A stretch of DNA of 64,000 nt. It comes from Escherichia phage fp01. The position numbers were made by a program, and so were the translations under genes. This document shows, in pieces, positions 1 through 64,000 of this stretch. The stretch lies in the sequence record NC_048731.1. One strand, written 5' to 3'. Under the pieces are notes generated by a model. That model was given only the letters and a program-made list of their open reading frames with translations, did no database searches and had not been told where the DNA came from. Positions within the stretch are counted from its first letter, which is position 1; each line of letters begins with the position of its first letter.

Positions 1-226
1 TCCAAAGAACCCTACAATACGCATGTAGAACAAGCATTCTTTGGCTGTCATATTATTTACTGCTTTTTTCTGCTTTTCATCTTTAAACTTCTGTTCTTGA
101 TCATCAATACGTAGATACTTAATAAACCATTCAGCAGAGTATTCGTCCAAATGTCTAATAATAGCTATCGCATACCCAGCACCAATTAAAAACCAAGTTG
201 TAACAAGAATTAGTAATGTAGTCATA
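1..226 (-). CDS. partial CDS (start at 226, C-terminus beyond window edge); small hydrophobic/membrane protein
   Basis: ATG at 224-226 preceded by GGAGATAAT SD-like sequence; open frame to position 1; translation MTTLLILVTTWFLIGAGYAIAII... is hydrophobic. Confidence 0.35.
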
Positions 227-335
227 TTATCTCCAGTTATGGCTAGCAGCCACCTCACCACTTACCGCACTAAGGGGCACGACTCCCTTATCCGTAACAG
301 TTGCAGGTGACGCAACTCGGTCCTACGCGAGTTCT

Positions 336-620
336 TTAAGTATTCTGCATTTCAGCTTTAAATTTTTTCATATTACGAGTCTTTCTATAAAAGAAAAACA
401 CAGATGTTGGGCCTAGAAGAATATCCACAATAAATATCATAGATCTAGCACATCTGAGTAATGTTTTATCATCAAGAGGTGGCAGATCTAACGGTCGAGT
501 TTTATGTATAACGTATAATAGTACATCTTTATTCTTAGAAATATACAGATCATCAACCAAGCTGTAAATAGCAACCACAGACCCAATGACGAACCAAAGA
601 GCAAATGGGGAGATAATCAT
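336..620 (-). CDS. hypothetical small membrane protein
   Basis: ORF track 94 aa; hydrophobic N-terminus; part of a tightly packed minus-strand gene string. Confidence 0.5.
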   Translation of the reverse strand: MIISPFALWFVIGSVVAIYSLVDDLYISKNKDVLLYVIHKTRPLDLPPLDDKTLLRCARSMIFIVDILLGPTSVFFFYRKTRNMKKFKAEMQNT

Positions 621-913
621 TTCAGATCCTTTTCATTAATTAGAATATTAGTAAACAGTGGGGTAAATCCCAGGCTCATAGTAGGTCCAAACGTATTCAT
701 GGCTACCCATAATTGCATAGTGATCATCCCATCTTTAATCTCTGGATCTTTATATTCTTCTATACGTTTTTTAGCAAAGGCAACTACATCTGGAGTACTA
801 CCGTTCTTTACAACATGATCATGCCAAAACTGAGCGTTTTCACTCCGTAAGAATGTTAAAACATCCTTAGTTGCTGGAATCTGCACTGTGCTATTGATGT
901 TTAGTCTTTTCAC
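617..913 (-). CDS. hypothetical protein
   Basis: ORF track 98 aa; 4-nt overlap with neighbour, typical operon packing. Confidence 0.5.
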   Translation of the reverse strand: MKRLNINSTVQIPATKDVLTFLRSENAQFWHDHVVKNGSTPDVVAFAKKRIEEYKDPEIKDGMITMQLWVAMNTFGPTMSLGFTPLFTNILINEKDLK

Positions 914-1310
914 GTTCTTCTCTCCGACGTTTGCGTTCTTTCATCATATGAGCTGCTACAACTTCATGGTAGTAGTCATTAATGTTATCTTCTGGCAAGA
1001 AGTGCTTAATAGTCTCTAGCTGACAAATAACTCGATGAAGATGGTTATTTGGTAGACATAATTTTATACCTGCAACAAATCCAGAGAAGCCTGGAACACT
1101 GAACATGGGTTGAGCTTCTACTCTACCTTCAGAGTTGATATTAAGCTCAATTGAGATACCCATTTTCATGCTATAAAGCTGGCAATATTCTCCATTACCA
1201 GACCTTGACCAAACAGTAAAATCCTCATCAATTTGATCTTGAATTTCTGTAATAGCAAATTTAATTCTAGGGTCTAAATTATTCATCTTCACCTTCAAAG
1301 TCGCAATCAT
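891..1310 (-). CDS. hypothetical protein
   Basis: ORF track 139 aa. Confidence 0.5.
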   Translation of the reverse strand: MIATLKVKMNNLDPRIKFAITEIQDQIDEDFTVWSRSGNGEYCQLYSMKMGISIELNINSEGRVEAQPMFSVPGFSGFVAGIKLCLPNNHLHRVICQLETIKHFLPEDNINDYYHEVVAAHMMKERKRRREEREKTKHQ

Positions 1311-1584
1311 AACGACAAGTAAAAGAACTGGAGCTATTAGTACGTTGAGTGGTTATTTCACCGCGTTTGCTAATAGTAACGGCTGGAGTAGAGAAGTTTT
1401 TATTAGTATAGATTTCTACTTTACCATTACGTTCTTTAACATCACGAACTTTACCATACTCGGTAATAATGCCGTTCTGTTGGACTTTAACATTACCATT
1501 TTTCATAGAAACTTTGGTAGATGCCAGAGAACCGAAACTAACTGCGGAGATCATCAATGTAATAATAAACTTATTCATCTTCAT
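1279..1584 (-). CDS. small secreted/lipoprotein-like protein (signal peptide), Cys-rich acidic C-terminus
   Basis: Start moved to ATG 1582-1584, which has a GGGGAGG SD immediately upstream; N-terminus MKMNKFIITLMISAVSFGSLA looks like a signal peptide; C-terminus ...CRYDCDFEGEDE. Confidence 0.5.
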   Translation of the reverse strand: MKMNKFIITLMISAVSFGSLASTKVSMKNGNVKVQQNGIITEYGKVRDVKERNGKVEIYTNKNFSTPAVTISKRGEITTQRTNSSSSFTCRYDCDFEGEDE

Positions 1585-1852
1585 CCTCCCCACTACAATC
1601 ACGACATACATCATAATCGTTGAAAGAACGTTCGTGAGCTTCACACCACCAAGAACAAGAATCGCAGAGAAACATTTCGGTTTTCTCTAGTGCTTGACCT
1701 AAAAGATCATCAGCTTCCTCAGCAGTAATCTTCAATCCGCACACATCTGCCACACGTTCTTTAATTAAACGACCTGCTTCGTGGTAAGACATACAGGTTC
1801 CCGCAACATCATGTTCAAGAACATGAACAGCACAGTCTAGACGAGTTTTCAT
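1571..1852 (-). CDS. hypothetical Cys-rich protein with acidic C-terminal tail
   Basis: ORF track 93 aa; C-terminus CDSCSWWC...CRDCSGEDEDE resembles the tail of the adjacent gene. Confidence 0.5.
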   Translation of the reverse strand: MKTRLDCAVHVLEHDVAGTCMSYHEAGRLIKERVADVCGLKITAEEADDLLGQALEKTEMFLCDSCSWWCEAHERSFNDYDVCRDCSGEDEDE

Positions 1853-1882
1853 TTCAAACCTCTCTCATCAATTTATAAACAT

Positions 1883-1911
1883 ATTATAGCAAGAAAAGAG
1901 AGGTTTAGCAA
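1883..1911 (-). promoter_or_regulatory. T5-type early promoter (-10 TATAAT / -35 TTGCTA, 17-bp spacer), minus strand
   Basis: plus-strand attata 1883-1888 and tagcaa 1906-1911; conserved flanking aatttataaa block. Confidence 0.55.
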
Positions 1912-1928
1912 ATGAATTATTTCAGAAT

Positions 1929-2276
1929 TTAGTCATAGCACCACCATAACCCACGTTTACGCATGTCATGATCGCGATTATAATCATAATTTTCTGGATC
2001 TTTCATCACGCGGTGGAGTTCTTGACGATTCCCCTGACGAACCATTTTATTAGAATGCCACTTAACATTCTTACTAATGGAATTCCAGTTATAACCATCC
2101 TTTTTCTCATTACGAATAGTTGCTTCCTTCATTTCTTTTTTGATGTCATCCCAGGATTTGGCATAAATAACACGAATCCAGTAGCCATTTTCTTTGAGGA
2201 AAGAATATTCTTGAGAGAATTGTTCTTTAGACTTCCACCACTGATCACCAGATTGTTTACGATAAGTACGGCTCAT
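1929..2276 (-). CDS. hypothetical protein (Trp/Tyr-rich)
   Basis: ORF track 115 aa. Confidence 0.5.
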   Translation of the reverse strand: MSRTYRKQSGDQWWKSKEQFSQEYSFLKENGYWIRVIYAKSWDDIKKEMKEATIRNEKKDGYNWNSISKNVKWHSNKMVRQGNRQELHRVMKDPENYDYNRDHDMRKRGLWWCYD

Positions 2277-2353
2277 ATTACCTCCATTAAGTCTTTTAAA
2301 TTAACCTAATGTGGATGAATTTTATTACACATATATTATGTACCTTTATACAG

Positions 2354-2386
2354 AAAAACCCCAGACTACTTATTCAATAGCTGGGG
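2354..2386 (-). terminator. rho-independent terminator (minus strand)
   Basis: hairpin CCCCAG...CTGGGG (2359-2386) with A-run 2354-2358 on plus = U-run after the hairpin on the minus transcript. Confidence 0.5.
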
Positions 2387-2397
2387 TTTGTTATTAA

Positions 2398-2703
2398 TTA
2401 CAGATCGGGGTGTTCATCTTCGAACGCTACGAAGCCATCAAATTCATCATTTGAAATACCACCAGTATAGGTGATGTCCGCAATCATCGCTTCCATTTTC
2501 CTGATCTCCGAGGTTTTCATACCTGCTTTACTATTCTTATAATATTTGCGAGGGTTCCCACACATCCAACAAGAACAGATGCAAGGAGTAGTAGTGATAA
2601 TACCTAACCGCTTAGGGCTTTCTTCATGTGGGAAGACTGTCCAGTACTTCTTGCGGTTGTTCTTCACACGTTGCCGGTGATGGCGTCTTAATGCTCGATC
2701 CAC
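2398..2703 (-). CDS. hypothetical Cys-containing protein
   Basis: ORF track 101 aa. Confidence 0.45.
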   Translation of the reverse strand: MDRALRRHHRQRVKNNRKKYWTVFPHEESPKRLGIITTTPCICSCWMCGNPRKYYKNSKAGMKTSEIRKMEAMIADITYTGGISNDEFDGFVAFEDEHPDL

Positions 2704-2784
2704 ACATTCCTCCTAAAACTTGGGAGATAAACGGAGTTTGCTCGACTACCTTGCGTAGCTGGGAGAAATCGTATCCAAACCCCA

Positions 2785-3153
2785 TTACATCGCCTGAGTA
2801 AATGTACGACTAATAACGTCGTTCTGTTGTTCACGAGTCAGTGCATTAAATCGAACAGCGTAGCCAGAGACACGGATGGTCAACTGAGGATATTTTTCAG
2901 GATGTTTCTGCGCATCCAAAAGCTGATCACGGCTTAACACATTGACATTTAGGTGCTGACCACCTTCGATTTGAGGGGCGACTTCCACCTTAACTTCACG
3001 GAAGGCTTCAGGATCGAATTGTGGTGTGATACCTTCTAGATCTTCAACTAGAACTTTCTGTTTAAGTTCACCATTGTCGGAGTATAGCTGAATAATCTGA
3101 TTTTCATGAACAAGGTTAATTACGCCAGATTTAAGATTTTGATATGCTTTCAT
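2785..3153 (-). CDS. autonomous glycyl-radical cofactor (GrcA/YfiD-like spare-part protein)
   Basis: 122 aa; C-terminus ...[35 protein letters not shown] carries the RVSGYAV glycyl-radical motif and GQHLNVNV block typical of GrcA and PFL C-termini. Confidence 0.8.
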
Positions 3154-3195
3154 TAGATCTCCCCGATATTAGAATTTGGCTCAGCTATTTATTCT

Positions 3196-3390
3196 TTATA
3201 CTTTTCCATAGTATACGGAAACTGTCTTACCAGTTTGGTTCATGACATATGCTACTTCATCTTCTTTTAAAAAGATGGCTTGATCTACTCCAACTATAGC
3301 CAATCTTTTATTTCTAGGATTAAAGCTTACACTTTTGCCTGTATGAATCTGTTCCCCATTCTTGGCTGACATTATTTTAATTGTTAACAT
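3196..3390 (-). CDS. hypothetical protein
   Basis: ORF track 64 aa. Confidence 0.4.
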   Translation of the reverse strand: MLTIKIMSAKNGEQIHTGKSVSFNPRNKRLAIVGVDQAIFLKEDEVAYVMNQTGKTVSVYYGKV

Positions 3391-3427
3391 AGCTGCTCCT
3401 AAATTTGGCTATCTCTAGCCCTTTTAA

Positions 3428-3503
3428 TGGTAGTTAGTAGTGGATTTGAACCACTGTAGTCGCTCCGTATGAAGGAGGTGCATAACCACTCTGCCAACTA
3501 ACT
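3428..3503 (-). tRNA. tRNA, anticodon CAT (Met/Ile2 family)
   Basis: cloverleaf read by eye: acceptor AGTTAGT/ACTAACT, T-arm AGTGG-TTCAAAT-CCACT, anticodon loop TTCATAC, encoded CCA. Confidence 0.7.
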
Positions 3504-3599
3504 ATTATGTTTTACTAGACTAAGTAAGTATTCTTTATACTCTTTAGACCAATTAGCTTTTTTAAACTTTCCTGGACGCATAGTCTTAATTCCTAAATT

Positions 3600-3676
3600 T
3601 GGTACTCCGGGAGGGATTTAAACCCCCGATCTCTCGGTTATCAGCCGAGTGCTTTAGATCGCTAAGCTACCGAAGC
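3600..3676 (-). tRNA. tRNA-Ile (anticodon GAT)
   Basis: acceptor GCTTCGG/CCGGAGT (wobbles), D-stem GCTT/AAGC, anticodon stem CTCGG/CCGAG with loop CTGATAA, CCA encoded. Confidence 0.7.
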
Positions 3677-3677
3677 A

Positions 3678-3905
3678 TTAACATTTTACAGCAGAACGTT
3701 TGCCATTTCTGGGTGCACCTGGAAGTCGTGCACGTTCTGACATTCTTCGCTTAATCTTTGAGATATTTTCTAGTGTTTGTTCTTCAGGCTTAATACCTGA
3801 AACACTACACCACTGATTACCATCCCATGCGGTAATGATCATAACACCATTACTCATGATCTTTTCTGTAAAAGTAATCCTCATTATAGCAACTCGTCTA
3901 AGCAA
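3678..3905 (-). CDS. hypothetical protein
   Basis: ORF track 75 aa. Confidence 0.4.
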   Translation of the reverse strand: MLRRVAIMRITFTEKIMSNGVMIITAWDGNQWCSVSGIKPEEQTLENISKIKRRMSERARLPGAPRNGKRSAVKC

Positions 3906-4177
3906 GAGGTATATTTAAGTTTACCATCTTTATCTACTTTGATTTCGACTTCCACTCGTGGTACTTGACGAACTACACCATGAATCATCTTATAGTTAAT
4001 AGACTTAGATGGTTCATAATCTTTTGGAAAGACTTGCTTAACCGTTACTACCTTGTACCCATCACGCGGTGTTAGTACAACTACTTGATCACCTTCTTTG
4101 ATTTTCCAAGAGCCAGGAAATTCATAAGTATAGCGTTGACCACCAGTTTGGAACACAACAGAAAGATAACGTTTCAT
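3884..4177 (-). CDS. hypothetical protein
   Basis: ORF track 97 aa; lies directly downstream of promoter 4208-4236. Confidence 0.5.
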   Translation of the reverse strand: MKRYLSVVFQTGGQRYTYEFPGSWKIKEGDQVVVLTPRDGYKVVTVKQVFPKDYEPSKSINYKMIHGVVRQVPRVEVEIKVDKDGKLKYTSCLDELL

Positions 4178-4207
4178 TTGGCTTCCCTCTCATTAATTTA
4201 TATAAAT

Positions 4208-4236
4208 ATTATAGCAATAAATAAGAGAGAAAGCAA
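4208..4236 (-). promoter_or_regulatory. T5-type early promoter (minus strand)
   Basis: plus attata 4208-4213, aagcaa 4231-4236, 17-bp spacer; flanking aatttatataaat block. Confidence 0.55.
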
Positions 4237-4244
4237 ATGAATTT

Positions 4245-4412
4245 TTAATAAAGTTTAGTCACTTCATAAACTATACTACGAGATTCTTTATTACGTTCTA
4301 TTAAATTAGCATATGCTTTTTCAGCTTCATTTTTAGTATTAAAGTCTATAACGTGGGAGGTATTCGCTCTATTTGATTGACTATACCAGATAACTACTAA
4401 CAGTTTAAACAT
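4245..4412 (-). CDS. hypothetical small protein
   Basis: ORF track 4245..4439; start trimmed to an internal Met because the upstream part overlaps the tRNA at 4427-4513. Confidence 0.3.
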   Translation of the reverse strand: MFKLLVVIWYSQSNRANTSHVIDFNTKNEAEKAYANLIERNKESRSIVYEVTKLY

Positions 4413-4426
4413 ACTAGTCCTTAAGT

Positions 4427-4513
4427 TGGTGCTGGGCACAGGATTCGAACCTGCAATGGGATTACTCCTCCTGATTACAAATCAGGTGCATTCAACCATT
4501 CTGCCAACCCAGC
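4427..4513 (-). tRNA. type II tRNA (long variable arm), anticodon loop TTTGTAA; identity uncertain
   Basis: acceptor GCTGGGT/GCCCAGC, T-arm GCAGG-TTCGAAT-CCTGT, variable arm GGA-GTAA-TCC, CCA encoded; loop position 34-36 reads TGT, which is atypical for a type II body. Confidence 0.55.
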
Positions 4514-4521
4514 AGAACCCG

Positions 4522-4686
4522 TTATTTCAACGGGATTTCTTTTTCAATAACAGGAGACTTATCAGTCATGACTGTCATTGCCATTTGTTGTAGAAATTCA
4601 AAGGTGAAGGCTACACGTTCTTCACCAATCTCTACTTCTACACGTTTCTTTTGTTTGTCGATCTTAACTTTTAGGTTATCAGCCAT
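4522..4686 (-). CDS. hypothetical small protein (54 aa)
   Basis: manual translation MADNLKVKIDKQKKRVEVEIGEERVAFTFEFLQQMAMTVMTDKSPVIEKEIPLK; below the ORF-track size cutoff. Confidence 0.3.
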   Translation of the reverse strand: MADNLKVKIDKQKKRVEVEIGEERVAFTFEFLQQMAMTVMTDKSPVIEKEIPLK

Positions 4687-4930
4687 TAGAGATTACAGTA
4701 CTGGTAGTTGGCAGTATTACAGATGAAGCAACAGTGTTTAAATGCTTTCTCCAGTCTAGGTTAAATTGTTTTCGAAAATCTTCATAAGGTTCTTCCGGAT
4801 AAAAGCTAAAACCTCCTTTTTCATCATTCAGGATAACAGAGCCGTCAGTTTGTTCGTATGCTCGGTATGTTTCTCCAATAATAATAACTCGTTTATCGGT
4901 ACTTTTATTACGAAATTCAAAAACGTGCAT
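4679..4930 (-). CDS. hypothetical protein
   Basis: ORF track 83 aa. Confidence 0.4.
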   Translation of the reverse strand: MHVFEFRNKSTDKRVIIIGETYRAYEQTDGSVILNDEKGGFSFYPEEPYEDFRKQFNLDWRKHLNTVASSVILPTTSTVISNG

Positions 4931-4946
4931 AACGTTTCCTTAAAGT

Positions 4947-5022
4947 TGGAGCGGCTAGAGGGAATCGAACCCTACTCAGCGAGGCTTGGAAGGCCTGCGA
5001 CACAACCCGTGTGCTTAACCGC
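4947..5022 (-). tRNA. tRNA-Gly (anticodon TCC)
   Basis: acceptor GCGGTTA/TAGCCGC, anticodon loop CTTCCAA, T-loop TTCGATT, CCA encoded. Confidence 0.65.
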
Positions 5023-5030
5023 TTATTGTT

Positions 5031-5108
5031 TGGCAGGGGATATTGGATTTGAACCAATGATCTCGACTTCAAAGGCCGAAGCTTTAGGCCAGGCTAAGCT
5101 AATCCCCA
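5031..5108 (-). tRNA. tRNA-Gln (anticodon TTG)
   Basis: anticodon stem TCGGC/GTCGA with loop CTTTGAA; T-arm ATTGG-TTCAAAT-CCAAT; position 1-72 unpaired; CCA encoded. Confidence 0.65.
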
Positions 5109-5114
5109 ACTGTT

Positions 5115-5190
5115 TGGCAGAAGGTAGTGGGTTCGAACCACTGATCGGGGTTTCAGAGACCCCAGCCTTAACCGACTTGGCTAACCTTCT
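5115..5190 (-). tRNA. tRNA-Gln (anticodon CTG)
   Basis: acceptor AGAAGGT/ACCTTCT, anticodon stem GGGGT/ACCCC with loop CTCTGAA, T-arm AGTGG-TTCGAAC-CCACT, CCA encoded. Confidence 0.65.
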
Positions 5191-5749
5191 TCTTAATACT
5201 TTTTGGATCTTTACCTGTTAAGGATTTATAACGTTTACGTAGTCCGTTATCAGATAACCCTAACTCTTTTGATGCTTTAACCCATGAATAGTTTATTACC
5301 CAATATTCTATTTGCTCTGCTGTAATATCAGGGCTACTCTTAGGTTTACAGTCAAAACAAGTTTTAGAGGAAGAATTTATTTGTTTATTACAGTAAGGGC
5401 ATTTATTACCACCTATTGTATGCCCCCTTTCAACTGTAGTTTTTATTCTATGCTCTTCCTTGGTCATGACCACCAGATTATCTAAGGAAAAGTTCAATTT
5501 ATTCCTATCTTTGTGATCCACTTCTAGTTCAGATTCTAGTGAAGGTAAATCTTTAAATACTCTAGCTAATAATCTATGCAATACAATAGAGACATTCTTA
5601 CCCTGCTCATAGAACGTTACAAACGGATACCCTGCACTACCTAAGTGATGTGTTAGTAATTTATTACTCTTAGTAGAGTAAACCTCCCCATATGGGGAGA
5701 TTAAGTATTTGGGATACTCCGGAATTACTTTGAAATTCTCTAATTTCAT
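5168..5749 (-). CDS. HNH homing endonuclease
   Basis: 193 aa; HNH motif VDHKDRNKLNFSLDNLVVMTKEEHRIK; Cys pairs CPYC/CFDC; 3' end overlaps the tRNA-Gln(CTG) gene by about 23 nt. Confidence 0.7.
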   Translation of the reverse strand: MKLENFKVIPEYPKYLISPYGEVYSTKSNKLLTHHLGSAGYPFVTFYEQGKNVSIVLHRLLARVFKDLPSLESELEVDHKDRNKLNFSLDNLVVMTKEEHRIKTTVERGHTIGGNKCPYCNKQINSSSKTCFDCKPKSSPDITAEQIEYWVINYSWVKASKELGLSDNGLRKRYKSLTGKDPKSIKKKVSQVG

Positions 5750-5750
5750 C

Positions 5751-5951
5751 TTACTCTACAGGAACCGTGGCGATTGGTTCTGGATCTTCTAAACGTTTGC
5801 CTTCATGATCTACTCGAATAACTCCGCATCCCTCGCAAATCACAACAGCACCGTAGCCTTCTTTAACTTCAGCTTCTGTAATCAAACCAGAAAGATCACC
5901 AGTATCTCTGCCCCACATATCAATGGAGCATTGTTTGCAGAAATCAGCCAT
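5751..5951 (-). CDS. hypothetical Cys-rich small protein
   Basis: ORF track 66 aa; CKQC ... CEGCG motifs. Confidence 0.45.
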   Translation of the reverse strand: MADFCKQCSIDMWGRDTGDLSGLITEAEVKEGYGAVVICEGCGVIRVDHEGKRLEDPEPIATVPVE

Positions 5952-5976
5952 ATTTTATTTCCTATTTAAGTTAATT

Positions 5977-6053
5977 TGGGGTGGCTAGTGGAATTCGAAT
6001 CCACATAGGCCTGATTCACAATCAGGATCATTAACCAATTATGATATAGCCAC
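5977..6053 (-). tRNA. tRNA-His (anticodon GTG)
   Basis: acceptor GTGGCTA/TAGCCAC, discriminator C, D-stem TCAT/ATGA, anticodon stem CCTGA/TCAGG with loop TTGTGAA, CCA encoded. Confidence 0.75.
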
Positions 6054-6422
6054 AATTGAAAACTCGCAGGGTTAGCGAAACCTTCCTCAATTAGCATGTT
6101 CTAGAATACTAATCAAGTTATCTCCTATTGCACGCAGCTCAAGACGAGTACGAATTTTCAATTGTGGCGGCTCTCCGAAACTCTTCTACTCTAGCCTTAG
6201 CAGCTTACTCCCGAACGCATGTCGGGAAAGTCTTACTAAGAGCATCAAATAGCACCGTTACACTTTGAGCCATAGATATATCAAGAAGCAGAAGGACTTG
6301 AACCTTCACGAGATAGACCATTTATCTCAGCCGCTTTATGAGGTATGTTGCAGGGAGTGGATGTTCCCTATAAACCTTTTAGGCAGCCCCGTCTACCGAT
6401 TCCGGCATACTTCAAGAATTTT

Positions 6423-6596
6423 TTATAAACCAGCAGAAGCCTCATTTAAAGCATCAACAATAGCTTCACGTTGGGTCATTCCGTACCCGGTGGAATCTAG
6501 GTGTGGCAAATAAGCCATCCATCCCTTATCTGTTTCATGAAGACATGCTTTAAATTTTTTACCATCCTTCATTGTTACAGTAACTGTTTTGCTCAT
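6423..6596 (-). CDS. small HicB-like (antitoxin-fold) protein, 57 aa
   Basis: manual translation MSKTVTVTMKDGKKFKACLHETDKGWMAYLPHLDSTGYGMTQREAIVDALNEASAGL; the Y-x-P-x-L-x-G-x-G-x-T-x-x-EA-x-x-A-x-x-EA pattern resembles HicB/UPF0150 N-domains. Confidence 0.4.
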   Translation of the reverse strand: MSKTVTVTMKDGKKFKACLHETDKGWMAYLPHLDSTGYGMTQREAIVDALNEASAGL

Positions 6597-6616
6597 AAGA
6601 CTTCCTTATAGTTAAT

Positions 6617-6706
6617 TGGCAGAAGATAATGGAGTCGAACCATCACCGTATCGCTACAGCGGGCTGGTTTTCAAGACCAGTTACGTACCACTACGTCCTA
6701 TCTTCT
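6617..6706 (-). tRNA. tRNA-Ser (anticodon TGA), type II
   Basis: acceptor AGAAGAT/ATCTTCT, anticodon stem CTGGT/ACCAG with loop CTTGAAA, long variable arm, CCA encoded. Confidence 0.7.
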
Positions 6707-6712
6707 ATTGTT

Positions 6713-6803
6713 TGGCGGAAGAGGAGAGATTTGAACTCTCAAGCCGTTTTACCAGTCAGCCGCTTTCCAAGCGGTTTTCGTCGCCAATTCGATTTGCTCT
6801 TCC
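6713..6803 (-). tRNA. tRNA-Ser (anticodon GGA), type II
   Basis: acceptor GGAAGAG/CTCTTCC, T-arm GAGAG-TTCAAAT-CTCTC, anticodon loop TTGGAAA, long variable arm, CCA encoded. Confidence 0.7.
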
Positions 6804-6915
6804 AATAATAAGATGATGCCTCTATCACACCAGGCAGTTACGCCTCGCTGGGATTCGAACCCATTAAAACAGCTCAACCGAGATAGTAGGTTTAATTTAC
6901 TCTGACCATCAAATT

Positions 6916-7000
6916 TGGTGGGGCTAGGGAGACTCGAACTCCCACGCATTTAAGCTACGGAATCTAAGGCCGTATTGTCTACCAGTTCCAGCATAGCCCC
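6916..7000 (-). tRNA. tRNA-Leu (anticodon TAG), type II
   Basis: acceptor GGGGCTA/TAGCCCC, anticodon stem TACGG/CCGTA with loop CTTAGAT, T-arm GGGAG-TTCGAGT-CTCCC, CCA encoded. Confidence 0.65.
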
Positions 7001-7005
7001 GAATT

Positions 7006-7079
7006 TGGTGGAGAAAGAGGGAGTTGAACCCTCGTCTTCTGCGTGCAAAGCAGATGTTCTACCATTAAACTATATCCCC
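7006..7079 (-). tRNA. tRNA-Ala (anticodon TGC)
   Basis: anticodon stem TCTGC/GCAGA with loop TTTGCAC, T-arm GAGGG-TTCAACT-CCCTC, CCA encoded. Confidence 0.65.
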
Positions 7080-7411
7080 AAATTCTTTAGTTTACTAAGG
7101 CTATTAGCTCGGCGTAACTACAGCACCTTCGCTTCGAGCGGAAGGAACTGCGTCATCTCGCAAACCCAATACACTATTCAGTTGCCACTGAATCTAGTGG
7201 ACTAATCTAGAACTTCTCCCGAATCGTAGGGATCGTGCTTTTTGGCAGCCAGTCCTAGGTCGAGCTAATACCTTAGTGAACTAAATTGATGGATACCAGA
7301 CTAATTTTGCTACGACGTTTATCCTGAGGATCTCTTTTTCGGTAGCTCTGCTAGTGTAGACGTCATACACCTGATATCTAGGCAGCTATTTTCGCATCAA
7401 TTTATATAAAT

Positions 7412-7440
7412 ATTATAACAAGAAATTAAGCATCAAGCAA
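7412..7440 (-). promoter_or_regulatory. T5-type early promoter (minus strand) firing into the ORF-free region 7080-7405
   Basis: plus attata 7412-7417, aagcaa 7435-7440, 17-bp spacer; flanking caatttatataaatatt block. Confidence 0.55.
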
Positions 7441-7458
7441 CTGCGTTTTTCTTGAAAT

Positions 7459-7537
7459 TGGTAGATCGCCTGGGACTCGAACCCAGAACCTTCCGATTAA
7501 AAGTCGGATGCTACTAAACCTATTGAGCTAGCGATCT
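7459..7537 (-). tRNA. tRNA-Lys (anticodon TTT)
   Basis: acceptor AGATCGC/GCGATCT, anticodon stem TCCGA/TCGGA with loop CTTTTAA, T-arm CTGGG-TTCGAGT-CCCAG, CCA encoded. Confidence 0.75.
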
Positions 7538-7538
7538 A

Positions 7539-7706
7539 TTAGTAACCATTATATACTTCTTTAATAGAGTGAACTTTCAAGTAAGGGTGATTAGTATTAA
7601 ATTCTACCATTACTTCATCCCAATTTTTACCATAATGAGCAAGTAAGGATTTTGATGTATTCTTACCTAATCGTTTGTCACTTACTACTAATCGAAATAC
7701 TTTCAT
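7539..7706 (-). CDS. hypothetical small protein (55 aa)
   Basis: manual translation MKVFRLVVSDKRLGKNTSKSLLAHYGKNWDEVMVEFNTNHPYLKVHSIKEVYNGY; below ORF-track cutoff. Confidence 0.3.
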   Translation of the reverse strand: MKVFRLVVSDKRLGKNTSKSLLAHYGKNWDEVMVEFNTNHPYLKVHSIKEVYNGY

Positions 7707-7726
7707 TTCGAAATCCTCTATTAAAA

Positions 7727-7804
7727 TGGAAGCGGGTGCAGGGATCGAACCTACCTCTTTCTAGCTTATGAGACTAGCGATCTCTACCAGAGATCTAACC
7801 CGCA
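7727..7804 (-). tRNA. tRNA, anticodon CAT (Met/Ile2 family)
   Basis: D-stem GATC/GATC, anticodon stem CTAGT/GCTAG with loop CTCATAA, T-arm GTAGG-TTCGATC-CCTGC, position 1-72 unpaired, CCA encoded. Confidence 0.65.
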
Positions 7805-7810
7805 ATTGTT

Positions 7811-7886
7811 TGGTCAGTGCGGCAGGACTCGAACCTGCGACCCGAAGCATCCAAGGCTCCCACGCTACCAACTGCGCTACGCACTG
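7811..7886 (-). tRNA. tRNA-Pro (anticodon TGG)
   Basis: acceptor CAGTGCG/CGCACTG, D-arm GCGC-AGTTGGTA-GCGT, anticodon loop CTTGGAT, T-arm GCAGG-TTCGAGT-CCTGC, CCA encoded. Confidence 0.75.
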
Positions 7887-7917
7887 TTAATTTTTGTTAA
7901 CTCACTTTATAAAATAC

Positions 7918-7946
7918 ATTATACAGATAATTAAGCAGAATAGCAA
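7918..7946 (-). promoter_or_regulatory. T5-type early promoter (minus strand) upstream of tRNA-Pro/tRNA-Met
   Basis: plus attata 7918-7923, tagcaa 7941-7946, 17-bp spacer. Confidence 0.5.
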
Positions 7947-8083
7947 ATGAATTTTTAATAAATTTACTTATTGTGTAGGCCACCTGGAGGCTACCAACCC
8001 CACGGCTGACAAAGAAGTTTGCGAGACCTCTCTTAAATGCCAGAATAGACCCGCCAATCTATCGGAACCTACATAATAAGTAA

Positions 8084-8207
8084 ACTTTATAGTGTCATTC
8101 TAGACAGGACTCGAACCTGCTATCACTTGTGCGGACTTACGAGAACCATTCTTTCACTCGAGTCGAACGAGCTTCTGCCCTAGCCAAGCTGGTTTCCCCA
8201 TCAACCA
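8084..8207 (-). ncRNA. elongated tRNA-like gene (about 124 nt): perfect acceptor stem, D-arm and T-arm plus a ~49-nt insertion
   Basis: minus-strand 5' ATTCTAG (plus 8201-8207) pairs perfectly with 3' CTAGAAT (plus 8088-8094); D-arm TGGT-TGATGGGGAA-ACCA; T-arm GCAGG-TTCGAGT-CCTGT; an extra internal hairpin CTCG-TTCGACT-CGAG; no canonical anticodon arm. Confidence 0.35.
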
Positions 8208-8338
8208 CGCTAGAATGTTTGATTGTTTTCAGTGCAAGAGTCCGAGTCTTGGACACGACCGCTTCGCAAGTACATAGGCAGCTTATCATGAGTCAGCACT
8301 TCCGAATTGCTAGCTCCGTGTTCTGCACTGAAATTTTG

Positions 8339-8686
8339 TTAATTTAATAGTAAAGTATTATCTACTTCACCATTAATTGTTCGGCATTCTTCTGGGATTG
8401 CTGGGGTGGCCTTGTATTCCCACCACTCAGAACCATCATATTCACCACGTTCTAACCAAGTTCCATCAGTAAACCATACGTTACCGTAAAGCAATTGTCC
8501 ACCGAAACCAGAATCATATTTAAAGTCTAGATTATTTAGAAAATCTTCAATATCTTTTTCTGTATAACCTACTGGTAATACCCAAACTTCTTTGTCCCCA
8601 TAATAACCGAATTCTATCTTAATACACTTAACTTCAGAATTAGTATTCTTTAGGGCAAGTAACAACTCTTCTTTAGCATTAATCAT
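8339..8686 (-). CDS. hypothetical protein
   Basis: ORF track 115 aa. Confidence 0.5.
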   Translation of the reverse strand: MINAKEELLLALKNTNSEVKCIKIEFGYYGDKEVWVLPVGYTEKDIEDFLNNLDFKYDSGFGGQLLYGNVWFTDGTWLERGEYDGSEWWEYKATPAIPEECRTINGEVDNTLLLN

Positions 8687-8712
8687 AGCGTATTTCTCGT
8701 ACTAGTTTAGTT

Positions 8713-8788
8713 TGGTACACCCACTAGGACTTGAACCTAGAACCCTCCGCTTAAGAGGCGGTAGCTCTAACCATTGAGCTATGGATGT
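8713..8788 (-). tRNA. tRNA-Lys (anticodon CTT)
   Basis: acceptor ACATCCA/TGGGTGT, D-arm GCTC-AATGGTTA-GAGC, anticodon loop CTCTTAA, T-arm CTAGG-TTCAAGT-CCTAG, CCA encoded. Confidence 0.7.
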
Positions 8789-8969
8789 ATATTTGAAGAA
8801 TCTCTCGTAAGAATTTCTTCAAATACCCTCTCCTGTGAAAAAGGGATTTGCTTAATTATTGTGGCTAGGGCGCGGTAAAGCAGCTTTCTAGTCGGAAGCC
8901 CCAGAGCATATCCGTCTAAAGACCATATGTGACCTCCCCTATCTTTACCTACTCTGTACCCTAATTGTT

Positions 8970-9046
8970 TGGCGCGACCGATGGGATTCGAACCCACATT
9001 CTCTCCCGTGACAGGGGAGTACCATTACCAAGCCAGCCCCGGTCGC
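8970..9046 (-). tRNA. tRNA-Asp (anticodon GTC)
   Basis: acceptor GCGACCG/CGGTCGC, anticodon stem CTCCC/GGGAG with loop CTGTCAC, T-arm GTGGG-TTCGAAT-CCCAT, CCA encoded. Confidence 0.75.
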
Positions 9047-9055
9047 ATAATTCAT

Positions 9056-9241
9056 TTACTCAGCTTTGAGTTTTTCAATAGCTGCATTAAGTTCCTTAAG
9101 AAACTCTTTTCGTACATTAAGACGATTAAGACTTACTAGTATATCATGTTTAAGTTCTTCGATGTATTTCTTCTCCACTTCAATATTGTTGATAGTGCTA
9201 TCACGATGAACTTCTAGCTGCGCAATTACATTCTTGGACAT
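9056..9241 (-). CDS. hypothetical small coiled-coil protein
   Basis: ORF track 61 aa. Confidence 0.4.
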   Translation of the reverse strand: MSKNVIAQLEVHRDSTINNIEVEKKYIEELKHDILVSLNRLNVRKEFLKELNAAIEKLKAE

Positions 9242-9343
9242 GCTTGTTTCCTCAGTTATTAATGAAAATGGTATCTGTGGCTGAATTCGATATCAGCAAT
9301 GATAGCTGGTTGGCTACCGGTTTACTTAACTCTACACAGAATT

Positions 9344-9426
9344 TGGCGGGCCGTGTAGGATTCGAACCTACGTTGTCTTTCGACATGGATTAACAGTCCA
9401 CCGCCAAACCGCTTGGCTAACGACCC
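9344..9426 (-). tRNA. tRNA with anticodon GTT (Asn by loop position) but an extended variable arm
   Basis: acceptor GGGTCGT/ACGGCCC, anticodon stem GTGGA/TCCAT with loop CTGTTAA, variable GTC-GAAA-GAC, T-arm GTAGG-TTCGAAT-CCTAC, CCA encoded. Confidence 0.55.
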
Positions 9427-9578
9427 TAAATTTATATTGCTGACTAGGATTTTCACCTAGACGGAGTTAGCACCGTAGCGTGTAGCGGCATACCTCTCCA
9501 AACCGTGCCTCATCTTTCAATTACGGAGACAGTGTTCCTACGCGTGCCTGAATTGATTTAACAATTCTTTCAGCAAAT

Positions 9579-9654
9579 TGGACGACCGCATGAGATTTAA
9601 ACTCACATAAAAAGGATTTGCAATCCTTCGCCTAAGCCATTCAGCCAACGGTCG
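9579..9654 (-). tRNA. tRNA-Cys (anticodon GCA)
   Basis: acceptor CGACCGT/GCGGTCG, anticodon stem AAGGA/TCCTT with loop TTGCAAA, T-arm GTGAG-TTTAAAT-CTCAT, CCA encoded. Confidence 0.7.
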
Positions 9655-9703
9655 ATTTATCTTGTTCTGTCATGTTGCTCCCCACAGTTCAATTTATGTA
9701 ATT

Positions 9704-9732
9704 ATTATACAGAACTTTTGGAAACTAAGCAA
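9704..9732 (-). promoter_or_regulatory. T5-type early promoter (minus strand)
   Basis: plus attata 9704-9709, aagcaa 9727-9732, 17-bp spacer; overlaps the 3' end of ORF 9725-10012. Confidence 0.45.
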
Positions 9733-10012
9733 CTACATTTTTTAAGAATTTGATGCCTTTCTTTTTCTTCTTATATTTCCACGTTAATGGATTCTGTCGA
9801 TTGTGAACGCTTGAGATCTTCGTCTCGTCAAAGTTCTTCAATATCATGTAATCACAAGATAATTGTTCTAGTGGAATGTGATCACCATCAAAAGCATATA
9901 CATAAGGCTGTTGACTAGCACGATAATGATAGACTTTGTTAATTCTACGTTTCAGCGACTTATCCGCGCAGTAAATAAAGAAGTTTTCAGGATGCATCAG
10001 CAGCTCCTTCAA
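9725..10012 (-). CDS. hypothetical protein
   Basis: ORF track 95 aa. Confidence 0.45.
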   Translation of the reverse strand: MKELLMHPENFFIYCADKSLKRRINKVYHYRASQQPYVYAFDGDHIPLEQLSCDYMILKNFDETKISSVHNRQNPLTWKYKKKKKGIKFLKNVVA

Positions 10013-10014
10013 TT

Positions 10015-10089
10015 TGGTGCACCCTGTTCGTATCGAACGAACCTCTCAAGCTCTTCAGGCAAGCGCTAATCCATCTCAGCTAAAGGTGC
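10015..10089 (-). tRNA. tRNA-like gene with atypical anticodon arm (identity unresolved; possible pseudo-tRNA)
   Basis: acceptor GCACCTT/AGGGTGC, T-arm GTTCG-TTCGATA-CGAAC and CCA are good; no clean 5-bp anticodon stem with a 7-nt loop could be drawn. Confidence 0.4.
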
Positions 10090-10095
10090 AAATTT

Positions 10096-10178
10096 TGGCA
10101 AACCTACTAGGACTCGAACCTAGACCGTACGGTTTTGGAGACCGACATGCTGTCCAGTAACACTCTAGGAATGCAGGA
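10096..10178 (-). tRNA. tRNA-like gene, candidate anticodon CCA (Trp), weak acceptor stem
   Basis: T-arm CTAGG-TTCGAGT-CCTAG, anticodon stem CGGT/ACCG with loop CTCCAAA, CCA encoded; acceptor stem has two T-T mismatches. Confidence 0.4.
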
Positions 10179-10180
10179 AT

Positions 10181-10257
10181 TGGCGTCCTGTGCGGGGATC
10201 GAACCCGCAAATCCTACCTTGAAAGGGTAGTGACTTTACCAGTTTGTCTAACAGGAC
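10181..10257 (-). tRNA. tRNA-Glu (anticodon TTC)
   Basis: acceptor GTCCTGT/ACAGGAC, anticodon stem CTACC/GGTAG with loop CTTTCAA, T-arm GCGGG-TTCGATC-CCCGC, CCA encoded. Confidence 0.75.
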
Positions 10258-10263
10258 TTAAAT

Positions 10264-10350
10264 TGGTGGGGAAAGATGGAGTCGAACCACCCGAGTCGCA
10301 ATGACAACTGATTTACAGTCAGCTCTGCTACCACTTACAGAATATTCCCC
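10264..10350 (-). tRNA. tRNA-Tyr (anticodon GTA), type II
   Basis: anticodon stem GCTGA/TCAGT with loop CTGTAAA, long variable arm, T-arm GGTGG-TTCGACT-CCATC, CCA encoded. Confidence 0.7.
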
Positions 10351-10482
10351 CATATTTAGAAGTATTCAAAAAATTCTAATTTAAACACTTTTAAATATGT
10401 TTCCAAATTAGATAACTATTATACCAAGTTTTAAGGCACTGAGCAAGTCAAATTTTAAAGAACTTGCTCAGTGCTGTATTAG

Positions 10483-10758
10483 TTAGTCGAACTTAGGAGT
10501 GACAGTTAAGGAGAATGGAAGTTCGAAAACTTCTTCACCCTCATCACTAACAGTAATTACACGACCTTTAAGTTCAGACATTGAAATATCAATATCAGCT
10601 TTTGCATCCGGAGCCATGCCAGCTTCAACACATTTAGCTTTAATTTCCGGCAGAAGTTCTACATCGTAGAAATAAAGCCATTCAATCTCACCTTCCCAGC
10701 CTTCCCAGGATTTACAGATTGCACTTTCAATACCAGCTGCTATAACACGATTTTGCAT
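10483..10758 (-). CDS. hypothetical protein
   Basis: ORF track 91 aa. Confidence 0.5.
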   Translation of the reverse strand: MQNRVIAAGIESAICKSWEGWEGEIEWLYFYDVELLPEIKAKCVEAGMAPDAKADIDISMSELKGRVITVSDEGEEVFELPFSLTVTPKFD

Positions 10759-10848
10759 TCGTTAACTCCTTCATCAATTTATATAACTATTATATCAGAA
10801 ATTTAAAGCAAAAGGCAAGTACATTTTTAAAAATTCTATTTGGAGGAG

Positions 10849-11055
10849 CTAAACTCCAGATTCTTCAGCCAAGTCTAGACTAATAAGAGATATAGCCATA
10901 ATTGCCGCTCCATGCTCTTTTTCTCCAGTCTCTTTAGCTAGAGTTATAATGTCAAGAAATTGCTTATGAAAATCTGCAACCTCTTGAGTTATACCTGCCT
11001 CAGCAATCATGCCTTTAAGCATGAAACGTTGTGCTGTAATTTCAGGATTAGCCAT
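10849..11055 (-). CDS. hypothetical protein
   Basis: ORF track 68 aa; ATG overlaps the stop of the upstream small ORF (TAATG-style coupling). Confidence 0.45.
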   Translation of the reverse strand: MANPEITAQRFMLKGMIAEAGITQEVADFHKQFLDIITLAKETGEKEHGAAIMAISLISLDLAEESGV

Positions 11056-11215
11056 GTTGTTTCTCCAGTTTCATCTTTAATAGTCTACAAATAAAATCAA
11101 TGTCTTCATCCGTGCCTAGATCTCTGTCTTCAAGAGTTGCCTTGAAGTTTTTAGTCAATTCCATGAGGATAACTTCCCTAGAACGACGTGTTGGCGGAGG
11201 TGGATGTCTATACAT
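11048..11215 (-). CDS. hypothetical small protein (55 aa), Pro-rich N-terminus
   Basis: manual translation MYRHPPPPTRRSREVILMELTKNFKATLEDRDLGTDEDIDFICRLLKMKLEKQHG; below ORF-track cutoff. Confidence 0.3.
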   Translation of the reverse strand: MYRHPPPPTRRSREVILMELTKNFKATLEDRDLGTDEDIDFICRLLKMKLEKQHG

Positions 11216-11230
11216 CTTATTTCCTTAATT

Positions 11231-11307
11231 TGGTAGGGGTGGTGGGATTCGAACCCACAAAACCTGAATTTTAAGTCCAGTACCTATGCCAATTCGATTA
11301 CACCCCC
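11231..11307 (-). tRNA. tRNA with anticodon TAA (Leu by loop position) on a short-variable-loop (type I) body
   Basis: acceptor GGGGGTG/CACCCCT, anticodon stem CTGGA/TTCAG with loop CTTAAAA, 5-nt variable loop, T-arm GTGGG-TTCGAAT-CCCAC, CCA encoded. Confidence 0.55.
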
Positions 11308-11408
11308 GTGTAATCAGTTTATTAGTTGATACATATTATAGCCTAGTGAAAACCCTACTACTAGTCCCACAAACCAACCAATATAATAATCTTTTAGTTT
11401 CACAGGTA

Positions 11409-11594
11409 TTATCCTCTTTCAATATCTAGAGAAATACCACAGTTAGGATTAATACCTGTACCCTTGCAATTTGGGCAAACCCATATATTGCAAAAAGTAT
11501 CTCCTGCTTCTGCATCAGAACTTTCACCAATTCCCCTACACTCAGGGCAGGCACACTTTTCTAGCTCTTGCTTGAGTTCTTGAAACTTGGACAT
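11409..11594 (-). CDS. small zinc-ribbon protein
   Basis: ORF track 61 aa; CACPEC...CPNC Cys pairs. Confidence 0.45.
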   Translation of the reverse strand: MSKFQELKQELEKCACPECRGIGESSDAEAGDTFCNIWVCPNCKGTGINPNCGISLDIERG

Positions 11595-11603
11595 ATAGTC
11601 TCC

Positions 11604-11792
11604 TTAGTCAATTACTTTTGAGGCTTCAAGGTAGTCGATATAGTGTACGTTTTCTACCGTAATCATATAATCTGCCACTTTATCCATAGCTTGGGCTTCA
11701 GAGGTAGCTCTGGCTAGCCTATATCCTTTTTTATATTCATCCGGGTATTCTCTATCTTGAATAAACACAACATAAACTATATACAGATCCAT
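11604..11792 (-). CDS. hypothetical protein
   Basis: ORF track 62 aa. Confidence 0.45.
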   Translation of the reverse strand: MDLYIVYVVFIQDREYPDEYKKGYRLARATSEAQAMDKVADYMITVENVHYIDYLEASKVID

Positions 11793-11810
11793 TTGTGACC
11801 TCTATTTAAT

Positions 11811-11888
11811 TGGTGGCTCCCCGAGGATTCGAACCTACGTACCTTCCGGTTATGAGCCGGGTGCTCATACCATATGAGCTTGAGAACC
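11811..11888 (-). tRNA. tRNA, anticodon CAT (Met family)
   Basis: acceptor GGTTCTC/GGGAGCC, anticodon stem CCGG/CCGG with loop CTCATAA, T-loop TTCGAAT, CCA encoded; third CAT tRNA in the array. Confidence 0.6.
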
Positions 11889-11894
11889 AAAATC

Positions 11895-11983
11895 TGGCGG
11901 AAGAAGTGGGAATCGAACCCACAAGGCTATATTTCAAACCGACAGATTAGCAATCTGCTGCAATACCGTTATGCTATTCTTCC
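11895..11983 (-). tRNA. tRNA-Ser (anticodon GCT), type II
   Basis: acceptor GGAAGAA/TTCTTCC, anticodon stem GCAGA/TCTGT with loop TTGCTAA, long variable arm, T-arm GTGGG-TTCGATT-CCCAC, CCA encoded. Confidence 0.7.
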
Positions 11984-12004
11984 GAGTTTATAAGATATAT
12001 TATA

Positions 12005-12574
12005 TTAGAAATTTAGCTTCATAGCAAGAAAATTTTTCAAGTTTTCGGTAGACATCTCATCCACATCTACGGGAGAAACAAAGCCGTTTAATTTTCTAGC
12101 AAATTTTTCACCCGCAGGATCATTATCCCCGACAGCTACCAATTTAAAGGGTAGTAATTTCAGTTGCTTTAATAACGCTTTTCCTGGAGAAGAACCCAAC
12201 ATTGCTAGGGCTGGATAACCAGCATTATGTAATGCAACTGCCTTAAATACAGATTCAGCAATCAATACTACTTTTTCATCTCCATTGAGAGTTTCTAGTC
12301 CCCATACACACTGTGTAGTGGAGTAGGTAAAATATTTAGCCTCAAAAGGGCACTTACCATGCCCTTTTGGAGCAGAAGGATTATACGTCTGATAGCCCCG
12401 CAACATCCCAGAGAAGTCATACAATGGGACTGTTAGCCATCCTTCCGGACTTAACCAGCAATGATATTTATCTGTATCAAATCCTCTAGATAAGAGGTGC
12501 TGTGTTAGCTCATCAACATTCATATCTGGTTCCTCTCTCAAATTTATAGATATATTATACAGAGAATTTAGCAT
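12005..12574 (-). CDS. hypothetical protein with Toprim-like acidic motif (LVAVGDNDPAGEKFA)
   Basis: ORF track 189 aa; DxD-containing motif resembles Toprim domains; promoter 12554-12582 immediately upstream. Confidence 0.5.
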   Translation of the reverse strand: MLNSLYNISINLREEPDMNVDELTQHLLSRGFDTDKYHCWLSPEGWLTVPLYDFSGMLRGYQTYNPSAPKGHGKCPFEAKYFTYSTTQCVWGLETLNGDEKVVLIAESVFKAVALHNAGYPALAMLGSSPGKALLKQLKLLPFKLVAVGDNDPAGEKFARKLNGFVSPVDVDEMSTENLKNFLAMKLNF

Positions 12575-12582
12575 TCAAGCAA
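12554..12582 (-). promoter_or_regulatory. T5-type early promoter (minus strand)
   Basis: plus attata 12554-12559, aagcaa 12577-12582, 17-bp spacer. Confidence 0.5.
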
Positions 12583-12698
12583 TCAAATTTTTTAACTTTT
12601 TATAGGAAAATCATAGGGCACTTAAGGGTAGCAGATAAGTGGTGAGGACCAAAATTTGTGCCCCCACTAAAAATCCGGGGGCAATTTTTAAAGACCCC

Positions 12699-12727
12699 TT
12701 GACATTTTCGCTGGGGTAGTGTAAAGT
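12699..12727 (+). promoter_or_regulatory. sigma70-like promoter (TTGACA-17-TAAAGT) for the plus-strand low-complexity cassette
   Basis: TTGACA 12699-12704, TAAAGT 12722-12727; diverges from promoter 12554-12582. Confidence 0.5.
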
Positions 12728-12789
12728 ATATGTTATGGATGAGTGATCAAAGAGACACACATTTTCTATATACTAGGAGGTGTCAAAAA

Positions 12790-13773
12790 ATGACAGAAGA
12801 AGTAGCTAAGAGTCCTGAGACCGTCGCTAGCGTTGCAGCAGAACTGCACCGTCACGAGGAATCAGATAAGAAAAAGTGGGAGAAGGTCAGAGCCTACGAA
12901 GAAAAACATCGTGAACACGATGATGAAGAAGATGATGATGAACATTGTCATAAATATGGAAAACATAAAATGCAAGAACCAGTAAACGTATTCACTAGTG
13001 GCTTCCCTGGCCTACTGGGTGGTTACCCAGCAAACGCAAGTGCTTTCGGTGGTGAAGGTATGGGACTATTCGGAGCTATCCTAATCGGTGCTCTATTAAC
13101 AGGCGGATTCGGTGGTTTCGGTGGATTCGGTGGACGTGGTGTAGTTGGTGAAGGTACCGCAGTTGATGCAGTACTTCAGAACCAAGATACCGCTAGTATT
13201 CTAGCAGCTATTAACACTACTCGTACAGAAGCTAACCAGGGTACTGGGGCTGTTTTAAGCGCAGTTAACAATGGTTTTAGCCAGACATCCCAAAACCAGA
13301 GCCGTGATACTCAGTCTGTACTAACTACGATCTATGGTACAGGTGCTAATCTGTCTAATCAGATCTGCCAGGAAACTCGCAACGTTATTCAGGGTCAGTT
13401 CGATCTTTCTCGCCAGATTGATCAATCTTTCGCAGCTAACCAGATAGCTCGTGCACAAGATAAGTTTGATTCTGCACAGATCGCTTTCCAGCAGACTTTA
13501 CAAACTAATAACCAGTTTGCCGCTGTTCAGGCTCAGATGTGTGCTAACCAGAACTCTCTGGAACGTCAGATCGCTGAATGTTGCTGTGAACTTCAGACTG
13601 CGATCGCTGGTGTAACTACTGCACGTATCCAGGATGAGTTAGACGCATGTCGCCTACGTGAAGCAATCGCTGCGGGTAGTGGTGCTAACGGTCAGGTAAT
13701 TAATCAAATCGCTTTAAGTCTTGGTGCTATCACTCAGACTCTGGCTGGTCTGCAGGCTAAACTGCCGGCTTAA
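12790..13773 (+). CDS. low-complexity protein: acidic His-rich N-terminus, Gly-zipper hydrophobic segment, Q/N/A-rich C-terminal half
   Basis: ORF track 12730..13773; start placed at ATG 12790 with AGGAGG SD upstream; GLFGAILIGALLTGGFGGFGGFGGRG segment; CCC in ...IAECCCELQ. Confidence 0.6.
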   Translation: MTEEVAKSPETVASVAAELHRHEESDKKKWEKVRAYEEKHREHDDEEDDDEHCHKYGKHKMQEPVNVFTSGFPGLLGGYPANASAFGGEGMGLFGAILIGALLTGGFGGFGGFGGRGVVGEGTAVDAVLQNQDTASILAAINTTRTEANQGTGAVLSAVNNGFSQTSQNQSRDTQSVLTTIYGTGANLSNQICQETRNVIQGQFDLSRQIDQSFAANQIARAQDKFDSAQIAFQQTLQTNNQFAAVQAQMCANQNSLERQIAECCCELQTAIAGVTTARIQDELDACRLREAIAAGSGANGQVINQIALSLGAITQTLAGLQAKLPA

Positions 13774-13794
13774 TATTAAGGGGAGGAGCCCATT

Positions 13795-14211
13795 ATGAGT
13801 AAATATGGTTTTGTAAATAACGGACTTAATCAAAGTATGGGCTCCCAGCAGCCCATTCCGGGTCTGGATAATCCCTACTTACAACAGTTGCAACAGCGTT
13901 TAGCAGAAGCGCAACAGATGCAGCAACAACTCCAGCAAAATCCTGGAAGTGTGAGTCCTATGCAAATGATGCAGCAAATGAGCGGGCAGTCGCAAATGCC
14001 TCAACAAATGCAGCAACAGATGCCACAGCAGCAAGTTCAGCAACAAACCCAACAACCGCAGGTTTCTGCGGAAGGACAGGCAGTACTAGCCCTTTTCGAA
14101 GACTTCGCAAAGACAGAGGATGGGAAGCAGCTTGTATCACTTATGGGTAAGTTTAATAGCTTCTGCCAAAGCCAAATTGCAAAAGCTCAAAATAGTGGTA
14201 ATAACTCCTAA
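13795..14211 (+). CDS. Gln-rich low-complexity protein
   Basis: ORF track 138 aa; SD GGGGAGGAG upstream; QQLQQRLAEAQQMQQQLQQ... repeats. Confidence 0.6.
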   Translation: MSKYGFVNNGLNQSMGSQQPIPGLDNPYLQQLQQRLAEAQQMQQQLQQNPGSVSPMQMMQQMSGQSQMPQQMQQQMPQQQVQQQTQQPQVSAEGQAVLALFEDFAKTEDGKQLVSLMGKFNSFCQSQIAKAQNSGNNS

Positions 14212-14220
14212 GGAGGAATT

Positions 14221-14415
14221 ATGTGTTGCAGAAAATCTGTTTCGTGCTGCCCAATGCCTGTAGCACGTTGTTGCTCTCCAGCAATGTTTACGCAAATACC
14301 GGCGTTCAATCCGTTTGCCTTTAAGCCTACTCTTATCCTGCCCCCTAGAGTAGATTTTCAGTCAAGATTGGCCTCCCGTATGGGTGGTTGCTGTAACAAG
14401 AGTATATGGTTCTAA
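14221..14415 (+). CDS. small Cys-rich protein (CC pairs)
   Basis: ORF track 64 aa; SD AAGGAGGA upstream; MCCRKSVSCCP...RCCSP...GGCCNKS. Confidence 0.5.
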   Translation: MCCRKSVSCCPMPVARCCSPAMFTQIPAFNPFAFKPTLILPPRVDFQSRLASRMGGCCNKSIWF

Positions 14416-14430
14416 AGAACCAAACAATAA

Positions 14431-14466
14431 AGCCCCTAGTCGAAAGACTTAGGGGCTTTTTCTTTT
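14431..14466 (+). terminator. rho-independent terminator (plus strand)
   Basis: hairpin AGCCCCTAGTC-GAAA-GACTTAGGGGCT followed by TTTTTCTTTTT. Confidence 0.6.
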
Positions 14467-14479
14467 TCCTTAAATACAG

Positions 14480-14510
14480 AAAAGCCCGCGCTCTCGGAGG
14501 AAACGCGGGC
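14480..14510 (-). terminator. rho-independent terminator (minus strand) after the SPFH gene
   Basis: hairpin GCCCGCGCTCTCGGAGGAAACGCGGGC with A-run 14480-14483 on plus = U-run on the minus transcript. Confidence 0.55.
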
Positions 14511-14535
14511 TTGGTTCGAAGATTACGTGTAACTA

Positions 14536-15483
14536 TTACTTGTTACGCATATCCATAATCATTTGACCATCATAGCCAGTGCCAACTACAGTCTGAGGTA
14601 CACCACCTTGATATTTCTGAGCACGAATCATCTCAACTTCCAGTTGTTTCCAACGAATCATCTCAGGAGTAATGGTACGTTGCAGTGCGGCGTTAGCTTC
14701 AGCTTCTTTCTTAGCTGCGTACAGTTTAGCATCTGCGTCACGTTCATTAGCGATAGCTTGGTTGTTGCGAGCTTCACGATCAGCTTCTGCTTGTTTAACT
14801 TTCTGCTGAGCTTCTTGTTCAACACGAGCAAGCTCAGCTTTCGCAGCATTAACTTGCTCTTCACGAACTTTGGTATTCTGTACCTGTTCCATGATTACCG
14901 GTGGCAAAGTAATATCCTGAAGGAACACCTGCTTAACTGTGTAACCATATGGGCGCGCATACTCTTCAACTTCCTGTTGAATTGCGGTTTGCAATTGAGC
15001 CTGAATTTTAGCATCAAATAAATCTTGTGCTTTAGGTACAGACTTACCAAACTCACGAATAGTAGACAGTAATTTTTCAGTTACATATTTGTCTAATGCT
15101 TGATCCTGAGTACCTGCATTAATACGGTTAATCGGTGCCTTAGAACCATCAAACTGCAACATAACAGTCAGGTCAACAGTGGATTTAAACTTATCCTGAC
15201 TAGGGACCTGAAGTTTATCTAATTTTAGAGCAATATCTTTAGTACTAAAAGTATCGAAAGAAGCAAAAGGATTTACAATATGAAAGCCGGGTAATACTGG
15301 GCTAGGGTCAACTTTACCCAGGAAAGTCTGGGTTTTAACAGTACCGTCTTGAACAACAGTGTAAGAGTTAAGAGCCAGAACTAAACCTACCAAACCAACT
15401 GCAGCCCCAATACCCCAACGTTTGATATTACGCATTAATTTTTGCTCATAAGTCAGTTCTTTAGTGTTTTTAGTAGCAAACAT
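14536..15483 (-). CDS. SPFH/band-7 (stomatin/prohibitin/HflK-C-like) membrane protein
   Basis: 315 aa; N-terminal TM helix (WGIGAAVGLVGLVLAL), SPFH-like core and C-terminal Ala/Glu/Gln-rich coiled coil (VREEQVNAAKAELARVEQEAQQKVKQAEADREARNNQAIANERDADAKLYAAKKEAEANAALQR). Confidence 0.8.
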   Translation of the reverse strand: MFATKNTKELTYEQKLMRNIKRWGIGAAVGLVGLVLALNSYTVVQDGTVKTQTFLGKVDPSPVLPGFHIVNPFASFDTFSTKDIALKLDKLQVPSQDKFKSTVDLTVMLQFDGSKAPINRINAGTQDQALDKYVTEKLLSTIREFGKSVPKAQDLFDAKIQAQLQTAIQQEVEEYARPYGYTVKQVFLQDITLPPVIMEQVQNTKVREEQVNAAKAELARVEQEAQQKVKQAEADREARNNQAIANERDADAKLYAAKKEAEANAALQRTITPEMIRWKQLEVEMIRAQKYQGGVPQTVVGTGYDGQMIMDMRNK

Positions 15484-15517
15484 ATATTTCCTTTGTTTTA
15501 GTTACAGTTAATAAAAT

Positions 15518-15592
15518 TGGCCGAGGTGACAGGATTCGAACCTGCATAAAGGAATTTAGAAGACTCCTGCCTCTCCCTTAGACTACACCCCG
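15518..15592 (-). tRNA. tRNA-Arg (anticodon TCT)
   Basis: acceptor CGGGGTG/CACCTCG, anticodon stem GGAGT/ATTCC with loop CTTCTAA, T-arm GCAGG-TTCGAAT-CCTGT, CCA encoded. Confidence 0.65.
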
Positions 15593-16094
15593 TTTAAGTA
15601 TTTTTAAGAACTCTCGTAAAAACTCTTAAAAATACAGACGATACCGGGAGAGTCATAAGTCTCACTCATTAAGTATTTCAAGACAAAATACGGTAACGTC
15701 TATTATTTTCCAGTTTAAGTCAGGGTGACTTAGTGGTTATGTCCTGCGGTATATTGAGGACTCGGTTAGGCTTGGGGTCATGACTTCCCGCCTTTTGCTG
15801 CTACTCAACAGGAATTATCGCGAATTACCTGTGCTATTGTGCACCATTAGTGACATCTCTCATGTCAGCATTTCCCACTTTGTGGATAGCTTGAAAAACT
15901 ACTCCGATATGGAGAAAGAACTTCACTATCCTAGAATACCTTCTAAAGTTCTTCTTTAGTCTGGACATAGTTAAATCGTAATAAAACTATTCAGCAGACT
16001 GGTTGGTTAGTCTGGAACCAACTACCGCGTGGTTTAGGCAGTGCGCAACTAACCTCGGAAGCTTTTACATTAAAAGCACCAGTTATCCAGTTCT

Positions 16095-16175
16095 TACCGA
16101 CCGTAGGATTCGAACCTACATCTTCCACCAGTTACGGCTTGATAATACCAATTATACTAGGACGGCAGTGTTACT
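16095..16175 (-). ncRNA. degenerate tRNA-like element (pseudo-tRNA)
   Basis: T-arm GTAGG-TTCGAAT-CCTAC and acceptor GCCGTCC/GGTCGGT are present, but the D-arm is aberrant and no anticodon stem can be drawn. Confidence 0.35.
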
Positions 16176-16389
16176 ACATAAGTGATTTCCACACCCCACT
16201 ATTTATAAATTAGAGAAGAGTTTAGGGGAGAGGTTTCAGACGCCTCATTTTACACGTTCTAGCCACTAACCGGGATTGCCGCCCCCTGTGTACTAGTTTT
16301 ACAACTAACCCACCGACTCTATTCAATGCGCTCCGGTTGGGATTCTGCACTCAGCGTAATCGGCTCGCTGTTCCCTAATTTATGAATAT

Positions 16390-16418
16390 AGTATACAGAA
16401 TTTAAAGGCATTTAGCAA
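16390..16418 (-). promoter_or_regulatory. T5-type promoter (minus strand, -10 TATACT) firing into the ORF-free region 15593-16389
   Basis: plus agtata 16390-16395, tagcaa 16413-16418, 17-bp spacer. Confidence 0.45.
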
Positions 16419-16426
16419 ATAAATTT

Positions 16427-16870
16427 TTAATTAAATTCGCCAGCAATCTGAGCAGCAGTACCACCATCATAACGCCCAGGAAATTCTTCCTTAATCGCTT
16501 TCATCAGCATACCTTTTGTAATTCCAGGGTTTAGCTTAACTAATTCTGCAAAGTATTTACGAATCTCAGTATCAGATAACTGAGGGGGCAGATACTCCTG
16601 CAACCACTTATTTAGAATGTATTCATACTGAGCAGACTGCAAGCTATAACTATCAAGATCTTGACCATGAAGTTTAGCTTTCATCTGGTTAATGCTTTTT
16701 AGTTGAGCTTTGAGATAAGACACAAACTGTTCAGAAGTGATGAAATCTTTATCAATACGCTGAAGATCCCCGATTATGGTCTGATAGCTTTTAGCGATTT
16801 CTTTATCAGAACCATTAAACTTAGAATCCTGCAAAGCTCTGCGCAAAACATCTAAAATATTTTCTTCCAT
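16427..16870 (-). CDS. GatB/YqeY-domain protein
   Basis: 147 aa; C-terminal ...GMLMKAIKEEFPGRYDGGTAAQIAGEFN resembles YqeY/GatB C-domains. Confidence 0.65.
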   Translation of the reverse strand: MEENILDVLRRALQDSKFNGSDKEIAKSYQTIIGDLQRIDKDFITSEQFVSYLKAQLKSINQMKAKLHGQDLDSYSLQSAQYEYILNKWLQEYLPPQLSDTEIRKYFAELVKLNPGITKGMLMKAIKEEFPGRYDGGTAAQIAGEFN

Positions 16871-17040
16871 TATTTCATTCCTAACGCCTGGTTAAAAGAT
16901 TGTTCTGTCATAACTGCTGAGACTTTGGCGAAATCAAACTTTTTAGGGTTTGTAGTGATTTCAGCAACGTTAGAAGTTTTAACAGTTTTCGTAGTACGAA
17001 TACCGCGGGTGTTAACACCAATAATTACAACTGATTTCAT
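16870..17040 (-). CDS. hypothetical small protein (56 aa)
   Basis: manual translation MKSVVIIGVNTRGIRTTKTVKTSNVAEITTNPKKFDFAKVSAVMTEQSFNQALGMK; stop overlaps the downstream ATG (TAATGG). Confidence 0.35.
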   Translation of the reverse strand: MKSVVIIGVNTRGIRTTKTVKTSNVAEITTNPKKFDFAKVSAVMTEQSFNQALGMK

Positions 17041-17071
17041 ATTTTGCTTCCTCTCATTAATTTATGGAAGT

Positions 17072-17100
17072 ATTATACGGAAATTTAAGTATTTAAGCAA
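17072..17100 (-). promoter_or_regulatory. T5-type early promoter (minus strand)
   Basis: plus attata 17072-17077, aagcaa 17095-17100, 17-bp spacer. Confidence 0.5.
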
Positions 17101-17108
17101 GTAAATTT

Positions 17109-17576
17109 TTAAGTTTTAGTGACAACAGGTTTATAGAATGTATGTCCCTTAATCTTAGTTGTTTTCTTAAATTTCTTTGTCCAGTAAGGTTTATCTTTAC
17201 CACTATGGAAGTATAGTGCTCCATATGTAGGATCTTGTGGTAAATCAACGTAGTATATCACTCTAGCTAAATTCTTAGCGGTTTGCCAAGCCTCATCAGT
17301 TTTATCAACTTTTGGTCTCTTAGATACCCAAGAGAACTGGTTAGACTGATATACTACTTTACAGTAGGAATCTGGGAATTTACCGGAGTTTACACGGTTT
17401 TTAGTAACATGTGCAATCGCCGTCATTCCCTTTATGCCCTCACCACGACTCTCGAAATAGATATTTTTAGCAATGCAATCTATTTCTTTTGCATCATGCG
17501 ATGCCTGACTACTAAAGCTGAAGGTAAGGGCAGCTACTAAAAGCAAAGCTGCCTTCATTCTTTTTACTCCTGCCAA
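17109..17576 (-). CDS. cell-wall hydrolase, SleB-like (Hydrolase_2 family), with signal peptide
   Basis: 155 aa; N-terminal signal peptide MKAALLLVAALTFSFSSQA; CIAKNIYFESRGEG...AIAHVTKNRV...YCKVVYQSNQFSW conserved blocks. Confidence 0.7.
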   Translation of the reverse strand: MAGVKRMKAALLLVAALTFSFSSQASHDAKEIDCIAKNIYFESRGEGIKGMTAIAHVTKNRVNSGKFPDSYCKVVYQSNQFSWVSKRPKVDKTDEAWQTAKNLARVIYYVDLPQDPTYGALYFHSGKDKPYWTKKFKKTTKIKGHTFYKPVVTKT

Positions 17577-17881
17577 TCATATTCAACACGATTGGGATTT
17601 TCTTTATACCCTAAGTCAAGCAAATCATTACGCATATTTTGCTTAGCTACTGGGTTCGAGGTTACTAGTACCACTTTCTTTGGTCTCTGCCCAAATTCTA
17701 AGAGTAAACGAAGAATTTGATAACCTTCCATACCATCTACAGCCAAGTCATTATCCATATAAACGAAATGGCCTGTGGTATCAGTTTTATTCAGAAACTC
17801 TACAGCGGCTTCTGGGGTTCGAATGATAATGTCCATTCCGTGAAGATTACGCACATCATCAATCAAAATATGAAAAGTCAT
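17564..17881 (-). CDS. hypothetical protein (receiver-like fold possible)
   Basis: ORF track 105 aa. Confidence 0.5.
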   Translation of the reverse strand: MTFHILIDDVRNLHGMDIIIRTPEAAVEFLNKTDTTGHFVYMDNDLAVDGMEGYQILRLLLEFGQRPKKVVLVTSNPVAKQNMRNDLLDLGYKENPNRVEYDWQE

Positions 17882-17911
17882 AATAGCCTCGTTTCATCAA
17901 TTTAAAAATAT

Positions 17912-17940
17912 ATTATACATATAATTTAGTAGATTAGCAA
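17912..17940 (-). promoter_or_regulatory. T5-type early promoter (minus strand)
   Basis: plus attata 17912-17917, tagcaa 17935-17940, 17-bp spacer. Confidence 0.5.
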
Positions 17941-18323
17941 ATACATTTTTAAATTGTGAAACTAGTAAACCGATAAACAGCCTAGAGGCGCCACAGGCCA
18001 TATCTTATGAGCCATGTACCTTTGATCTAGGGTTTGAATCATCAACGAATACTTTGCATCTTTTAGCTTTAGAAGTTTAGAAGTTTGAGTTCTTTAAACT
18101 TTTCAGCTTTCATACTTAAATGTTGATCTTTGAAGTTGTGTCGGTAATATCAACGACGCTTTGTTCTTACGTGTCAGCTTAAAAGGCTGGTGTAATAAAC
18201 ATAATCTCCAATAGATTATACTTTATAGTATGGTCAGCGGTCTTATTTAACCTCGTATTTCAACCGCTACTGCGAGGTAAGATGCTTGGGCTTTCGTCTA
18301 CCGATTTACTAGCTTTTAAATTA

Positions 18324-18962
18324 TTACTCTACTTCAATGAAGGTAGAGGCGTTAGACTCGGACAGAACAAAGTCAACATTTGTTGCAAAGTCCTGGTATT
18401 CCTCGTCATGCTGCTTAATCAGCTTCTCCAGTTCCAGCGGATCAATCAAGAATGGAGTATTCTTGAGTTCCAGCAGGTTGAGCTGCATTTTAACTTCATC
18501 TTCGGAAGTTTTCTTATCGCGGGTAGCCATGCTATCCTGCAAACGCTCATATTTAGCATCAAACTGTGCTTTCTGCGTATTAAACTTAACCGTAGCGGCA
18601 TGGAACTGCTTACGCATATTAGCCAGCAGTTGGGCTTTAAGTTCCATAGAACGCTTAGCTTCAATTGCTTCCGCAACAGTCATTTTACGAGAACCGATCT
18701 CAACTACTGTTTCCGCATTGCTCTTAATCAGAGCAGCTTTGATACGATCACGCTGGGACATCATATCCAGGAGAGATTGGAAATCTGCCTTAATACGAGC
18801 AGACAGATCGTCTACTTCGATTGCAGCGCCAACTACAACCTTATTTTTATCTTTACCTTCACCAACAGCGATCAGGAGTTGTTGTTCAGTAGCTTTACGG
18901 ATTTTAGCTTCCAGAGATTTGATAGTTGCCAGAGCGCGAGTTTTAGAGATACGAGTAGTCAT
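18324..18962 (-). CDS. hypothetical coiled-coil protein
   Basis: ORF track 212 aa; chosen over overlapping plus-strand ORFs because it fits the minus-strand gene string. Confidence 0.55.
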   Translation of the reverse strand: MTTRISKTRALATIKSLEAKIRKATEQQLLIAVGEGKDKNKVVVGAAIEVDDLSARIKADFQSLLDMMSQRDRIKAALIKSNAETVVEIGSRKMTVAEAIEAKRSMELKAQLLANMRKQFHAATVKFNTQKAQFDAKYERLQDSMATRDKKTSEDEVKMQLNLLELKNTPFLIDPLELEKLIKQHDEEYQDFATNVDFVLSESNASTFIEVE

Positions 18963-19015
18963 TATTTGCTTCCTTATATGAAGTTTGAGATTTGAATTTA
19001 TTTAAATTTGGTCTA

Positions 19016-19198
19016 TTACAGACCAATTGCCAGCAGAGTGCGCAGAACAGTATCATTACTGTTATCAATTTTAGGATTAGCACGATTTAGCAGATCAAAG
19101 ATTTTCTGGATACCTGATTGACGTTCAGCCATACGACGGATACCCAGATTACGAGTAGCTTTCTTACCATTTTTACGAACATTTTTAGATACTGGCAT
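19016..19198 (-). CDS. hypothetical small basic protein
   Basis: ORF track 60 aa. Confidence 0.4.
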   Translation of the reverse strand: MPVSKNVRKNGKKATRNLGIRRMAERQSGIQKIFDLLNRANPKIDNSNDTVLRTLLAIGL

Positions 19199-19238
19199 AT
19201 TTGTTTTCCTTTTATTGTTTTCTCAAATTTATGAATAT

Positions 19239-19267
19239 ATTATACAGAATTTTGGAGCCGGAAGCAA
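19239..19267 (-). promoter_or_regulatory. T5-type early promoter (minus strand)
   Basis: plus attata 19239-19244, aagcaa 19262-19267, 17-bp spacer. Confidence 0.5.
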
Positions 19268-19268
19268 A

Positions 19269-19970
19269 TCAAATTTTCATTTTTTCGATCATAGCTGCAA
19301 CACAATAGCTCTCAACTAAGGCATCAAATGCTGGGTCGTGCTTAACCGGGTAGATCCCATAACGAATAGTGTCCATCTTCTCCATTTTAGCTATTGCCCA
19401 GCTAATACCTTCGGTCTCTAGAGCCTTATAACTGTATCCAGCTTGCATCCAGAGATTACGAAGAGATCGAACATTACCCAAATTCCAGAATTTCCACGGA
19501 ACTACCTCTTCATTGGTTCCAGCATGGAATGTGTTTGCAGAGTAGATAGTCATATCAAACTCTGGGCCATTACCATAATACAAAGCATTTTCGCCTAGAG
19601 CCAACTCCATAATATTTTGAGCCATAGAGTAGGCAGCATAGTTTGAGCCTAATTTATTAGTGCAATGATGTTTACCATTTTGGAAGGCAATCAGTTTTGG
19701 ATTACGTTCCTTCATAGCTTCCATAATGTGAATAGCAGATGGGCTATGTTTAGCTTGATCCATCCAGAATGCTAGAGTAGATGCTGTAACTTTGGCACCA
19801 GAATTAAGCTGATCCTGCACATCCAAAGTAACAAATACTAGATCAGGGTCTTTATCAATTCCATGCATAGCCACAAAAGCGAATGAAGGCATTGCGATAT
19901 GAGTAGTACCACAATCTCCTGGAGTTCCCAGAGATTCGATATCTAGCATACCAAATGGTTTTACTTTCAT
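19269..19970 (-). CDS. DEDDh-type 3'-5' exonuclease (DnaQ/RNase T-like)
   Basis: 233 aa; MLDIESLGT (Exo I D-x-E) near N-terminus and HDPAFDA (Exo III) near C-terminus. Confidence 0.6.
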   Translation of the reverse strand: MKVKPFGMLDIESLGTPGDCGTTHIAMPSFAFVAMHGIDKDPDLVFVTLDVQDQLNSGAKVTASTLAFWMDQAKHSPSAIHIMEAMKERNPKLIAFQNGKHHCTNKLGSNYAAYSMAQNIMELALGENALYYGNGPEFDMTIYSANTFHAGTNEEVVPWKFWNLGNVRSLRNLWMQAGYSYKALETEGISWAIAKMEKMDTIRYGIYPVKHDPAFDALVESYCVAAMIEKMKI

Positions 19971-19998
19971 AACTTATCCTTTATTGTGTAGAAAACTA

Positions 19999-20220
19999 TT
20001 AAAGAGCTGTCTCTTTAATAGACTCCCACTTCTTGGGGTCTTTAAAACCAGGAAGCATATCCTCACTGACATCCCAGTTCTCTTCCATATAGAGGTCATC
20101 TAAGTCTAACTCATCCACTGCTAGATCCATTACCTCATGACTAGAAAGTCGTGTATAATCCCTAGCGGACTTATGAGTGCTAGCACGGTTAAAATCGTTC
20201 TTTGCTACAAAATTATGCAT
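19999..20220 (-). CDS. hypothetical protein
   Basis: ORF track 73 aa. Confidence 0.4.
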   Translation of the reverse strand: MHNFVAKNDFNRASTHKSARDYTRLSSHEVMDLAVDELDLDDLYMEENWDVSEDMLPGFKDPKKWESIKETAL

Positions 20221-20261
20221 AGTTTCTCCAAATAAGAGGGGCTTTCGCCCCCTGATTTAAA

Positions 20262-20477
20262 TCACTTGCCCAGCAGTTTAAGGATATTTTCCATAATAGT
20301 TTGGGCAGATTTTTCACTCTTGTTGGTTTCAGCCAACTTTAAAGCGAGTTCTTCCTGCTGTTTCTGAATATCAGCTGCGATTTTTTGATCAGCCTCAATA
20401 CGAGCTTGAAGCTCATCAGTGATAGTGGTAAAGGAAGCAACGATTTCAGTAACAGAACGTGGTTTCTTAGAGAACAT
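20262..20477 (-). CDS. hypothetical protein
   Basis: ORF track 71 aa. Confidence 0.4.
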   Translation of the reverse strand: MFSKKPRSVTEIVASFTTITDELQARIEADQKIAADIQKQQEELALKLAETNKSEKSAQTIMENILKLLGK

Positions 20478-20541
20478 AAAAAATATCCTTGATTAGTTAG
20501 AGAATTAGTAGATTGTAGGGGCTTCTGCCCCTATTTATCTA

Positions 20542-21057
20542 TTACTTCGCTTTACGCTTGCGAGCTGGTTTAGCAGATTTACGAGCAGAATCACCCGTGA
20601 ACTTAATGCCTACACCGTAACACAGAGCACGAACATTATCTTTAATATACTCTACGCCAAAGATATTTGGCTTAACAGAACCAAACTGTCCACGAGTATC
20701 ACGCAGTACATCTGCTGTTGGTTTACGCTTCTGGTTAACTGCCTTCTCATAGTCTTTCATAGACATACCATTACGAGGGAACAGTTCAGCCCCAGCGTTG
20801 AAGCTCAGGGAAACTGGGACAGATTTGTGGCCGTAATTTTCTACATACATAACCATTTTGTAGGATTTACGGGTGGCATTTTTAGCTTTAGGCTTCTGAC
20901 GAATCGGAGCCGGACTATTCAGTGCTTGCGCAGCCTGAGCATCGGTAGGATGCTTACGCAGGTGGCGTTCCAGACGAGCTTTGCGATTAGCCTCGGTCTG
21001 TGGGAAAGTTTTAACTGCCGGAGCTGCTTGAGTTTTTGCGTTTTTCTGCTTAGCCAT
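20542..21057 (-). CDS. hypothetical basic (Lys/Arg-rich) protein
   Basis: ORF track 171 aa; basic termini. Confidence 0.5.
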   Translation of the reverse strand: MAKQKNAKTQAAPAVKTFPQTEANRKARLERHLRKHPTDAQAAQALNSPAPIRQKPKAKNATRKSYKMVMYVENYGHKSVPVSLSFNAGAELFPRNGMSMKDYEKAVNQKRKPTADVLRDTRGQFGSVKPNIFGVEYIKDNVRALCYGVGIKFTGDSARKSAKPARKRKAK

Positions 21058-21095
21058 TATTTATTTTCCTTTTTGTTTATCAATTTATGAAGTAT

Positions 21096-21124
21096 ATTAT
21101 ACGAGAATTTGAAGCGTTTAGCAA
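21096..21124 (-). promoter_or_regulatory. T5-type early promoter (minus strand)
   Basis: plus attata 21096-21101, tagcaa 21119-21124, 17-bp spacer. Confidence 0.5.
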
Positions 21125-21140
21125 ATGAATTTTTTAAAAA

Positions 21141-21419
21141 TTATCTACCAACCATCTTAGCTTGTTCGGCATCTGAGACATATTGATACGCTCCTTTATT
21201 ATACGCCGGAGCAGTACACATTTTCTTACGCTCAATCTCTTCTTGAGCTTTTCTTTCGCGTTCAGCTAATTCTTCGTCCAGATAAACTAAACGTTGTTCT
21301 GGAGGAGGTGGAAGACGTGTTTCTGGCTCACCAATATTAGCCTCTCTTATTTGACGAGGTGATTGTGCACGTTTTCTCAATGGTTTAAATCCTAATGAAT
21401 TTGAGTTATAAATCCGCAT
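21141..21419 (-). CDS. hypothetical protein
   Basis: ORF track 92 aa. Confidence 0.45.
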   Translation of the reverse strand: MRIYNSNSLGFKPLRKRAQSPRQIREANIGEPETRLPPPPEQRLVYLDEELAERERKAQEEIERKKMCTAPAYNKGAYQYVSDAEQAKMVGR

Positions 21420-21446
21420 AAAGCCCTCCTCACTTTCAATACGAAT

Positions 21447-21475
21447 ATTATACTAAATTAGAGGGCTTTAAGCAA
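21447..21475 (-). promoter_or_regulatory. T5-type early promoter (minus strand)
   Basis: plus attata 21447-21452, aagcaa 21470-21475, 17-bp spacer. Confidence 0.5.
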
Positions 21476-21496
21476 GAAAATTTTTTAATTTATTTA

Positions 21497-21973
21497 TCAC
21501 ATCTCAGCCATTTCAGCTTCAGTAATAACTGTGTTACACAATGCATCTACGGCTTCATTACCACTAATACCAGAATGTCCTTTAACCTTAATAAAGGTGG
21601 GGTTAGTATTATGAAAGTTAATATACTGCTGTGTTAACTTAAATGCTTCTTGCCAAAGTTCTAGATTAAGAGGAACTTCACCATCTGCTTTCTTCCAGCC
21701 TTTCCTTTGCCAAGAAAACATCCAACTTTCCATGCCATTTTTGCAATAAGCAGAGTCAGTATAGATAGCAATTGGTCTATTATCTTTTTTAACAGACCAA
21801 CGTAGAGCTTCTACAATAGCTGTGAGTTCCATCTCATTATTTGTAGTTTTAGGATTATAACCAGATTTAGAACCTAAACGATCGTCGTTATCATCATAGA
21901 CAATAAAACCCCAAGAACCTGGACCTGGGTTAGACTTACAAGCACCATCTGTGTAAATGTGGAAAACGCTCAC
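21497..21973 (-). CDS. rnhA: ribonuclease HI
   Basis: 158 aa; IYTDGACKSNPGPGSWG N-terminal motif, internal NNEMEL (catalytic Glu) and TDS blocks, C-terminal HSGISGNEAVDAL. Confidence 0.85.
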   Translation of the reverse strand: MSVFHIYTDGACKSNPGPGSWGFIVYDDNDDRLGSKSGYNPKTTNNEMELTAIVEALRWSVKKDNRPIAIYTDSAYCKNGMESWMFSWQRKGWKKADGEVPLNLELWQEAFKLTQQYINFHNTNPTFIKVKGHSGISGNEAVDALCNTVITEAEMAEM

Positions 21974-22518
21974 TTATTAAGTTCCTCTACTGGTGGGTAA
22001 TAGTTGGTATAGAAATCTTCTATAACTGCTTCGCTACCATGAAGTGTTTTTCTTAGTTCATTAGCCTTTATGACCGCACTTTCTAGGTCTAAGTAGTCAA
22101 AAACACCCCCGTAAATATTTTTACCATTATTATCAATCACCTGTACTTGCCATTTCTGTAGTTGTTTGTTCCAGTGTACACCTAGATATCCAGATTTACT
22201 CGATGCGGTACAATTTCTATTATTAGACTGGCTTGTAGCTTCTCTTAGATTTATCCACCTATTATCTGACCTAATTCTATTTTTGTGGTCTATTAAATCA
22301 GGTATTGATCCTGTCATGTATAGAAAGGCTAACCTATGTGCTAAATAATCTATTTTATCTATCTTAATAGTTATATAGCCATCTTTTCTTAGGTATCCAG
22401 CGGGCGAACCTGCTTTTCCTCCCCTACCACGACTCACCTTATTAGTAAATATACCAGTATCTGGATCATAGATTAGTATTTCTTTTAATCTTTCTTGGCT
22501 AGGTAACTTTTTACTCAT
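21970..22518 (-). CDS. HNH endonuclease (homing-endonuclease-like)
   Basis: 182 aa; IDHKNRIRSDNRWINLREATSQSNNRN HNH motif. Confidence 0.75.
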   Translation of the reverse strand: MSKKLPSQERLKEILIYDPDTGIFTNKVSRGRGGKAGSPAGYLRKDGYITIKIDKIDYLAHRLAFLYMTGSIPDLIDHKNRIRSDNRWINLREATSQSNNRNCTASSKSGYLGVHWNKQLQKWQVQVIDNNGKNIYGGVFDYLDLESAVIKANELRKTLHGSEAVIEDFYTNYYPPVEELNK

Positions 22519-22894
22519 CTAACCATCCTATGTCTATACTAAGTAATGCTTTTATTCCTGTAATACCTGTACCATAAGTGTTATATCGAATAGCACTTCT
22601 GCTCTTTACTTCAAGTATATTTTCATACTCTGTATTTTCTAGAATTTCTGTAGATATACCTAAATATCCTAATTGATCTTCCTCGTCCCAACCCATATCT
22701 TCTAGAAGATTTAGACGTAACTCTACCTTCTCATCTCCATTTCCTACAGAGTAGTAGTCTTCTAAAGTCCTGAATTTAGAAGTGATAGAGTCTAGTATTA
22801 ATAATACCTGTTCCTTAGTAATAGTTTCTTTATCACCCTGCAAGTAATTGGAGTAATTCAGAAGGGCTTGTTCTAATTCAATTTCTTTACTCAT
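22511..22894 (-). CDS. hypothetical acidic protein
   Basis: ORF track 127 aa. Confidence 0.5.
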   Translation of the reverse strand: MSKEIELEQALLNYSNYLQGDKETITKEQVLLILDSITSKFRTLEDYYSVGNGDEKVELRLNLLEDMGWDEEDQLGYLGISTEILENTEYENILEVKSRSAIRYNTYGTGITGIKALLSIDIGWLDE

Positions 22895-22993
22895 TTTATT
22901 ATCCTTTTGTACTTATTGAGTATATTATATTTGAAATTGTACTCAATAAGCAAGTACAATTTCAAATATAATAGCCCCGAAGGGCTACTTAAG

Positions 22994-23833
22994 TTAAGAG
23001 GACATCTTAGCTTTAAGAGCTGGATGTGGATCATATCCTTCCAGCTTGAAAGACCAGGCCGCAGTATTATTCTCTAATAAATCATAAAGATCTACAAATT
23101 CTGGCATTACTAGAGTTGGCAAAGGACGTGGTTTACGTTTCAATTGCTCCTCTACTTGCTCTATATGATCACTATAAATATGTGTATCTCCACCACTAAA
23201 AATGAGATAACGAGGTTTTAATCCAGTCAGTTTTGCTAGGATATGTGTTAGTAAAGCATAACTAGCAATATTGAAAGGTAGACCTAGAAAACAGTCTACA
23301 GAACGTTGTGTCCATTTAAGATCTAAGTATCCATCATTACTTACGTAACATTGGAAACCATAGTGACATGGTGGTAATGCCATCTTATCCAGTTCAGCTA
23401 CGTTCCATGCAGATACTAGGTGTCTACGACCATGTGGATTATTCTTGAGACCCTCAATGAGTTCTAGGATCTGATCTCGTCCACCAAAGTTGCGCCATTG
23501 TTTACCATATACTGGCCCCAGATTACCTCTGTCATAACCCATGCTTATGGCTTGGTCTTCATAATTTGGAGTCCAGATAGTCCACTGTCCTTCGTCACGC
23601 CCAAATGTGAATACTCGTAGATCATGGAGATTTGTAGATCCAGATAAAAACCATAGGAGTTCTCCAACTACCGATTTCCAAGCTAGACGTTTAGTGGTTA
23701 CAGCTGGAAATCCTTCACGTAGGTCGAACTTAGCATAGGAATCGAAAATCGAAACTGTGCCTGTCCCCGTACGATCGTTACGTGGTTCACCTAGTAAAAT
23801 TACATCTGTTAGAATTTTTAAATATTGTTGCAT
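22994..23833 (-). CDS. thyA: thymidylate synthase
   Basis: 279 aa; ...RTGTGT..., LPPCH active-site Cys context, DLKWTQRSVDCFLGLPFNIASYALLTHILA conserved blocks. Confidence 0.95.
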   Translation of the reverse strand: MQQYLKILTDVILLGEPRNDRTGTGTVSIFDSYAKFDLREGFPAVTTKRLAWKSVVGELLWFLSGSTNLHDLRVFTFGRDEGQWTIWTPNYEDQAISMGYDRGNLGPVYGKQWRNFGGRDQILELIEGLKNNPHGRRHLVSAWNVAELDKMALPPCHYGFQCYVSNDGYLDLKWTQRSVDCFLGLPFNIASYALLTHILAKLTGLKPRYLIFSGGDTHIYSDHIEQVEEQLKRKPRPLPTLVMPEFVDLYDLLENNTAAWSFKLEGYDPHPALKAKMSS

Positions 23834-24366
23834 TAATAAGTAACCAATTCCTGTACAAATCGCAGGCTGTTATCACTGTTTGCGCCAGTTGCGTAAACTA
23901 AACGAGTAGATTCATAGTTGTAATCTAGAATCGTATTATCCAGATGTACATCTGCCTCTAGTTTTTGAGTACTAAAGATCGTGGATACAAAAGCACTTTC
24001 AATATGTCCATGAATATACATTTCGTACAGTAATGTTGCACCACCTAAAACCACTGTCTGTTGATCTTTTAAGAATGTAGGTAATGTATCCCCAATCTTT
24101 GAAATTGGGGTATAGATACCCTGTTTAATCTCATCAGGCAGAGGACGATCCGCACGAATAAAGAGGTCGGATTCTCCAATCATACGTTGCCGAACAACTT
24201 CTGGAAGTGCTAAATAAGTACCCGCACCAATGATGATGTTATCTGGGTTCAACACGTCCAGTTGAGAATAGAAAGCATCTAGTTCTTCTTTGAAGGAACC
24301 CCATGGAAGTTTACCTCGGAGGCCGAACTCCCCATTCGGCCCAACTGCATACATTGCTGTAATCAT
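23833..24366 (-). CDS. dihydrofolate reductase
   Basis: 177 aa; start overlaps thyA stop; DHFR-like N-terminus MITAMYAVGPNGEFGLRGKLPW. Confidence 0.8.
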   Translation of the reverse strand: MITAMYAVGPNGEFGLRGKLPWGSFKEELDAFYSQLDVLNPDNIIIGAGTYLALPEVVRQRMIGESDLFIRADRPLPDEIKQGIYTPISKIGDTLPTFLKDQQTVVLGGATLLYEMYIHGHIESAFVSTIFSTQKLEADVHLDNTILDYNYESTRLVYATGANSDNSLRFVQELVTY

Positions 24367-25508
24367 AAGAAATCTCCAAATTCATTACCCAGATCTTTCA
24401 GAGTATCAGTAGAGGTTTCGGTGACTTGACCTACACGATATGCTGCACCAATCTGGATTTCTTGTGGAGCAGGCTGTAAAGAAGTGGTATCCAACCAGTT
24501 CATGATCCACGGAATAGGGTTTTTGGTGATTACTGGTAAATGACTAGGCCATTCTACACCGATGTGCATAAATGCATTACGTCCCACAAAATACAGATAT
24601 TCTTCTAGAAGTTCTGCATTTAAACCAATCAGACTACGACCTTTGAAAATGAAATGACCCCACTCAATTTCAGTTTTCAGAGTTTTCAGAAGCTGTGCGG
24701 GTGCTTTAGCCAATGCTTCATCCACCAGATCTTTGTCAAACTGCTGGAACATAATCTGGATGATTGCTTTAGACATCTGAGTGTGTAGAGCTTCATCTTT
24801 AGCGATTAGTTGTAGGTTTTTAGCAATACCTTGCAGAATATCGTTCTCTGCTAATGCAAAGGTACATGCAAAGGATGCGTAAAACTGCATTGCTTCCAGA
24901 CCGTAGATTGCAAAGTAAGCATCTAATAGCTTAGCCTGAGTTTCACGTTTAACTTCAGGAAACTCGGTTTCTGGGTAAGTATTATCGCCACGATGATCAC
25001 GTACTGCTAGGAAATACTGACCTAACTGATATAGCTCATCAAATAGCTCAACAGAATCAGCGATGCGTGCGAATGCTTCCTGGTTTTTGGTTACAGAATC
25101 AATAAATTCTGCTGGATCAGTCAGCACATTACGAATAATATTACTATATGCACGGCTATGCAGATCTTCGAAGTAGCTCCACTGCTTGAGCATACCTTCC
25201 AATTCTGGACGACTTACAAGTGGCATAATAGCTGCTTCAGGAGCACGACTGATAAAGGAGTCAGTTTGGGTTTGCCATGCTAAGTTCAGGAGTGTAATTT
25301 CCTGAATTTCACGTGGGAGATTGGGCCATTGTTTCTTATCTGCTTCCAGACTGATTTCAGTTTCAGTCCAAAATTGAGAGCGTTGCAGAAGTGCCAGACG
25401 TTCTAGTTCTGGATGTGCTACACGTACATAATCTGCGATACCGAGAGAATCTCCCAGGAAAAGGTCAGCGTTAGTATGGTCCCAATTCAGGTTTAGTAAA
25501 GTAGTCAT
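24363..25508 (-). CDS. nrdB: ribonucleotide reductase class Ia small subunit
   Basis: 381 aa; di-iron ligand blocks (...EALH..., ...FKGRSLIGLNAELLEEYLYF...) and conserved C-terminal tail. Confidence 0.95.
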   Translation of the reverse strand: MTTLLNLNWDHTNADLFLGDSLGIADYVRVAHPELERLALLQRSQFWTETEISLEADKKQWPNLPREIQEITLLNLAWQTQTDSFISRAPEAAIMPLVSRPELEGMLKQWSYFEDLHSRAYSNIIRNVLTDPAEFIDSVTKNQEAFARIADSVELFDELYQLGQYFLAVRDHRGDNTYPETEFPEVKRETQAKLLDAYFAIYGLEAMQFYASFACTFALAENDILQGIAKNLQLIAKDEALHTQMSKAIIQIMFQQFDKDLVDEALAKAPAQLLKTLKTEIEWGHFIFKGRSLIGLNAELLEEYLYFVGRNAFMHIGVEWPSHLPVITKNPIPWIMNWLDTTSLQPAPQEIQIGAAYRVGQVTETSTDTLKDLGNEFGDFL

Positions 25509-25539
25509 TGATTTTCCTCTTTCTCACTATTTCAGGAAT

Positions 25540-25568
25540 ATTATAGCAAATCTGGTAGCGATTAGCAA
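25540..25568 (-). promoter_or_regulatory. T5-type promoter (minus strand) for nrdB
   Basis: plus attata 25540-25545, tagcaa 25563-25568, 17-bp spacer. Confidence 0.5.
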
Positions 25569-25580
25569 GTAAAATTTCAA

Positions 25581-25606
25581 AGAAAAAGGAGACCCGAAGA
25601 TCTCCT
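25581..25606 (-). terminator. hairpin plus U-run between nrdA and nrdB (minus strand)
   Basis: AGGAGACCCGAAGATCTCCT hairpin with flanking A-run on plus (U-run on minus transcript); sits upstream of the nrdB promoter. Confidence 0.45.
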
Positions 25607-25614
25607 TGTTTTTA

Positions 25615-27945
25615 TTAAATAGTACAACCACCGGATGCACAACCTGCTGCTTCTTCTCCAGCACCCCCACCATTTGCGGTATTGAAGTTAGCATAATACC
25701 AAGTTTTCCACCCATACTTAACAGCAGTCATGAAATCACGAACTACTACTGGGCCAGGAATAATTTCATTCTCAAACTTGGTGTAGTCATAGTACATATT
25801 CGTACTGATAGACTGACTGAAGAATTTCTGCATAGTTGCTACCCATTTGATCCACTCGATACGATCTACATCATAAGCCAATTTATAGCTCATTAACGTT
25901 TCCCAATCGGTTGCACCTGGAGCAATTGCAATTACTTTATTTACTGCACTACCTTTAATAGATACAATCTTACGAGGCGGTTCGATAGAGTTAGTAACTC
26001 CTAGCAGAACAGAAGAACTTTCTCCGGGCATCTGAGCAGTCAGAACAGAGTTACGCATACCATATTTCAGAATATCTGCACGCAGAGACTCCCAATCCAT
26101 TTCTAGACCTACGGATACCAGTTCATCAACAGTTTTCTTGTACGTGTCGATTACCAGGATTCCTTTAGATGGTTTAGTACGATCAAACCACTCACATGCA
26201 CCCTGTTCCTTAGCCAGGCGTACAGAGGCTTTATGCAGGAAGTAAGACAGTTTTTCAGCCTCACGGTGGATCCAGTTACGAGCTTCAATACCTTCGTAAG
26301 CCAGACCTTCTGCTGCCATTGCACCTGCTGCGTTCATTAGGCCAATACCAACATTACGACGTTTCTTAGCCGTATACTCCATAGTTGGGAACGGATAATC
26401 CTGAATTTCAATAATTGTATCAACGAATTTCAGAAGGATGTAGCAAGTTTTTTCCCACTCAGCTAGAGATTCCATGCGTCCAAGTACAACACCACCTAAG
26501 TTACACAGAGATACTTCACCAATATCCTCCGGCTTCATTTGATCAAGCTGCTCTTTTGTCTTATACAGCTCTGTGATATGATGGAACGGGCGTGTAGGCT
26601 GAGTAATTTCAACACAAAGGTTTGTCATGCGGATCGGATCAAGGAAGTTACCGTGACGATTAGATTCCCCGATGTGATGAGCATACATACGTCCTGTTTC
26701 CATTCGGATACGTAGCCAAGTATCTAGGATTTCTTTTGCAGAGACTTTAGGAGCTGCAGGAACTGTTTTTCCTTCGTGGTCGATCTTTGTAAGAGATGCC
26801 ACACGTTTCTCCGCTGCCACGTAGATTTCTTCAAATTTAGCCTCGTCATCACTATAAAACGCTTCATGAACTTCTGGAGCATAGAAGTATGAAATTAGCG
26901 TAATATCTTCGTTTTTAAGATAACGTTTTAACAAAAGATTGTTAAAGCTCAGAGAATAGTCCATCTTATCGATTTTATTCTCATCTGTAGCACGTTGTTG
27001 CTTAACCTGCATCAATTGAATGATTTCAGGGTCGAAGTATGGATAAGACACTGTAGCAGAACCACCACGAGTTTGCTGAGTATTGGCCTTTACTGAGCGG
27101 TCAATGTGTCGATAATATGGCAGTTTTCCGGAATGCGGGAATGCCCCATTTCGCACCGGATCAGCAATTGATCGGCTTTCAAGATGATACCCGATTCCCG
27201 CTCTGGCTGCGACCATTTTGAAGACGATGTGCTCGGCGGTGTCGATTGAATCCAACGTGTCAGTGGAATCCACGAGGCAGCAACTAGCAAATCCACGGTC
27301 ACTAGAGCGCAGACCAACCAGTGGCGGCGTAGGAACGTTAATTTTGTGGAGCGACATTGCGTTGTAGAGATCGATTGCATCTAGAATTGTCCAGTTAGGT
27401 TGAGATAGCATCGCCATTGCCATACCCATGTAGGCAAACTGCGGAGTTTCATAAATTTCACCAGTGGCTATGTTACGGCGGGAATACTTATCAAAGAACT
27501 GCTTCAGCCCACCACTAGTAAAAAGACGGTCACGATCATGGTCGATAACCTGATTCAGAGCTTCAAATTGCTCATCGGTAATCCATGCACTCATGTCTTC
27601 CCATGCACCTACGCTAACCATATGGTCATGGAAGAAGCGTAGAGAAGGTGGTTCGAAAGAATCATAAAGGCGTTTACGCATTTGCGCAAGACGTAATTCC
27701 TTTGCTGGCACATCATATGCTGGATTATCTTTAATAAGACTTTCAGCAGCTTTAATTAATGCATCCATCAGAGTGTCGGAATCTACAACCCCTTTAGGCA
27801 GAGTTTTTTGAGCAGCCATAGTAATGGCTGACCAACTTACATCAACTGTTTTGCAACCATACTCTGCCCAACCATTGATTTTTTCAGGAGCAAAGTCTTC
27901 TACAGTACCGTCACGTTTAATTACTTTTTCAATGCGATGGCTCAT
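25615..27945 (-). CDS. nrdA: ribonucleotide reductase class Ia large subunit
   Basis: ORF track 25615..28050; start moved to ATG 27943-27945 (MSHRIEKVIKRDGT..., AAGGAAAG SD upstream), giving about 776 aa; ATP-cone N-terminus and Cys-containing C-terminal tail. Confidence 0.95.
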   Translation of the reverse strand: MSHRIEKVIKRDGTVEDFAPEKINGWAEYGCKTVDVSWSAITMAAQKTLPKGVVDSDTLMDALIKAAESLIKDNPAYDVPAKELRLAQMRKRLYDSFEPPSLRFFHDHMVSVGAWEDMSAWITDEQFEALNQVIDHDRDRLFTSGGLKQFFDKYSRRNIATGEIYETPQFAYMGMAMAMLSQPNWTILDAIDLYNAMSLHKINVPTPPLVGLRSSDRGFASCCLVDSTDTLDSIDTAEHIVFKMVAARAGIGYHLESRSIADPVRNGAFPHSGKLPYYRHIDRSVKANTQQTRGGSATVSYPYFDPEIIQLMQVKQQRATDENKIDKMDYSLSFNNLLLKRYLKNEDITLISYFYAPEVHEAFYSDDEAKFEEIYVAAEKRVASLTKIDHEGKTVPAAPKVSAKEILDTWLRIRMETGRMYAHHIGESNRHGNFLDPIRMTNLCVEITQPTRPFHHITELYKTKEQLDQMKPEDIGEVSLCNLGGVVLGRMESLAEWEKTCYILLKFVDTIIEIQDYPFPTMEYTAKKRRNVGIGLMNAAGAMAAEGLAYEGIEARNWIHREAEKLSYFLHKASVRLAKEQGACEWFDRTKPSKGILVIDTYKKTVDELVSVGLEMDWESLRADILKYGMRNSVLTAQMPGESSSVLLGVTNSIEPPRKIVSIKGSAVNKVIAIAPGATDWETLMSYKLAYDVDRIEWIKWVATMQKFFSQSISTNMYYDYTKFENEIIPGPVVVRDFMTAVKYGWKTWYYANFNTANGGGAGEEAAGCASGGCTI

Positions 27946-28087
27946 TTGGCTTTCCTTTTTATAGTTATCAGGATTTAAGGAATATTCTACATTATTATTG
28001 GTCATTAGGCAAATAAAATTTTCTGATAGAAAAGGCCCGAGTATTTTCATACCCAGGCCCTGTATATTACCAGTCTAGCTTTTTAGC

Positions 28088-28308
28088 TTATTCAATTACT
28101 TTAGCTCTAGCTACTTCTTTTAATAGAATATCTATGGAGGTGCTCAGCTCGTTATAATTGAATGGTTTATTTGGATTTGAGGTTACAATTTTCCACGCTA
28201 GGGTTGTCTTAGGACTTTCTTCTCCTTCCTTACGTGTAATAATATTAGCAGCACTCAGTGAAGTACGATGTATTTTAGTTTTACGGCTCAGATGAACGAC
28301 GTTTCCCA
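28088..28308 (-). CDS. hypothetical protein
   Basis: ORF track 28088..28378 trimmed to ATG 28306-28308 (MGNVVHLS...) just after the phoH stop. Confidence 0.4.
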
Positions 28309-28310
28309 TA

Positions 28311-29063
28311 TTACACCTTCCCCATGTCTTTAAAAATATCATAGAATGCTTTAGACTCGACAGAACGAACGTTATCAATCAATTCGATCATTGAGAATGG
28401 GGCATTTTCGTATTTCTCATAGACTTCCATAAGGAGTGCTAGACCTGAGTCACCTTTAATGTCTTTCTGAGCTATATCTCCGCAGATAATTAAACGGCAG
28501 TCTTGTCCTACACGAGTTAGGAGACAAATCATTGCCTCAACGGAAATATTCTGAGCTTCATCGACAATTACATAGGAGTTGTTGAAAGTTCTGCCACGAG
28601 CATGTTCTACAGCCAAAAATTTAATTTTCTGACGTTCGACATATCCTTTATATGCATGATCGCCGATGGCCCATTTCATACCATCAGCTATTGGCTCCAA
28701 CCAAGGCTCTAGCTTTTCCGCTAGATCACCAGGAAGCATACCAAGAGACTTACCCAGAGGTTCATTAGGACGTACGAGGATCACTTGCTCAATATCTGAG
28801 TGAAGGTCTACGAGTTCCTGAGCTGCAAGAACGGACGGAATAAAGGTTTTACCAGTACCTGGCTCACCGATACCCACAGTCACTGTGTTGTTCTTGATCA
28901 TATTGATATATGATTTTTGCTCGCGGTTTTTACCTACTAGGGATTTAGCAACTGGATTAGCGTAATCATTAGAAAAATCAGCCTGAATTACGTTATTCTC
29001 ATACTTGTTGCCACGCTTTCTTGAACCATTGCGGTTCTCTCTTTTTTGACGTGCTTTTCCCAT
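28311..29063 (-). CDS. phoH: PhoH-like ATPase
   Basis: Walker A GEPGTGKTF, Walker B VIVDEAQN; start set at ATG 29061-29063 with AGGAG SD 8 nt upstream. Confidence 0.9.
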   Translation of the reverse strand: MGKARQKRENRNGSRKRGNKYENNVIQADFSNDYANPVAKSLVGKNREQKSYINMIKNNTVTVGIGEPGTGKTFIPSVLAAQELVDLHSDIEQVILVRPNEPLGKSLGMLPGDLAEKLEPWLEPIADGMKWAIGDHAYKGYVERQKIKFLAVEHARGRTFNNSYVIVDEAQNISVEAMICLLTRVGQDCRLIICGDIAQKDIKGDSGLALLMEVYEKYENAPFSMIELIDNVRSVESKAFYDIFKDMGKV

Positions 29064-29136
29064 AAATAACACTCCTATAGTGTACTTCGCTAACAGAGGA
29101 TCAACAAAAAGATCTTGTTTATCAACTTACAAATAT

Positions 29137-29165
29137 ATTATACCAATATATACAGTAAAAAGCAA
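29137..29165 (-). promoter_or_regulatory. T5-type promoter (minus strand) for phoH
   Basis: plus attata 29137-29142, aagcaa 29160-29165, 17-bp spacer. Confidence 0.5.
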
Positions 29166-29357
29166 CTACAATTTTAAATAAGCCTATGATATTGCATTTA
29201 AATAAAAAATTTGCTTGCTTTTAACGTGAGATGTGTGATACTAGATAATCATTTTATATCGCGTACACGAGTGCGTGATTATACAATTTTTAATAGAGAT
29301 TGGCAAATAAAATTTTTTGACTCAGATCATGTTACAGAACTTTATAGTAAAATATTG

Positions 29358-29386
29358 TTGACATCCGCCCTCGAATGAGTTATAAT
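29358..29386 (+). promoter_or_regulatory. consensus sigma70 promoter (TTGACA-17-TATAAT) for nrdD
   Basis: TTGACA 29358-29363, TATAAT 29381-29386; GAAGGAGAG SD before ATG 29416. Confidence 0.6.
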
Positions 29387-29415
29387 AGTAGTCTTAGTTA
29401 GAGAAGGAGAGTATA

Positions 29416-31290
29416 ATGAATCGCAATGAAGAACTAAAATATAAAGAAATGCAGGCGTTAATTAGAAACTGCAAAGAGATTATCGAAGGGTCAGCAGACG
29501 AAGAGCTGCTGTTTAATAATGCCAATAAACCCTCAGAACGTTTTCCTACACAAAGGGATATGCTTGCAGGTGAGTTGAGTAAGTATCTGATTCTAGAAGA
29601 AATGCCAATTCAGATTCGAAATGCTCATATGATTGGGGATATTCATTTCCATGATGCTGATTATGCTGCATTAGGCATGACTAACTGTTGCCTGGTAGCT
29701 CTGGAAGATATGTTAAAGAATGGTATGAAGGTTGGTAATGCTGAAATTAGCACTCCAAACTCTATCACTACTGCGGCGGCTATCACTGCTCAGATTATCA
29801 CTCAAGTTAGCTCCCATCAGTATGGTGGTACTTCTGTAGATCGCCTTGATGAAGTATTAGCCCCTTATGTTCGTAAATCATATGATAAAAATCATGCGTT
29901 TGCAAAACGTTGGACTAAGGATGAAGCCAAAGCATCCGTAATGGCTACGGAGATGACTGAAAAAGAAGTCTATGACGCTTGTCAGGGTTTAGAATATGAA
30001 ATCAATACCATGTTCAACTCTAATGGTCAGAGTCCATTTATTACCTTTGGTTTTGGTCTAGGAACTTCTTGGGAAGCACGTCTAGTACAGAAAGCAATAC
30101 TGAAAGTACGCATGGATGGTTTAGGTATCAATAAACGTACAGCTATCTTCCCGAAACTGGTATTTGTACTTCGTGATGGCGTAAATATGAAACCAGGAGA
30201 TGTTAATTATGACATCAAGAAGTTAGCTATGAAATGTACTGCTGAACGTATGTATCCAGATTATATCAGCTATGACAAGGTTGTAGAAGTTACTGGAGAC
30301 TACAAAGTTTCTATGGGCTGCCGTTCATTCCTAGCTGCTACAGAAGATGGTGAAACTGCCGGCCGTAATAACTTAGGTGTTGTTTCTGTAAACTTGCCTA
30401 GAATTGCTATCGAAGCTGAGGGAAATATTGACCTATTCTTTGATTTGCTTGAGCTACGTGTGGATACAGCGTTAAAAGCATTGGAGTGGAGAGTTGATCG
30501 CTTAAAATACATTCAAGCTAAAGCTGCACCTATCCTCTATATGTCAGGAGCCTTTGGGTTACGCTTGGAGCCTGATGAGTATGTATTCGATCATTTCTAT
30601 AACCGTGCTTCTGTATCTCTAGGGTATATTGGTTGCCATGAAATGCTACAGTTTATGTTTGGCAAAGATGTAGACACAATGTCCGAGACCTGCATCAAGT
30701 TTGTTCAGCGTGTATTGCAGTACATGCGGGATAGAGTCGATCAGAAGAAGGAAGAAACTAAGTTAGGTTATAGCCTGTATGCTACACCATCAGAATCCCT
30801 ATGTGACCGTTTTTGTCGTCTAGACCGTGAATATTTCCCAGAGCATGAAGATATTCTGTCCAAAGGATACTACACTAACTCGCACCACCTTGATGTAGAA
30901 CGTAAAGTTGCTCCCAATGTGAAATTTGATTATGAATCTAACTTTACTCCGATTGCTTCTGGTGGGTGCATTTCCTATGTAGAACTACCGGATATGAAAC
31001 GATTCCCAGATGCACTGGAATGGGTTATTAATTATGCTGCTAGTAAGGTTCATTACTTCGGTATTAATACCCCAGTGGATTCTTGTGGTAAATGTGGATT
31101 CTTAGGTGAAACAATAGCATCCGAAGATGGATTTAAGTGCCCTATCTGTGGTAATCATGACCCCGAAACTCTTGAAGTAACTCGTCGAGTTTGTGGGTAT
31201 CTTGGAAATCCGGGTGCTCGTCCATTTAACCCCGGCAAACAGCACGAGGTTATGGGCAGAGTGAAACATCAGGATATTCGAGCTAAATAA
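29416..31290 (+). CDS. nrdD: anaerobic ribonucleoside-triphosphate reductase (class III)
   Basis: 624 aa; C-terminal Zn-ribbon CGKCGF...CPICG followed by glycyl-radical motif TRRVCGYLG. Confidence 0.95.
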   Translation: MNRNEELKYKEMQALIRNCKEIIEGSADEELLFNNANKPSERFPTQRDMLAGELSKYLILEEMPIQIRNAHMIGDIHFHDADYAALGMTNCCLVALEDMLKNGMKVGNAEISTPNSITTAAAITAQIITQVSSHQYGGTSVDRLDEVLAPYVRKSYDKNHAFAKRWTKDEAKASVMATEMTEKEVYDACQGLEYEINTMFNSNGQSPFITFGFGLGTSWEARLVQKAILKVRMDGLGINKRTAIFPKLVFVLRDGVNMKPGDVNYDIKKLAMKCTAERMYPDYISYDKVVEVTGDYKVSMGCRSFLAATEDGETAGRNNLGVVSVNLPRIAIEAEGNIDLFFDLLELRVDTALKALEWRVDRLKYIQAKAAPILYMSGAFGLRLEPDEYVFDHFYNRASVSLGYIGCHEMLQFMFGKDVDTMSETCIKFVQRVLQYMRDRVDQKKEETKLGYSLYATPSESLCDRFCRLDREYFPEHEDILSKGYYTNSHHLDVERKVAPNVKFDYESNFTPIASGGCISYVELPDMKRFPDALEWVINYAASKVHYFGINTPVDSCGKCGFLGETIASEDGFKCPICGNHDPETLEVTRRVCGYLGNPGARPFNPGKQHEVMGRVKHQDIRAK

Positions 31291-31295
31291 GCTAA

Positions 31296-31330
31296 TCAGC
31301 CGGGTTGCTAGTCGACCTGGCTTTTATTTT
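31296..31330 (+). terminator. terminator-like hairpin plus T-run after nrdD
   Basis: AGCCGGGTTGCTAGTCGACCTGGCT hairpin followed by TTTTATTTTATTT. Confidence 0.45.
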
Positions 31331-31332
31331 AT

Positions 31333-31361
31333 TTGCTTTCAGCCAAAAATTTATATATAAT
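31333..31361 (+). promoter_or_regulatory. T5-type early promoter (plus strand)
   Basis: TTGCTT 31333-31338, TATAAT 31356-31361, 17-bp spacer; downstream AGATTTATAAATTTGAGAGGAG block. Confidence 0.55.
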
Positions 31362-31389
31362 AGATTTATAAATTTGAGAGGAGAAAGAT

Positions 31390-31770
31390 ATGGAATTAAA
31401 ACCCTATATAGTTGAATCTACATGTGGTAGTTTCCATCTGGGTGTGGATGATATTGCTGAGGCTGTCTTTGCTGCCACAGGTGATTACTCGCATATAGAG
31501 GGTGTTGCATACCCTACCATTATTGGCGATTGGGTGGGAACAAATCTAGATGTATCGCCTTATAACCCATATTGCTTGTTTGATGAAGATAGAGATGAAG
31601 TAAAATGTAATCTTGAATTTGTGTATAATAGAGTGTTAAAAGTATACCAACGTAGCCCCAATGGGTACGAAGATATTACTTGGAGTATTAAACAGTATCT
31701 TAAAGATATATACTCTAGTTTTTCTGACGAAGACCTAGAAACAGTTGCAGTGGAGTTTAATAATGACTAA
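31390..31770 (+). CDS. hypothetical protein
   Basis: ORF track 126 aa; no radical-SAM CxxxCxxC motif, so not an NrdG-type activase. Confidence 0.5.
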   Translation: MELKPYIVESTCGSFHLGVDDIAEAVFAATGDYSHIEGVAYPTIIGDWVGTNLDVSPYNPYCLFDEDRDEVKCNLEFVYNRVLKVYQRSPNGYEDITWSIKQYLKDIYSSFSDEDLETVAVEFNND

Positions 31771-31969
31771 GAATGTGAAACATCTTAAATATCGCTTAAT
31801 TTACAATGGACGTATGGAAACAGAAGATCTGGCCCAATTAGCTATTAATTCTAATGAGGTTACAGTGCGTGCGCTGGCAATTGAAAAGTTGCGTGCCTCT
31901 TATGAAAATCGTGTTATGGAACTAGAGGAGAAACTTTATGGCATTCTCGAAGCCGATGCTACCAGATAA
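31745..31969 (+). CDS. hypothetical protein
   Basis: ORF track 74 aa. Confidence 0.4.
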   Translation: MQWSLIMTKNVKHLKYRLIYNGRMETEDLAQLAINSNEVTVRALAIEKLRASYENRVMELEEKLYGILEADATR

Positions 31970-32159
31970 GGGTTTAAACGCTGCTTTGGAAAACGCATTA
32001 ATGCAGCACTGGGAAACTGGCTATAAGGATGGTGTTGAATCCTGTGCTACTATGCTAGAAGTTATTGCTAATACCTTAATGGAGAAAGGCAATAAAGAAT
32101 TAGCTGAGCTATTAGACAGTATTGGGCAAAATTTCAGAGAACAGGTGAAAAATGCGTAG
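31938..32159 (+). CDS. hypothetical protein
   Basis: ORF track 73 aa. Confidence 0.4.
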   Translation: MAFSKPMLPDKGLNAALENALMQHWETGYKDGVESCATMLEVIANTLMEKGNKELAELLDSIGQNFREQVKNA

Positions 32160-32988
32160 ATTAATTATTATTAGCGGTGCGGGTTTGAGTGTTGAAAGTG
32201 GTGTACGAGCTTTTCGTACTGATACTGCTAGTGGTAAAGCATTGTGGGATGATTATGATCTAGAAGAAGTATGTAATATTCATGCCTTTCGTGGTAACTT
32301 CTATCATAAAACCCATATGTTTTACAACAAGCGTCGTGAAGAGCTAAAAACTGTTGAACCCAATCTTGCGCATTTGCGTATTGGTGAATGGTATAAACAA
32401 TATCCAGGTCAGGTAGTAAACTTGACTACCAACGTTGATGACCTTATTGAGCGTGCTGGCGTTCCAAATAGTGACATTCTGCACATTCACGGATATTTAA
32501 AAGAGGTTGTTGTAGCTGATAGCTACAATAGTAGCAATAAACGGATTATTGATGTAGGATACAATTCTATTGATCCAGATGATTATAAATGGGTTAAACC
32601 TAATGTAATCTTCTTTGGGGAGCATGCTCCAGCGTATGCAGAAATGTACAATGTTTTTGATGGTATTACCAGTCAAGATATGATCATTGTGGTTGGTTGC
32701 TCTAACCAAGTAATTAACTTCTACTGGGAATTATTTCCTGTTCTTAATTTGAATGCTGCCAAACTAATGGTAGTTAACTACTATGATAGTGCCCTCGCAG
32801 CGGAACCGGGCTATCAAGGTATGACTCGTAGTGAGATGTACCAACTGGAAGAACGTGGTATCCCTTACTGGAGTAAAGGTGCGGTAGATGCTTTTAGTGA
32901 CCCTGATTTTATTGCTCGTGTAGAAGCTCATTTAGAGGGTAGACCTTATGTGTCGAGAAGCAAGGGAAACAGATATGTCCATAGTTAA
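32152..32988 (+). CDS. Sir2-family (sirtuin-like) NAD-binding protein
   Basis: 278 aa; GAGLSVESGVRAFR N-terminal motif, TTNVDDL block and HIHGYL (catalytic His); no CxxC...CxxC zinc-binding cluster. Confidence 0.7.
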   Translation: MRRLIIISGAGLSVESGVRAFRTDTASGKALWDDYDLEEVCNIHAFRGNFYHKTHMFYNKRREELKTVEPNLAHLRIGEWYKQYPGQVVNLTTNVDDLIERAGVPNSDILHIHGYLKEVVVADSYNSSNKRIIDVGYNSIDPDDYKWVKPNVIFFGEHAPAYAEMYNVFDGITSQDMIIVVGCSNQVINFYWELFPVLNLNAAKLMVVNYYDSALAAEPGYQGMTRSEMYQLEERGIPYWSKGAVDAFSDPDFIARVEAHLEGRPYVSRSKGNRYVHS

Positions 32989-33157
32989 ACCTGTGTATAC
33001 ACATCCTGATGATATATTTGTATGGGCGGACGGTAGTTGGTGCTATCGCTGTGAGCTGTGGGAAATGGATTATAAATCCGATGACTATGGTGTTATATAT
33101 GTTGATACGGTTGAGTATGATACGTTCTTAGAAAGGAACAAAAATGGAAATAAGTAA
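32948..33157 (+). CDS. hypothetical protein
   Basis: ORF track 69 aa. Confidence 0.35.
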   Translation: MCREARETDMSIVKPVYTHPDDIFVWADGSWCYRCELWEMDYKSDDYGVIYVDTVEYDTFLERNKNGNK

Positions 33158-33650
33158 TACTCCAATTATTTTTCTAGACATTGATGGGGTGCTCAATTCG
33201 AGCATCTCCCACCATCATGCACCTGATAATGAAAAGATTTTCTTTGGAAGTGACTGGGTTTTCAAACCCCTTCTCAAGGCTTTTCAGGATTTTATTCGTC
33301 CTTCTCCGATAATGATTGTTGGAGTATCCTCATGGTTCTCTGTCAGGAATGAGATGGAGAACGTTCAGATTATGACCGGATTAGGTCTTATCGATCGTTT
33401 TCTTGGTACAACGGATTTTACTGGGGGTGGATTATCTAGAGGTAATTCTGTTCTTCGTTTCGTTGAAAAGCATAAGCTCAAACATTGGTGTGTGCTTGAT
33501 GATGCTGGTGCTATGATGTATCAGTATCCAACGGTTATAGTCAACGGTAGGACTGGGATAAATCTTCAAGATTTAAAAGCTGTTAGCTATATGCTAGAAT
33601 TTAGCCCAGATCTTGAAATGTGTAAATCCTTACAACAATTTAAGGTGTAA
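33144..33650 (+). CDS. HAD-superfamily phosphatase-like protein
   Basis: 168 aa; HAD motif I IFLDIDGVLN near N-terminus, later VLDDAG acidic motif. Confidence 0.6.
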   Translation: MEISNTPIIFLDIDGVLNSSISHHHAPDNEKIFFGSDWVFKPLLKAFQDFIRPSPIMIVGVSSWFSVRNEMENVQIMTGLGLIDRFLGTTDFTGGGLSRGNSVLRFVEKHKLKHWCVLDDAGAMMYQYPTVIVNGRTGINLQDLKAVSYMLEFSPDLEMCKSLQQFKV

Positions 33651-33652
33651 AT

Positions 33653-34081
33653 ATGTTCAATAATGTATTCTCTAAAGAAGCTAACCCAATTTTGGTTAAC
33701 TTTTGGCGTACCCTCCCGGCTAGCCTGTATAATGAGGCTATTAACTCTTTGAAAATATGGTGTGAGAATAACGAAATCTCCTTTGCTTTTAAAGATGATA
33801 TTGATGAGGCCCCTTGTATTGGTTTAATTGTTCAGGTAGAGGAGGGTCTTGAAGAGATTGTCGGCTGGAAAGAGTTAGATGAAATGGGCTTAGTTTTTGC
33901 ATTAAACTATAAGCTGTTTATGCCTGCTAAGCATCGCCTCGTTGTTAACTATAAAACTAGTGAATCTCCTGGTTTTCAGGTTAATGAACGTTATGGTTGG
34001 TCTTACTCACCGGAAGAAGTAAATGAGGGGATTCAGAAACTTCGACGTTTCGGGTATATGATCCCAGGTTTAACTGCTTAA
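33653..34081 (+). CDS. hypothetical protein (paralog A)
   Basis: 142 aa; shares PCIG...W.EL..MGL..ALN..LF.P...PG motifs with the next gene. Confidence 0.5.
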   Translation: MFNNVFSKEANPILVNFWRTLPASLYNEAINSLKIWCENNEISFAFKDDIDEAPCIGLIVQVEEGLEEIVGWKELDEMGLVFALNYKLFMPAKHRLVVNYKTSESPGFQVNERYGWSYSPEEVNEGIQKLRRFGYMIPGLTA

Positions 34082-34090
34082 GGAGGCAAA

Positions 34091-34483
34091 ATGGAACAAG
34101 TATATTGGCGTCAGATTGACCCTAGTTTGGTAAAGCGTGCGGAAAAGCTGCTACAACGTTGGTTGGGAGTAAGACAAGCCTCCTTCACTTTTCCGGAGCA
34201 GCAAACGGATGATCCCTGCATTGGCGTTTTCCTGTCTGGGTATGCCGGGGAATGGGAGATGGACTGGAATGAATTGTCCGCTATGGGTTTAATTGTTGCC
34301 CTAAATTTCTCTTTGTTCCATCCACGTGGTTTTGCCATATGTCGTGTGCCGGATGATGGCTGTTCGCCACATCTTTTACAGGTGGAAGACGATATTTGGG
34401 AGTACACTCCAGGTATTCTCAAAGAAGCTAAAGAACAGTTAAACAGTGTTGGGATCTATGTTCCGGGATTAAATGATGAATAA
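34091..34483 (+). CDS. hypothetical protein (paralog B)
   Basis: 130 aa; tandem paralog of 33653-34081; GGAGG SD upstream. Confidence 0.5.
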   Translation: MEQVYWRQIDPSLVKRAEKLLQRWLGVRQASFTFPEQQTDDPCIGVFLSGYAGEWEMDWNELSAMGLIVALNFSLFHPRGFAICRVPDDGCSPHLLQVEDDIWEYTPGILKEAKEQLNSVGIYVPGLNDE

Positions 34484-34667
34484 AGAATATTGGGTATGTT
34501 ATGGTAAAATTAAAAAGTGGAATAAGGGTCAACTTTCAGCTAAGCAAGTAAAATTTATGGCAAGATATTTGACTGATCCCACTTTCGATATTAAAAAGTT
34601 AAGTAGCTCAAACCGCGCTATTATACTTAAATTTGCTAGTACTATTCGTGGTCTTTTTTATGATTAA
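34473..34667 (+). CDS. hypothetical protein
   Basis: ORF track 64 aa. Confidence 0.4.
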   Translation: MMNKEYWVCYGKIKKWNKGQLSAKQVKFMARYLTDPTFDIKKLSSSNRAIILKFASTIRGLFYD

Positions 34668-34743
34668 TCCGTATAACCGAGTCATTTTGACTCGGTTTTC
34701 TCTATGCTCAAAGACACTGATAGCACCTTTGGGAAAAATTTAC

Positions 34744-34772
34744 TTGCATGATGCCCAAAATCTTGATATAAT
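34744..34772 (+). promoter_or_regulatory. T5-type early promoter (plus strand)
   Basis: TTGCAT 34744-34749, TATAAT 34767-34772 with TG extension; downstream ATTTATATTGAATTGAGAG block. Confidence 0.55.
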
Positions 34773-35073
34773 ATTTATATTGAATTGAGAGACATTAGTA
34801 AAAATTGATTTTGCTAATTTTTCTTGTTTACAATCCGCGATACGGAACAGTTAGGCTGCCCCATTAAGGGTTGTTTTAACTGTTACGTGTTAGTTTTTAA
34901 ACAAATAGTTAATAGAATACTTAGCGATCTGCGTCCCATAGGAACCCTGGTAAGGCCTCGAAGCAACCTAGTATGAGGTGGTTGTGAAGTGAGATGGGAG
35001 GAGTGAAAAACTACCGAGACGTGATTCTGTAAGTTATATTGCATCTAGTATGAGCTAGTACATGAAGCATTAG

Positions 35074-38061
35074 GTGAGCAAATCTGGCTTAGCGGCCATC
35101 CTCAAGGATTTGTGCGGTATAATGAGGCAGCAGCGCAGCGTGAAAGTGGAAGTTGCCACCCCACTTCAGTATTTGCGATTAATTGTTGAGAAATTGACAG
35201 TAACAGTTGTTCTATTCTTTCTGAATAGTCCTAAAGAAAACTTATTTCATTTCCAACACAGGAGTATTGTTGTGTTCTCAATCCTACAAGGTCATGCAGG
35301 ATTTCATCGCGATTTAGCCACTGGCATTTGGCGAGAAGTTAAAGCAGAAGACTATCTTTTTGCTAAAAGATTTTCCTCAAAGCATCCTGAAGGTAAACCA
35401 GCTTCAATGCCCTTCAAGTTTGATGTAATTGATGAAATTGATCCTCAAACCCTAGTAGAAATGCTCCCCCTTATGAGACGTTTAACGTCTGACCCTCATA
35501 TCGTTGCGGTACGAGGACGATGTCTTGCACCCAAAAATAATGTGCGACGTAAGAAGGGCAACTTTAATGTATCTAACCCAAGTCATATAATTGCAATGGA
35601 CGTGGATGGTATTGTAGATACAGGTGGTTGTAACAAGTTTGATCTTGTTGGCATGGCTCGACATATTATTAGGATGTTAAATAGTATTAGTGAGGATATG
35701 TTTCCTCTTGATGCAGGGTTTATTGCTCATGCATCGTCTTCGGCTGGGCTAAAACCAGGTATCCGAATGCACTTAATACTAGAATCTAATGTTAAAGTAA
35801 CTCAGGGTCAAATCAAATTCTTATTTACATCTATCAACGAAAGTAGTAGACAAAAGTATGGCTTTGATATTGCCGACTTAGCTTATTACTCTTCCGTACA
35901 GCTCCATTATTTTGCAGATCCGTTGTTTACCGATGGTATAGTAGATCCGTTTAAAGCGGAGGGTGCTTCACGTCTGGTATTTGTTAAGGGTTCTAAAGTA
36001 AATTTACCCAATAATCTGGTTGACTATGAAACAACTAGAGGTGAGTTTAAAGAAGAGTTCTACTCTTTACTCGACCAAATTAAGGGTAAAAAAGCTGCCT
36101 CTGATAAAGTAGAAGAAACTATCAGCGAACTAGAAGAAGCTGAGGATGGAGTGTATCTACGTATTATTCCTAAACTCTATCACAGGGCTTTGGAGGATGG
36201 TGTTGATTTTGCATGGTTAGAAAAAGAAATCCGTCCAGCCTTATCAGAATATATTGCAACTAAAGATAATAGTCGTAATATTCAAGACTACTTTAATAAT
36301 GGTCGTAAACAGGCTCTAAAAGCGTTTGTTAATAATTCTAAACGTGATATACCGGATGTTTTAAAAGGTATTCCACTTAAAAAGCTAGAAACTAACTCTT
36401 TAGAGACTGATAACTTCTTGAAATTAAATACTGTACCACCAGAAGGTTATATGACTTTTGTAAAAGCAAGTTTAGGTACAGGTAAAACTACAGCGGTTGT
36501 GCGTTGGTTAGATTCAGGAGTTATTAAAGGTAATTTCTTAGCAATTACCAATACTCGAGCACTGGTATCTTCAAATGCTAAGAAATTTAGTGCAGGACAA
36601 TATGATAAGTCTGTAGATATGCTTAATTTTAAGCGTGGTGCTATTGACCGTATGTCCACAACTATTCACTCTTTGCATAAGTTCAAGAGTTTTATTGGTC
36701 AAATCGATGCAATCTTTATCGATGAATGTGATGCTGTAATGAATGACCTATTGTTCGCCCCTGTTGTTAAACAACGTCGTGAATGTATTCAGGTTCTTCG
36801 GGATATTCTTGCAACTGCAAAAATCATTATATTATCTGATGGTGATATTAGTGCAGAAACAATTGAAGCATATGGTTCTTTGATTGAGTTTGATAAACCG
36901 GTTGCATTTTATAATCATCACCGTAAAATGCTGTCAAAAGCTCATGCTTACGAGTTCCCTGACGAATCCAGTATTTGGGTTGCACTTCAGACTTCTCTAG
37001 AGATGGGTGAGAAATCTATTCTGGTATCTGACTGTGGGCCGGATGAACTGAATGAGAAGGGCATGGCGTTGCGTCGTAATACGGGTGCATTAGTTAAGGA
37101 AATCCACTCAAACTCTACGTCTGATGTAGATATTAGACGTATTCTGGATTACACAACTAATGAGCTAATTGACCAACAAATTGATTGCTTATTATGTAGT
37201 CCATCCGTAACGAGTGGTGTTGACTTTAACTATTTTGATAACGTATTCGTTATCACTAGAACTAGTAACCAAGCGCCAAACATGCGTTTCCAAGCAATCA
37301 GGCGCGACCGTGGTGCTCAGAACATTTATTATTTTATTGATAAATCTACGAGTGGATTCTCCGCAGGTTCTGAGCAATATAACATTGATGAAGGTTGGCT
37401 GGAGTTAGCACAGCAATTATACGCACGTCGAAGAGAGCTGGAATCTAGGAACTATACTAGTACTTTACGTTATTATTTGCTTGATCAAGGTGCAACTATT
37501 GATATTTTCAGTGAAAGCTGGGGAACTATCGAAGGTGCAGGAAAAGAGTATACGGAAGAGCGAATCAAAGCTATATTGTATTCAACTCCTGATTATTGTG
37601 CTCCACGTCATGCAGATGCGTATGAAGCTAAACTACTTCTTGTTCGCTATTATCATCTTGAATCTATTAAAGATGTAACAGTTGAGCATGTTGAACAATA
37701 TATCAAGGATAAACCGAATGATCGAGCAGCATTCTTCCATAAAATGCACGAGATGTTCTGGGAAGATATTAAGAAGTGTTCAAATGTCACTATCAAACCA
37801 TTCATAGAAGCTCTGAAAGGTAAGAAGAAAGATTTCTTCCTTAAAACAGGTCAGAGTGCTAACCCAAAATATGCCAGAATGTATCTTGGTATGATGGGTA
37901 TTGGTAAGGATATGAACACGGAGAATATTGTAGACTGGTACAGAACTTATTGTAAAATCGAGTGTATGCCAATCCCGTATAAGTTTATGACTGATGAGGA
38001 GAAACATATGCATGATGAAGCAATGGCAGAGCTAGGTGCTAGAAATGACAGTGAAGAATAA
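35074..38061 (+). CDS. large P-loop NTPase (helicase/origin-binding-like replication protein)
   Basis: 995 aa; Walker A ASLGTGKTTAV and Walker B IFIDECDAV; ORF-track start is GTG and the true start is uncertain. Confidence 0.65.
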   Translation: MSKSGLAAILKDLCGIMRQQRSVKVEVATPLQYLRLIVEKLTVTVVLFFLNSPKENLFHFQHRSIVVFSILQGHAGFHRDLATGIWREVKAEDYLFAKRFSSKHPEGKPASMPFKFDVIDEIDPQTLVEMLPLMRRLTSDPHIVAVRGRCLAPKNNVRRKKGNFNVSNPSHIIAMDVDGIVDTGGCNKFDLVGMARHIIRMLNSISEDMFPLDAGFIAHASSSAGLKPGIRMHLILESNVKVTQGQIKFLFTSINESSRQKYGFDIADLAYYSSVQLHYFADPLFTDGIVDPFKAEGASRLVFVKGSKVNLPNNLVDYETTRGEFKEEFYSLLDQIKGKKAASDKVEETISELEEAEDGVYLRIIPKLYHRALEDGVDFAWLEKEIRPALSEYIATKDNSRNIQDYFNNGRKQALKAFVNNSKRDIPDVLKGIPLKKLETNSLETDNFLKLNTVPPEGYMTFVKASLGTGKTTAVVRWLDSGVIKGNFLAITNTRALVSSNAKKFSAGQYDKSVDMLNFKRGAIDRMSTTIHSLHKFKSFIGQIDAIFIDECDAVMNDLLFAPVVKQRRECIQVLRDILATAKIIILSDGDISAETIEAYGSLIEFDKPVAFYNHHRKMLSKAHAYEFPDESSIWVALQTSLEMGEKSILVSDCGPDELNEKGMALRRNTGALVKEIHSNSTSDVDIRRILDYTTNELIDQQIDCLLCSPSVTSGVDFNYFDNVFVITRTSNQAPNMRFQAIRRDRGAQNIYYFIDKSTSGFSAGSEQYNIDEGWLELAQQLYARRRELESRNYTSTLRYYLLDQGATIDIFSESWGTIEGAGKEYTEERIKAILYSTPDYCAPRHADAYEAKLLLVRYYHLESIKDVTVEHVEQYIKDKPNDRAAFFHKMHEMFWEDIKKCSNVTIKPFIEALKGKKKDFFLKTGQSANPKYARMYLGMMGIGKDMNTENIVDWYRTYCKIECMPIPYKFMTDEEKHMHDEAMAELGARNDSEE

Positions 38062-38278
38062 AAAATGGGAAACAAGGAAGTTCCCAGTAAAAGAACGTAA
38101 AGTTCCTGTTTACGACACTTCGGAAAAGCTATGTAGGGTGGTACCACATAGATTAGCTGGCATCCCTAACATATCCGAGTGGTTACTTAAACAACGGAAA
38201 ACAAACGTGTCTCTTCGCATCGGCTTTGAGTTAGATAAAGTCTATGCTGAACTTGCTTCTTTGCTCAAGGAATCGTAA
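38036..38278 (+). CDS. hypothetical protein
   Basis: ORF track 80 aa. Confidence 0.35.
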   Translation: MLEMTVKNKKWETRKFPVKERKVPVYDTSEKLCRVVPHRLAGIPNISEWLLKQRKTNVSLRIGFELDKVYAELASLLKES

Positions 38279-38286
38279 AAATTTAT

Positions 38287-38315
38287 TTGCATAGTGCAAA
38301 AAATTTCTGTATAAT
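38287..38315 (+). promoter_or_regulatory. T5-type early promoter (plus strand)
   Basis: TTGCAT 38287-38292, TATAAT 38310-38315; downstream AGATTCATAAATTTGAGAGAGGAG block. Confidence 0.55.
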
Positions 38316-38346
38316 AGATTCATAAATTTGAGAGAGGAGTTTAAAT

Positions 38347-39051
38347 ATGGCTGGTTCTCGTAGAAAGAAACATATCCATGAAATCCCTGATGAAGTCTTT
38401 AAAAAGGTTATAGAGCATCTGGGGAACGGTGGTACTAAGAAAGCAGCATGTGAAATGCTCGGCGTATCATCTAATCCAACTATGGAAAGGATGATTGAAG
38501 AATGGCAAGACCGCCAGATTCAAGTTGCCGAAATGAAGAAAAAGAAACGTGGCACACTTATTGAAGGCATCGAGCTAGCTAACGTTATTGAGCAGTATTT
38601 GTCTGGTGATTCTTTTGAAGAGATTGCCGATCGTAATTATCGCTCTGTAGCAATGGTTAAATCTGTTCTGGAACGATATGGTGCTCTACTTCGTTTGAAC
38701 GATATTGTAGATCCATTGAATCCTCCGATTATTCCTGATGATGCTGTAGCAGAAGAATTTGCAGTTGGTGAGCTTGTTTGGGTTCCTGGATACCAGTGTA
38801 TCGGTGAAATCAAAAAAGCAATGGATAATCCTGTTGGTTGCTACCGTGTATGGCTTCTATCAGAAGGCAAACAACAGAACGTCCATTATATGAATTACGA
38901 GCTGGCCTCTGTTAAACATCTGGAAAAGCTAGGGGTTGACGTAAAGTCTCTGGGATATAAATGGACTCGTGAAGAAATTATTACGTTGATTAACGAAGCT
39001 GTTAAGGCTGCCCTGAAACTTGATAAAGAAAAAGGAAAACGCCGTGAGTAA
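38347..39051 (+). CDS. putative DNA-binding protein with N-terminal HTH
   Basis: 234 aa; TKKAACEMLGVSSNPTMERMIEEW helix-turn-helix-like segment. Confidence 0.5.
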   Translation: MAGSRRKKHIHEIPDEVFKKVIEHLGNGGTKKAACEMLGVSSNPTMERMIEEWQDRQIQVAEMKKKKRGTLIEGIELANVIEQYLSGDSFEEIADRNYRSVAMVKSVLERYGALLRLNDIVDPLNPPIIPDDAVAEEFAVGELVWVPGYQCIGEIKKAMDNPVGCYRVWLLSEGKQQNVHYMNYELASVKHLEKLGVDVKSLGYKWTREEIITLINEAVKAALKLDKEKGKRRE

Positions 39052-39295
39052 GCTAACTGATTTGCTTAAAGATGGGGAAGTAAAAACTCTGTACCGTAGA
39101 AGCTGGGATAATGATAATAATGGCTTAGTATTACTAACTCTAGATGCTGATTTGGATGTAGTTACCCAACATACCTGGGTAGCTGGTAACTATCCGTATA
39201 GCGAGGTTGTAGCATTAACAGTATGCGAAGCTATTGCGGACGATTGGGAGGTTTCCAGCATCGATGATATGCTCGCTGTTGGCCTAGTGGAGTAA
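39020..39295 (+). CDS. hypothetical protein
   Basis: ORF track 91 aa. Confidence 0.4.
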   Translation: MIKKKENAVSKLTDLLKDGEVKTLYRRSWDNDNNGLVLLTLDADLDVVTQHTWVAGNYPYSEVVALTVCEAIADDWEVSSIDDMLAVGLVE

Positions 39296-39312
39296 CTACT
39301 GAAAAATTTCAG

Positions 39313-39341
39313 TTGCTTAATCCTATAATTCTTGATATAAT
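39313..39341 (+). promoter_or_regulatory. T5-type early promoter (plus strand)
   Basis: TTGCTT 39313-39318, TATAAT 39336-39341, 17-bp spacer. Confidence 0.5.
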
Positions 39342-39398
39342 ATTCTCATAGTTTGAAAGAACTATTCTGTTTAATTCTTAATTAAGGAAATATAAAAT

Positions 39399-39809
39399 AT
39401 GACTACTCCAACTCAGTGGACTGATGAACTGTTCGAAAAAATGTCTTCCGAATACGTTGCTCGTATGGAGCAATTCCCAGAGGATGAACGTCCGGGTGTT
39501 AGCATGGAAATTGTTAGCGAAATTGCCCAAGAAAATGGTGTAACTCCGAACGGTTTTCGTATGAAGCTGACTAAAGCAGGTTTGTATATCAAGAAAGCTG
39601 CTGGCTCTGCTTCTAAATCTAGCGCATCTACAGGAGAAAAAGCTTCTGGTGGTTCTCGTACTTCCAAAGCCCAAGCTCATGCCGACCTTCGTTCAGCATT
39701 CTCTGATGCTGGCCTAGCACCAGATTTTCTGGATGATGCAATTATCGACAAACTGACCGGTAAAGCGGCTGCTCATCTGGCAGAAGCAATCCGAGCTATC
39801 ACTAAGTAA
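39399..39809 (+). CDS. hypothetical protein
   Basis: ORF track 136 aa; AAGGAAATATAAAAT ATG context. Confidence 0.5.
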   Translation: MTTPTQWTDELFEKMSSEYVARMEQFPEDERPGVSMEIVSEIAQENGVTPNGFRMKLTKAGLYIKKAAGSASKSSASTGEKASGGSRTSKAQAHADLRSAFSDAGLAPDFLDDAIIDKLTGKAAAHLAEAIRAITK

Positions 39810-39823
39810 TAAGGAGATTATAC

Positions 39824-40114
39824 ATGAACAAGCAAGAAATTATCTCCGCATGTGAAGCTCATAACGAGTTCTATCTTCATTACGAGAAATTACGCCAAAA
39901 AGGTACTACGTACCTTCAAGGTACTATGGATTTTTCTGATAAGTACCTTAGTAAACGATTTGCCCAGGAGCGTATTCGTCAACCAAAAGACGACGAGATT
40001 CTAGTATTTAGTCGTACTAATGATAGCTTCCGTTTTATTCCTGTAAATAAGGTGAAACGTATTACTTCATTGTCTAGTGAACTCGATAGAGCTACGCCAG
40101 TAGGCAAAAAATAA
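39824..40114 (+). CDS. hypothetical protein
   Basis: ORF track 96 aa; AAGGAG SD upstream. Confidence 0.45.
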   Translation: MNKQEIISACEAHNEFYLHYEKLRQKGTTYLQGTMDFSDKYLSKRFAQERIRQPKDDEILVFSRTNDSFRFIPVNKVKRITSLSSELDRATPVGKK

Positions 40115-40161
40115 TAAAGAAAAGGAGAGCTTCGGCTCTCCTTTGTTGTATATGGGTTATA

Positions 40162-40827
40162 GTGAAAAAGTTAACAGCAAAGCAAATAAATAAAGAATTA
40201 GAGCCGCGAGGTTTTAGTATAGTAAGTGAGTGGATTAATATAAGGACACCCGCCATATTTAAGTGCTCAAAAGGTCACCAATGGAGGGCATACCTAAACA
40301 ACATAAGAAAAGGTAGTGGTTGTCCACACTGTAGTAATAAAGCTAAGCTTACTATAGAGCAAATAAATCAACAATTAGCCAATAGAGGTATAAAACTTGT
40401 ATCCACGTATATCAATGCCCATAGTCAAGCAGTATTCGAGTGCGAAGAAGGACATAGGTGGACTAGTAGCGTGGATAAGATTAAAAATGCAGGAAGATCT
40501 TGTCCTATCTGTATAGCTACAAGCTATTTGTATATATTTTATAGCCAGCAGCTTGGAACAAAAATAGGAACATCTAAAAGTCCAGAGAGAAGACTTTTAG
40601 AGATCAAAAAAGATTCTAATCTAGAGGACTTGAGTGCATATGGAGTATACTCTTGTGAGGGGTCAGCATATAATCTAGAAAATAAAGCACATAGATTCTT
40701 TAGTGCTACACAGATATTTACAGAATCAATATTTGACGGTTCTACTGAGTTTTTCAATATTCAACCAGAGGAGGCAGAGGAATATCTCCTAAGTCAGGGA
40801 GCAATAAAATGTCAGGAGATAATGTAA
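40162..40827 (+). CDS. putative endonuclease with tandem zinc-ribbon repeats and GIY-YIG-like segment (homing-endonuclease-like)
   Basis: 221 aa; duplicated CSKGHQW...CPHC / CEEGHRW...CPIC modules, then YLYIFYSQQLGTKIGTSKSPERRLLEI; GTG start in ORF track. Confidence 0.45.
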   Translation: MKKLTAKQINKELEPRGFSIVSEWINIRTPAIFKCSKGHQWRAYLNNIRKGSGCPHCSNKAKLTIEQINQQLANRGIKLVSTYINAHSQAVFECEEGHRWTSSVDKIKNAGRSCPICIATSYLYIFYSQQLGTKIGTSKSPERRLLEIKKDSNLEDLSAYGVYSCEGSAYNLENKAHRFFSATQIFTESIFDGSTEFFNIQPEEAEEYLLSQGAIKCQEIM

Positions 40828-41120
40828 ATCAGGATTATGTTGGACATGTAGATGATCAGTCCATAGTTATCTGGGAAAGAGAAGATGGCCAACAGGTTAG
40901 GCTAACTGTATCTGAGTTTAGGGGGAATCTATACTTAGGAATTAGGTACTGGCTCCAAGATATAGAAGGTGAATGGTTTCCAACAAAAAGTGGATTCAGT
41001 ATGCCCTACACTCTAGAAACAACATCTCATTTATTTAAGGCATTTACTAAAATATTATCTAATAGTGAGGTTTTATTAGAAGTAGAAAAAGAAGCTAAAC
41101 GCCTGGCGGAAAAAGAATAA
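40809..41120 (+). CDS. PC4/Sub1-like ssDNA-binding domain protein
   Basis: 103 aa; QVRLTVSEFRGNLYLGIRYW...WFPTKSGFSMP resembles PC4-family domains. Confidence 0.45.
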   Translation: MSGDNVNQDYVGHVDDQSIVIWEREDGQQVRLTVSEFRGNLYLGIRYWLQDIEGEWFPTKSGFSMPYTLETTSHLFKAFTKILSNSEVLLEVEKEAKRLAEKE

Positions 41121-41126
41121 ATGTAT

Positions 41127-41155
41127 TTGCTTTCAACTCAGTTTTGTTATATAAT
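41127..41155 (+). promoter_or_regulatory. T5-type early promoter (plus strand) for ligase A
   Basis: TTGCTT 41127-41132, TATAAT 41150-41155; downstream ATTTATATAAATTGATGAGAG block. Confidence 0.55.
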
Positions 41156-41186
41156 ATTTATATAAATTGATGAGAGATACAAATAA

Positions 41187-42158
41187 ATGACTAATGTAAA
41201 AGACTTTATTAAACGTTGTCAAGAAGCATATTACCAGGGAATGTCTTTAATCTCTGACGAAGAATATGATCGTCTGATTAAAAGATTTCCGTTAGAAGAA
41301 GAGATCGGGCCTAAGGGTGATATTCCACATCTGTATCGTATGTATTCTTTACAGAAAGTTTATTATAATCGTGGAGATAAACCCCCATTTAACCCGTTAG
41401 GTCAGGTAGAAACTGATAAGTTAGATGGTTGTGCGATTTCTCTGTTATATATTAATGGCGAATTTGTTCAAGCACTAACTCGTGGCAATGGTATTCTAGG
41501 GAATGATGTCACAAGCAACGTAAGATTGCTGAACATCCCCAAAAAGATTTCCCAAAAAGTACCTACTCAAATCACTGGTGAAGTTCTAATTACAAAAGAA
41601 GTAGAAAATAAACGTAACTTTGCCTCTGGTGCTATTAACCTCAAAGATAGCGATGATTTCGTACAACGTATCGGAGAAGGTGGTTTAATCTTCGTTGCAT
41701 ATGGTATCCAGTGTTCTGCTGAATCTGTAGGTATTACAGAAACGTATTTAAAAGATATGCTTTGGCTAGAGAATGAGAACTTCTTAACAGTTGTTAATGT
41801 GCGTTCCTTCTTTAAATGGATTCCGACGGATGGTAAAGTTGTTCGTATTAATGACAACAACAAATTCTTCCGAGAAGGCTGGACTAATAAATTCCCTCGT
41901 GGAGCATTCGCTATTAAAGAGGATGAAGAAGGCGAGATTACAACTCTTACTAAAGTTGAATGGCAGGTAGGGGCTTCTGGTAAAGTAACTCCAGTTGGTT
42001 ATTTCGAACCGGTAATTATTGATGATGCTACAATTGTTAAGGCGACTCTTAATAACGTTGATTATATTAACTCTCTTGATCTAGAGATCGGTTGCCAGAT
42101 TCGAGTGATTCGTGCCGGTGGTGTAATCCCGTGCATAGTAGAGCGAGTATACGATTAA
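41187..42158 (+). CDS. NAD-dependent DNA ligase, adenylation/OB-fold subunit (ligase part A)
   Basis: 323 aa; adenylation motif KLDGCAI with TRGNG block. Confidence 0.8.
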   Translation: MTNVKDFIKRCQEAYYQGMSLISDEEYDRLIKRFPLEEEIGPKGDIPHLYRMYSLQKVYYNRGDKPPFNPLGQVETDKLDGCAISLLYINGEFVQALTRGNGILGNDVTSNVRLLNIPKKISQKVPTQITGEVLITKEVENKRNFASGAINLKDSDDFVQRIGEGGLIFVAYGIQCSAESVGITETYLKDMLWLENENFLTVVNVRSFFKWIPTDGKVVRINDNNKFFREGWTNKFPRGAFAIKEDEEGEITTLTKVEWQVGASGKVTPVGYFEPVIIDDATIVKATLNNVDYINSLDLEIGCQIRVIRAGGVIPCIVERVYD

Positions 42159-42301
42159 TACATAACCCTTTGCTACCCATCCACCATATCGGAATTATAA
42201 AGTGGTTATTGACATTTTCGCCGCTTAGGTATATACTATTATCATTCAGTTGAGGGATAGAAAGTTATGGCGAGGGTAAGCAAAGTTAGTTAAAATTGTA
42301 G

Positions 42302-42330
42302 TTGCTAAATGCTTAAATACTTGCTATAAT
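42302..42330 (+). promoter_or_regulatory. T5-type early promoter (plus strand) in the ligase A/B spacer
   Basis: TTGCTA 42302-42307, TATAAT 42325-42330; downstream ATTTATATAAATTGATAAGGAAG block. Confidence 0.55.
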
Positions 42331-42357
42331 ATTTATATAAATTGATAAGGAAGAAAT

Positions 42358-43140
42358 TTGATGAAAATCGAAATTCCAACACAATGTCCCTCTTGTGGTT
42401 CTAAGCTAGATCTTGTCAACGGACAATTATTCTGTCGGAATAAGTCCAACTGTCCAGCGCAATCAAGTAAGTTAATTGAGAACTTCTGTACAAAAATGAA
42501 GTTAAAGGGCTTTGGCCCAAAAACTATTGAGAAGCTGGAGCTGACGAAGATTTCAGAACTATTTTACCTAACCGAAGAAGATTTGGTTAGAGCCGTGGGT
42601 AGCAAGGTTGCCGCTAAGTTAATTAGCGAATTAAATACTAAAGTTCGCGGAGACATTGACTTTGGTTCAGTTCTCGGTTCTTTAGGAATCCCTCTAATAG
42701 GAGAGGTTGCAGCAAAGAAATTATCCCAAAATTGCACTAGCTTCCACGATGTGAAGGCTGACGGCAAGGCTGGAGAAAATTATAAAGCCTGGCTAAATTC
42801 CCCACAAGGCAGGGATGTTATCGAACTACCGTGGAAATTTTCAACCGGTATTAAGGGCACTAAAGCTAATATCATCATTACAGATGAATTAGTTGCCCAG
42901 CCAAATGGAATCGCGGTATGTATTACCGGATCTTTGCAAGATTTTGCAAATAGAACGGATGCAACAAACTATTTAGAAGGTCTAGGATATACGGTTAAGA
43001 AATCCGTTACCAAAGACGTCAAATACCTGATCTGTGAGGATGAATCAAAACGTTCTTCCTCATCTTATAAGAAAGCCGAAACGAATGGGATAGAAATCCT
43101 GTCGATTAAAGAACTATTGGAGAAAAATAATAATGTCTAA
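42358..43140 (+). CDS. NAD-dependent DNA ligase, Zn-finger/HhH/BRCT subunit (ligase part B)
   Basis: 260 aa; CPSCGSKLDLVNGQLFCRNKSNCPAQ zinc finger; C-terminal BRCT-like region. Confidence 0.8.
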   Translation: MMKIEIPTQCPSCGSKLDLVNGQLFCRNKSNCPAQSSKLIENFCTKMKLKGFGPKTIEKLELTKISELFYLTEEDLVRAVGSKVAAKLISELNTKVRGDIDFGSVLGSLGIPLIGEVAAKKLSQNCTSFHDVKADGKAGENYKAWLNSPQGRDVIELPWKFSTGIKGTKANIIITDELVAQPNGIAVCITGSLQDFANRTDATNYLEGLGYTVKKSVTKDVKYLICEDESKRSSSSYKKAETNGIEILSIKELLEKNNNV

Positions 43141-43900
43141 ACTGAACTGGAACGTAGAAGGTGTAACCGAGTCTCTGAAAGCAAAAGCCACTGCTCTGGG
43201 TGTTTCTGTAATCTCTCAAGAACAAGTAGCTGCTATCGCTGCTGAACTGGCTGCTGAAACTGGCAAAGATGTTACTGCCCGCTCTGTTGGCTCTAAACTG
43301 CGTAAAGAAGGTTTTGAAGTACAGAAAGCTAACGAAGTACAGAAATCCCCGTGGACTCCTGAGCAGGAAGCTGAACTGGTTGATTTCCTGAACGCTCATG
43401 CTGGTCAGTATACCTATGCTGAAATCGCTGCTGCTGTAGCTGGTGGCCAGTTCGGTGCTAAACAGGTACAGGGTAAGATTCTGAGCCTGGAAATGACCGC
43501 TTCTGTTAAGCCAACCGAAAAAGCTGCTGCTGTTCGTTCCTTCACTCCGGATGAAGAAACTGATTTTGTTAATCAGGTTGTTGCTGGTGCTACTATTGAA
43601 GCTATCGCTGCTCACTTCGGTCGTAATATCAAGCAGATCCGTGGTAAAGCTCTGAGCCTGCTTCGTGAAGGTCGTATCGCGGCTATGCCGGTACAGGAAA
43701 CTTCAAGTGCTAAAACTCGTGAAGATCTGTTAGAAGGTCTGGATCTGGTTAACATGACTGTTGCTGAGATCGCTGAGAAAACTGGTAAATCTGAGCGCGG
43801 TGTTAAATCTATGCTGTCTCGTCGTGGTCTGGTTGCTAAGGACTATGATGGTGCCGCTAAGCGTGCTAAACTGGATGCAAAAGCTGCGGCTGTTGAATAA
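43133..43900 (+). CDS. abundant-type repeat protein (four ~55-aa HTH-like repeats), E. coli-optimal codon usage
   Basis: 255 aa; repeated ...EIA...G......K.LSL... modules; strong CTG/GCT/CGT/GGT codon preference unlike neighbouring genes. Confidence 0.6.
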   Translation: MSKLNWNVEGVTESLKAKATALGVSVISQEQVAAIAAELAAETGKDVTARSVGSKLRKEGFEVQKANEVQKSPWTPEQEAELVDFLNAHAGQYTYAEIAAAVAGGQFGAKQVQGKILSLEMTASVKPTEKAAAVRSFTPDEETDFVNQVVAGATIEAIAAHFGRNIKQIRGKALSLLREGRIAAMPVQETSSAKTREDLLEGLDLVNMTVAEIAEKTGKSERGVKSMLSRRGLVAKDYDGAAKRAKLDAKAAAVE

Positions 43901-43917
43901 TCTGGTAAATTAAACCT

Positions 43918-43950
43918 AAGGGGAGGGGGCTATGCTCCTTCCCCTTTTTG
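43918..43950 (+). terminator. terminator-like hairpin plus T-run after the repeat protein gene
   Basis: AAGGGGAGGGGG...CTCCTTCCCC hairpin followed by TTTTTG. Confidence 0.45.
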
Positions 43951-43982
43951 CATTTAGAAGGCACGAAAGCGTGCAAAGGAGA

Positions 43983-45455
43983 ATGACCTTGTTTAACGTG
44001 CAAGCTGTAGTGTTGAAGATGCTTCTAGCTTCCGAACAGAAGCAAATAGCATTGGAAACATTCTCAAAACTGCATAAAGATCATTTTAATGACGCTTTCT
44101 CCTCAATTTACCAAGCCGTCCAGAATTATTATAAAAAATATAACACAATGCCGTCCATTGACGCACTTATGCTTGAAGCTAATAGGAACGCCCGCCTTTC
44201 TCAAGCTCTAGTCGTCTTAGCTAACACTCAAATTCCAGAAGTGAGCATGGAACAGGCACTTGAAGTCCTAGAAGCCGAGTATACGCAGGATTTATTCTTG
44301 AAGCTTCTAGAAACAGACGTGCTTCAAGATTTAACAATGCTGGATCAGGGAGAAATTCTCAACCGAGTTGCCTCCCTTCACTTAAAATTAGAAGAGAAAG
44401 TAACGAATACTGGAAAAGTATTCAACGCAGATAACATGCGTATTTTCCAGAGAGAAGAAGATACCAAACTGAACTTAATCGCTCTTGGTATTTGTAATGA
44501 GTTCGACGCTCAAATTGGTTTAGCTCGCACAGAAACGTTACTGCTTGGTGGTTGGCGTGGTACTGGTAAATCCATTATCTGTTCAAACATACAGGTTCAG
44601 CAATATTTGAATGGAGATATTGCTCCATACTTCTCAATTGAGATGAAAGAACATGAAGTATTTAGACGTAATCTAGCCATGTTAGCTGGTGTATCAGCAC
44701 TAGCAATGCGTAATAATACTCTAGAAGGTGCAGCTCTGTTGAGATTAGCCAGAACTAGAGCTAGAATGTTTAATGGTGGTGAAGAGCTTTTCGATAACTT
44801 CGTTAAACAGTATACAATGGCTAAGATGAGTGATTTCTACGATATGGAGAGTAAGCTAATAGAAGGGTATGAACTACATACTCCTATGATTATTGTTTAT
44901 GATCCTGAACTGTCCATTACAACAGTTGACGTAGAATTAAATAAGTTAGTTGCTAGATATGGTGATAAAGTTACAGTAGCTTTACTTGATTATATTAACC
45001 AAACCCGACTTCCAGACTCTAAAACCATTGATATGTATGACTGGAAAGAACAGATGGTTGTTAGCTCGTCTTTCAAATCTATCTGTCAGAAACATAACGT
45101 GGCTGGCGTAGCTCCTTACCAGATCGATCAAGATGGTAGAACACGTATGTCAAAGGGGATTCTTGATTCCGCAGACATGGCTGCTAATCTTAATGCTGCA
45201 AAAGCTGATAATGGTCAAGGTGCTATTATGTTTGACTTCGTTAAGACTCGTTCTTCTGATAGCGTGAAGTTTATGCCTAAAATGAACTGGGAAACCCTGC
45301 GGATGGATAACACTACCAATCTAGCAATGGAAGATATATCTCAAATGGAAGCTGAGTTCGTTATCCCTATTGAGAAGGATAAGCCGGCTCAACCTAAACG
45401 TGCTAAGAAAGACAAAACTGAAAATTCAACAGGTGAACAGGCCAGCGATATATGA
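43983..45455 (+). CDS. DnaB-like replicative helicase
   Basis: ORF track 43932..45455; start moved to ATG 43983 (MTLFNVQ...) after AAGGAGA SD and downstream of the hairpin; Walker A GGWRGTGKS. Confidence 0.75.
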   Translation: MTLFNVQAVVLKMLLASEQKQIALETFSKLHKDHFNDAFSSIYQAVQNYYKKYNTMPSIDALMLEANRNARLSQALVVLANTQIPEVSMEQALEVLEAEYTQDLFLKLLETDVLQDLTMLDQGEILNRVASLHLKLEEKVTNTGKVFNADNMRIFQREEDTKLNLIALGICNEFDAQIGLARTETLLLGGWRGTGKSIICSNIQVQQYLNGDIAPYFSIEMKEHEVFRRNLAMLAGVSALAMRNNTLEGAALLRLARTRARMFNGGEELFDNFVKQYTMAKMSDFYDMESKLIEGYELHTPMIIVYDPELSITTVDVELNKLVARYGDKVTVALLDYINQTRLPDSKTIDMYDWKEQMVVSSSFKSICQKHNVAGVAPYQIDQDGRTRMSKGILDSADMAANLNAAKADNGQGAIMFDFVKTRSSDSVKFMPKMNWETLRMDNTTNLAMEDISQMEAEFVIPIEKDKPAQPKRAKKDKTENSTGEQASDI

Positions 45456-46342
45456 GTAGAATAACAGAACTACTTGATCTGAAAGGCATTGAATATAAAG
45501 ACACAGGTGGGGACATCCTCATCTGTTGTCTCAATCCAGATCATGACGATAAACACCCAAGTTTGCGTATTGATCCTGAAACAGGTATTATGCACTGCTT
45601 GAGTTGTGGCTTCGGTAAAGGTATACCGAGCATTTACCATTATTTTAATGAGACTCAGTACCGACAGTCTCCAAGACTATCGCAGGTACGTAAAAAGATT
45701 TCAGAGATTAGGAATGGATCTACGAATCTTGCAATTCCTGAATCTGCTTACCTTTTCGAAGGTGATTTCCGAGGTATAAGTTCTAAGACCTTGAAGAAAT
45801 ATTTTGCTTTCCAACACCAAGCAGACTGGGAAGGCAGAATTGTATTCCCAATCACAGATGCTGTTGGACGCAATATCCTATTTTTGGGTCGTTCTATAAA
45901 CAGTTCTGCCCCTCCTAAATACTTAGTAAAACCAAAACAAGTTTCACCACCGATTTTCCCTGTACGATATAATACTCCAGTTCTTATTCTAGTTGAAGGT
46001 ATCTTTGATATGCTGAACCTAGAGGATAATGGTATAGACTATGCTTCTTGCTGCTTTGGCACACATCAGTTCACCTCAGATAACATTGCAGATAAGTTCA
46101 GTCCTTATATTATTGCTGGTGTTAAAGTTGTTGTTATCTTACTAGATAATGATGCTTCTGGTAATAAGGCTGCACAAGCATTGGCCAAATTAATTCGTAC
46201 AAAAACGCGTTTAACACCTGTAGTTGCTAACTTTCTTCTACCAGAAGGCAAAGATCCAGGTGACTTAAACAAAGATGAAATTGATATGTTAGCAAAACGT
46301 ATTGAAATTTTAGTTGCTGAATCGCTTAAAGATTTGGTATAA
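45452..46342 (+). CDS. DNA primase (DnaG-like: CHC2 zinc finger plus Toprim)
   Basis: 296 aa; CCLNPDHDDKHPSLRI...HCLSCG zinc finger; Toprim EGIFDMLNL...LLDNDASGNKAA. Confidence 0.85.
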   Translation: MSRITELLDLKGIEYKDTGGDILICCLNPDHDDKHPSLRIDPETGIMHCLSCGFGKGIPSIYHYFNETQYRQSPRLSQVRKKISEIRNGSTNLAIPESAYLFEGDFRGISSKTLKKYFAFQHQADWEGRIVFPITDAVGRNILFLGRSINSSAPPKYLVKPKQVSPPIFPVRYNTPVLILVEGIFDMLNLEDNGIDYASCCFGTHQFTSDNIADKFSPYIIAGVKVVVILLDNDASGNKAAQALAKLIRTKTRLTPVVANFLLPEGKDPGDLNKDEIDMLAKRIEILVAESLKDLV

Positions 46343-46404
46343 TATATTGGTAAGTTAGAGAAGAAACACTGAAGTTATACTTACTTACCAAGAGGAGATT
46401 AAAT

Positions 46405-48972
46405 TTGAAAATCGCAGTAGTTGATAAAGCTCTAAATAACACTCGTTACGATAAACATTTCCAGCTATACGGCGAGGAAGTTGATGTATTCCATATGTGT
46501 AACGAGAAGTTATCTGGTCGTTTGCTTAAAAAGCACATTACTATTGGAACACCAGAAAACCCATTTGATCCGAATGATTATGATTTTGTTATACTAGTAG
46601 GTGCTGAACCTTTCCTGTATTTCGCAGGTAAGAAAGGCATTGGTGACTATACTGGTAAACGTGTAGAGTATAATGGATATGCTAACTGGATTGCGAGTAT
46701 CAGCCCAGCCCAGTTACACTTTAAGCCTGAAATGAAACCAGTTTTCGATGCAACAGTAGAAAATATCCACGATATTATCAATGGTCGTGAGAAGATTGCA
46801 AAAGCTGGTGATTACCGTCCTATTACTGACCCTGATGAGGCGGAAGAATATATCAAGATGGTGTATAATATGGTTATCGGACCTGTCGCATTCGACTCCG
46901 AAACCTCAGCACTATACTGTCGAGATGGTTATCTGCTAGGTGTTTCTATATCTCACCAAGAGTATCAGGGTGTATATATCGATTCTGATTGTCTCACAGA
47001 GGTTGCAGTATATTATCTCCAGAAAATTCTGGATAGTGAAAACCACACTATTGTTTTTCACAACTTGAAGTTTGATATGCACTTTTATAAGTACCATCTG
47101 GGACTTACTTTTGATAAAGCACATAAAGAACGCAGGCTCCATGATACTATGTTGCAGCATTATGTTCTAGATGAGCGTCGTGGTACTCATGGCTTGAAAT
47201 CTCTAGCAATGAAGTATACCGATATGGGTGACTATGACTTTGAACTAGATAAGTTCAAGGAGGATTACTGCAAAGCACATAAAATCAAGAAAGAAGATTT
47301 CACCTATGATTTAATTCCGTTTGATATTATGTGGCCTTACGCTGCGAAAGATACTGATGCCACCCTACGTTTGCACAACTTCTTCTTACCAAAAATTGAG
47401 AAGAATGAAAAACTTTGCAGCCTGTATTATGATGTCCTAATGCCTGGTTGTGTATTTCTCCAGCGTGTTGAGGATCGTGGTGTACCTATTTCTATTGATC
47501 GTTTAAAAGAAGCACAGTACCAGTTAACCCATAATCTGAATAAAGCTCGTGAGAAGCTGTATACTTATCCAGAAGTAGTTCAGCTAGAGAAAGATCAGAA
47601 TGAAGCGTTTAACCCAAACTCTGTTAAACAACTCCGTGTTCTTCTGTTTGACTATGTTGGCTTAACTCCAACAGGTAAATTGACGGATACTGGAGCAGAC
47701 TCTACAGATGCAGAAGCTCTGAACGAATTGTCTACGCAGCATCCAATTGCTAAGACTCTACTAGAGATTCGTAAGCTGACTAAGCTGATCTCTACTTACG
47801 TTGAGAAAATTCTTCTGAGTATTGATGCAGATGGTTGCATTCGTACTGGCTTCCACGAACACATGACTACTTCTGGTCGCCTGAGTTCTTCTGGTAAACT
47901 GAACCTGCAACAGTTACCTCGTGATGAATCTATTATCAAGGGCTGTGTAGTAGCTCCTCCCGGGTATCGTGTAATCGCATGGGACTTAACAACTGCGGAA
48001 GTTTATTATGCTGCTGTTCTATCTGGCGATAGAAATATGCAACAAGTATTTATCAACATGAGAAATGAACCAGATAAATACCCGGACTTCCACTCTAACA
48101 TCGCACACATGGTATTTAAGCTCCAATGCGAACCTCGTGATGTTAAAAAGTTATTCCCAGCTCTGCGTCAAGCAGCTAAAGCAATCACCTTTGGTATTCT
48201 ATATGGTTCTGGCCCAGCTAAAGTAGCTCATTCTGTTAACGAAGCTCTTCTGGAGCAGGCTGCTAAGACAGGCGAACCGTTTGTAGAATGTACGGTTGCA
48301 GATGCTAAAGAGTATATCGAAACTTACTTCGGTCAGTTCCCGCAGCTTAAGCGTTGGATTGATAAGTGCCACGATCAGATCAAGAATCATGGATTTATCT
48401 ATAGTCACTTTGGTCGTAAGCGTCGTCTGCACAATATCCACTCCGAAGACCGTGGTGTTCAGGGTGAGGAAATCCGTTCTGGATTTAACGCAATCATTCA
48501 GTCTGCTTCTTCTGATAGTCTCCTTTTAGGTGCTGTAGATGCAGATAATGAGATCATTTCTCTTGGCCTAGAACAAGAGATGAAGATTGTTATGCTGGTT
48601 CATGACTCCGTAGTTGCTATTGTTCGTGAGGATTTGATCGACCAATACAATGAAATCCTGATTCGTAATATTCAGAAAGACCGTGGTATCAGTATTCCTG
48701 GCTGTCCGATTGGTATTGATTCAGATTCTGAAGCTGGAGGTTCTCGTGACTACTCTTGTGGTAAGATGAAGAAGCAGCATCCATCAATCGCTTGTATTGA
48801 TGATGATGAATATACCCGCTATGTCAAAAGTGTGTTACTTGATGCAGATTTCGAGTATAAGAAACTAGCTGCAATGGATAAAGAGCATCCAGATCACAGC
48901 AAATACAAGGATGATAAGTTTATTGCTGTATGTAAAGATTTGGATAACGTGAGAAGGATTCTCGGTGCTTGA
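46405..48972 (+). CDS. family-A DNA polymerase with 3'-5' exonuclease domain (T5-type Pol)
   Basis: 855 aa; FDSETSAL exo motif, KAITFGILYGSG motif B, LVHDSVV motif C; TTG start after GAGGAG SD. Confidence 0.95.
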   Translation: MKIAVVDKALNNTRYDKHFQLYGEEVDVFHMCNEKLSGRLLKKHITIGTPENPFDPNDYDFVILVGAEPFLYFAGKKGIGDYTGKRVEYNGYANWIASISPAQLHFKPEMKPVFDATVENIHDIINGREKIAKAGDYRPITDPDEAEEYIKMVYNMVIGPVAFDSETSALYCRDGYLLGVSISHQEYQGVYIDSDCLTEVAVYYLQKILDSENHTIVFHNLKFDMHFYKYHLGLTFDKAHKERRLHDTMLQHYVLDERRGTHGLKSLAMKYTDMGDYDFELDKFKEDYCKAHKIKKEDFTYDLIPFDIMWPYAAKDTDATLRLHNFFLPKIEKNEKLCSLYYDVLMPGCVFLQRVEDRGVPISIDRLKEAQYQLTHNLNKAREKLYTYPEVVQLEKDQNEAFNPNSVKQLRVLLFDYVGLTPTGKLTDTGADSTDAEALNELSTQHPIAKTLLEIRKLTKLISTYVEKILLSIDADGCIRTGFHEHMTTSGRLSSSGKLNLQQLPRDESIIKGCVVAPPGYRVIAWDLTTAEVYYAAVLSGDRNMQQVFINMRNEPDKYPDFHSNIAHMVFKLQCEPRDVKKLFPALRQAAKAITFGILYGSGPAKVAHSVNEALLEQAAKTGEPFVECTVADAKEYIETYFGQFPQLKRWIDKCHDQIKNHGFIYSHFGRKRRLHNIHSEDRGVQGEEIRSGFNAIIQSASSDSLLLGAVDADNEIISLGLEQEMKIVMLVHDSVVAIVREDLIDQYNEILIRNIQKDRGISIPGCPIGIDSDSEAGGSRDYSCGKMKKQHPSIACIDDDEYTRYVKSVLLDADFEYKKLAAMDKEHPDHSKYKDDKFIAVCKDLDNVRRILGA

Positions 48973-49462
48973 TTTCAAATTGCCCGTATATGCTTTACGG
49001 GCGTTTGTATCAATTGAGCAAGAGGGTGATTATTCCGTAATTACAACAAGGTATAATAAATATGTGCTAGATAACAGGAAGTTGCCTGGCACGTTTTCTC
49101 AACGTAGGCTTATTCTATTTGAGAAACGGAAAGAATTACCCTACAAGCTCTACCCTATTAGAGGTAGAATATCAATGTTGTCTCAATTAGTTGGGTCAAA
49201 GCGTAGCCAATTTATAGATTCTGATGGAAATCTTATTAACTGGAAGAAAACTACATTCTATGATGTTGTCACCTCTAAAGTTTTGCATTCAGCTAGAATT
49301 TATAATGGAAAATACCAATGCTATGTAGCTAAAGTTCCATACCCATTTGTATTATCCTATGTTCCAGCTTATATAAGCTATATTCTGGTAAATAATAGCC
49401 CTGTTATTTACCAAGTCCATCAAGAGGAGCCTGAAATTCCTAGACTTAGAATAAAATTATGA
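48965..49462 (+). CDS. hypothetical protein
   Basis: ORF track 165 aa. Confidence 0.45.
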   Translation: MLDFKLPVYALRAFVSIEQEGDYSVITTRYNKYVLDNRKLPGTFSQRRLILFEKRKELPYKLYPIRGRISMLSQLVGSKRSQFIDSDGNLINWKKTTFYDVVTSKVLHSARIYNGKYQCYVAKVPYPFVLSYVPAYISYILVNNSPVIYQVHQEEPEIPRLRIKL

Positions 49463-50811
49463 AAGTTGTTATATCTAATAAAGCCTATTTCAAGCCCGAT
49501 GATGAACTTTGGGATTATTGTAGTAAGCAAACCACTTATCACATAGAGACAATGACTAGTAAATACCCTATTATGTATAAGAATAGTGGTGTTGTTGCCA
49601 AAGAGATTAAGTGGATTCCTATCACTCGTCTAGATTTATTAGATGCTAAAGGAGTAAAATACGAATTAGTCGATAAACGCACATTAGCTCCGGCAGATAT
49701 ACCAAAACCTAAGTTCAAGCTGCGTGAAGAAGATCAGCTTCCAATATACGAAGAATGCGATGATACCTGTATTATTAATGGTAAGCCTGGATTTGGTAAA
49801 ACTATCCTAGCCCTTGCACTTGCGTATAAATTTGGCCAAAAAACTCTGGTAATATGTACGAATACATCCATTCGTGAGATGTGGGCAGCAGAAGTTCGTA
49901 AATGGTTTGGGTTTGAACCGGGTATCATAGGTTCTGGGAAATACAATATTGATCCACCAATTGTAGTCAGTAATATTCAAACAGTGAATAAACATGCGAA
50001 TAATCTTTCTAAAGTATTCGGTACTGTTATAGTTGATGAAGTTCACCATTGTGTGGCTACAACTTTCACTAACTTCCTAGAAATATCATGTGCTCGCTAT
50101 AAGATTGGACTATCCGGTACATTAAAAAGAAAAGATGGTCTACAAGTTATGTTCAAAGATTTCTTTGGATATAAGATTTTTAGCCCACCGGTTAATAATA
50201 CTGTTGCACCTACAATCCATAGGTACTCTGTACCTGTTGAGTTATCAGGAAATCAGAATGTGCCATGGGCATTACGTGCTAATGATGTGTACAATCATCC
50301 TGAGTATCGAGAAACTATTATAAACCTAGCACATTTATATGTGAATATGGGGCATAAAGTACTCATTGTAAGCGATAGAACAGAGTTAATCCAAACAGTA
50401 CTAGAAGCTCTTGCACAGCGTGGTGTTACAACTTATGAAATTATAGGGGCAACCCACTTAGATGACCGATTAAAAATCCAGGAAGATATAGCAAAAGGTG
50501 GACCTTGTGTACTTGCAGCAGCTCAGAGTATCTTCTCTGAAGGTATTTCCCTTAATGAGCTATCTTGTTTAATAATGGGAAGTCTTATTAATAATGAATC
50601 TCTCATTGAACAGCTTGCAGGACGTGTTCAACGTATTGTCGATGGTAAACTCGACCCTATTGTTGTAGATCTAATCATGAAAGGTGGTACTGGGCTAAGA
50701 CAGGCTTCTGGACGTATGGCAGTATATCGTAACAACGGGTGGAAAACTATTACCACGACTCCGGAGAAAGCAGTTCAATTAGCTAAAATTGCATTTGGCA
50801 ACAGCTCATAA
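49459..50811 (+). CDS. SF2 DNA helicase (DExH-box)
   Basis: 450 aa; Walker A GKPGFGKT, DExH VIVDEVHH. Confidence 0.85.
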   Translation: MKVVISNKAYFKPDDELWDYCSKQTTYHIETMTSKYPIMYKNSGVVAKEIKWIPITRLDLLDAKGVKYELVDKRTLAPADIPKPKFKLREEDQLPIYEECDDTCIINGKPGFGKTILALALAYKFGQKTLVICTNTSIREMWAAEVRKWFGFEPGIIGSGKYNIDPPIVVSNIQTVNKHANNLSKVFGTVIVDEVHHCVATTFTNFLEISCARYKIGLSGTLKRKDGLQVMFKDFFGYKIFSPPVNNTVAPTIHRYSVPVELSGNQNVPWALRANDVYNHPEYRETIINLAHLYVNMGHKVLIVSDRTELIQTVLEALAQRGVTTYEIIGATHLDDRLKIQEDIAKGGPCVLAAAQSIFSEGISLNELSCLIMGSLINNESLIEQLAGRVQRIVDGKLDPIVVDLIMKGGTGLRQASGRMAVYRNNGWKTITTTPEKAVQLAKIAFGNSS

Positions 50812-50823
50812 ATGATGTATAAT
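50795..50823 (+). promoter_or_regulatory. T5-type promoter (TTGGCA-17-TATAAT) overlapping the helicase stop
   Basis: TTGGCA 50795-50800, TATAAT 50818-50823; downstream ATATATACATAAATTTGAGAGAG block. Confidence 0.5.
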
Positions 50824-50894
50824 ATATACATAAATTTGAGAGAGAAAGTTTCGGATTGATAAGAAAGTCCGAAGCAGAAAAATAAAAATTTTAG

Positions 50895-50924
50895 TTGCTA
50901 AATTCTCTCGAAATCTAGTATAAT
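50895..50924 (+). promoter_or_regulatory. T5-type promoter (TTGCTA-18-TATAAT), second of a tandem pair
   Basis: TTGCTA 50895-50900, TATAAT 50919-50924; downstream ATATACATAAATTCGAGGAG block. Confidence 0.5.
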
Positions 50925-51031
50925 ATATACATAAATTCGAGGAGAAAACAAAAATTAAATTCTTCGATTATGAAAAGCTATACTTACTAGCTAGAGGAAA
51001 TTCCGACCTAATTATTAAGCTATTCAAAAGA

Positions 51032-51316
51032 ATGCTTACAGAGCCTGATGCTCACCAACTATTGGTCGGTTCCTCATTCATTTTGAATGAATCAACTATT
51101 GTTGATAATCCAAATAAATTGTCTAATAGACAACTGGCAGAATATCTAGGAATTTTAAGTCTACGAAATTATGCCGAATACAAGTTTACAAACGATCCTA
51201 GTTTGGACATGCAATATGTTCCAGTATGGATACCACGTTTAGTAATCGACACTAACCCACTAATCGCAATTAACAAATCGAAATTAATCTTTAAAGAGGA
51301 AATAAAATATGGCTAA
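51032..51316 (+). CDS. hypothetical protein
   Basis: ORF track 94 aa. Confidence 0.4.
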   Translation: MLTEPDAHQLLVGSSFILNESTIVDNPNKLSNRQLAEYLGILSLRNYAEYKFTNDPSLDMQYVPVWIPRLVIDTNPLIAINKSKLIFKEEIKYG

Positions 51317-52082
51317 GTCTTGGGGCGAAACTACTGGCGGTTCTAACGATAAAATCGAATTCCTGAAGTTCAACAACGGTATCACTCGTGTTCGTATCGT
51401 TTCTGGTGTTCTTCCACGTTATGTCTATTGGCTGACTAATAAAGAGGGTAACGTAGCTCCTTTTGAATGTCTCCGTTTTAACCGTGACAAAGAGAGCTTT
51501 GTTCGTGGTAAAGCTGATCCAGTTCATGAGATGGGCTTCTTCGAGAAAGAGCTGGATAAAGATGGTAATCGTGTTCCGCTGAAACCGAAGAAAAACTATA
51601 TCGCTTTTGTTATTGACCGTTCTGATAACAAACTGAAAGTAATGGAAGTCAAGGCTACTATTCTGAAAGGCATCCAGTCTATCATGAAGCAGCTGAGCCT
51701 GGCAACTCCGTTTGATATTGATATTTCTATCGAGAAAAAAGGTAAAGGTTTCGATACTGAGTATGATGTACAGCAGATTGCTGCTATGCAGTTCCAGATT
51801 AAGCTGCAAGATCCTAACAGTGCGGAATCTAAGCAATATGCTGCGGATGTCGATCTGATCGGTGAAGCTATGTGTGATGAAGATGGCGACATCATTAAGT
51901 TCGAAAAAGTTCCTTCTCTGGAACAAACCTATCCGGTTCCTACCTATGAAGAGCAGAAAGAAGCAATTCAAGCCTTCATGGAGGGTCGTGAGAATAAAGA
52001 TGATGATGCCAAATCTGGTAATAGCAATGCAGGCTCCCAGAAAGGTATTGACTCAGAAGCTGCAAGCGATCTGGACGACTAA
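51309..52082 (+). CDS. putative ssDNA-binding protein with acidic C-terminal tail
   Basis: 257 aa; C-terminus ...AASDLDD; optimal codon usage; sits among replication genes. Confidence 0.5.
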   Translation: MAKSWGETTGGSNDKIEFLKFNNGITRVRIVSGVLPRYVYWLTNKEGNVAPFECLRFNRDKESFVRGKADPVHEMGFFEKELDKDGNRVPLKPKKNYIAFVIDRSDNKLKVMEVKATILKGIQSIMKQLSLATPFDIDISIEKKGKGFDTEYDVQQIAAMQFQIKLQDPNSAESKQYAADVDLIGEAMCDEDGDIIKFEKVPSLEQTYPVPTYEEQKEAIQAFMEGRENKDDDAKSGNSNAGSQKGIDSEAASDLDD

Positions 52083-52087
52083 TAAAT

Positions 52088-52113
52088 AGAGGGGCTTCGG
52101 CCCCTTTCTTTTT
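52088..52113 (+). terminator. rho-independent terminator (plus strand)
   Basis: AGGGGCTTCGGCCCCT hairpin followed by TTCTTTTT. Confidence 0.6.
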
Positions 52114-52118
52114 AACCA

Positions 52119-53096
52119 ATGAGAATATTATTTAGTGCTGATCATCATATCAAACTAGGACAAGATAAAGTTCCAAAGGAATGGCAGAAGCGTCGCTTCC
52201 TGATGCTAGGAGAACGGTTAAATGATATATTCCATAATCATAACTGTGATCTTCATATTGCTGGTGGTGATATACTTGATGTTGCCGACCCGTCGTCAGA
52301 AGAAATAGAACTGCTTGAACAGTTCATGTCAAGACTTGACCATCCAGGCAAAATCTTTACTGGAAATCATGAAATGTTAACTAAAACCATTTCATGTCTA
52401 TATCATTATGCAGGAGTTATTAATAAAGTAACGAGCGGGAAGTGGGAAGTAATTACCAAACCATATCGTTCCCCTGAATTTGATATTGTTCCATATGACG
52501 AAATCCATAAATCTAAGTGGAAACCATCTGAATCAAAACTATGTTTCACGCATGTTCGTGGTGAAATCCCTCCACATGTAAAACCAGAAATTGATCTAAC
52601 TAAGTATAACTGTTATGATACTGTAATTGCTGGCGATTTACATTCTTATACTAATAGCCAGACTATCGGATCTACTAGACTTCTCTACCCAGGGTCTCCA
52701 TTAACTACATCGTTCCATAGAGAACGCACAAAAGGTACAAATGGTTGTTTTATCGTTGATACCGACACATTAAAAGTAGAATGGATTGAACTCGGTGATT
52801 TACCACAACTGATTCGTAAAACAATCGGAGCCGGTGAAGAGATGGAACCTAGTGATTATGATCGTGTAGTATATGAAGTTACTGGTGACGTTGTTCAATT
52901 AAAGTCAATCAAAGACTCTGATTTATTAGATAAGAAGATTAACCATCGAGTTACTAAAGACGCTAAGTTAAATCTTGTCGATCTTGATATGTTAGGTGAA
53001 CTTGAACTTTACTTCCGTGAAGTCGAGAAGCTATCTCAAGGCGACATTGATAGAATCTTGGCTAGAGCTGCGAAATATGTCAAAGATTACAATTAA
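52119..53096 (+). CDS. SbcD/Mre11-family nuclease
   Basis: 325 aa; calcineurin-like phosphoesterase motifs DHH, GGD, GNHE. Confidence 0.9.
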   Translation: MRILFSADHHIKLGQDKVPKEWQKRRFLMLGERLNDIFHNHNCDLHIAGGDILDVADPSSEEIELLEQFMSRLDHPGKIFTGNHEMLTKTISCLYHYAGVINKVTSGKWEVITKPYRSPEFDIVPYDEIHKSKWKPSESKLCFTHVRGEIPPHVKPEIDLTKYNCYDTVIAGDLHSYTNSQTIGSTRLLYPGSPLTTSFHRERTKGTNGCFIVDTDTLKVEWIELGDLPQLIRKTIGAGEEMEPSDYDRVVYEVTGDVVQLKSIKDSDLLDKKINHRVTKDAKLNLVDLDMLGELELYFREVEKLSQGDIDRILARAAKYVKDYN

Positions 53097-54915
53097 GACA
53101 CTAAAATTTAGTAACGTTATGTCTTACGGTAAGGACATCGTAATTCATTTCGATAAGAATCCAGTTACTCAACTAATTGGTGGCAATGGGCTAGGGAAAT
53201 CCACTATTGCTACTGTTATTGAAGAATTGTTTTATAACAAGAACTCACGGGGTATTAAGAAGGACGCCCTGTTCTCTTGGTCTACTCCGAAAAAAGAGTA
53301 TGATATGCACGCTTACTTCTCGAAAGATGAAGATGAGTATGAATTGCATAAAGTAGTTAAATCAACTGCTAAAGTAACTCTTATTAAGAATGGAGAAGAT
53401 ATTAGTGGCCACACGGCAACTCAAACATACAAGATGATTGAAGAGATTATGGGTGGTGACTTCCAAACATTCACCAAACTAATTTATCAATCAGTGGGTT
53501 CCAATCTAGACTTTCTAAAAGCAACAGATGCAACACGTAAGGCTTTTCTTGTCAACTTGTTCAATCAAGAACAGTATAAAGAAATGTCAGAAACTATTAA
53601 GGCTGACCGTAAAGAAATAGCAAATACCTTAAATAATTTGCAGGGCCAAATGGCTGTAATTACGAAGATCCTTAATGGAAAGAATAATCTGGGAACTTTG
53701 CAGGAACCTGTAGAAGTACCGGAGTTTGATGAAGAGCCATTAGCACAAGAACTTACTGAATCGAAAATTAAGGCGGCATTAGCCAAGTCTCAAGAGGCTA
53801 ATATTACTAAATTGCGTAATTTGGACAAAGCTGTACAAGTTGCCGAACAATCTTTCGAACCTTTCAAAAATTTGCCCGCGCCTACTGACCAAAACGAAGA
53901 GATCTCAAGTGTTACGCGTGACCTAACGATTGTGACCTCACGTGCGGGAGAAGTTAAGAAACGTTATCAGAAGTTCAAGCAAGAGGCTTCAAATACTGAA
54001 TGTCCTACTTGTGGTACTCATCTGGATACAACTGCTGCTCAAAAAGCAATGGATATGGCTAGAATAGAATATGACCCTCTGTTCAAAGAGAAGCAATCTC
54101 TTGAAGCTAAGCTAGAACAGTTGAAGAAAGAACAACTTGAGTACGTTGCGTATACTAGAGCAAAGGATGCTTTGGATAAAGCAGTGGCAGCTAGAGACGA
54201 GTTCAAAAATTCAATGAGTGACGCCTCTTTTGAAGAACTCAATGTGCAAAACCTACAGGTGCAAATCCGACAACTAGAACAGGAAATAGCTGATGGCCGT
54301 TCTAAGGTTGCAATTGCCAAAGAGCATAATGCAAATGTCGAATTAGCCAATGCAAAATATAAAGCGAAACTAGAACAGATTGAGAAAGCTGAGGCAGAAA
54401 TGTCTGAGATTACTTCCAAACTGGATGAAGTATCAGAAGCTGTTTCTGATCTAGATATTCTGATTGCTGCATTGAAAAATCTGGTAGGGTATAAACTAGA
54501 ACATAGCGTGAAAGTATTTGAAGAGCTTATCAATAAATACCTTTCCATTATGACTGGCGGTAAGTTCGCACTTGGATTTGAACTTGATGAAACAAAATTA
54601 CAAGTAGTAATCTTCAATGATGGAAACCGTACTAGTATGGAGAATTGCTCTACTGGTCAGCAAAGTCGAATCAACCTAGCAACTCTGTTAGCTATTCGAA
54701 TGCTACTAACATCTATTAGTAAAGTTAATATTAATCTTCTATTCCTTGATGAAGTAATTAGCTTTATTGATACGAAAGGACTTGACACCCTTGTTGAATT
54801 ATTAAATGAGGAAGAAAGTCTAAATTCTATCATTGTTTCTCATGGGCATACGCATCCATTGGCCCATAAGATTACTGTCAAAAAAGATGCAGAAGGATTT
54901 TCCTACTTAGAATAA
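53077..54915 (+). CDS. SbcC/Rad50-family ATPase
   Basis: ORF track 52996..54915; start placed at ATG 53077 (MSKITIKTLKF...); Walker A GGNGLGKST, zinc-hook CPTCG, Walker B LFLDEVISFID; 20-nt overlap with the SbcD-like gene. Confidence 0.9.
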   Translation: MSKITIKTLKFSNVMSYGKDIVIHFDKNPVTQLIGGNGLGKSTIATVIEELFYNKNSRGIKKDALFSWSTPKKEYDMHAYFSKDEDEYELHKVVKSTAKVTLIKNGEDISGHTATQTYKMIEEIMGGDFQTFTKLIYQSVGSNLDFLKATDATRKAFLVNLFNQEQYKEMSETIKADRKEIANTLNNLQGQMAVITKILNGKNNLGTLQEPVEVPEFDEEPLAQELTESKIKAALAKSQEANITKLRNLDKAVQVAEQSFEPFKNLPAPTDQNEEISSVTRDLTIVTSRAGEVKKRYQKFKQEASNTECPTCGTHLDTTAAQKAMDMARIEYDPLFKEKQSLEAKLEQLKKEQLEYVAYTRAKDALDKAVAARDEFKNSMSDASFEELNVQNLQVQIRQLEQEIADGRSKVAIAKEHNANVELANAKYKAKLEQIEKAEAEMSEITSKLDEVSEAVSDLDILIAALKNLVGYKLEHSVKVFEELINKYLSIMTGGKFALGFELDETKLQVVIFNDGNRTSMENCSTGQQSRINLATLLAIRMLLTSISKVNINLLFLDEVISFIDTKGLDTLVELLNEEESLNSIIVSHGHTHPLAHKITVKKDAEGFSYLE

Positions 54916-54918
54916 AAC

Positions 54919-55401
54919 ATGGCTGTAGATAGTAGAGAGAAAGGTAAACGTGGTGAATATCAGGTAAGAGATATTCTACGTGAGCGTACAGGTCTTGAGT
55001 GGGAACGTGTTCCTGGCTCTGGTGCTTTTGGCCAGAGCCACGGACTAAAAGGTGACATCTACCTTCCACCACAAAGCGGACACATTAGTAGATACTGCTT
55101 CGAAGTTAAGTGGTATAAAGATGATAATATATCAAGTAATTTATTTAATGTTGGTGAATCCACTCTAGAGAAGTGGTGGCAGCAGTGCTCACGTGAAGGT
55201 GAGCAAATGAACTCCAAACCTGCATTAATATTCAAAAAAGACAGAGGACAGTGGTTAATAGCTTTGGATAGCTCAGACCCGATGGTTGACAACTTAATGA
55301 GTCGTACCCATATGGTGTTAAATAAGAAAGACATGGAAATCGTAATTGGTTTATTTGAGCCGTGGCTACATCATGCATCTGTTGAGGACTTAATTAAATA
55401 A
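54919..55401 (+). CDS. Holliday-junction resolvase-like PD-(D/E)xK nuclease (Hjc-like)
   Basis: 160 aa; KGKRGEYQVRDIL...RVPGSG...DIY...EVK pattern. Confidence 0.55.
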   Translation: MAVDSREKGKRGEYQVRDILRERTGLEWERVPGSGAFGQSHGLKGDIYLPPQSGHISRYCFEVKWYKDDNISSNLFNVGESTLEKWWQQCSREGEQMNSKPALIFKKDRGQWLIALDSSDPMVDNLMSRTHMVLNKKDMEIVIGLFEPWLHHASVEDLIK

Positions 55402-56276
55402 TGAGTAAATCCTGGGGAAAATTTATTGAAGAAGAGGAAGCTGAAATGGCTTCCCGTCGTAACCTAATGATTGTCGATGGAACTAACTTAGGCTTTCGCT
55501 TCAAGCATAACAATAGTAAAAAACCATTTGCCTCAAGTTATGTTTCCACTATTCAGTCTCTTGCAAAATCTTATTCTGCTAGAACTACAATAGTTTTAGG
55601 AGATAAGGGGAAGTCTGCATTCCGCTTAGAGCATTTACCTGAGTATAAGGGTAATCGAGATGAGAAATACTCTCAGCGTACGGAAGAGGAGAAAGCGTTA
55701 GATGAGCAGTTCTTCGAGTATTTGAAAGATGCTTTCGAATTATGTGAAACTACGTTCCCAACTTTCACTATTCGTGGTGTAGAAGCAGACGACATGGCAG
55801 CTTATATTGTTAAGCTCATCGGGCATCTATATGATCATATTTGGCTAATTTCTACCGATGGTGACTGGGATACTTTATTAACTGATAAAGTATCTCGCTT
55901 CTCTTTCACAACACGTCGTGAATATCATCTTCGTGATATGTATGAGCATCATAATGTTGACGATGTAGAGCAGTTTATCTCCCTGAAAGCAATTATGGGT
56001 GATTTAGGGGATAATATCCGAGGTGTTGAAGGTATTGGGGCAAAGCGTGGGTATAATATTATTCGTGAATTTGGTAACGTTCTGGATATTATTGATCAGC
56101 TTCCACTGCCTGGAAAACAGAAATATATACAGAATTTAAATGCTTCGGAAGAATTGCTTTATCGAAACCTAATTCTGGTTGATTTACCTACCTACTGTGT
56201 GGATGCTATTGCTGCTGTAGGTCAAGATGTATTAGATAAATTTACAAAAGATATTTTGGAGATTGCAGAACAATGA
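55401..56276 (+). CDS. 5'-3' exonuclease / flap endonuclease
   Basis: 291 aa; MIVDGTNLGFRF N-terminal motif, EADDMAAY, helix-hairpin-helix region. Confidence 0.9.
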   Translation: MSKSWGKFIEEEEAEMASRRNLMIVDGTNLGFRFKHNNSKKPFASSYVSTIQSLAKSYSARTTIVLGDKGKSAFRLEHLPEYKGNRDEKYSQRTEEEKALDEQFFEYLKDAFELCETTFPTFTIRGVEADDMAAYIVKLIGHLYDHIWLISTDGDWDTLLTDKVSRFSFTTRREYHLRDMYEHHNVDDVEQFISLKAIMGDLGDNIRGVEGIGAKRGYNIIREFGNVLDIIDQLPLPGKQKYIQNLNASEELLYRNLILVDLPTYCVDAIAAVGQDVLDKFTKDILEIAEQ

Positions 56277-56719
56277 TTAAAATTAAATTAACTCATCCAG
56301 ATTGTATGCCTAAGATTGGTTCCGAAGATGCTGCAGGTATGGATCTGCGAGCATTCTTTGGTACTAACCCTGCTGCAGATTTACGTGCTATTGCACCAGG
56401 CAAATCCCTAATGATTGACACCGGTGTCGCGGTGGAAATTCCGCGAGGTTGGTTCGGTTTGGTAGTTCCTCGTAGCTCTTTAGGTAAGCGTCATTTGATG
56501 ATTGCAAATACCGCGGGAGTGATTGACTCAGACTATCGTGGAACTATTAAGATGAACCTGTTCAACTACGGTTCTGAAATTCAAACTCTGGAAAATTTTG
56601 AAAGACTTTGTCAGCTGGTAGTAGTACCACACTACTCAACTCATAATTTTGAAATTGTTGACGAACTAGGGGAGACTGATCGTGGAGAGGGTGGCTTTGG
56701 AAGTTCGGGAAGTAAATAA
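56273..56719 (+). CDS. dut: dUTP pyrophosphatase
   Basis: 148 aa; AAGMDLRA, PRSSLGK, GVIDSDYRG, C-terminal RGEGGFGSSG motifs. Confidence 0.95.
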   Translation: MIKIKLTHPDCMPKIGSEDAAGMDLRAFFGTNPAADLRAIAPGKSLMIDTGVAVEIPRGWFGLVVPRSSLGKRHLMIANTAGVIDSDYRGTIKMNLFNYGSEIQTLENFERLCQLVVVPHYSTHNFEIVDELGETDRGEGGFGSSGSK

Positions 56720-56740
56720 TCTACATATCAAATAAATAAT

Positions 56741-56776
56741 AAACCCCAGAGGGATATCCCTCTGGGGTTTTCTTTT
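56741..56776. terminator. bidirectional rho-independent terminator between convergent dut and tail-fibre genes
   Basis: perfect hairpin CCCCAGAGGG-ATAT-CCCTCTGGGG flanked by A-run and T-run. Confidence 0.7.
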
Positions 56777-58904
56777 ATTGAGGTACTATCTGTACCTTTA
56801 ATTGCTTGAGTTCTTCTTCTAAGTCTTCAATCCTTTTAATAAGATCTTGAACAACATGCATAGTATCAAGAAGCATTGGAGTTGTATCAAGTTCTTTTTG
56901 TTCCTGTTCTGCCCCATTGTTATCATAGAATTTTCTAGTTTTAACATAAAGCGGTTCTATAACTTCTGTTTCCTGAGCGATAACACCTCGTCTTATACGT
57001 TGAAGATTATCGTTATTATATATGAATGTCACAAAGTTTAGATTTTTGATGTTTTCTAAAGCTTTTTCAACAGTTGTATTTTCTATAGAATGTTTAAGGC
57101 GCCTATCTGAAGTTGCATTCTTTTGTAAAGTGTATGTTTCTTCTGATCCTGGTTGCCATTTGTGGAAAAAAATATCGGAATTTAATGGTTGAATACCGAC
57201 ACGAACTCCATAAGCGTTATTAGCATCGCCAGCAATATGCCATACGGATTGTGCAAAAGATGTTCCGTTGTGATGAATCATCCCCCAGTGACACGAAGTC
57301 TTATAACCACCTTGACTAGATTGGGCACCACTAAGAAGACTATTAAAAGCGTAATTTGCTCCAATAGCCTGGTCTTCCGCGCTAAATGTACCTTTAGTAA
57401 AACCTGTTTCACTCCAAGCCATCATAGTCCCATATCTTGCTCTATATCGATCGCTACTCAGCGTACCTGTGTCATCAAAGGCAAGGTCTTTTGTCACCCC
57501 TTTTGTCTTGTTGTATACAGACAGAATCGCATAATAAAGGCCATCCATGTATGCATCGCATCGCAATCCTGCATCCGCTTCAACAACGGTGCCGATTTTG
57601 TATTGGGCCTTTACCTGTCCTGACAATGCCTTTACGCCAGAGCCTGGGCGGACAGCATCAGCATTCATTACACTCCAAGACGTATTCGCGGCAACAAAGC
57701 CACCAGAGGCACGAATCACCCAAACGCCGACAAAGTTGCGCGGAACGATTTCTGCTGCTGAACGACCATAAACAGGACTGCAGCGAGAAGCGTCAAAGTT
57801 GGTTTGTATGTACCTTGAACCAGAGCCAACCGCAGCAGGAGCGTCCCCCGAAGTTATCGACTGAAAAGCACCGTTAGTTGCCACTTGGCTTGCTAAAGAA
57901 GCCAATGTCACCATTGTGTGCGGCGCTGCGTAAGTTATATTTGGAGCGCCTGATTCAGACACAACCCCGTTGGACGATGAATTCCCGCCGTCACCCCTGC
58001 CAAATAAGGCCTGTATGGAACCAGTTTGAACACCGTTCCTGTCAGGCACTCGAAACGTTGTTGTTCCGTTACCCAAAGAATATTTACCACGCTTTGATGC
58101 GTCAGCAAGCCATTCCGCATCTGAAATCGGCGTAAGCATTTGCGCATATGCCCAAAGCTCAGGCCAGTCAGCCCTGTTAAGAAGCTGCCCATCAGAAACC
58201 ACCTCATACGGTTGAATATACGCACGGCTATCTCGAAGATGGAAATCACCGACACCGTAGTTCATCACGCCATTCATTGTGGGTCCTACTGTGCCAGTAT
58301 TAATTTTGTTCTCCACCCAACGCTTAGTTACAGCATCATAATCATTAACGGGGTCTCCCGCAAGGGGGGTAGATCCAATAGGACGAACATTTAACCACGC
58401 AGCTGCGCGATCTGCTAAATCTGATAAATTATTTTCAGTCAATAGGCTTTCGTCTTTTGTTGGCACATTATAACTTTGTCTAAAAGCTTCTTTTGATACT
58501 ACTCCAGTACCCCCTTGTTCTATAGAAAGTGCAGTGGTTAAACCTGTTAAAGATTTAATAGTTGAGTTGGCACCATCCATGTCTATACTAGCAAATCTTG
58601 ACCATGCAGTCCATGAACTGTAAAAAGATCTACTATATATCTCATTACTATTATAAGGTAAGTAAATTTGAGTACAAGAAGTTGCTAAATTGCTTGCATT
58701 ATTTTTTAAAACTAGTAATGTACCTGCAGCCGCAACAGGATAGTTAAGAGAAGTAGGAGAGTTAGCATTTTCAGATTGCCAATACTTTCCATACACACTC
58801 CCATCAAGTGTATTTAAATTTGTTCCTGTAGTAATTAAACCATATACAGGTAAAGCGGCTACATCAGTAGCCTTTAAGTTAATTTTATCAATTCTAAGAG
58901 CCAT
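56775..58904 (-). CDS. tail-fibre protein with C-terminal intramolecular chaperone (peptidase S74-like) domain
   Basis: 709 aa; C-terminal ...SDRRLKHSIENTTVEKALENIKNLNFVTFIY...QDLIKRIEDLEEELKQLK typical of auto-cleaving chaperone domains of phage fibres. Confidence 0.75.
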   Translation of the reverse strand: MALRIDKINLKATDVAALPVYGLITTGTNLNTLDGSVYGKYWQSENANSPTSLNYPVAAAGTLLVLKNNASNLATSCTQIYLPYNSNEIYSRSFYSSWTAWSRFASIDMDGANSTIKSLTGLTTALSIEQGGTGVVSKEAFRQSYNVPTKDESLLTENNLSDLADRAAAWLNVRPIGSTPLAGDPVNDYDAVTKRWVENKINTGTVGPTMNGVMNYGVGDFHLRDSRAYIQPYEVVSDGQLLNRADWPELWAYAQMLTPISDAEWLADASKRGKYSLGNGTTTFRVPDRNGVQTGSIQALFGRGDGGNSSSNGVVSESGAPNITYAAPHTMVTLASLASQVATNGAFQSITSGDAPAAVGSGSRYIQTNFDASRCSPVYGRSAAEIVPRNFVGVWVIRASGGFVAANTSWSVMNADAVRPGSGVKALSGQVKAQYKIGTVVEADAGLRCDAYMDGLYYAILSVYNKTKGVTKDLAFDDTGTLSSDRYRARYGTMMAWSETGFTKGTFSAEDQAIGANYAFNSLLSGAQSSQGGYKTSCHWGMIHHNGTSFAQSVWHIAGDANNAYGVRVGIQPLNSDIFFHKWQPGSEETYTLQKNATSDRRLKHSIENTTVEKALENIKNLNFVTFIYNNDNLQRIRRGVIAQETEVIEPLYVKTRKFYDNNGAEQEQKELDTTPMLLDTMHVVQDLIKRIEDLEEELKQLKVQIVPQ

Positions 58905-58913
58905 TTTAACTCC

Positions 58914-59219
58914 TTATGCCCACATGCGAACAGGTGTTTCTGGGTTTACTATAAATTTATCTAGTATAGAGAGATCAAAATCATCAATATTCATAATACG
59001 CAGATTAACGTGATATCCTTCTTGCACTACATACTCAATATCTTCTATATTTTGATACTCTGTTAAGGGTTTTGCAGGCTGACTGATAATACCGATAAAA
59101 TCAATACTGACATTTTCACAATATAAACTACCTGTTTCTTCATCTAAACTAAAGCCAAATTTTATCAAATTAATTTTCATTTCATCAGCATTAGTAAATT
59201 TTAGATATAAATCTTTCAT
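58914..59219 (-). CDS. hypothetical protein
   Basis: ORF track 101 aa. Confidence 0.45.
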   Translation of the reverse strand: MKDLYLKFTNADEMKINLIKFGFSLDEETGSLYCENVSIDFIGIISQPAKPLTEYQNIEDIEYVVQEGYHVNLRIMNIDDFDLSILDKFIVNPETPVRMWA

Positions 59220-59265
59220 TATAGAATCCTTAATTTTATGGGAACATTATATAATATTCCTGTAC

Positions 59266-61169
59266 TTACCGTAAGCCATTAATTTGATCATTATTTAAAG
59301 CCCTATACCATACTCGGAAATTCTTAATATGATATACAAATTTAGAAGGGGTAGGAGATGGTGATGCACCTAACCTAGACGGAATACCTGTCAAACTCAC
59401 GGGAGTACTAGTAGATTTAGCAGTTTTACCATTAAAGAAATTACTAATCTCATTCCCTGTTATTTTTTGAGCATAGGTCATAGGAGGTAGACTTTCTATA
59501 TCTGGAATAGCTAAGGTTGGCCCTGTACTAGATCTATATGTTCTTATAGTGGCATTATCAGCGCTATCACAGCGGCAGATAATGTCATACTTAGAACCTC
59601 TTACTTGCATAACTTCTACATAACTAGTATAAGGTCGTACTTTACAATTAAATTCAAAAGATACTGTGCGCTCAAAGTAGTCCGCCAGGGTTCTATAGCC
59701 GGCATTATCTGGTATACACCACCATTCATCTGCTGTTCTAGTAGTGGTGGTATCAGTGCTATTACGGATGTAAGAAGTTGGAGCTATGCCTTCCTCAACC
59801 TGTATACCCCAAATGTAGAAACCAGAAACACCATCCCCCTGGTAGACAGTAGTATTGGTATTTTTAGCCATCTGGAGTCTAAATATAGTGCTTCGACTTT
59901 CAGTGGCTGCAAAAGAAACCCAAATTCTATATATACCTCCAGTTAATCTCTCATACCCCCCTCTAATATTACTAGCAGAACCACTTGTAGCAACAGTTTC
60001 ATTTTTAATATCAAAAAACATACCAACAGTTGTACCGGAAGCTACACGTAGATATACTAAACGGTTAGCGGTATCATCTTTAACATAAGCAGAATAGCAA
60101 TAAAAAGTATCAGCAGTCAAAGATATCCATTTATCGTTGCAGTAATGCTCGCCGTCATTGGTATTCTCGGTAAACTTAGTCATCAACATTTCGCCAGTCG
60201 GGCACGCCGAAGCATTAGGAGTTGTAATAACTAGACTACCTCCAGTAATTGCTTCTGAATTAGTATATAAATTAGTGCACTGAGACTCCATTAATAAACC
60301 TTGCTTTTCAAATCTAGGTTCATTAATATCTGCAAAACACATTTTACCACTTTTATCTATATAACTGGCGGTAGTTGAGCGAGTAAAATTTGCAGATTTT
60401 GTTGGCAATTCCAGAGTTACATCATTAATTGTTGCTAAATCGTAGGGGGCCATACCAGATAATAATCTCATATCATCAGTTAAAGGTACCCAAACATCCG
60501 GATAAGGGACAGGTTCATACATAATAATACTAGCAGCAGAAGCAGCGGCGGCAGCTTCAGAAGCTTTAGCATTAATTTCAGAAGCTTTAGCGTTAGTCTC
60601 TGAAGCTTTAGCATTAGTCTCAGAAGNNNNNNNNNNNNNNNNNNNNNNNNNNNNNNNNNNNNNNNNNTTTTACTTGCTAATGCATTAGTTTCGCTAGTAG
60701 CAGCATTAGTTTCCGAGGTTTTAGCTTTGGTTTCACTAGATTTTGCATTAGTTTCTGATGCTTTTGCATTAGTCTCGGATGTTTTAGCCTTAGTTTCACT
60801 AGCTTTCGCATTAGTCTCAGATACTTTAGCTGCTGCGGCTGATGCTGCAGATCTATCCGCTGATGCAGCAGATTGAGTAGCAGATGTAGCGGACTGAGTG
60901 GCAGAGGCTTCAGAAGCTCCAGCAGAAATAGCAGCTTCCTGTTCAGAATCCTTAGCATTAAGTTCTGAAGTCTTAGCAGCTATCTCAGAAGCTTTTGCAG
61001 CTGCAGCAGATTTAGCCGTAGCCTCAATAGAGGATACTAATTCACTTGCAGTAATAGAGCTAATAGAATTACCTAGAGTTACAGTATATCTAGGAAATTT
61101 ACTAGCAGTAGCTTTAGTATCATCAATATTTAATATCTGTTGTACAATAATCTTAGTAGTTACTGCCAT
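59266..61169 (-). CDS. tail-fibre protein with N-terminal S-E-T-N-A-K-A heptad repeats, interrupted by an assembly gap
   Basis: ORF track splits it (59266..60522 and 60480..61169); the frame of the downstream ORF stays open upstream through SETNAKASETNAKASEINAKASEAAAAAS to the N run, matching the repeat in the upstream ORF. Confidence 0.55.
60627..60667. other. assembly gap (41 N) inside a repetitive coding region
   Basis: run of n characters flanked by near-identical 21-nt repeats (aagctttagcattagtctcag...). Confidence 0.95.
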
Positions 61170-61591
61170 TATTTAGTTACCCCATCACTGATAAATACTT
61201 TACCCTCCATTATGCGAAAGGAGCTAATTGCAGATCCTACAACATCTCTAGTCATGATTATATCATAGTATCCTGCTAATCGCTGACGGGGGTTATACTT
61301 ATCTCTATCTTTAGATGCTTTAGCTCCTAGATTTTCCACGGATTCTACTGGCAAACTTATAGCCACAGCCCCCTGGGCAGCATCAATAATATTAGTAGTA
61401 AAGGATGCTAGGGTTTCTGCGTTCTCTTCTAGACTACTTTTTATAACACCTCTTAGAGAATACCCCGTTAAATTAACAGGGGTATTTGTAGGTGGGTAAG
61501 TACTATCATCAACATCTAAGAACTGCATCATTAAACCATATGGTACTTTCTCATCTATTACTAAGTCTATAACTCTATTTTCAGTACTCAT
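61169..61591 (-). CDS. hypothetical tail-associated protein
   Basis: ORF track 140 aa; start overlaps neighbour stop. Confidence 0.45.
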
Positions 61592-61594
61592 TAT

Positions 61595-63652
61595 TTACCT
61601 TATATGGATGTACCCGTTTTGCAGGTCTATCTTCATTCTGTAATAGGCTTCCGGGTTGGAGGATAGTGCTGCTGCACGATCATATATAATATTTACACCG
61701 ATTTGGGATAGGAAAGCATTACCAGCAACTATTTTACTAGCAGTTACAGTACCATTAACTATCATATCACCGTGTAAGACCATAGCAGGGCTAACCCATG
61801 CCGAGCCATTCCATTGTCTAGTAAATGCTGTTTGCGGAGCATTACTATTAAACTCAGTTAATACATCGTATTTAACAGGCGGGGAACCAAAATTACTTTG
61901 GAAGAAGGAGTTAGCACGACTATCGTCCCATCCTCCTAATCCGGCCACTCCAAGAGAATACATGCCCGGACCTCTCTGGCCATCCGCACCAATAGTACCT
62001 TCAGTACCACTCCACTGAACAACATCCGCCCAACTAGTACCTTCCAATAATTTATTTGTAACAGGGTCTAGAGTACCAGTTGTAGCATAAATATTCTGAG
62101 TCATATCAGTACGGTTAGGTGGTGTTTTAGACCATCCAGGAGGCGGATAATCTTGCTCCAATGGTTTTGCTGGCAAACTTTTACCAAGTTTATAAACAAA
62201 TACTGTTTGTTTACCCTGCATCCCAGTACCAATATCTACGTCTCCATTAGGAGTACCAATAACAACTCCACTAGAAATACGAAGAGTATCGCCATCATAG
62301 CGTATCCACTGAGTAGCATTACCTATATCTAACTTTGGCTTAGCAGAAGTGTTATCCATTCCCATCCAGATACCAGATTTTGTATCTCCCCAAGTTTTAC
62401 CTTGAGTATAGATTGCCGGGTTATCTTGGCCAGTTAGATTAGTCATTACAAAGTTAGCAGCATTGATAGTTTTAGTTATAATACTACCATCAACGTTAAC
62501 TATCTTTTTAATAGGGTCGAAAGATATTGGTGCTTTTCCTTCTGCATCTAGGAGGCCTATATTAATAGCACCAGTAGCAGCATCGATTAAAAATGTTTGC
62601 TTCCACGTGGAGCCATCTTTGATCTTACCTTTAATATACGCATAGTTTACTTCTATACCAGTTTCATTAACAAAGCTATTATCAAGATGGGTGTCCTCAT
62701 TTAGTATAAAAGTCTGTACTGCAGAATCTGTAACATCTTGAGCATTTGGCCCCCACGCTATAGAGGAGACCTTAAATTTATGCTCAATTTTCCACGGAAA
62801 CGATATAATAGTTGCCGCTTGTGCAGCACCTACGTTAATTTTTTGGGCCTTAGTCCATCCAGTTCTTGCAAATTCTGTGGAATCTATATAAGAAACGACA
62901 AATTCCCGAACATTGGCTCCAGATCCCCTATTCCACTCCCACTGTACACGAAGGTCATATCTCTCTTTACCATCTGCAATTCTTGCAGCCTTGAAGGTAA
63001 TATTGCTAGGAGCAGTGGGCGGTACAAAGTTATACTCTACAGTAAGAACTTTAGAAAATTCAAAGTATCCAGAGGAGTCTACCGTTACACCATCAGGCAT
63101 AGTAACTTGCCCTGATATGCGTACTTTATAATCACCAATAGGGACACCACCAAATCTAATAGTGGGGGATAACGGACCTACATAATATTTTACCCACGTA
63201 CTATTTGAAGGTTGAGTACTTTTTAACTCAATAGTACAGTAGCTTGCTTCACCAGTTGTTTCTACGACAACTATCGGTGCACCTACCCCAACATCCACAG
63301 GTTCTGATTCAGATCTTGCTGCAACAATTGTTGGCTTCTCTTTTGTCCTAAAGTTAGTCTCATTAGAGAGATTGATACCAATCTTAGCCTCTAACAGTTC
63401 AGAATCAATAATAGAGTCGTAAAAAGCCCCTTGAATCTCATAAGAGGTTGAAGGGGTCAGATTATTAATCATTACGAAGAAAGTATCTATACCAGTATAA
63501 TCACGTCTATCTATACTTTCTCCTGTCTTTAACCAAAAAGATCTGCCAATAACGTCATAGTCAGTATATATAGAATGCTGGACATATGCCATTGTATATC
63601 CAGTCATTATACTATTTAAGACCATTTTGGCTGGTGCATTATTCGAAATCAT
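61595..63652 (-). CDS. tail/baseplate structural protein (beta-rich, fibre-like)
   Basis: ORF track 61595..63667; likely start is ATG 63650-63652 (MISNN...) overlapping the upstream stop as TAATG; Gly/Thr/Ser-rich with no enzymatic motifs. Confidence 0.55.
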   Translation of the reverse strand: MISNNAPAKMVLNSIMTGYTMAYVQHSIYTDYDVIGRSFWLKTGESIDRRDYTGIDTFFVMINNLTPSTSYEIQGAFYDSIIDSELLEAKIGINLSNETNFRTKEKPTIVAARSESEPVDVGVGAPIVVVETTGEASYCTIELKSTQPSNSTWVKYYVGPLSPTIRFGGVPIGDYKVRISGQVTMPDGVTVDSSGYFEFSKVLTVEYNFVPPTAPSNITFKAARIADGKERYDLRVQWEWNRGSGANVREFVVSYIDSTEFARTGWTKAQKINVGAAQAATIISFPWKIEHKFKVSSIAWGPNAQDVTDSAVQTFILNEDTHLDNSFVNETGIEVNYAYIKGKIKDGSTWKQTFLIDAATGAINIGLLDAEGKAPISFDPIKKIVNVDGSIITKTINAANFVMTNLTGQDNPAIYTQGKTWGDTKSGIWMGMDNTSAKPKLDIGNATQWIRYDGDTLRISSGVVIGTPNGDVDIGTGMQGKQTVFVYKLGKSLPAKPLEQDYPPPGWSKTPPNRTDMTQNIYATTGTLDPVTNKLLEGTSWADVVQWSGTEGTIGADGQRGPGMYSLGVAGLGGWDDSRANSFFQSNFGSPPVKYDVLTEFNSNAPQTAFTRQWNGSAWVSPAMVLHGDMIVNGTVTASKIVAGNAFLSQIGVNIIYDRAAALSSNPEAYYRMKIDLQNGYIHIR

Positions 63653-64000
63653 TAAATGGATGCCCACTCCACAGACTGTTCTCCATCATCTCCTTCCGCT
63701 CTAATACGAAAATATAGTTTTCTATTGATTCCTAGAGCATCACTATTATGAAGAGCAAAATCTGCCTTATTATACATTAATAAATAGTCATAAGTATACT
63801 GATTTTCAATACGTACACTTCTTAGCATTCTATTCTGGGAATCATAGATTTCCAGAGTATAGAATATACTTTCTATTATATCTTCTTCTGGTATCCTATC
63901 CCAAGCTAGTTTTACATCTGGGCCTACAAATTCAGTTACATCCCCAGAAGCCGTATTAGTTACCCTAAAATTAGATACTACGCTTAGGTTTTTAGCAGAG
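63652..64000 (-). CDS. partial CDS (C-terminal part; N-terminus beyond window end), probable tail structural protein
   Basis: open minus-strand frame from the window edge to stop at 63652-63654 (...EWASI*). Confidence 0.4.
   Translation of the reverse strand, partial: SAKNLSVVSNFRVTNTASGDVTEFVGPDVKLAWDRIPEEDIIESIFYTLEIYDSQNRMLRSVRIENQYTYDYLLMYNKADFALHNSDALGINRKLYFRIRAEGDDGEQSVEWASI

Follow-up and report, generated by a model that had tools for sequence, protein, structure and literature searches.

Gene D5 of a T5-like phage: a strongly codon-biased early gene for a predicted DNA-binding protein of four helix-turn-helix modules

Introduction

What is encoded by the open reading frame (ORF) on the plus strand at positions 43133-43900 of the window, the 64,000-nucleotide stretch of Escherichia phage fp01 DNA (NC_048731.1) analysed here, and why does its codon usage differ so strongly from that of its neighbours? 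A sequence-only reading of the stretch had described repeats of a helix-turn-helix (HTH)-like module in the translation, and had suggested either a very highly expressed DNA-binding or nucleoid-associated protein, or a recent acquisition. Here, we address the identity of the gene, its expression signals and codon usage, the predicted architecture of its product, and its likely role and origin.

Results

The window belongs to a T5-like phage (Tequintavirus), with 98.8% nucleotide identity to T5-like phages. The ORF is present exactly as first described, and sequence comparison identifies its 255-residue product as that of T5 gene D5, an early gene of the replication module, in a sister phage. 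The protein (27.1 kDa, pI 6.8, 17% Ala) has the same length as T5 D5 (T5.118, YP_006946.1) and is identical to it in 253 of the 255 residues, the two substitutions being S25D and V254A (window residue first, T5 residue second). The PHROG family phrog_323, 'transcriptional regulator, D5-like', matches residues 1-253 with E = 1.3e-71; NCBIfam has no model for the D5 family. According to the T5 RefSeq record, D5 is a DNA-binding protein that is needed for replication and late transcription, and is also involved in early shut-off. D5 has been known since the 1970s; the first observations on the ORF were correct, but the gene is not new.

As in T5, the gene lies between ligB and the D6 helicase gene, downstream of the promoters P-K28b and P-K28a, and with a terminator directly 3' of it. 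Window positions 42160-42360 differ by one mismatch (about 99% identity) from the part of T5 in which both promoters are annotated. In a promoter scan, they appear on the plus strand as a tandem pair of putative sigma-70 promoters, the upstream P-K28b at 42209-42237 (TTGACA-17-TATACT, 11 of 12 matches) and P-K28a at 42302-42330 (TTGCTA-17-TATAAT, with an extended -10 TG). The gene for NAD-dependent DNA ligase subunit B, ligB (42358-43140, plus strand), is assigned from the ORF list, near-identical phage annotations and the T5 record. It starts with TTG in the window (783 nt), and one codon downstream in the T5 record (780 nt). Its 3' end, including the stop codon, shares 8 nt with the beginning of D5, and a putative Shine-Dalgarno-like GGAG (43119-43122, plus strand) can be read 10 nt 5' of the D5 ATG. 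A candidate intrinsic terminator (43918-43950, plus strand), found by a scan as a GC-rich hairpin (13-pair stem, 8 G-C pairs) with a T run, begins 18 nt past the D5 stop codon, and the record of Klebsiella phage Sugarland annotates a terminator at the equivalent place. ligB and D5 are predicted to form one unit, transcribed from the tandem promoters and ended by the hairpin.

The claim that D5 uses CTG, GCT, CGT, GGT and GAA almost exclusively, unlike its neighbours, is borne out by the strongest bias among the 64 ORFs of the window. CTG accounts for 89% of the Leu codons, GCT for 84% of Ala, CGT for 83% of Arg, GGT for 84% of Gly and GAA for 80% of Glu, compared to 17%, 46%, 50%, 53% and 70%, respectively, in the other 63 ORFs. 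The codon adaptation index (CAI) against the host, which had been proposed as a check, is 0.725 with the E. coli weights of Sharp & Li (z = 4.8, rank 1 of 64), compared to an average of about 0.28 for the other ORFs and 0.552 for the runner-up. D5 thus draws almost entirely on the codons preferred by strongly expressed E. coli genes. By Nc, which is host-independent, D5 again ranks first, with 30.5; the 52 ORFs that reach 100 amino acids, D5 among them, have a mean of 44.7 (sd 5.6). Codons served by phage tRNAs make up 5.7% of D5, the lowest share among the window genes (mean 32%). D5 leans least of all window genes on the A-ending codons that are read by the phage's own tRNAs.

The next two window genes by CAI encode the single-strand DNA-binding protein (SSB) and the D3 DNA-binding protein, for which we assume a similarly large demand. 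Across Demerecviridae, the early genes with the strongest codon bias are those for D5, SSB and D3, and their preferred Leu codon shifts with the host. D5 takes first or second place by Nc in T5, Klebsiella phage Sugarland, Proteus phage PM135, Vibrio phages D25 and Chester, and Aeromonas phage TS3. For Leu, both D5 and SSB favour CTG in the window and in Sugarland; their choice is TTA in PM135 and CTA in D25 and Chester. CTG is also favoured by the Aeromonas D5. From the codon bias, the promoters and a single proteomic study of a related phage, we infer that D5 is very highly expressed and abundant. In that study, D5 is among the proteins with the highest spectral counts in a virion preparation of Yersinia phage phiR2-01 (PMC8624392). 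Literature searches returned no study in which the amount of D5 in infected cells had been measured directly.

The 27-kDa D5 chain is modelled as a tandem array of four HTH modules, each with three helices and of the Myb/homeodomain/sigma-region-4 type, followed by a C-terminal helix, and profile-profile tests point to the same architecture. The AlphaFold2 model (pLDDT 93.8) contains four helix-helix-helix units, the mutual arrangement of which is not defined by the model (pTM 0.54). In the repeat test, sub-alignments of 43 homologs were compared with hhalign, and z values were taken relative to column shuffles. The similarity is most pronounced between modules 2 and 3 (probability 96%, z = 17), followed by modules 1 and 3 (z = 7.5), 3 and 4 (7.4), 1 and 2 (5.7) and 1 and 4 (5.0); it is not significant between modules 2 and 4 (z = 2.6). 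The repeats reach significance only by such profile-profile comparison of sub-alignments. Self-BLASTP of D5 at permissive settings found no internal repeats, and the echoes at the DNA level are short, with spacings of 171-189 nt. Thus, the four HTH-like repeats that had been proposed are supported by both hhalign and AlphaFold2, but their proposed length of about 55 residues is not, since the module boundaries (residues 1-68, 69-130, 131-190 and 191-239) correspond to a period of 57-68 residues.

At the start of the D5 modules, a conserved aromatic residue precedes an acidic stretch (W/F-[ST]-x-[DE]-x-E), and the third helix of each module is conserved and rich in Gly and Lys/Arg. All module coordinates are on the plus strand. 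Module 1 (43133-43336) has predicted helices at residues 11-22, 29-43 and 49-58, the conserved W6, and the recognition-helix motif R50-S-V-G-S-K-L-R57; in a profile search, it matches the engrailed homeodomain with E = 0.002. Module 2 (43337-43522; helices 76-88, 95-101 and 109-118; conserved W74; motif Q111-V-Q-G-K-I-L-S-L) has a weak match to Pfam Myb_DNA-binding (residues 71-100), and module 3 (43523-43702; helices 139-150, 155-162 and 166-178; F137; motif I169-R-G-K-A-L-S-L) a weak match to Pfam HTH_23 (residues 151-184). Module 4 (43703-43849; helices 210-217 and 221-231; motif E221-R-G-V-K-S-M-L-S-R-R-G) resembles the HTH of sigma-70 region 4, with a Pfam Sigma70_r4_2 score of 28.8 bits versus a cut-off of 25.7 for residues 204-230. 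The model barely forms the first helix of this module, which appears in the DSSP string only as a short turn (residues 205-207). Beyond the repeats, the model and the residue composition indicate an Ala/Lys-rich C-terminal helix (residues 240-254; 43850-43897, plus strand), which, as a guess, may contribute to self-association.

When the whole D5 model was searched against the PDB with Foldseek, no match reached E <= 0.001. The top match, the SelB C-terminus with its four winged helices (E = 0.017), is an analogy of layout only. As a profile search of PDB sequences gave only a marginal match to the engrailed homeodomain, it appears that no D5 structure has been deposited.

Discussion

The suggestion of a highly expressed DNA-binding or nucleoid-like protein is well supported by the near-identity to T5 D5, the HTH stack, the P-K28b/P-K28a promoters and the exceptional codon bias, and also by the Nc ranks of the orthologs in six phages and the phiR2-01 proteomics. 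In biochemical papers from 1979-1983, D5 is said to prefer dsDNA and to bind it cooperatively; Rice et al. in 1979 and Fujimura & Roop in 1983 reportedly described this cooperative binding, as well as an inhibition of polymerase in vitro. Binding to dsDNA and a requirement for replication and late transcription are also stated in the note of the T5 record and in the title of McCorquodale 1979.

The best explanation, which we consider probable, is that the D5 ortholog of the window is a dsDNA coat of four HTH modules, made in bulk and serving both replication and the switch from early to late transcription. D5 would be produced in stoichiometric rather than catalytic amounts, and would coat the phage duplex with little sequence specificity, each monomer setting up to four recognition helices along the DNA. 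The coating would remodel the template, allowing replication to proceed and the host sigma-70 RNA polymerase to pass from early to late promoters. The nearly neutral character of the protein (pI 6.8, 34 K+R versus 34 D+E) is unusual for a non-specific DNA coat and counts against this explanation. Moreover, an escape phage with a premature stop at W74 of D5 is reported to form plaques (bioRxiv 10.64898/2026.07.11.737809), which sits uneasily with a strict essentiality of D5.

Alternatively, D5 could be a sequence-specific late-gene transcription factor or a sigma-like subunit rather than a coat, with the region-4-like HTH of module 4 reading late promoters and recruiting or redirecting the host RNA polymerase. 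Several phage records indeed name the protein 'late gene transcription factor' or 'D5-like transcriptional regulator', late transcription requires D5 according to the T5 record, and the Sigma70_r4_2 match, which exceeds the gathering cut-off, recurs in 37 of the 43 homologs. However, this match covers 27 residues of an ordinary HTH core, and D5 differs from the sigma-70 family in lacking regions 2 and 3 and core-binding determinants. Pfam Sigma70_r2 does not match D5 even at E <= 10, and NCBIfam sigma70-ECF scores only 12.6 bits versus a cut-off of 42.9. D5 is not a sigma factor. Moreover, the early and late genes of T5 all use the host sigma-70 holoenzyme and strong sigma-70 promoters (PMC7472727), D5 is needed for replication as well, and the extreme codon bias common to SSB, D3 and D5 suits a stoichiometric protein better than a regulator. 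On balance, a role as a specific transcription factor appears unlikely.

The other initial suggestion, a recent acquisition, would explain the host-like codon usage by horizontal transfer from an enterobacterial genome rather than by selection for expression. It could account for the locally raised GC content (0.46-0.49 at D5 versus about 0.39 in the flanks) and for a codon choice unlike that of neighbouring genes. Against it, the GC3 of D5 is 0.33, as in other phage genes, and the bias favours T-ending codons and CTG, the 'optimal' set typical of highly expressed genes. In E. coli, GC3 is usually much higher than this. The gene order ligB-D5-helicase-primase-polymerase is common to Escherichia, Klebsiella, Proteus and Vibrio phages, with D5 between ligB and the DnaB-like helicase gene in the window, T5, Sugarland, PM135, D25 and Chester. 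In the patchily annotated Aeromonas phage TS3, D5 likewise follows the ligase genes and the polymerase is downstream, the helicase being without annotation there. The family was found in 901 phage records, and among the 120 matches listed, the named homologs are from phages or unassigned metagenomes, save two partial entries labelled Enterococcus faecalis, which are 99% identical to the phage protein. The change of the preferred Leu codon with the host, to TTA or CTA in Proteus and Vibrio phages, is expected from selection in place, not from import. Since synteny and bias are kept family-wide and GC3 is phage-like, recent acquisition is effectively refuted and can be given hardly any weight.

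It is just as hard to believe that the antisense ORF at 43106-43615 (minus strand) is a real overlapping gene, despite its 169 open codons and GTG start, because it lies in exact codon register with the D5 sense frame and is open only through the avoidance of TTA, CTA and TCA there (2 of 255 codons, TCA-191 and TTA-200), its translation is of low complexity and rich in Ser and Phe, and in the orthologs of the Proteus and Vibrio phages, the preference for TTA or CTA breaks the equivalent frame with 19-22 stops. The frame had rightly been taken for a spurious product of the codon bias.

As an abundant early duplex-DNA binder for replication and the transcription switch, D5 would resemble phi29 p6 and SPO1 TF1, which serve these purposes in other virulent phages. 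However, there is no homology, and the folds differ: TF1 forms HU-type dimers and the small p6 protein assembles into multimeric nucleoprotein complexes, whereas D5 is a monomer with four HTH modules in one chain. Homology to the bacterial nucleoid proteins is also rejected, as D5 has no Pfam match to HU, IHF, H-NS or Fis.

The individual modules, as three-helix HTHs of about 50 residues, are most like Myb/SANT and homeodomain-like repeats (c-Myb R1-R3, the Timeless DNA-binding repeats, the Tc3 bipartite domain), and may also resemble the GcrA DNA-binding domain. D5 shares the tandem three-helix HTH fold that characterizes Myb/SANT proteins, but Pfam Myb_DNA-binding scores 17.6 bits, below the cut-off of 24.4, and reaches E < 0.01 in only 9 of the 43 homologs. 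A Myb repeat is typified by three regularly spaced Trp residues; in D5, such spacing is absent, and the modules have a single conserved aromatic residue each (W6, W74, F137). No match to these relatives covers more than one D5 module, and the arrangement of four modules in a single bacteriophage protein is unlike that of the Myb and homeodomain repeat proteins.

As the gene has been known since the 1970s, the main value of the analysis lies in confirming what had been deduced from sequence: extreme codon bias and HTH repeats did correctly indicate an abundant DNA-binding protein. In the accessible literature, we did not find it stated that D5 consists of four tandem three-helix HTH modules without a solved structural relative, that D5, SSB and D3 form a codon-biased trio across Demerecviridae that is retuned for each host, or that D5 is the window gene least dependent on phage tRNAs.

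According to a recent report, D5 triggers a type IX retron. It was described as a 26-kDa monomer in solution with an HTH fold, which binds the retron msDNA and triggers retron-Kva2, and which is toxic when over-expressed (bioRxiv 10.64898/2026.07.11.737809). The reported escape mutations G53D and G232D affect nearly invariant glycines in the recognition helices of modules 1 and 4, and the domain map should be directly useful for finding the module that is sensed. D5 is not the phage DNA-binding trigger of the DRT4 paper, which is T5 ORF55.

Finally, it is conceivable, if rather doubtful, that D5 serves as a phage 'chromatin', a Myb-like monomer of four HTH modules that is made in bulk, coats replicating Demerecviridae DNA and, beyond its part in replication and the transcription switch, perhaps shields this DNA from host enzymes. 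The signals of D5 abundance, the apparent absence of a specific partner family and the family-wide presence of the gene are compatible with such a shield, but only compatible. Tequintavirus and Epseptimavirus phages escape methylation by Dam, Dcm and restriction-modification systems in a non-specific way that still lacks an explanation, and for which an earlier proposal of a protective DNA-binding protein has been mentioned (PMC10644984). If true, a D5 coat would address the methylation avoidance in both genera.

Identity and genomic setting of D5

By sequence, the gene at 43133-43900 (+), an ORF of 255 aa, is the ortholog of the already known D5 gene of phage T5. Its product is identical to T5 D5 (T5.118) in 253 of 255 residues, and matches PHROG 323 'transcriptional regulator, D5-like' with E = 1.3e-71. 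There is no dedicated D5 family in Pfam, and no model in NCBIfam. The T5 RefSeq note describes a DNA binding protein that is needed for DNA replication and late transcription, and has a role in expression shutoff. A nucleotide search with window 42300-44000 matched 513 phage records, nearly all from T5-like phages of Salmonella, Escherichia and Klebsiella, the top match being Salmonella phage vB_SalS_ABTNLsp4 (98.8% identity, full length). The names used there are 'D5 protein', 'DNA-binding protein D5' and 'D5-like transcriptional regulator'. The surrounding ORFs (split NAD-dependent ligase, DnaB-like helicase, primase) follow the order of T5 (NC_005859).

According to a TBLASTN search, D5 is present in 901 records, from Escherichia, Salmonella, Klebsiella, Proteus, Vibrio, Aeromonas and Pectobacterium phages. 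Among the 40 D5 records listed, genome sizes are roughly 100-128 kb, plus one 44-kb record. The ligase-D5 neighbourhood is kept in all five fetched loci, with helicase, primase and polymerase following where annotated. NCBI lists two partial proteins among the homologs (P0020, P0039; 99% identity to D5) under Enterococcus faecalis. Since their contigs measure only 669 and 531 bp, they are most likely phage contamination of Enterococcus faecalis assemblies, not Enterococcus genes. Elsewhere in the window, a 41-N run (60627-60667) represents masked or unresolved bases.

Four helix-turn-helix modules

The sequence-only reading had proposed four HTH-like repeats of ~55 aa. The description holds in profile comparisons and in the structure model, with a period closer to 60 aa. 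Simple self-BLAST saw no internal repeats in D5. We aligned 43 D5 homologs (50-80% identity), divided this alignment into modules 1-4 (boundaries at aa 68/69, 130/131 and 190/191) and ran hhalign between them. Modules 2 and 3 matched over 56 columns with a probability of 96% and a score of 42.9; column-shuffled controls scored 9.8 +/- 1.9 (z = 17). The pairs 1-3, 3-4, 1-2 and 1-4 gave z = 5.0-7.5; among them, the observed score was reached by at most one of 60 shuffles, and for pair 1-2 only. The similarity of pair 2-4 to each other was not significant against column shuffles.

An AlphaFold2 model built on the homolog alignment has a mean pLDDT of 93.8 but a pTM of 0.54, so that the predicted modules are confident, and their mutual arrangement is not. 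In the model, aa 11-58, 76-118 and 139-178 each form a unit of three helices; in the fourth unit, aa 205-231, helix 1 is a short turn only, and a last helix spans 240-254. At the module starts an aromatic residue is conserved (W6, W74, F137), together with an acidic stretch. The third-helix motifs of modules 1-4 (SVGSKLRK, VQGKILSL, IRGKALSL, RGVKSMLSRRG) are related, with Gly, Lys and Arg residues that vary little or not at all among family members. Short echoes at the DNA level, spaced by 171-189 nt, reflect third-helix motifs encoded by the same codons. A solved relative was not found: a PDB sequence profile search gave nothing beyond a marginal match of module 1 to the engrailed homeodomain, and Foldseek with the D5 model returned no match at E <= 0.001.

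In Pfam, module 4 passes the Sigma70_r4_2 cut-off (28.8 vs 25.7 bits) and modules 1-3 have sub-threshold HTH_33, Myb and HTH_23 matches, a pattern repeated among D5 homologs. The resemblance of module 4 to sigma region 4, together with the 'late transcription' phenotype, favours the main alternative to an abundant DNA-coating protein, namely that D5 is a sequence-specific, sigma-like late factor. However, a sigma region 2 was not found in D5, the protein is also needed for replication, and its codon bias is common to D5 and the single-strand DNA-binding protein (SSB).

Codon usage and expression

Near-exclusive use of a few codons had been noted for D5, and the counts bear this out: CTG 17/19 Leu, GCT 36/43 Ala, CGT 10/12 Arg, GGT 16/19 Gly and GAA 20/25 Glu, against 17%, 46%, 50%, 53% and 70% for the window's remaining 63 ORFs. 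With Sharp & Li E. coli weights, for which absolute values are approximate, the codon adaptation index (CAI) of D5 is 0.725 (z = 4.8, first of 64 ORFs; mean of the others ~0.28, next-best 0.552). Wright's Nc, which needs no reference set, is 30.5 vs a window mean of 44.7 (sd 5.6), rank 1 of 52. GC content is 0.46-0.49 inside D5 and ~0.39 outside; GC3 (0.33) is similar to other phage genes.

Such bias had been attributed to very high expression or recent acquisition. The top three CAI genes of the window are D5, SSB (51309-52082, +; phrog_1607, CAI 0.55) and D3, a 'DNA binding protein' (39399-39809, +; phrog_1725, CAI 0.53), which we take to be needed in DNA-proportional amounts. A 171-aa protein (20542-21057, -; phrog_4516) ranks fourth of 64 (CAI 0.51) and may be another abundantly made early protein. 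In all five fetched phages, D5 ranks first or second by Nc, and D5, SSB and usually D3 have the lowest early-region Nc in the Klebsiella and Vibrio relatives. For Leu, D5 and SSB favour CTG in the window and in the Klebsiella phage; their preferred codon becomes TTA in the Proteus phage, and CTA in two Vibrio phages. Aeromonas D5 also favours CTG. These are presumably the optimal codons of the respective hosts, and we read the switch as retuning to the major tRNAs of each host. The phage also carries a cluster of 23 tRNA genes (3428-15592, -), many with U34 anticodons matching A-ending codons (TTA, CTA, ACA, TCA, GCA, CCA, CAA, AGA) that are common in its ordinary genes. Among Leu, Thr, Ser, Ala, Pro, Gln and Arg codons, the share of A-ending ones matched by phage U34 tRNAs is 5.7% for D5, the lowest of 52 ORFs (mean 32%). 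In view of the trio bias, the conserved locus, the Leu codon switches, the phage-like GC3 and the low use of phage-tRNA codons, recent acquisition is rejected, and horizontal transfer as the source of the codon usage is effectively excluded.

The open frame at 43106-43615 (-) lies in exact register with the D5 sense codons, where antisense stops come only from sense TTA, CTA and TCA. D5 has two such codons (191 and 200), against 19-22 stops in the equivalent frame of the Proteus and Vibrio orthologs, where the preferred Leu codon is TTA or CTA. The frame was thus correctly called a spurious product of codon bias, and a real antisense gene is effectively excluded.

Upstream of ligB, the ligase subunit B gene, are two sites that resemble sigma-70 promoters, at 42209-42237 (+; TTGACA/TATACT) and 42302-42330 (+; TTGCTA/TATAAT with TG). 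The stretch differs by one base from the T5 region annotated P-K28b and P-K28a, which we take to be part of the very strong T5 promoter set characterised in the 1980s. The ligB and D5 frames share 8 nt, from the D5 ATG to the ligB stop, and GGAG stands 10 nt ahead of this ATG. A terminator (+), a 13-bp GC-rich hairpin followed by a T run, lies 18 nt past the D5 stop, and Klebsiella phage Sugarland has an annotated terminator at the equivalent place. Together with the identity and four-HTH build of D5, these signals and the codon usage support the reading as a highly expressed DNA-binding protein.

The T5 record places the start of the helicase (T5 D6 ortholog) at the equivalent of ATG 43932 (+), within this hairpin. 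The annotated start is probably 17-19 codons too far upstream, because orthologs of Klebsiella, Proteus and Vibrio phages begin with M(Y/I)NVQAVVLK, which aligns with TTG 43989 or ATG 43983. AAGGAG precedes TTG 43989 by 7 nt.

Possible role of D5

Rice (1979) and Fujimura and Roop (1983) reportedly found that D5 binds dsDNA cooperatively and preferentially, and that T5 polymerase is inhibited on duplex saturated with it. The title of McCorquodale 1979, as cited in PMC12630848, presents D5 as a protein that binds DNA and affects both replication and the expression of late genes. T5 relies on the host sigma-70 holoenzyme for every class of its genes, and how it switches between classes is still debated in mechanism (PMC7472727). 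D5 is among the top-count proteins of a phiR2-01 virion preparation (PMC8624392). We suggest that D5 would be synthesized in bulk, that each monomer would line the duplex with as many as four recognition helices, and that the resulting coat would condition the template for replication and the early-to-late change. Caveats to the coat are a net charge of about zero (pI 6.8) and the inter-module geometry, which is undefined in the model.

After purification D5 is a monomer of 26 kDa, and it has an HTH fold; its over-expression is toxic, it binds the msDNA of retron-Kva2 and triggers this retron, and one escape phage carried the D5 changes G53D, W74*, V149I and G232D (bioRxiv 10.64898/2026.07.11.737809). 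The reported plaque formation by a W74* escaper is difficult to reconcile with a strictly essential D5. Two of the four changes, G53D and G232D (codons 43289-43291 and 43826-43828), replace almost invariant glycines, one in the recognition helix of module 1 and one in that of module 4, suggesting a part for both end modules in msDNA sensing.

Every part of the original observation on D5 is confirmed. The additions are modest: a map of the four modules, the finding that no relative has a solved structure, and a codon bias of D5, SSB and D3 that follows the host. They are useful now that D5 has become the trigger of a defence system.

What the first reader, a model, noticed from the sequence alone, without database searches (positions are those of the whole stretch)
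50795..50924. Tandem strong promoters at the end of the helicase gene
Two T5-type promoters about 100 bp apart (50795-50823 overlapping the helicase stop, and 50895-50924) both carry the conserved downstream ATAAATT(T/C)GAG block and precede a ~110-nt leader before a small ORF and the SSB-like gene. Stacked promoters suggest very high or differently timed expression of the downstream replication and recombination genes.
Basis: seen in the sequence. Interest (0 to 1): 0.35.

Follow-up and report, generated by a model that had tools for sequence, protein, structure and literature searches.

The report
Known tandem T5 early promoters P31A/P31B
Two near-consensus host-type promoters sit 101 bp apart just after the phage T5-type helicase gene and almost certainly both feed the small two-gene single-strand-DNA-binding-protein operon; this pair is already annotated in the T5 reference genome, so the finding is real but ordinary, apart from a mis-annotated first gene that seems to start at a rare ATT codon.

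Summary
The window is a T5-like phage (Tequintavirus; about 98-99% identical to T5 at this locus). TTGGCA-17-TATAAT (50795-50823) overlaps the D10 helicase stop codon, and TTGCTA-18-TATAAT (50895-50924) lies 101 bp downstream. Both carry the T5 early-promoter block TATAATATATACATAAATT(T/C)GAG.

The pair is already annotated in the T5 reference record AY543070 as promoters P31A and P31B. T5 has other annotated pairs, such as P-K28b/P-K28a, also in this window.

- The "~110-nt leader" is almost certainly coding. The small ORF (T5.125) is a 120-aa protein in all Demerecviridae. It starts 23 nt after the predicted P31B start site, at ATG in other genera and at ATT in every T5-lineage sequence examined.
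- A good intrinsic terminator follows D11 (the SSB). The promoters therefore chiefly serve T5.125-D11, not the recombination genes further on.

Comparative data show that promoter A, at the helicase 3' end, is ancient. The space between A and B is a variable slot: empty in T5, an extra promoter in Klebsiella phages, and unrelated small genes in Providencia and Vibrio phages. No transcription-start data were found. Novelty: already known. Interest: low.

The parts
49459..50811 (+). D10 helicase gene (450 aa). Its last codons carry the -35 element of promoter P31A.
   Evidence: ORF list. Pfam ResIII, Helicase_C and DEAD. Annotated as D10 in T5. D10 is a characterised branch-migration helicase (PMC5180179).
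50795..50823 (+). Promoter P31A core: -35 TTGGCA (50795-50800), 17-nt spacer containing the helicase stop TAA (50809-50811), -10 TATAAT (50818-50823).
   Evidence: Annotated 'promoter P31A' in AY543070. In AY587007 it is annotated only as 'repeat c copy 7'.
50830..50840 (+). Predicted P31A start site (A at 50830) and conserved transcribed block ATAAATTTGAG, followed by an SD-like GAGAGAGAAAG with no usable start codon.
   Evidence: Alignment with five other copies in the window. Motif counts. Position of +1 inferred from the usual 6-nt -10-to-start spacing (inference).
50848..50875 (+). Potential 10-bp RNA hairpin (GUUUCGGAUU / AGUCCGAAGC, 8-nt loop) in the P31A transcript. Function not established.
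   Evidence: dG -14 kcal/mol, z = -6.8. Sequence conserved in T5, Epseptimavirus and Klebsiella phages. No compensatory changes, and one Klebsiella copy lacks the 5' arm.
50876..50894 (+). A/T-rich tract (AGAAAAATAAAAATTTTAG) in the UP-element position of P31B.
   Evidence: the same A-rich tract precedes the -35 element in the other family members.
50895..50924 (+). Promoter P31B core: -35 TTGCTA (50895-50900), 18-nt spacer, -10 TATAAT (50919-50924).
   Evidence: Annotated 'promoter P31B' in AY543070 and 'putative early promoter T5P38' in AY587007.
50931..50944 (+). Predicted P31B start site (A at 50931), transcribed block ATAAATTCGAG, and Shine-Dalgarno GAGGAG (50939-50944).
   Evidence: The SD lies 9 nt before the ATT at 50954.
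50954..51316 (+). Full-length T5.125 homologue (120 codons, phrog_4258, unknown function) with an ATT start codon. GenBank records annotate only the 94-codon version from ATG 51032.
   Evidence: Frame open from 50924. ATG at the same position in Epseptimavirus, Sugarlandvirus, Novosibvirus, Priunavirus and Vibrio phages. 903 of 905 phage records align over at least 80% of the 120 aa. PHROG profile of 120 positions matched 1-120. ATT in all 33 other T5-lineage sequences examined. 5 synonymous to 1 non-synonymous variants in codons 2-26 within the ATT lineage.
51309..52082 (+). D11, SSB-like protein (257 aa). Its start overlaps the T5.125 stop by 8 nt.
   Evidence: phrog_1607 'single strand DNA binding protein', E = 3.8e-106. 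No Pfam hit and no PDB sequence match.
52088..52107 (+). Intrinsic-terminator-like hairpin (8 pairs, 5 G-C) followed by CTTTTT. Probable end of the P31A/P31B transcription unit.
   Evidence: Annotated 'putative rho-independent transcription terminator' in AY543070.

Best explanation
The two sites are the T5 early promoters P31A and P31B. Each is a member of the phage's family of strong sigma-70 'promoter plus short leader plus ribosome-binding-site' cassettes.

Host RNA polymerase is expected to initiate at about 50830 (P31A) and about 50931 (P31B). Nothing resembling a terminator lies between them. Both transcripts, together with read-through from the polymerase-helicase genes, would therefore run into the same two-gene unit and mostly stop at the terminator at 52088-52107. 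That unit is T5.125 (120 aa, starting at ATT 50954) and D11 (the SSB-like protein).

The effect would be additive, high early transcription of a protein needed in stoichiometric amounts. P31B would give a 23-nt leader. P31A would give a 124-nt leader containing a stable hairpin.

In evolutionary terms, promoter A is embedded in the helicase 3' end and is ancient. The A-to-B interval is a variable slot that happens to be empty in the T5 lineage.

Shown here: the sequence features, their conservation, the annotation, and the gene structure. Inferred: that both promoters fire in vivo, and their timing.
For: - Near-consensus hexamers and spacing, with an A/T-rich upstream tract.
- Membership of a highly over-represented promoter family: 31 sites against 5.3 in shuffles, and the 23-mer 6 times against 0 expected.
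- Both are annotated as promoters P31A and P31B in AY543070. The second is 'early promoter T5P38' in AY587007.
- The window's 38267-38341 is the homologue of the classical promoter annotated P-N25 and carries the same ATAAATTTGAGAGAGGAG block.
- P31A and P31B are present in all 27 IMG/VR loci and all 7 metagenome contigs examined.
- The P31A transcribed region (50834-50891) has 0-1 fixed differences per 20 nt between Tequintavirus and Epseptimavirus, while neighbouring sequence differs more.
- A promoter overlapping the helicase stop occurs in Sugarlandvirus, Novosibvirus, Priunavirus and Vibrio phages. In the last two it precedes a real ORF at about +21.
- Stacked promoters about 92-105 bp apart recur in Proteus phages, Klebsiella phages and a distant metagenomic contig, which has a 66-nt repeat at 94% identity.
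- The scan found no terminator-like site between the two promoters. There is a terminator after D11.
- A comparable annotated pair, P-K28b/P-K28a, lies 93 bp apart before ligB.
Against: - No 5'-end mapping for this locus was found in the searchable literature. Activity of either promoter in vivo is therefore unverified here.
- AY587007's annotators did not call P31A a promoter.
- P31A's upstream A/T tract is constrained by helicase coding and is weaker than P31B's.
- The P31A cassette has an SD-like run but no ORF, so it could be a leftover rather than a selected second promoter.
Confidence: 0.68

Rival explanations
1. P31A is an orphan cassette. It would be the promoter and RBS of a small gene that once lay between the helicase and T5.125, or that is periodically inserted there. 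In T5 it would be a by-product with no selected role, so only P31B matters for the SSB operon.
For: - In Providencia phage PR1 and in Vibrio phages (Ceto, pVp-1 and relatives) the helicase-end promoter is followed by an ORF of 84-147 aa, and a second promoter then precedes the T5.125 homologue.
- In T5 the P31A cassette keeps an SD-like GAGAGAGAAAG but has no start codon in the usual +21 to +27 position.
Against: - The two intervening genes are unrelated to each other (BLASTP E = 1.4; phrog_4330 against phrog_25412). This favours independent insertions into an existing promoter pair over loss in T5.
- P31A and its transcribed 60 nt are among the best-conserved non-coding bases of the locus.
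- Empty-slot stacked promoters recur in four further lineages.
- Even an orphan promoter would still transcribe into T5.125-D11.
Confidence: 0.15
2. P31A makes a distinct regulatory RNA or leader. The conserved hairpin (50848-50875) and the A-rich tract would act as a stabiliser, a processing site, or a protein-binding operator, for example for autoregulation by the SSB. P31A transcripts would then be handled differently from P31B transcripts.
For: - The hairpin is stable (dG -14 kcal/mol, z = -6.8). Two of its pairs are G-U, so it is stronger in the + strand RNA than in its complement.
- The sequence is conserved from T5 to Klebsiella phages, with a different loop.
- The whole P31A leader folds better than shuffles (z about -4).
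Against: - There are no compensatory changes. Of 5 single stem variants, 3 break a pair.
- One Klebsiella phage copy of the module lacks the 5' arm.
- No U run follows the hairpin, so it is not an intrinsic terminator.
- No Rfam family matches.
- Predicted pairings that would mask the SD change with the length of the fragment folded.
Confidence: 0.1
3. The repeated block is not promoter-related. It would be a dispersed repeat ('repeat c') serving recombination or protein binding.
For: AY587007 annotates the first copy only as 'repeat c copy 7'.
Against: - Every copy has a TTGnnn -35 element at 17-18 nt and an A/T-rich upstream tract.
- Except for P31A, every copy has a start codon about 20-35 nt downstream on the same strand as the genes.
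- One copy is the homologue of the promoter annotated P-N25.
Confidence: 0.03

Closest known systems
T5 promoters P31A and P31B (GenBank AY543070, features at 75467-75541 and 75568-75642)
   Same: This is the same element. The 75-nt annotated sequences match the window exactly from 50775 and 50876.
   Different: Nothing differs at the sequence level. The window is a close relative of T5 rather than T5 itself; for example, the spacer of its PN25 homologue differs.
T5 tandem promoters P-K28b / P-K28a upstream of ligB
   Same: Two same-strand sigma-70 promoters 93 bp apart with no gene between them, also present in this window at 42209-42237 and 42302-42330.
   Different: The upstream member (K28b: TTGACA / TATACT) lacks the ATAAATT transcribed block. 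P31A and P31B share an identical -10-to-+10 block, and P31A overlaps the end of a gene.
T5 promoter PN25 and its 'downstream sequence region'
   Same: Same architecture: A/T-rich UP tract, TTGC(T/A) -35, TATAAT, and a transcribed ATAAATTTGAGAGAGGAG containing the RBS. From my own knowledge, Bujard's laboratory showed that the transcribed region of PN25 contributes to promoter strength (Kammerer et al. 1986). I did not check this here.
   Different: PN25 is a single promoter followed at +24 by an ATG. P31A has no ORF, and P31B has ATT at +24.
E. coli rrn P1-P2 and other tandem housekeeping promoters
   Same: Two sigma-70 promoters roughly 100 bp apart feeding one highly expressed unit (established knowledge, not tested here).
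   Different: rrn P1 and P2 are differently regulated. Here, nothing in the sequence points to differential regulation.
AUU-initiated genes infC and pcnB of E. coli
   Same: An ATT codon at the position where homologues have ATG, preceded by a good Shine-Dalgarno sequence.
   Different: There is no evidence of autoregulation or of IF3 involvement here, and initiation at the ATT has not been demonstrated.

Membership tests
Sigma-70 promoter of the T5 early class | -35 hexamer close to TTGACA, 17 +/- 1 nt spacer, -10 TATAAT | tested here: met
   P31A is TTGGCA-17-TATAAT (11/12). P31B is TTGCTA-18-TATAAT (10/12).
Sigma-70 promoter of the T5 early class | A/T-rich UP-like tract upstream of the -35 element | tested here: met
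   The 22 nt upstream are 82% A+T for P31B (AGAAAAATAAAAATTTTAG) and 73% for P31A, where the tract is coding sequence.
Sigma-70 promoter of the T5 early class | Early-class discriminator (consensus ATATT according to PMC7472727) and conserved transcribed block ATAAATT..GAG | tested here: met
   Both have the discriminator ATATAC followed by ATAAATT(T/C)GAG. The consensus is quoted from PMC7472727. The fifth discriminator base is A rather than T.
Sigma-70 promoter of the T5 early class | Transcription initiation by E. coli RNA polymerase at the predicted +1, with early kinetics | not testable with these tools
   No TSS data were found. The classical papers were not held.
Tandem promoters serving one transcription unit | Same strand, close together, with no terminator or gene between them and the same downstream genes | tested here: met
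   101 bp apart. The scan found no terminator-like site between them. The mini-ORFs in the spacer are not conserved in frame with the Klebsiella phage copy (reading of the sequences).
Tandem promoters serving one transcription unit | Each promoter independently active | not testable with these tools
   This needs 5'-end mapping or single -10 knock-outs.
Non-AUG (AUU) translation start | The codon is positionally homologous to the ATG of orthologues, and the N-terminal segment is part of the conserved protein | tested here: met
   ATG in 6/6 Epseptimavirus loci and in all 16 loci of other genera examined. ATT in all 33 other T5-lineage sequences examined. The alignment has invariant M1, D5, L12, G15 and L19. 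The PHROG profile is matched 1-120 of 120.
Non-AUG (AUU) translation start | Shine-Dalgarno sequence at a suitable distance | tested here: met
   GAGGAG at 50939-50944, 9 nt before the ATT. It is stronger than the GAGAG of the ATG-bearing Epseptimavirus copy. The internal ATG at 51032 has no obvious SD.
Non-AUG (AUU) translation start | Purifying selection on the codons between the ATT and the next ATG within the ATT lineage | tested here: inconclusive
   5 synonymous to 1 non-synonymous variants, with no stops or frameshifts, in 22 sequences. The chance of this is 0.002-0.04 depending on the mutation model. The numbers are small.
Non-AUG (AUU) translation start | The protein N-terminus or ribosome initiation is observed at that codon | not testable with these tools
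   This needs N-terminal proteomics, initiation-site ribosome profiling or toeprinting.

The most novel reading that the evidence does not exclude
The first gene of the SSB operon (T5.125) is mis-annotated throughout the Tequintavirus genus. It would encode the full 120-aa family protein from a conserved AUU start codon, placed at +24 of P31B behind a strengthened Shine-Dalgarno sequence. The phage would then pair very strong, stacked transcription, needed for the SSB, with a deliberate translational throttle on the upstream gene. In addition, the helicase-end promoter and promoter B would frame an ancient 'landing slot' that different Demerecviridae fill with unrelated small genes or with extra promoter copies.
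Probability: 0.5. Interest if true: 0.3.

Novelty: already known. Interest (0 to 1): 0.18.

Why it matters
The pair shows how T5 drives early replication genes: by stacking strong host-type promoters in front of the SSB operon. This is already in the reference annotation and fits the classical picture of T5 promoters.

The by-products of the check have modest practical value.
- The T5.125 gene model is probably truncated in every T5-lineage GenBank record inspected here. Anyone expressing or knocking out T5.125 should use the 120-codon ATT-started frame.
- The interval after the helicase gene is a recurrent site for promoter duplication and gene insertion in this phage family.

Tried and rejected
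1. Small RNA or known RNA family in the P31A leader. Rfam gave only sub-threshold chance hits.
2. Anti-Shine-Dalgarno pairing that would make translation depend on which promoter fired. A 124-nt fold pairs UUCUCUCGAA with the P31B SD. A 146-nt fold pairs the same bases with the P31A leader instead, and the Epseptimavirus fold differs again. Rejected as not robust.
3. Hairpin covariation. There are no compensatory changes, 3 of 5 stem variants break a pair, and one Klebsiella copy lacks the 5' arm.
4. Peptide from the spacer (TTG at 50856, 9 codons; or ATT at 50855, 22 codons). The start lies in the hairpin stem, and the frame is not shared with the Klebsiella phage sequence (reading). Rejected.
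5. Hairpin as a terminator. There is no U run, and the scan did not call it.
6. Recent local duplication as the origin of the T5 pair. Only the -12 to +14 block is shared, and the -35 and UP regions differ. A recent duplication is, however, evident in the metagenomic contig L075.
7. Literature search for transcription starts at this locus. Nothing was found. Gentz & Bujard 1985 and Kaliman et al. 1988 are not held. The supplement of PMC7472727 holds only figure legends. The CRISPRi-ART paper's main text does not mention T5.125 or D11.
8. Function of T5.125 and D11. No Pfam hit and no significant PDB sequence match.

Full report
**What the window is.** The 1.1 kb around the finding is 98% identical to many Tequintavirus genomes, and a 400-nt piece is 99% identical to phage T5. 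Gene order is T5's: DNA polymerase, a small ORF, D10 helicase (49459-50811), a small ORF, D11, then D12/D13. D10 is the characterised branch-migration helicase (PMC5180179).

**Check of the observation.**
- The sequence reads TTGGCA-17 nt-TATAAT at 50795-50823, with the helicase stop TAA (50809-50811) inside the spacer.
- It reads TTGCTA-18 nt-TATAAT at 50895-50924.
- Both are followed by ATATAC and then ATAAATT(T/C)GAG.
- The shared block is a 31-nt direct repeat at 87% identity with a 101-nt spacing.
- The 23-mer TATAATATATACATAAATTYGAG has 6 matches in the window at up to 3 mismatches, against 0.00 in shuffles. ATAAATTYGAG has 6 against 0.13.
- Aligning the six copies shows the whole promoter architecture: an A-rich tract, TTGC(T/A), TATAAT and the transcribed block.
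- A looser scan finds 31 TTGnnn-N16-18-TATAAT sites against 5.3 in shuffles.

**It is already annotated.**
- The T5 reference record AY543070 carries 'promoter P31A' (75467-75541) and 'promoter P31B' (75568-75642). Their sequences match the window exactly from 50775 and 50876.
- The other T5 record, AY587007, calls the second one 'putative early promoter T5P38'. It marks the first only as 'repeat c copy 7'.
- AY543070 also annotates other same-strand pairs within the span of this window. P-K28b/P-K28a lie 93 bp apart before ligB, at window 42209-42237 and 42302-42330. An unnamed pair lies before phoH.
- The copy at window 38267-38341 is the homologue of the promoter annotated P-N25.

Tandem strong promoters are thus a documented T5 feature.

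**The 'leader' is coding.**
- The frame of the small ORF is open from 50924.
- In Epseptimavirus the corresponding ORF is annotated as 120 aa, starting at an ATG that aligns with ATT 50954 of the window.
- A tblastn search with the 120-aa sequence finds 905 phage records. Of these, 903 cover at least 80% of it, including Klebsiella, Proteus, Providencia and Vibrio phages aligned from residue 1.
- The PHROG family profile (phrog_4258) is 120 positions long and is matched 1-120.
- Residues M1, D5, L12, G15 and L19 are invariant in a 7-genus alignment.
- The start codon is ATG in 6/6 Epseptimavirus loci and in all 16 loci of other genera examined. It is ATT in the window and in all 33 other T5-lineage sequences examined: 21 IMG/VR loci, 7 metagenome contigs and 5 GenBank records.
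- Two T5-lineage loci have a 1-nt insertion or deletion in the A run just upstream of the ATT, and the frame downstream stays intact.
- Within the ATT lineage, codons 2-26 show 5 synonymous and 1 non-synonymous variants, against 19 and 7 in the rest of the gene. The chance of that under no coding constraint is 0.002-0.04.
- The T5 lineage has GAGGAG 9 nt before the ATT. The ATG-bearing Epseptimavirus copy has the weaker GAGAG.
- In other family members in the window, the start codon usually lies at about +21 to +27 from the predicted start site. ATT 50954 is at +24 of P31B.
- All five T5-lineage GenBank records I inspected annotate the 94-aa version from ATG 51032, or nothing.

My reading is that the gene starts at the ATT. 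Initiation there has not been demonstrated.

**Extent of the transcription unit.**
- D11 (51309-52082) overlaps the T5.125 stop and matches the PHROG 'single strand DNA binding protein' family (E = 3.8e-106). It has no Pfam hit and no PDB sequence match.
- Immediately after it lies a G+C-rich hairpin followed by CTTTTT (52088-52107). AY543070 annotates this as a rho-independent terminator.
- D12 starts 12 nt later.
- The promoters therefore serve chiefly T5.125-D11. The recombination genes would be reached only by read-through.

**Comparative anatomy of the locus.**
- A promoter overlapping the helicase stop is present in every genus examined. Its -35 element usually sits in the conserved C-terminal F-A-K / F-G codons.
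- In Providencia phages it is followed by an 84-89-aa ORF, and in Vibrio phages by a 134-147-aa ORF. A second promoter then precedes the T5.125 homologue.
- Those two ORFs are unrelated to each other (BLASTP E = 1.4; phrog_4330 against phrog_25412).
- In T5, Epseptimavirus and Proteus phages the interval is empty, and the promoters are 96-101 bp apart.
- Klebsiella phages have three promoters, 92 and 100 bp apart, through repetition of a ~100-bp module that includes the A-tract, the -35 element and the spacer of P31B.
- A distant metagenomic contig (41% protein identity) has a 66-nt promoter duplication at 94% identity with a 105-bp spacing.
- Some Epseptimavirus genomes carry an HNH homing endonuclease inserted in the helicase 3' end, just upstream of P31A, which is retained.
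- Between Tequintavirus and Epseptimavirus, the P31A transcribed region (50834-50891) has 0-1 fixed differences per 20 nt. The P31B spacer and transcribed block have 19 in 60 nt.

Together these results favour an old, maintained promoter pair framing a variable slot. They argue against an accident peculiar to T5.

**The spacer.**
- A 10-bp hairpin (50848-50875; dG -14 kcal/mol; z = -6.8) is predicted in the P31A transcript. A shorter version exists in Klebsiella phages.
- It has no U run, no Rfam match and no compensatory changes, and it is incomplete in one Klebsiella copy.
- I leave its function open.
- Predicted pairings involving the P31B Shine-Dalgarno sequence are not stable across fold contexts.

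**Mechanism and confidence.**
- Most likely (0.68), both are active early sigma-70 promoters whose transcripts add up over T5.125-D11. This fits the need for large amounts of SSB.
- Both copies carry the same early-class signature, so nothing suggests different timing. PMC7472727 reports that the discriminator region distinguishes early from late T5 promoters.
- The main rival (0.15) is that P31A is an orphan cassette without a selected role.
- A regulatory-leader role for the P31A transcript (0.10) is not excluded.
- None of these can be settled without 5'-end mapping, which I could not find.

**Verdict.** The feature is real, correctly located and correctly classed. Interest is low. The only fresh points are the probable ATT start of T5.125 and the variable-slot view of the locus.

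Noticed in passing
window 50954-51316: The T5.125 homologue appears to be a 120-codon gene starting at ATT. All T5-lineage GenBank records inspected annotate only the 94-codon part from ATG 51032, or omit the gene. Other genera have ATG at the same position.
   Followed up: yes
L003 1308-1838 (Escherichia phage GreteKellenberger); also SE7, TrudiRoth and saus176N: An HNH homing endonuclease (phrog_99) is inserted in the helicase 3' end just upstream of P31A. The helicase C-terminus is recoded, and the old 3' end, including the -35 TTGGCA, is kept as non-coding DNA after the endonuclease gene.
   Followed up: partly
window 42209-42237 and 42302-42330: A second tandem promoter pair (TTGACA-17-TATACT and TTGCTA-17-TATAAT, 93 bp apart) lies upstream of ligB. 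It is homologous to the T5 promoters annotated P-K28b and P-K28a.
   Followed up: partly
window about 29142 and 29283, minus strand: Two TTGnnn-17-TATAAT sites lie 141 bp apart on the minus strand. They probably correspond to the unnamed promoter pair that AY543070 annotates upstream of phoH. The upstream one lacks the ATAAATT block.
   Followed up: no
window 38267-38341: This is the homologue of the promoter annotated P-N25, upstream of D2. Its -35 to -10 spacer differs from T5's (TTGCATAGTGCAAAAAATTTCTG against TTGCTTTCAGGAAAATTTTTCTG), so the window is a T5 relative rather than T5 itself.
   Followed up: partly
L034 660-710, L066 and L088 (Klebsiella Sugarlandvirus phages): There are three stacked promoters between the helicase and the T5.125 homologue. 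The last has the ATG only 4 nt after its -10 hexamer, which suggests a leaderless or nearly leaderless mRNA from that promoter.
   Followed up: no
L075 826-996 (IMG/VR metagenomic contig): A 66-nt direct repeat at 94% identity, 105 bp apart, duplicates a whole TTGACA-17-TATAAT promoter between the helicase and the T5.125 homologue. This looks like an independent, recent promoter duplication at the same locus.
   Followed up: partly
window 50345-50317, minus strand: An antisense promoter-like site (TTCACA-17-TATAAT, 11/12) lies inside the helicase gene. There is no T5-type transcribed block and no ORF nearby, so it is probably a chance match.
   Followed up: no
window 34767 (+), 39336 (+), 7417 (-), 10423 (-), 12004 (-): Several other family-type promoters have no start codon in the usual +21 to +27 position. 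Some lie in the tRNA region. The one at 34767 is followed about 30 nt later by another A-tract plus TTGCTA, which may be a further stacked pair.
   Followed up: no
L085 (metagenome contig CYGL01000004.1), P31A -35 element: A natural variant, TTGTCA instead of TTGGCA, moves the -35 element closer to consensus. It also changes the helicase codon GGC (Gly) to GTC (Val), which illustrates the dual coding and promoter constraint.
   Followed up: no

Follow-up and report, generated by a model that had tools for sequence, protein, structure and literature searches.

The 709-aa tail fibre protein encoded next to dut in Escherichia phage fp01 (record NC_048731.1) is, judged by homology and gene order, a member of the recently described T-shaped class of tail fibres in a known phage, and is likely to form the distal piece of a lateral fibre that this T5-like phage builds from two subunits. 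The observation of the earlier note holds, and its reading is essentially right. The estimate of likelihood applies to the explanation as a whole, which includes trimer formation, cleavage, two receptor-binding domains (RBD1 and RBD2), attachment to a proximal fibre, recombination and a common terminator. The features identified within the window, the whole stretch of 64,000 nucleotides that was analysed, are listed in Table 1.

Table 1. Features of the lateral tail fibre locus of phage fp01 (positions within the window)
Feature	Position	Strand	Basis or remark
dut (dUTPase)	56273-56719	+	Pfam dUTPase, E=6e-26; final gene of the convergent early-gene block
Predicted bidirectional intrinsic terminator, palindromic 13-bp GC-rich hairpin between dut and the fibre gene	56741-56770	both	
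Distal lateral tail fibre gene, 709 aa, ATG start	56775-58904	-	ORF list; stop codon at 56775-56777
Intramolecular chaperone / Peptidase S74 domain, aa 599-709 (111 aa)	56778-57110	-	Pfam PF13884
Lys604 codon, predicted general base, five residues past Ser599	57093-57095	-	Equivalent to pb1 Lys1269
Ser599 codon, predicted nucleophile	57108-57110	-	Equivalent to pb1 Ser1264
Distal beta-rich domain, aa 411-598, putative equivalent of 'T5-like RBD2'	57111-57674	-	Homology to IrisVonRoten Gp24
Conserved shaft and putative collar/Gp12-like RBD1, aa 150-410	57675-58457	-	Homology to IrisVonRoten Gp24
Pyocin-knob-like beta domain, aa ~30-115	58560-58817	-	AF2, Foldseek, profile
Presumed docking peptide, N-terminal ~25 aa (MALRIDKINLKATDVAALPVYGLIT)	58830-58904	-	Presumed role: docking to the proximal fibre
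Gene for 101-aa small protein, between both fibre genes	58914-59219	-	PHROG 18574 and PHROG 1361
Proximal lateral fibre gene	59266-61169	-	pb1/LtfA-type N-terminus; GTA_spike_fiber; LamG-like
LtfC collar gene	61169-61591	-	Pfam LtfC PF23926, E=3.5e-13
pb4 gene	61595-63667	-	Upstream of the LtfC collar gene

The GenBank label of the 709-aa protein is 'tail fiber protein' (fp01, a T5-like Tequintavirus; P0001, 100% identical), in line with its match to PHROG 6921 'tail fiber protein' (E=8e-193), and its reading frame indeed faces and converges with dut as the earlier note had described. The locus is gene-for-gene syntenic with gp21-gp24 of the Tequintavirus IrisVonRoten (Bas32) and gp20-gp23 of SelmaRatti (Bas34), both carrying, as does fp01, a small protein of ~90-100 aa between the two fibre genes, and the same order of LtfC, proximal fibre, small protein, distal fibre and dut is present in IME178, HMD-P3 and one Logan contig. 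Over aa 150-709 the fp01 distal fibre is 67% identical to IrisVonRoten Gp24 (residues 15-574) and 72% identical to SelmaRatti gp23, and the order of shaft, putative Gp12-like RBD1, putative T5-like RBD2 and chaperone is common to all three. In Humolli et al. 2025 (PMC11990801), IrisVonRoten Gp24 is presented as a 'T-shaped' tail fibre made up of Gp12-like RBD1, T5-like RBD2 and a C-terminal chaperone domain, and is one of the representative proteins of this class; in the published model it is carried by the proximal fibre Gp22, whose end is a galectin-like domain. T-shaped fibres are also found in Wifcevirus and Gordonclarkvirinae, and their receptor-binding domains are often swapped horizontally (PMC11990801). 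The distribution of the relatives of the fp01 distal fibre agrees with that of the published class, the top tblastn matches being to Tequintavirus, Wifcevirus (Bas98-101) and phages of ~70-82 kb including the Gordonclarkvirinae member AnnaHegner (Bas87). By synteny, the gene also comes after that of a proximal fibre which is bound to the collar and lectin-like at its C-terminus, as is the rule for T-shaped fibres of Tequintavirus. The fp01 protein differs from those of IrisVonRoten and SelmaRatti in having ~135 extra N-terminal residues, other first ~20 aa, and different alleles of both putative RBD1 and RBD2, and its proximal fibre is, in the C-terminal part, related to Iris gp22 only partially. 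The fp01 fibre stands apart by an N-terminal knob-module variant, which a few relatives share, and by a new combination of receptor-binding domains.

Along the distal fibre, aa 151-300 are 77-99% identical across the Tequintavirus and Wifcevirus fibres and 52-61% identical in two Gordonclarkvirinae-type fibres of 722 aa, and a hypervariable insert at ~aa 301-400 shows 42-54% identity in most homologues. The AF2 model of the monomer has a mean pLDDT of 60.9, with values below 50 at aa 1-21, 121-235 and 289-411, the intertwined regions being poorly modelled. Within aa 150-420 the Pfam Collar profile gave a sub-threshold match (aa 274-291, 15.1 bits against a cut-off of 24, E=0.023). Since the AF2 monomer fails in the intertwined regions and the Collar match lies below the cut-off, the labels RBD1 and RBD2 and the T-shape were borrowed for fp01 by homology from Gp24, itself characterised by modelling, and we use them here as putative assignments. 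Pfam and NCBIfam searches with lax thresholds gave no meaningful match for aa 1-150 and aa 336-598. The segment aa 411-598 appears in the AF2 model as beta strands (pLDDT 60-87), and no direct similarity to T5 pb1 was recovered; the segment is variable and probably binds glycan.

From these assignments we propose the following course of assembly and function. Three chains would trimerise, and the 111-aa S74 chaperone, ending in a coiled-coil helix, may nucleate the folding of the interdigitated beta structures upstream, as judged from homologues. After formation of the correct trimer, Ser599 activated by Lys604 is predicted to cut the T598-S599 bond, upon which the chaperone would leave a mature fibre of 598 aa, composed from N to C of the presumed docking peptide, the pyocin-knob-like domain, the shaft, RBD1 (Gp12/collar-like) and the terminal RBD2 (T5-like). 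Dual-RBD 'T-shaped' fibres of the IrisVonRoten, Wifcevirus and Gordonclarkvirinae type are thought to bind O-antigen-type glycans reversibly. The distal fibre would hang on the proximal fibre, which presumably is locked into the LtfC collar by its pb1/LtfA-like N-terminus and may end in lectin-like domains of its own. The receptor-binding parts would be traded by recombination at conserved linkers, so that host range would evolve module by module, and transcription of both the late fibre gene and the convergent early dut gene would end at one common bidirectional intrinsic terminator.

The two-component fibre suggested in the earlier note is supported by the shared gene order and by the finding of a collar-binding N-terminus on the upstream protein only, from which we infer the attachment of the distal to the proximal fibre. 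The N-terminal 1-111 aa of the proximal fibre are 73% identical to DT57C LtfA and 51% identical to T5 pb1 (the pb1 match covers ~200 aa), and in DT57C the proximal fibre is anchored to the tail by LtfC (Ayala 2023, PDB 8HQZ). Both genetics and cryo-EM of DT57C show that a second fibre protein can ride on a collar-bound one (Golomidova 2016, PMC4728585; Ayala 2023, PDB 8HQZ). The N-terminal ~25 aa of the distal fibre, the presumed docking peptide, are confined to a Tequintavirus class of ~705-718 aa (88-100% identity); sequence comparison gave no similarity to the collar-binding N-terminus of pb1/LtfA or to the N-terminus of LtfB, and no homologue of known function was detected for these residues. 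A short N-terminal likeness between fp01 (IDKINLKA) and Iris/Selma (TDITKLKN) was discounted as evidence, being too short.

The distal fibre could instead represent an independent second fibre set, bound directly to the tail tip or collar, which we consider quite improbable. This reading draws on the Wifcevirus homologues (HansTraber Bas100 gp105 and ManiWeber Bas99 Gp114), which are 67% identical over fp01 aa 21-703, knob-like domain included, and which carry an anchor domain of their own, the N-terminal ~100 aa by which the fibre of these myoviruses is attached directly to the baseplate. The fp01 protein lacks this anchor, however, since ~20 unique residues stand where Bas100 gp105 has its anchor aa 1-103, and its N-terminus is unlike the collar-binding segment of pb1/LtfA. 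In addition, the tail core of DT57C showed no density of a second fibre (Ayala 2023, PDB 8HQZ), and for the Iris homologue the distal fibre has been modelled as sitting on the proximal one (PMC11990801).

A further related system is that of DT57C, in which the LtfC collar likewise carries a lateral fibre made of two proteins, and the C-terminal S74 domain is shared with the fp01 distal fibre. Its LtfA (PDB 8hqz_d), the sole solved relative detected by sequence, aligns with residues 528-876 to aa 151-490 (91% identity between LtfA 528-680 and fp01 aa 151-300), and the chaperone domains align as well. This relationship, together with the position of the gene beside dut as for ltfB, could point to a branch of the LtfB type, in which a phiEco32 gp15-like N-terminus sits on a gp14-like mid-LtfA region and both proteins carry S74. 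The alignment with LtfA/LtfB-type fibres, which the earlier note had proposed as a check, gave a divided answer: LtfB 116-785 matches fp01 aa 111-703 at 43% identity, but the first ~110 aa are unrelated to LtfB. The phiEco32 gp15-like N-terminal ~45 aa of LtfB are absent from the 709-aa protein (the BLASTP alignment to LtfB begins at aa 111), and the upstream protein, for which BLASTP gave a match to LtfA 1-118 only, lacks the phiEco32 gp14-like region for docking (LtfA 223-471). Besides, both DT57C fibre proteins carry S74, whereas in fp01 only one of the two does, and the small ORF between the fibre genes of fp01 has no counterpart in DT57C. Because these N-terminal and partner features are missing, we rejected membership in the DT57C LtfB type, and judge it very improbable as an explanation of the distal fibre.

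Alignment with T5 pb1, proposed as part of the same check, was negative, as BLASTP of the 709-aa protein returned no match at E<=1e-3, and the protein cannot for this reason be taken as a shortened pb1. T5 pb1 (PDB 4UW7/4UW8; Garcia-Doval 2015, PMC4690869) forms an L-shaped fibre and, unlike the 709-aa protein, is a single chain of 1396 aa that binds the collar by its N-terminus and has a bullet-shaped RBD at its C-terminus, and the pb1 N-terminal homology in fp01 resides in the upstream gene. Common to T5 pb1 and fp01 are the C-terminal chaperone with coiled coil, the position beside dut and the orthologous bidirectional terminator.

The S74-type chaperone that had been noticed at the C-terminus was identified by Pfam PF13884 (Peptidase_S74) at aa 599-649 with 46.8 bits (cut-off 22; E=3.6e-12), the motif quoted in the earlier note, SDRRLKHSIENTTVEKAL, starting at aa 599. 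The domain begins with S599-D-R-R-L-K604. Of 76 aligned homologues, 74 have Ser at position 599 and the other two Cys, while D600 and K604 are present in all 76. A profile made from the 76 sequences matched the solved chaperone domains of S16 gp37 (6f45, E=2.8e-6), MyRF ICA (7dc3, E=6e-5) and GA-1 (3gud, E=0.025), and the AF2 model over this region (pLDDT 75-91) ends in a helix at aa 674-706. The mixed alpha/beta fold with a C-terminal coiled-coil helix is found at the extreme C-terminus of the distal fibre and agrees, like the profile, with solved chaperone domains. The profile search that had been named beforehand as a possible refutation of the chaperone returned S74 homology, so that this refutation fails, and the homologue alignment, the matches to solved structures and the AF2 model agree with the Pfam match.

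For T5 pb1, crystal structures and the S1264A mutant demonstrated that the chain is cut at the bond joining Thr1263 to Ser1264 and that Lys1269 activates this serine (PMC4690869). Both the Thr-Ser bond (T598|S599) and the Ser-x4-Lys spacing (S599/K604) are identical in fp01, and the fp01 distal fibre very probably cleaves itself at T598|S599. The fragment predicted to be released is 111 aa, in place of the last ~130 residues anticipated earlier; among homologues the chaperone domain mostly measures 103-120 aa, and that of T5 pb1 is 133 aa (PMC4690869). Retention of the S74 domain, or its action as a folding module without proteolysis, could be argued from the variable residue (I, T or V) preceding the serine among homologues, but is extremely improbable given the nucleophile Ser and the Lys conserved in essentially all of them and the match of the T598-S599 dipeptide to the cleaved bond of pb1.

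The mosaic nature of the fibre, also proposed in the earlier note, is borne out by identities that jump between segments. P0002, encoded on a different T5-like contig whose gene order is the same, is 93-97% identical over aa 1-110, ~100% over aa 111-490 and 55% after aa 545; in P0009 the identity is 97-100% for aa 401-709 and 50% for aa 301-400; and two lambdoid-type fusions with a PF08400 N-terminus (P0024 and P0025) are 91-96% identical over aa 491-650, a stretch with RBD2 and the initial half of the chaperone. By comparison of sequences the distal fibre is a clear recombinational mosaic. The ~135 extra N-terminal residues relative to the ~575-aa Tequintavirus distal fibres are also present in HMD-P3, IME178, AZ21/AZ23 and several metagenomic contigs. 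The beta domain at aa ~30-115 contained therein (AF2 pLDDT 60-82) is similar to knob domains in the fibre of the R2 pyocin (6ct8, profile E=0.005; Foldseek probability 0.98); it is absent from the ~575-aa fibres and sits after the anchor domain in the Wifcevirus fibres, fp01 aa 21-150 aligning with residues 104-235 of Bas100 gp105.

The repeats noted earlier in the neighbouring fibre gene are 21-nt (7-aa) tandem repeats encoding SETNAKA heptads. A mask of 41 N at 60627-60667 lies inside these repeats, and it is only because of this mask that the ORF list breaks the proximal fibre gene in two. The C-terminal 418 aa of the proximal fibre are 95% identical to an uninterrupted 729-aa protein of IME178; Pfam and NCBIfam detected no S74 domain there, but instead NCBIfam GTA_spike_fiber (E=4.7e-32) and a LamG-like end (Laminin_G_3, below threshold).

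The 101-aa protein encoded between the two fibre genes matches two PHROG families of unknown function. HMD-P3 and IME178 have nearly the same protein (98-99% identity), whereas identity falls to 32% for Iris gp23 and 28% for Selma gp22. In lambdoid phage 21 and Lambda_ev phages, which lack a distal S74 fibre, its homologues come immediately after the side tail fibre. The small proteins of two phages are about as similar as their upstream fibres: phage 21 and Iris share 49% identity in the small protein and 46% in the fibre, AZ23 and fp01 42% for the small protein and ~35% for the proximal C-terminus, against 96% for the N-terminus of the distal fibre. From its Tfa-like position and this parallel, observed in a few cases, the 101-aa protein probably serves the proximal fibre, as a factor in its assembly or as an accessory. 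A role as adaptor for the S74 fibre is unlikely, in view of the homologues in phage 21 and the diverging identities in AZ23.

As for host range, the O-antigen types that a T5-like phage can pass are decided by the lateral fibres, which are therefore the part to be read for prediction, or re-engineered for change, of the host range. Phage fp01 infects both E. coli and Salmonella and has been proposed for biocontrol. In the fp01 genome paper the polyvalence was attributed only to the pb5-like gp108, and fibres were not mentioned (PMC9961651). One may speculate that the lateral fibres form a multivalent glycan-binding device, in which each of three arms carries up to four candidate modules (the proximal GTA-spike-fibre/LamG module and the distal knob, RBD1 and RBD2), the knob being captured from Wifcevirus-type fibres as a third receptor-binding site of the distal fibre and not as a spacer. 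We hold this rather unlikely, but if true, it would help to explain the reported Escherichia-Salmonella polyvalence of fp01. The map, which marks the boundaries of the modules, the junctions left by recombination and the site of predicted maturation, can be put to direct use in swapping fibres; its value is practical and concerns host range, the fibre being of an already described kind without new mechanism.

The perfect bidirectional terminator noted earlier, at 56741-56776, was located as a hairpin of slightly shorter extent, with a perfect 13-bp stem and a loop of 4 nt, and each strand has a T-rich run; the terminator scan detected it on both strands, for which termination is predicted. The folding z-scores are -6.6 and -6.2 for the two strands, and none of 200 shuffled sequences equalled them. 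The hairpin is the orthologue of that described in the T5 GenBank record, downstream of dut and before ltf, as an 'efficient bidirectional rho-independent transcription terminator', and is a known and conserved feature, found in the dut/fibre intergenic region of all seven T5-like phages examined. The surroundings differ in T5, where the small ORF T5.132 is inserted between dut and the hairpin, and in DT57C, where the hairpin lies a few hundred nt farther away from dut. Among the T5-like relatives the base AAACCCC...GGGGTTT is kept, and the upper stem has changed in a compensatory manner (GAGGG/CCCTC in fp01, GTGGA/TCCAC in T5, ATGGA/TCCAT in HMD-P3 and GGTGGA/TCCACC in SelmaRatti).

The proximal, collar-bound tail fibre of phage fp01 is encoded by one gene, which is split into two apparent ORFs in differing frames by a run of 41 N that falls within the 21-nt tandem repeats (SETNAKA heptad) of this gene. 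The homologue in the T5-like phage IME178 is uninterrupted and consists of 729 aa, and two overlapping CDSs are annotated at the same locus of another relative, HMD-P3, probably as the result of a frameshift induced by the repeats. The NCBIfam domain 'GTA_spike_fiber' (phage head spike fibre) was identified in the C-terminal portion of this proximal fibre with E=4.7e-32, and the end of the protein is LamG/ConA-like with the conserved motif NFR(I/V)W...L...Q. Together, these two domains are a candidate for an extra receptor-binding module.

Features of the fibre region and of the SbcC/SbcD-like genes
Feature	Position	Strand	Remark
Conserved 101-aa protein	58914-59219	-	between proximal and distal fibre genes
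N run (41 N)	60627-60667		inside proximal fibre gene 59266-61169 (-)
Proximal fibre C-terminal part	ORF 59266-60522	-	domains at aa 77-264 and 354-415 of ORF
SbcC-like ORF	52996-54915	+	listed from first in-frame start codon, a GTG
SbcD-like ORF	52119-53096	+	

Homologues of the conserved 101-aa protein are located after the side tail fibre in lambdoid phage 21 and Lambda_ev phages, which carry no distal S74 fibre. This small protein appears to vary in step with the LamG-ended fibre encoded upstream of it, and may be a Tfa-like assembly factor.

For the distal fibre, the 709-aa protein ending in the S74 chaperone domain, two homologues of 933-938 aa (P0024 and P0025) carry the PF08400 prophage tail-fibre N-terminal domain joined directly to the T-fibre body. 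Their second receptor-binding domain (RBD2) and chaperone domain share 91-96% identity with the fp01 protein over aa 491-650, which points to lambdoid prophages and T5-like phages having recently exchanged sequence. T5-like fibre genes with 63-78% identity to the distal fibre gene were also found in MG065692.1, OR848352.1 and OR844773.1, records under the names 'Campylobacter phage C13' and 'Listeria phage LM 4-14-1'; either the hosts appear to be mislabelled or these are contaminant records. Within the final codons of the distal fibre gene, a second small hairpin of 7 bp (56780-56798; GGTAC-N-GTACC type) adjoins the bidirectional terminator and is present in the folds of both strands.

With its start placed at the GTG, the SbcC-like ORF shares about 100 nt with the end of the SbcD-like ORF. 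Since the overlap is annotated as only about 20 nt in the T5 and DT57C records, the true start of the fp01 SbcC-like ORF is probably further downstream.
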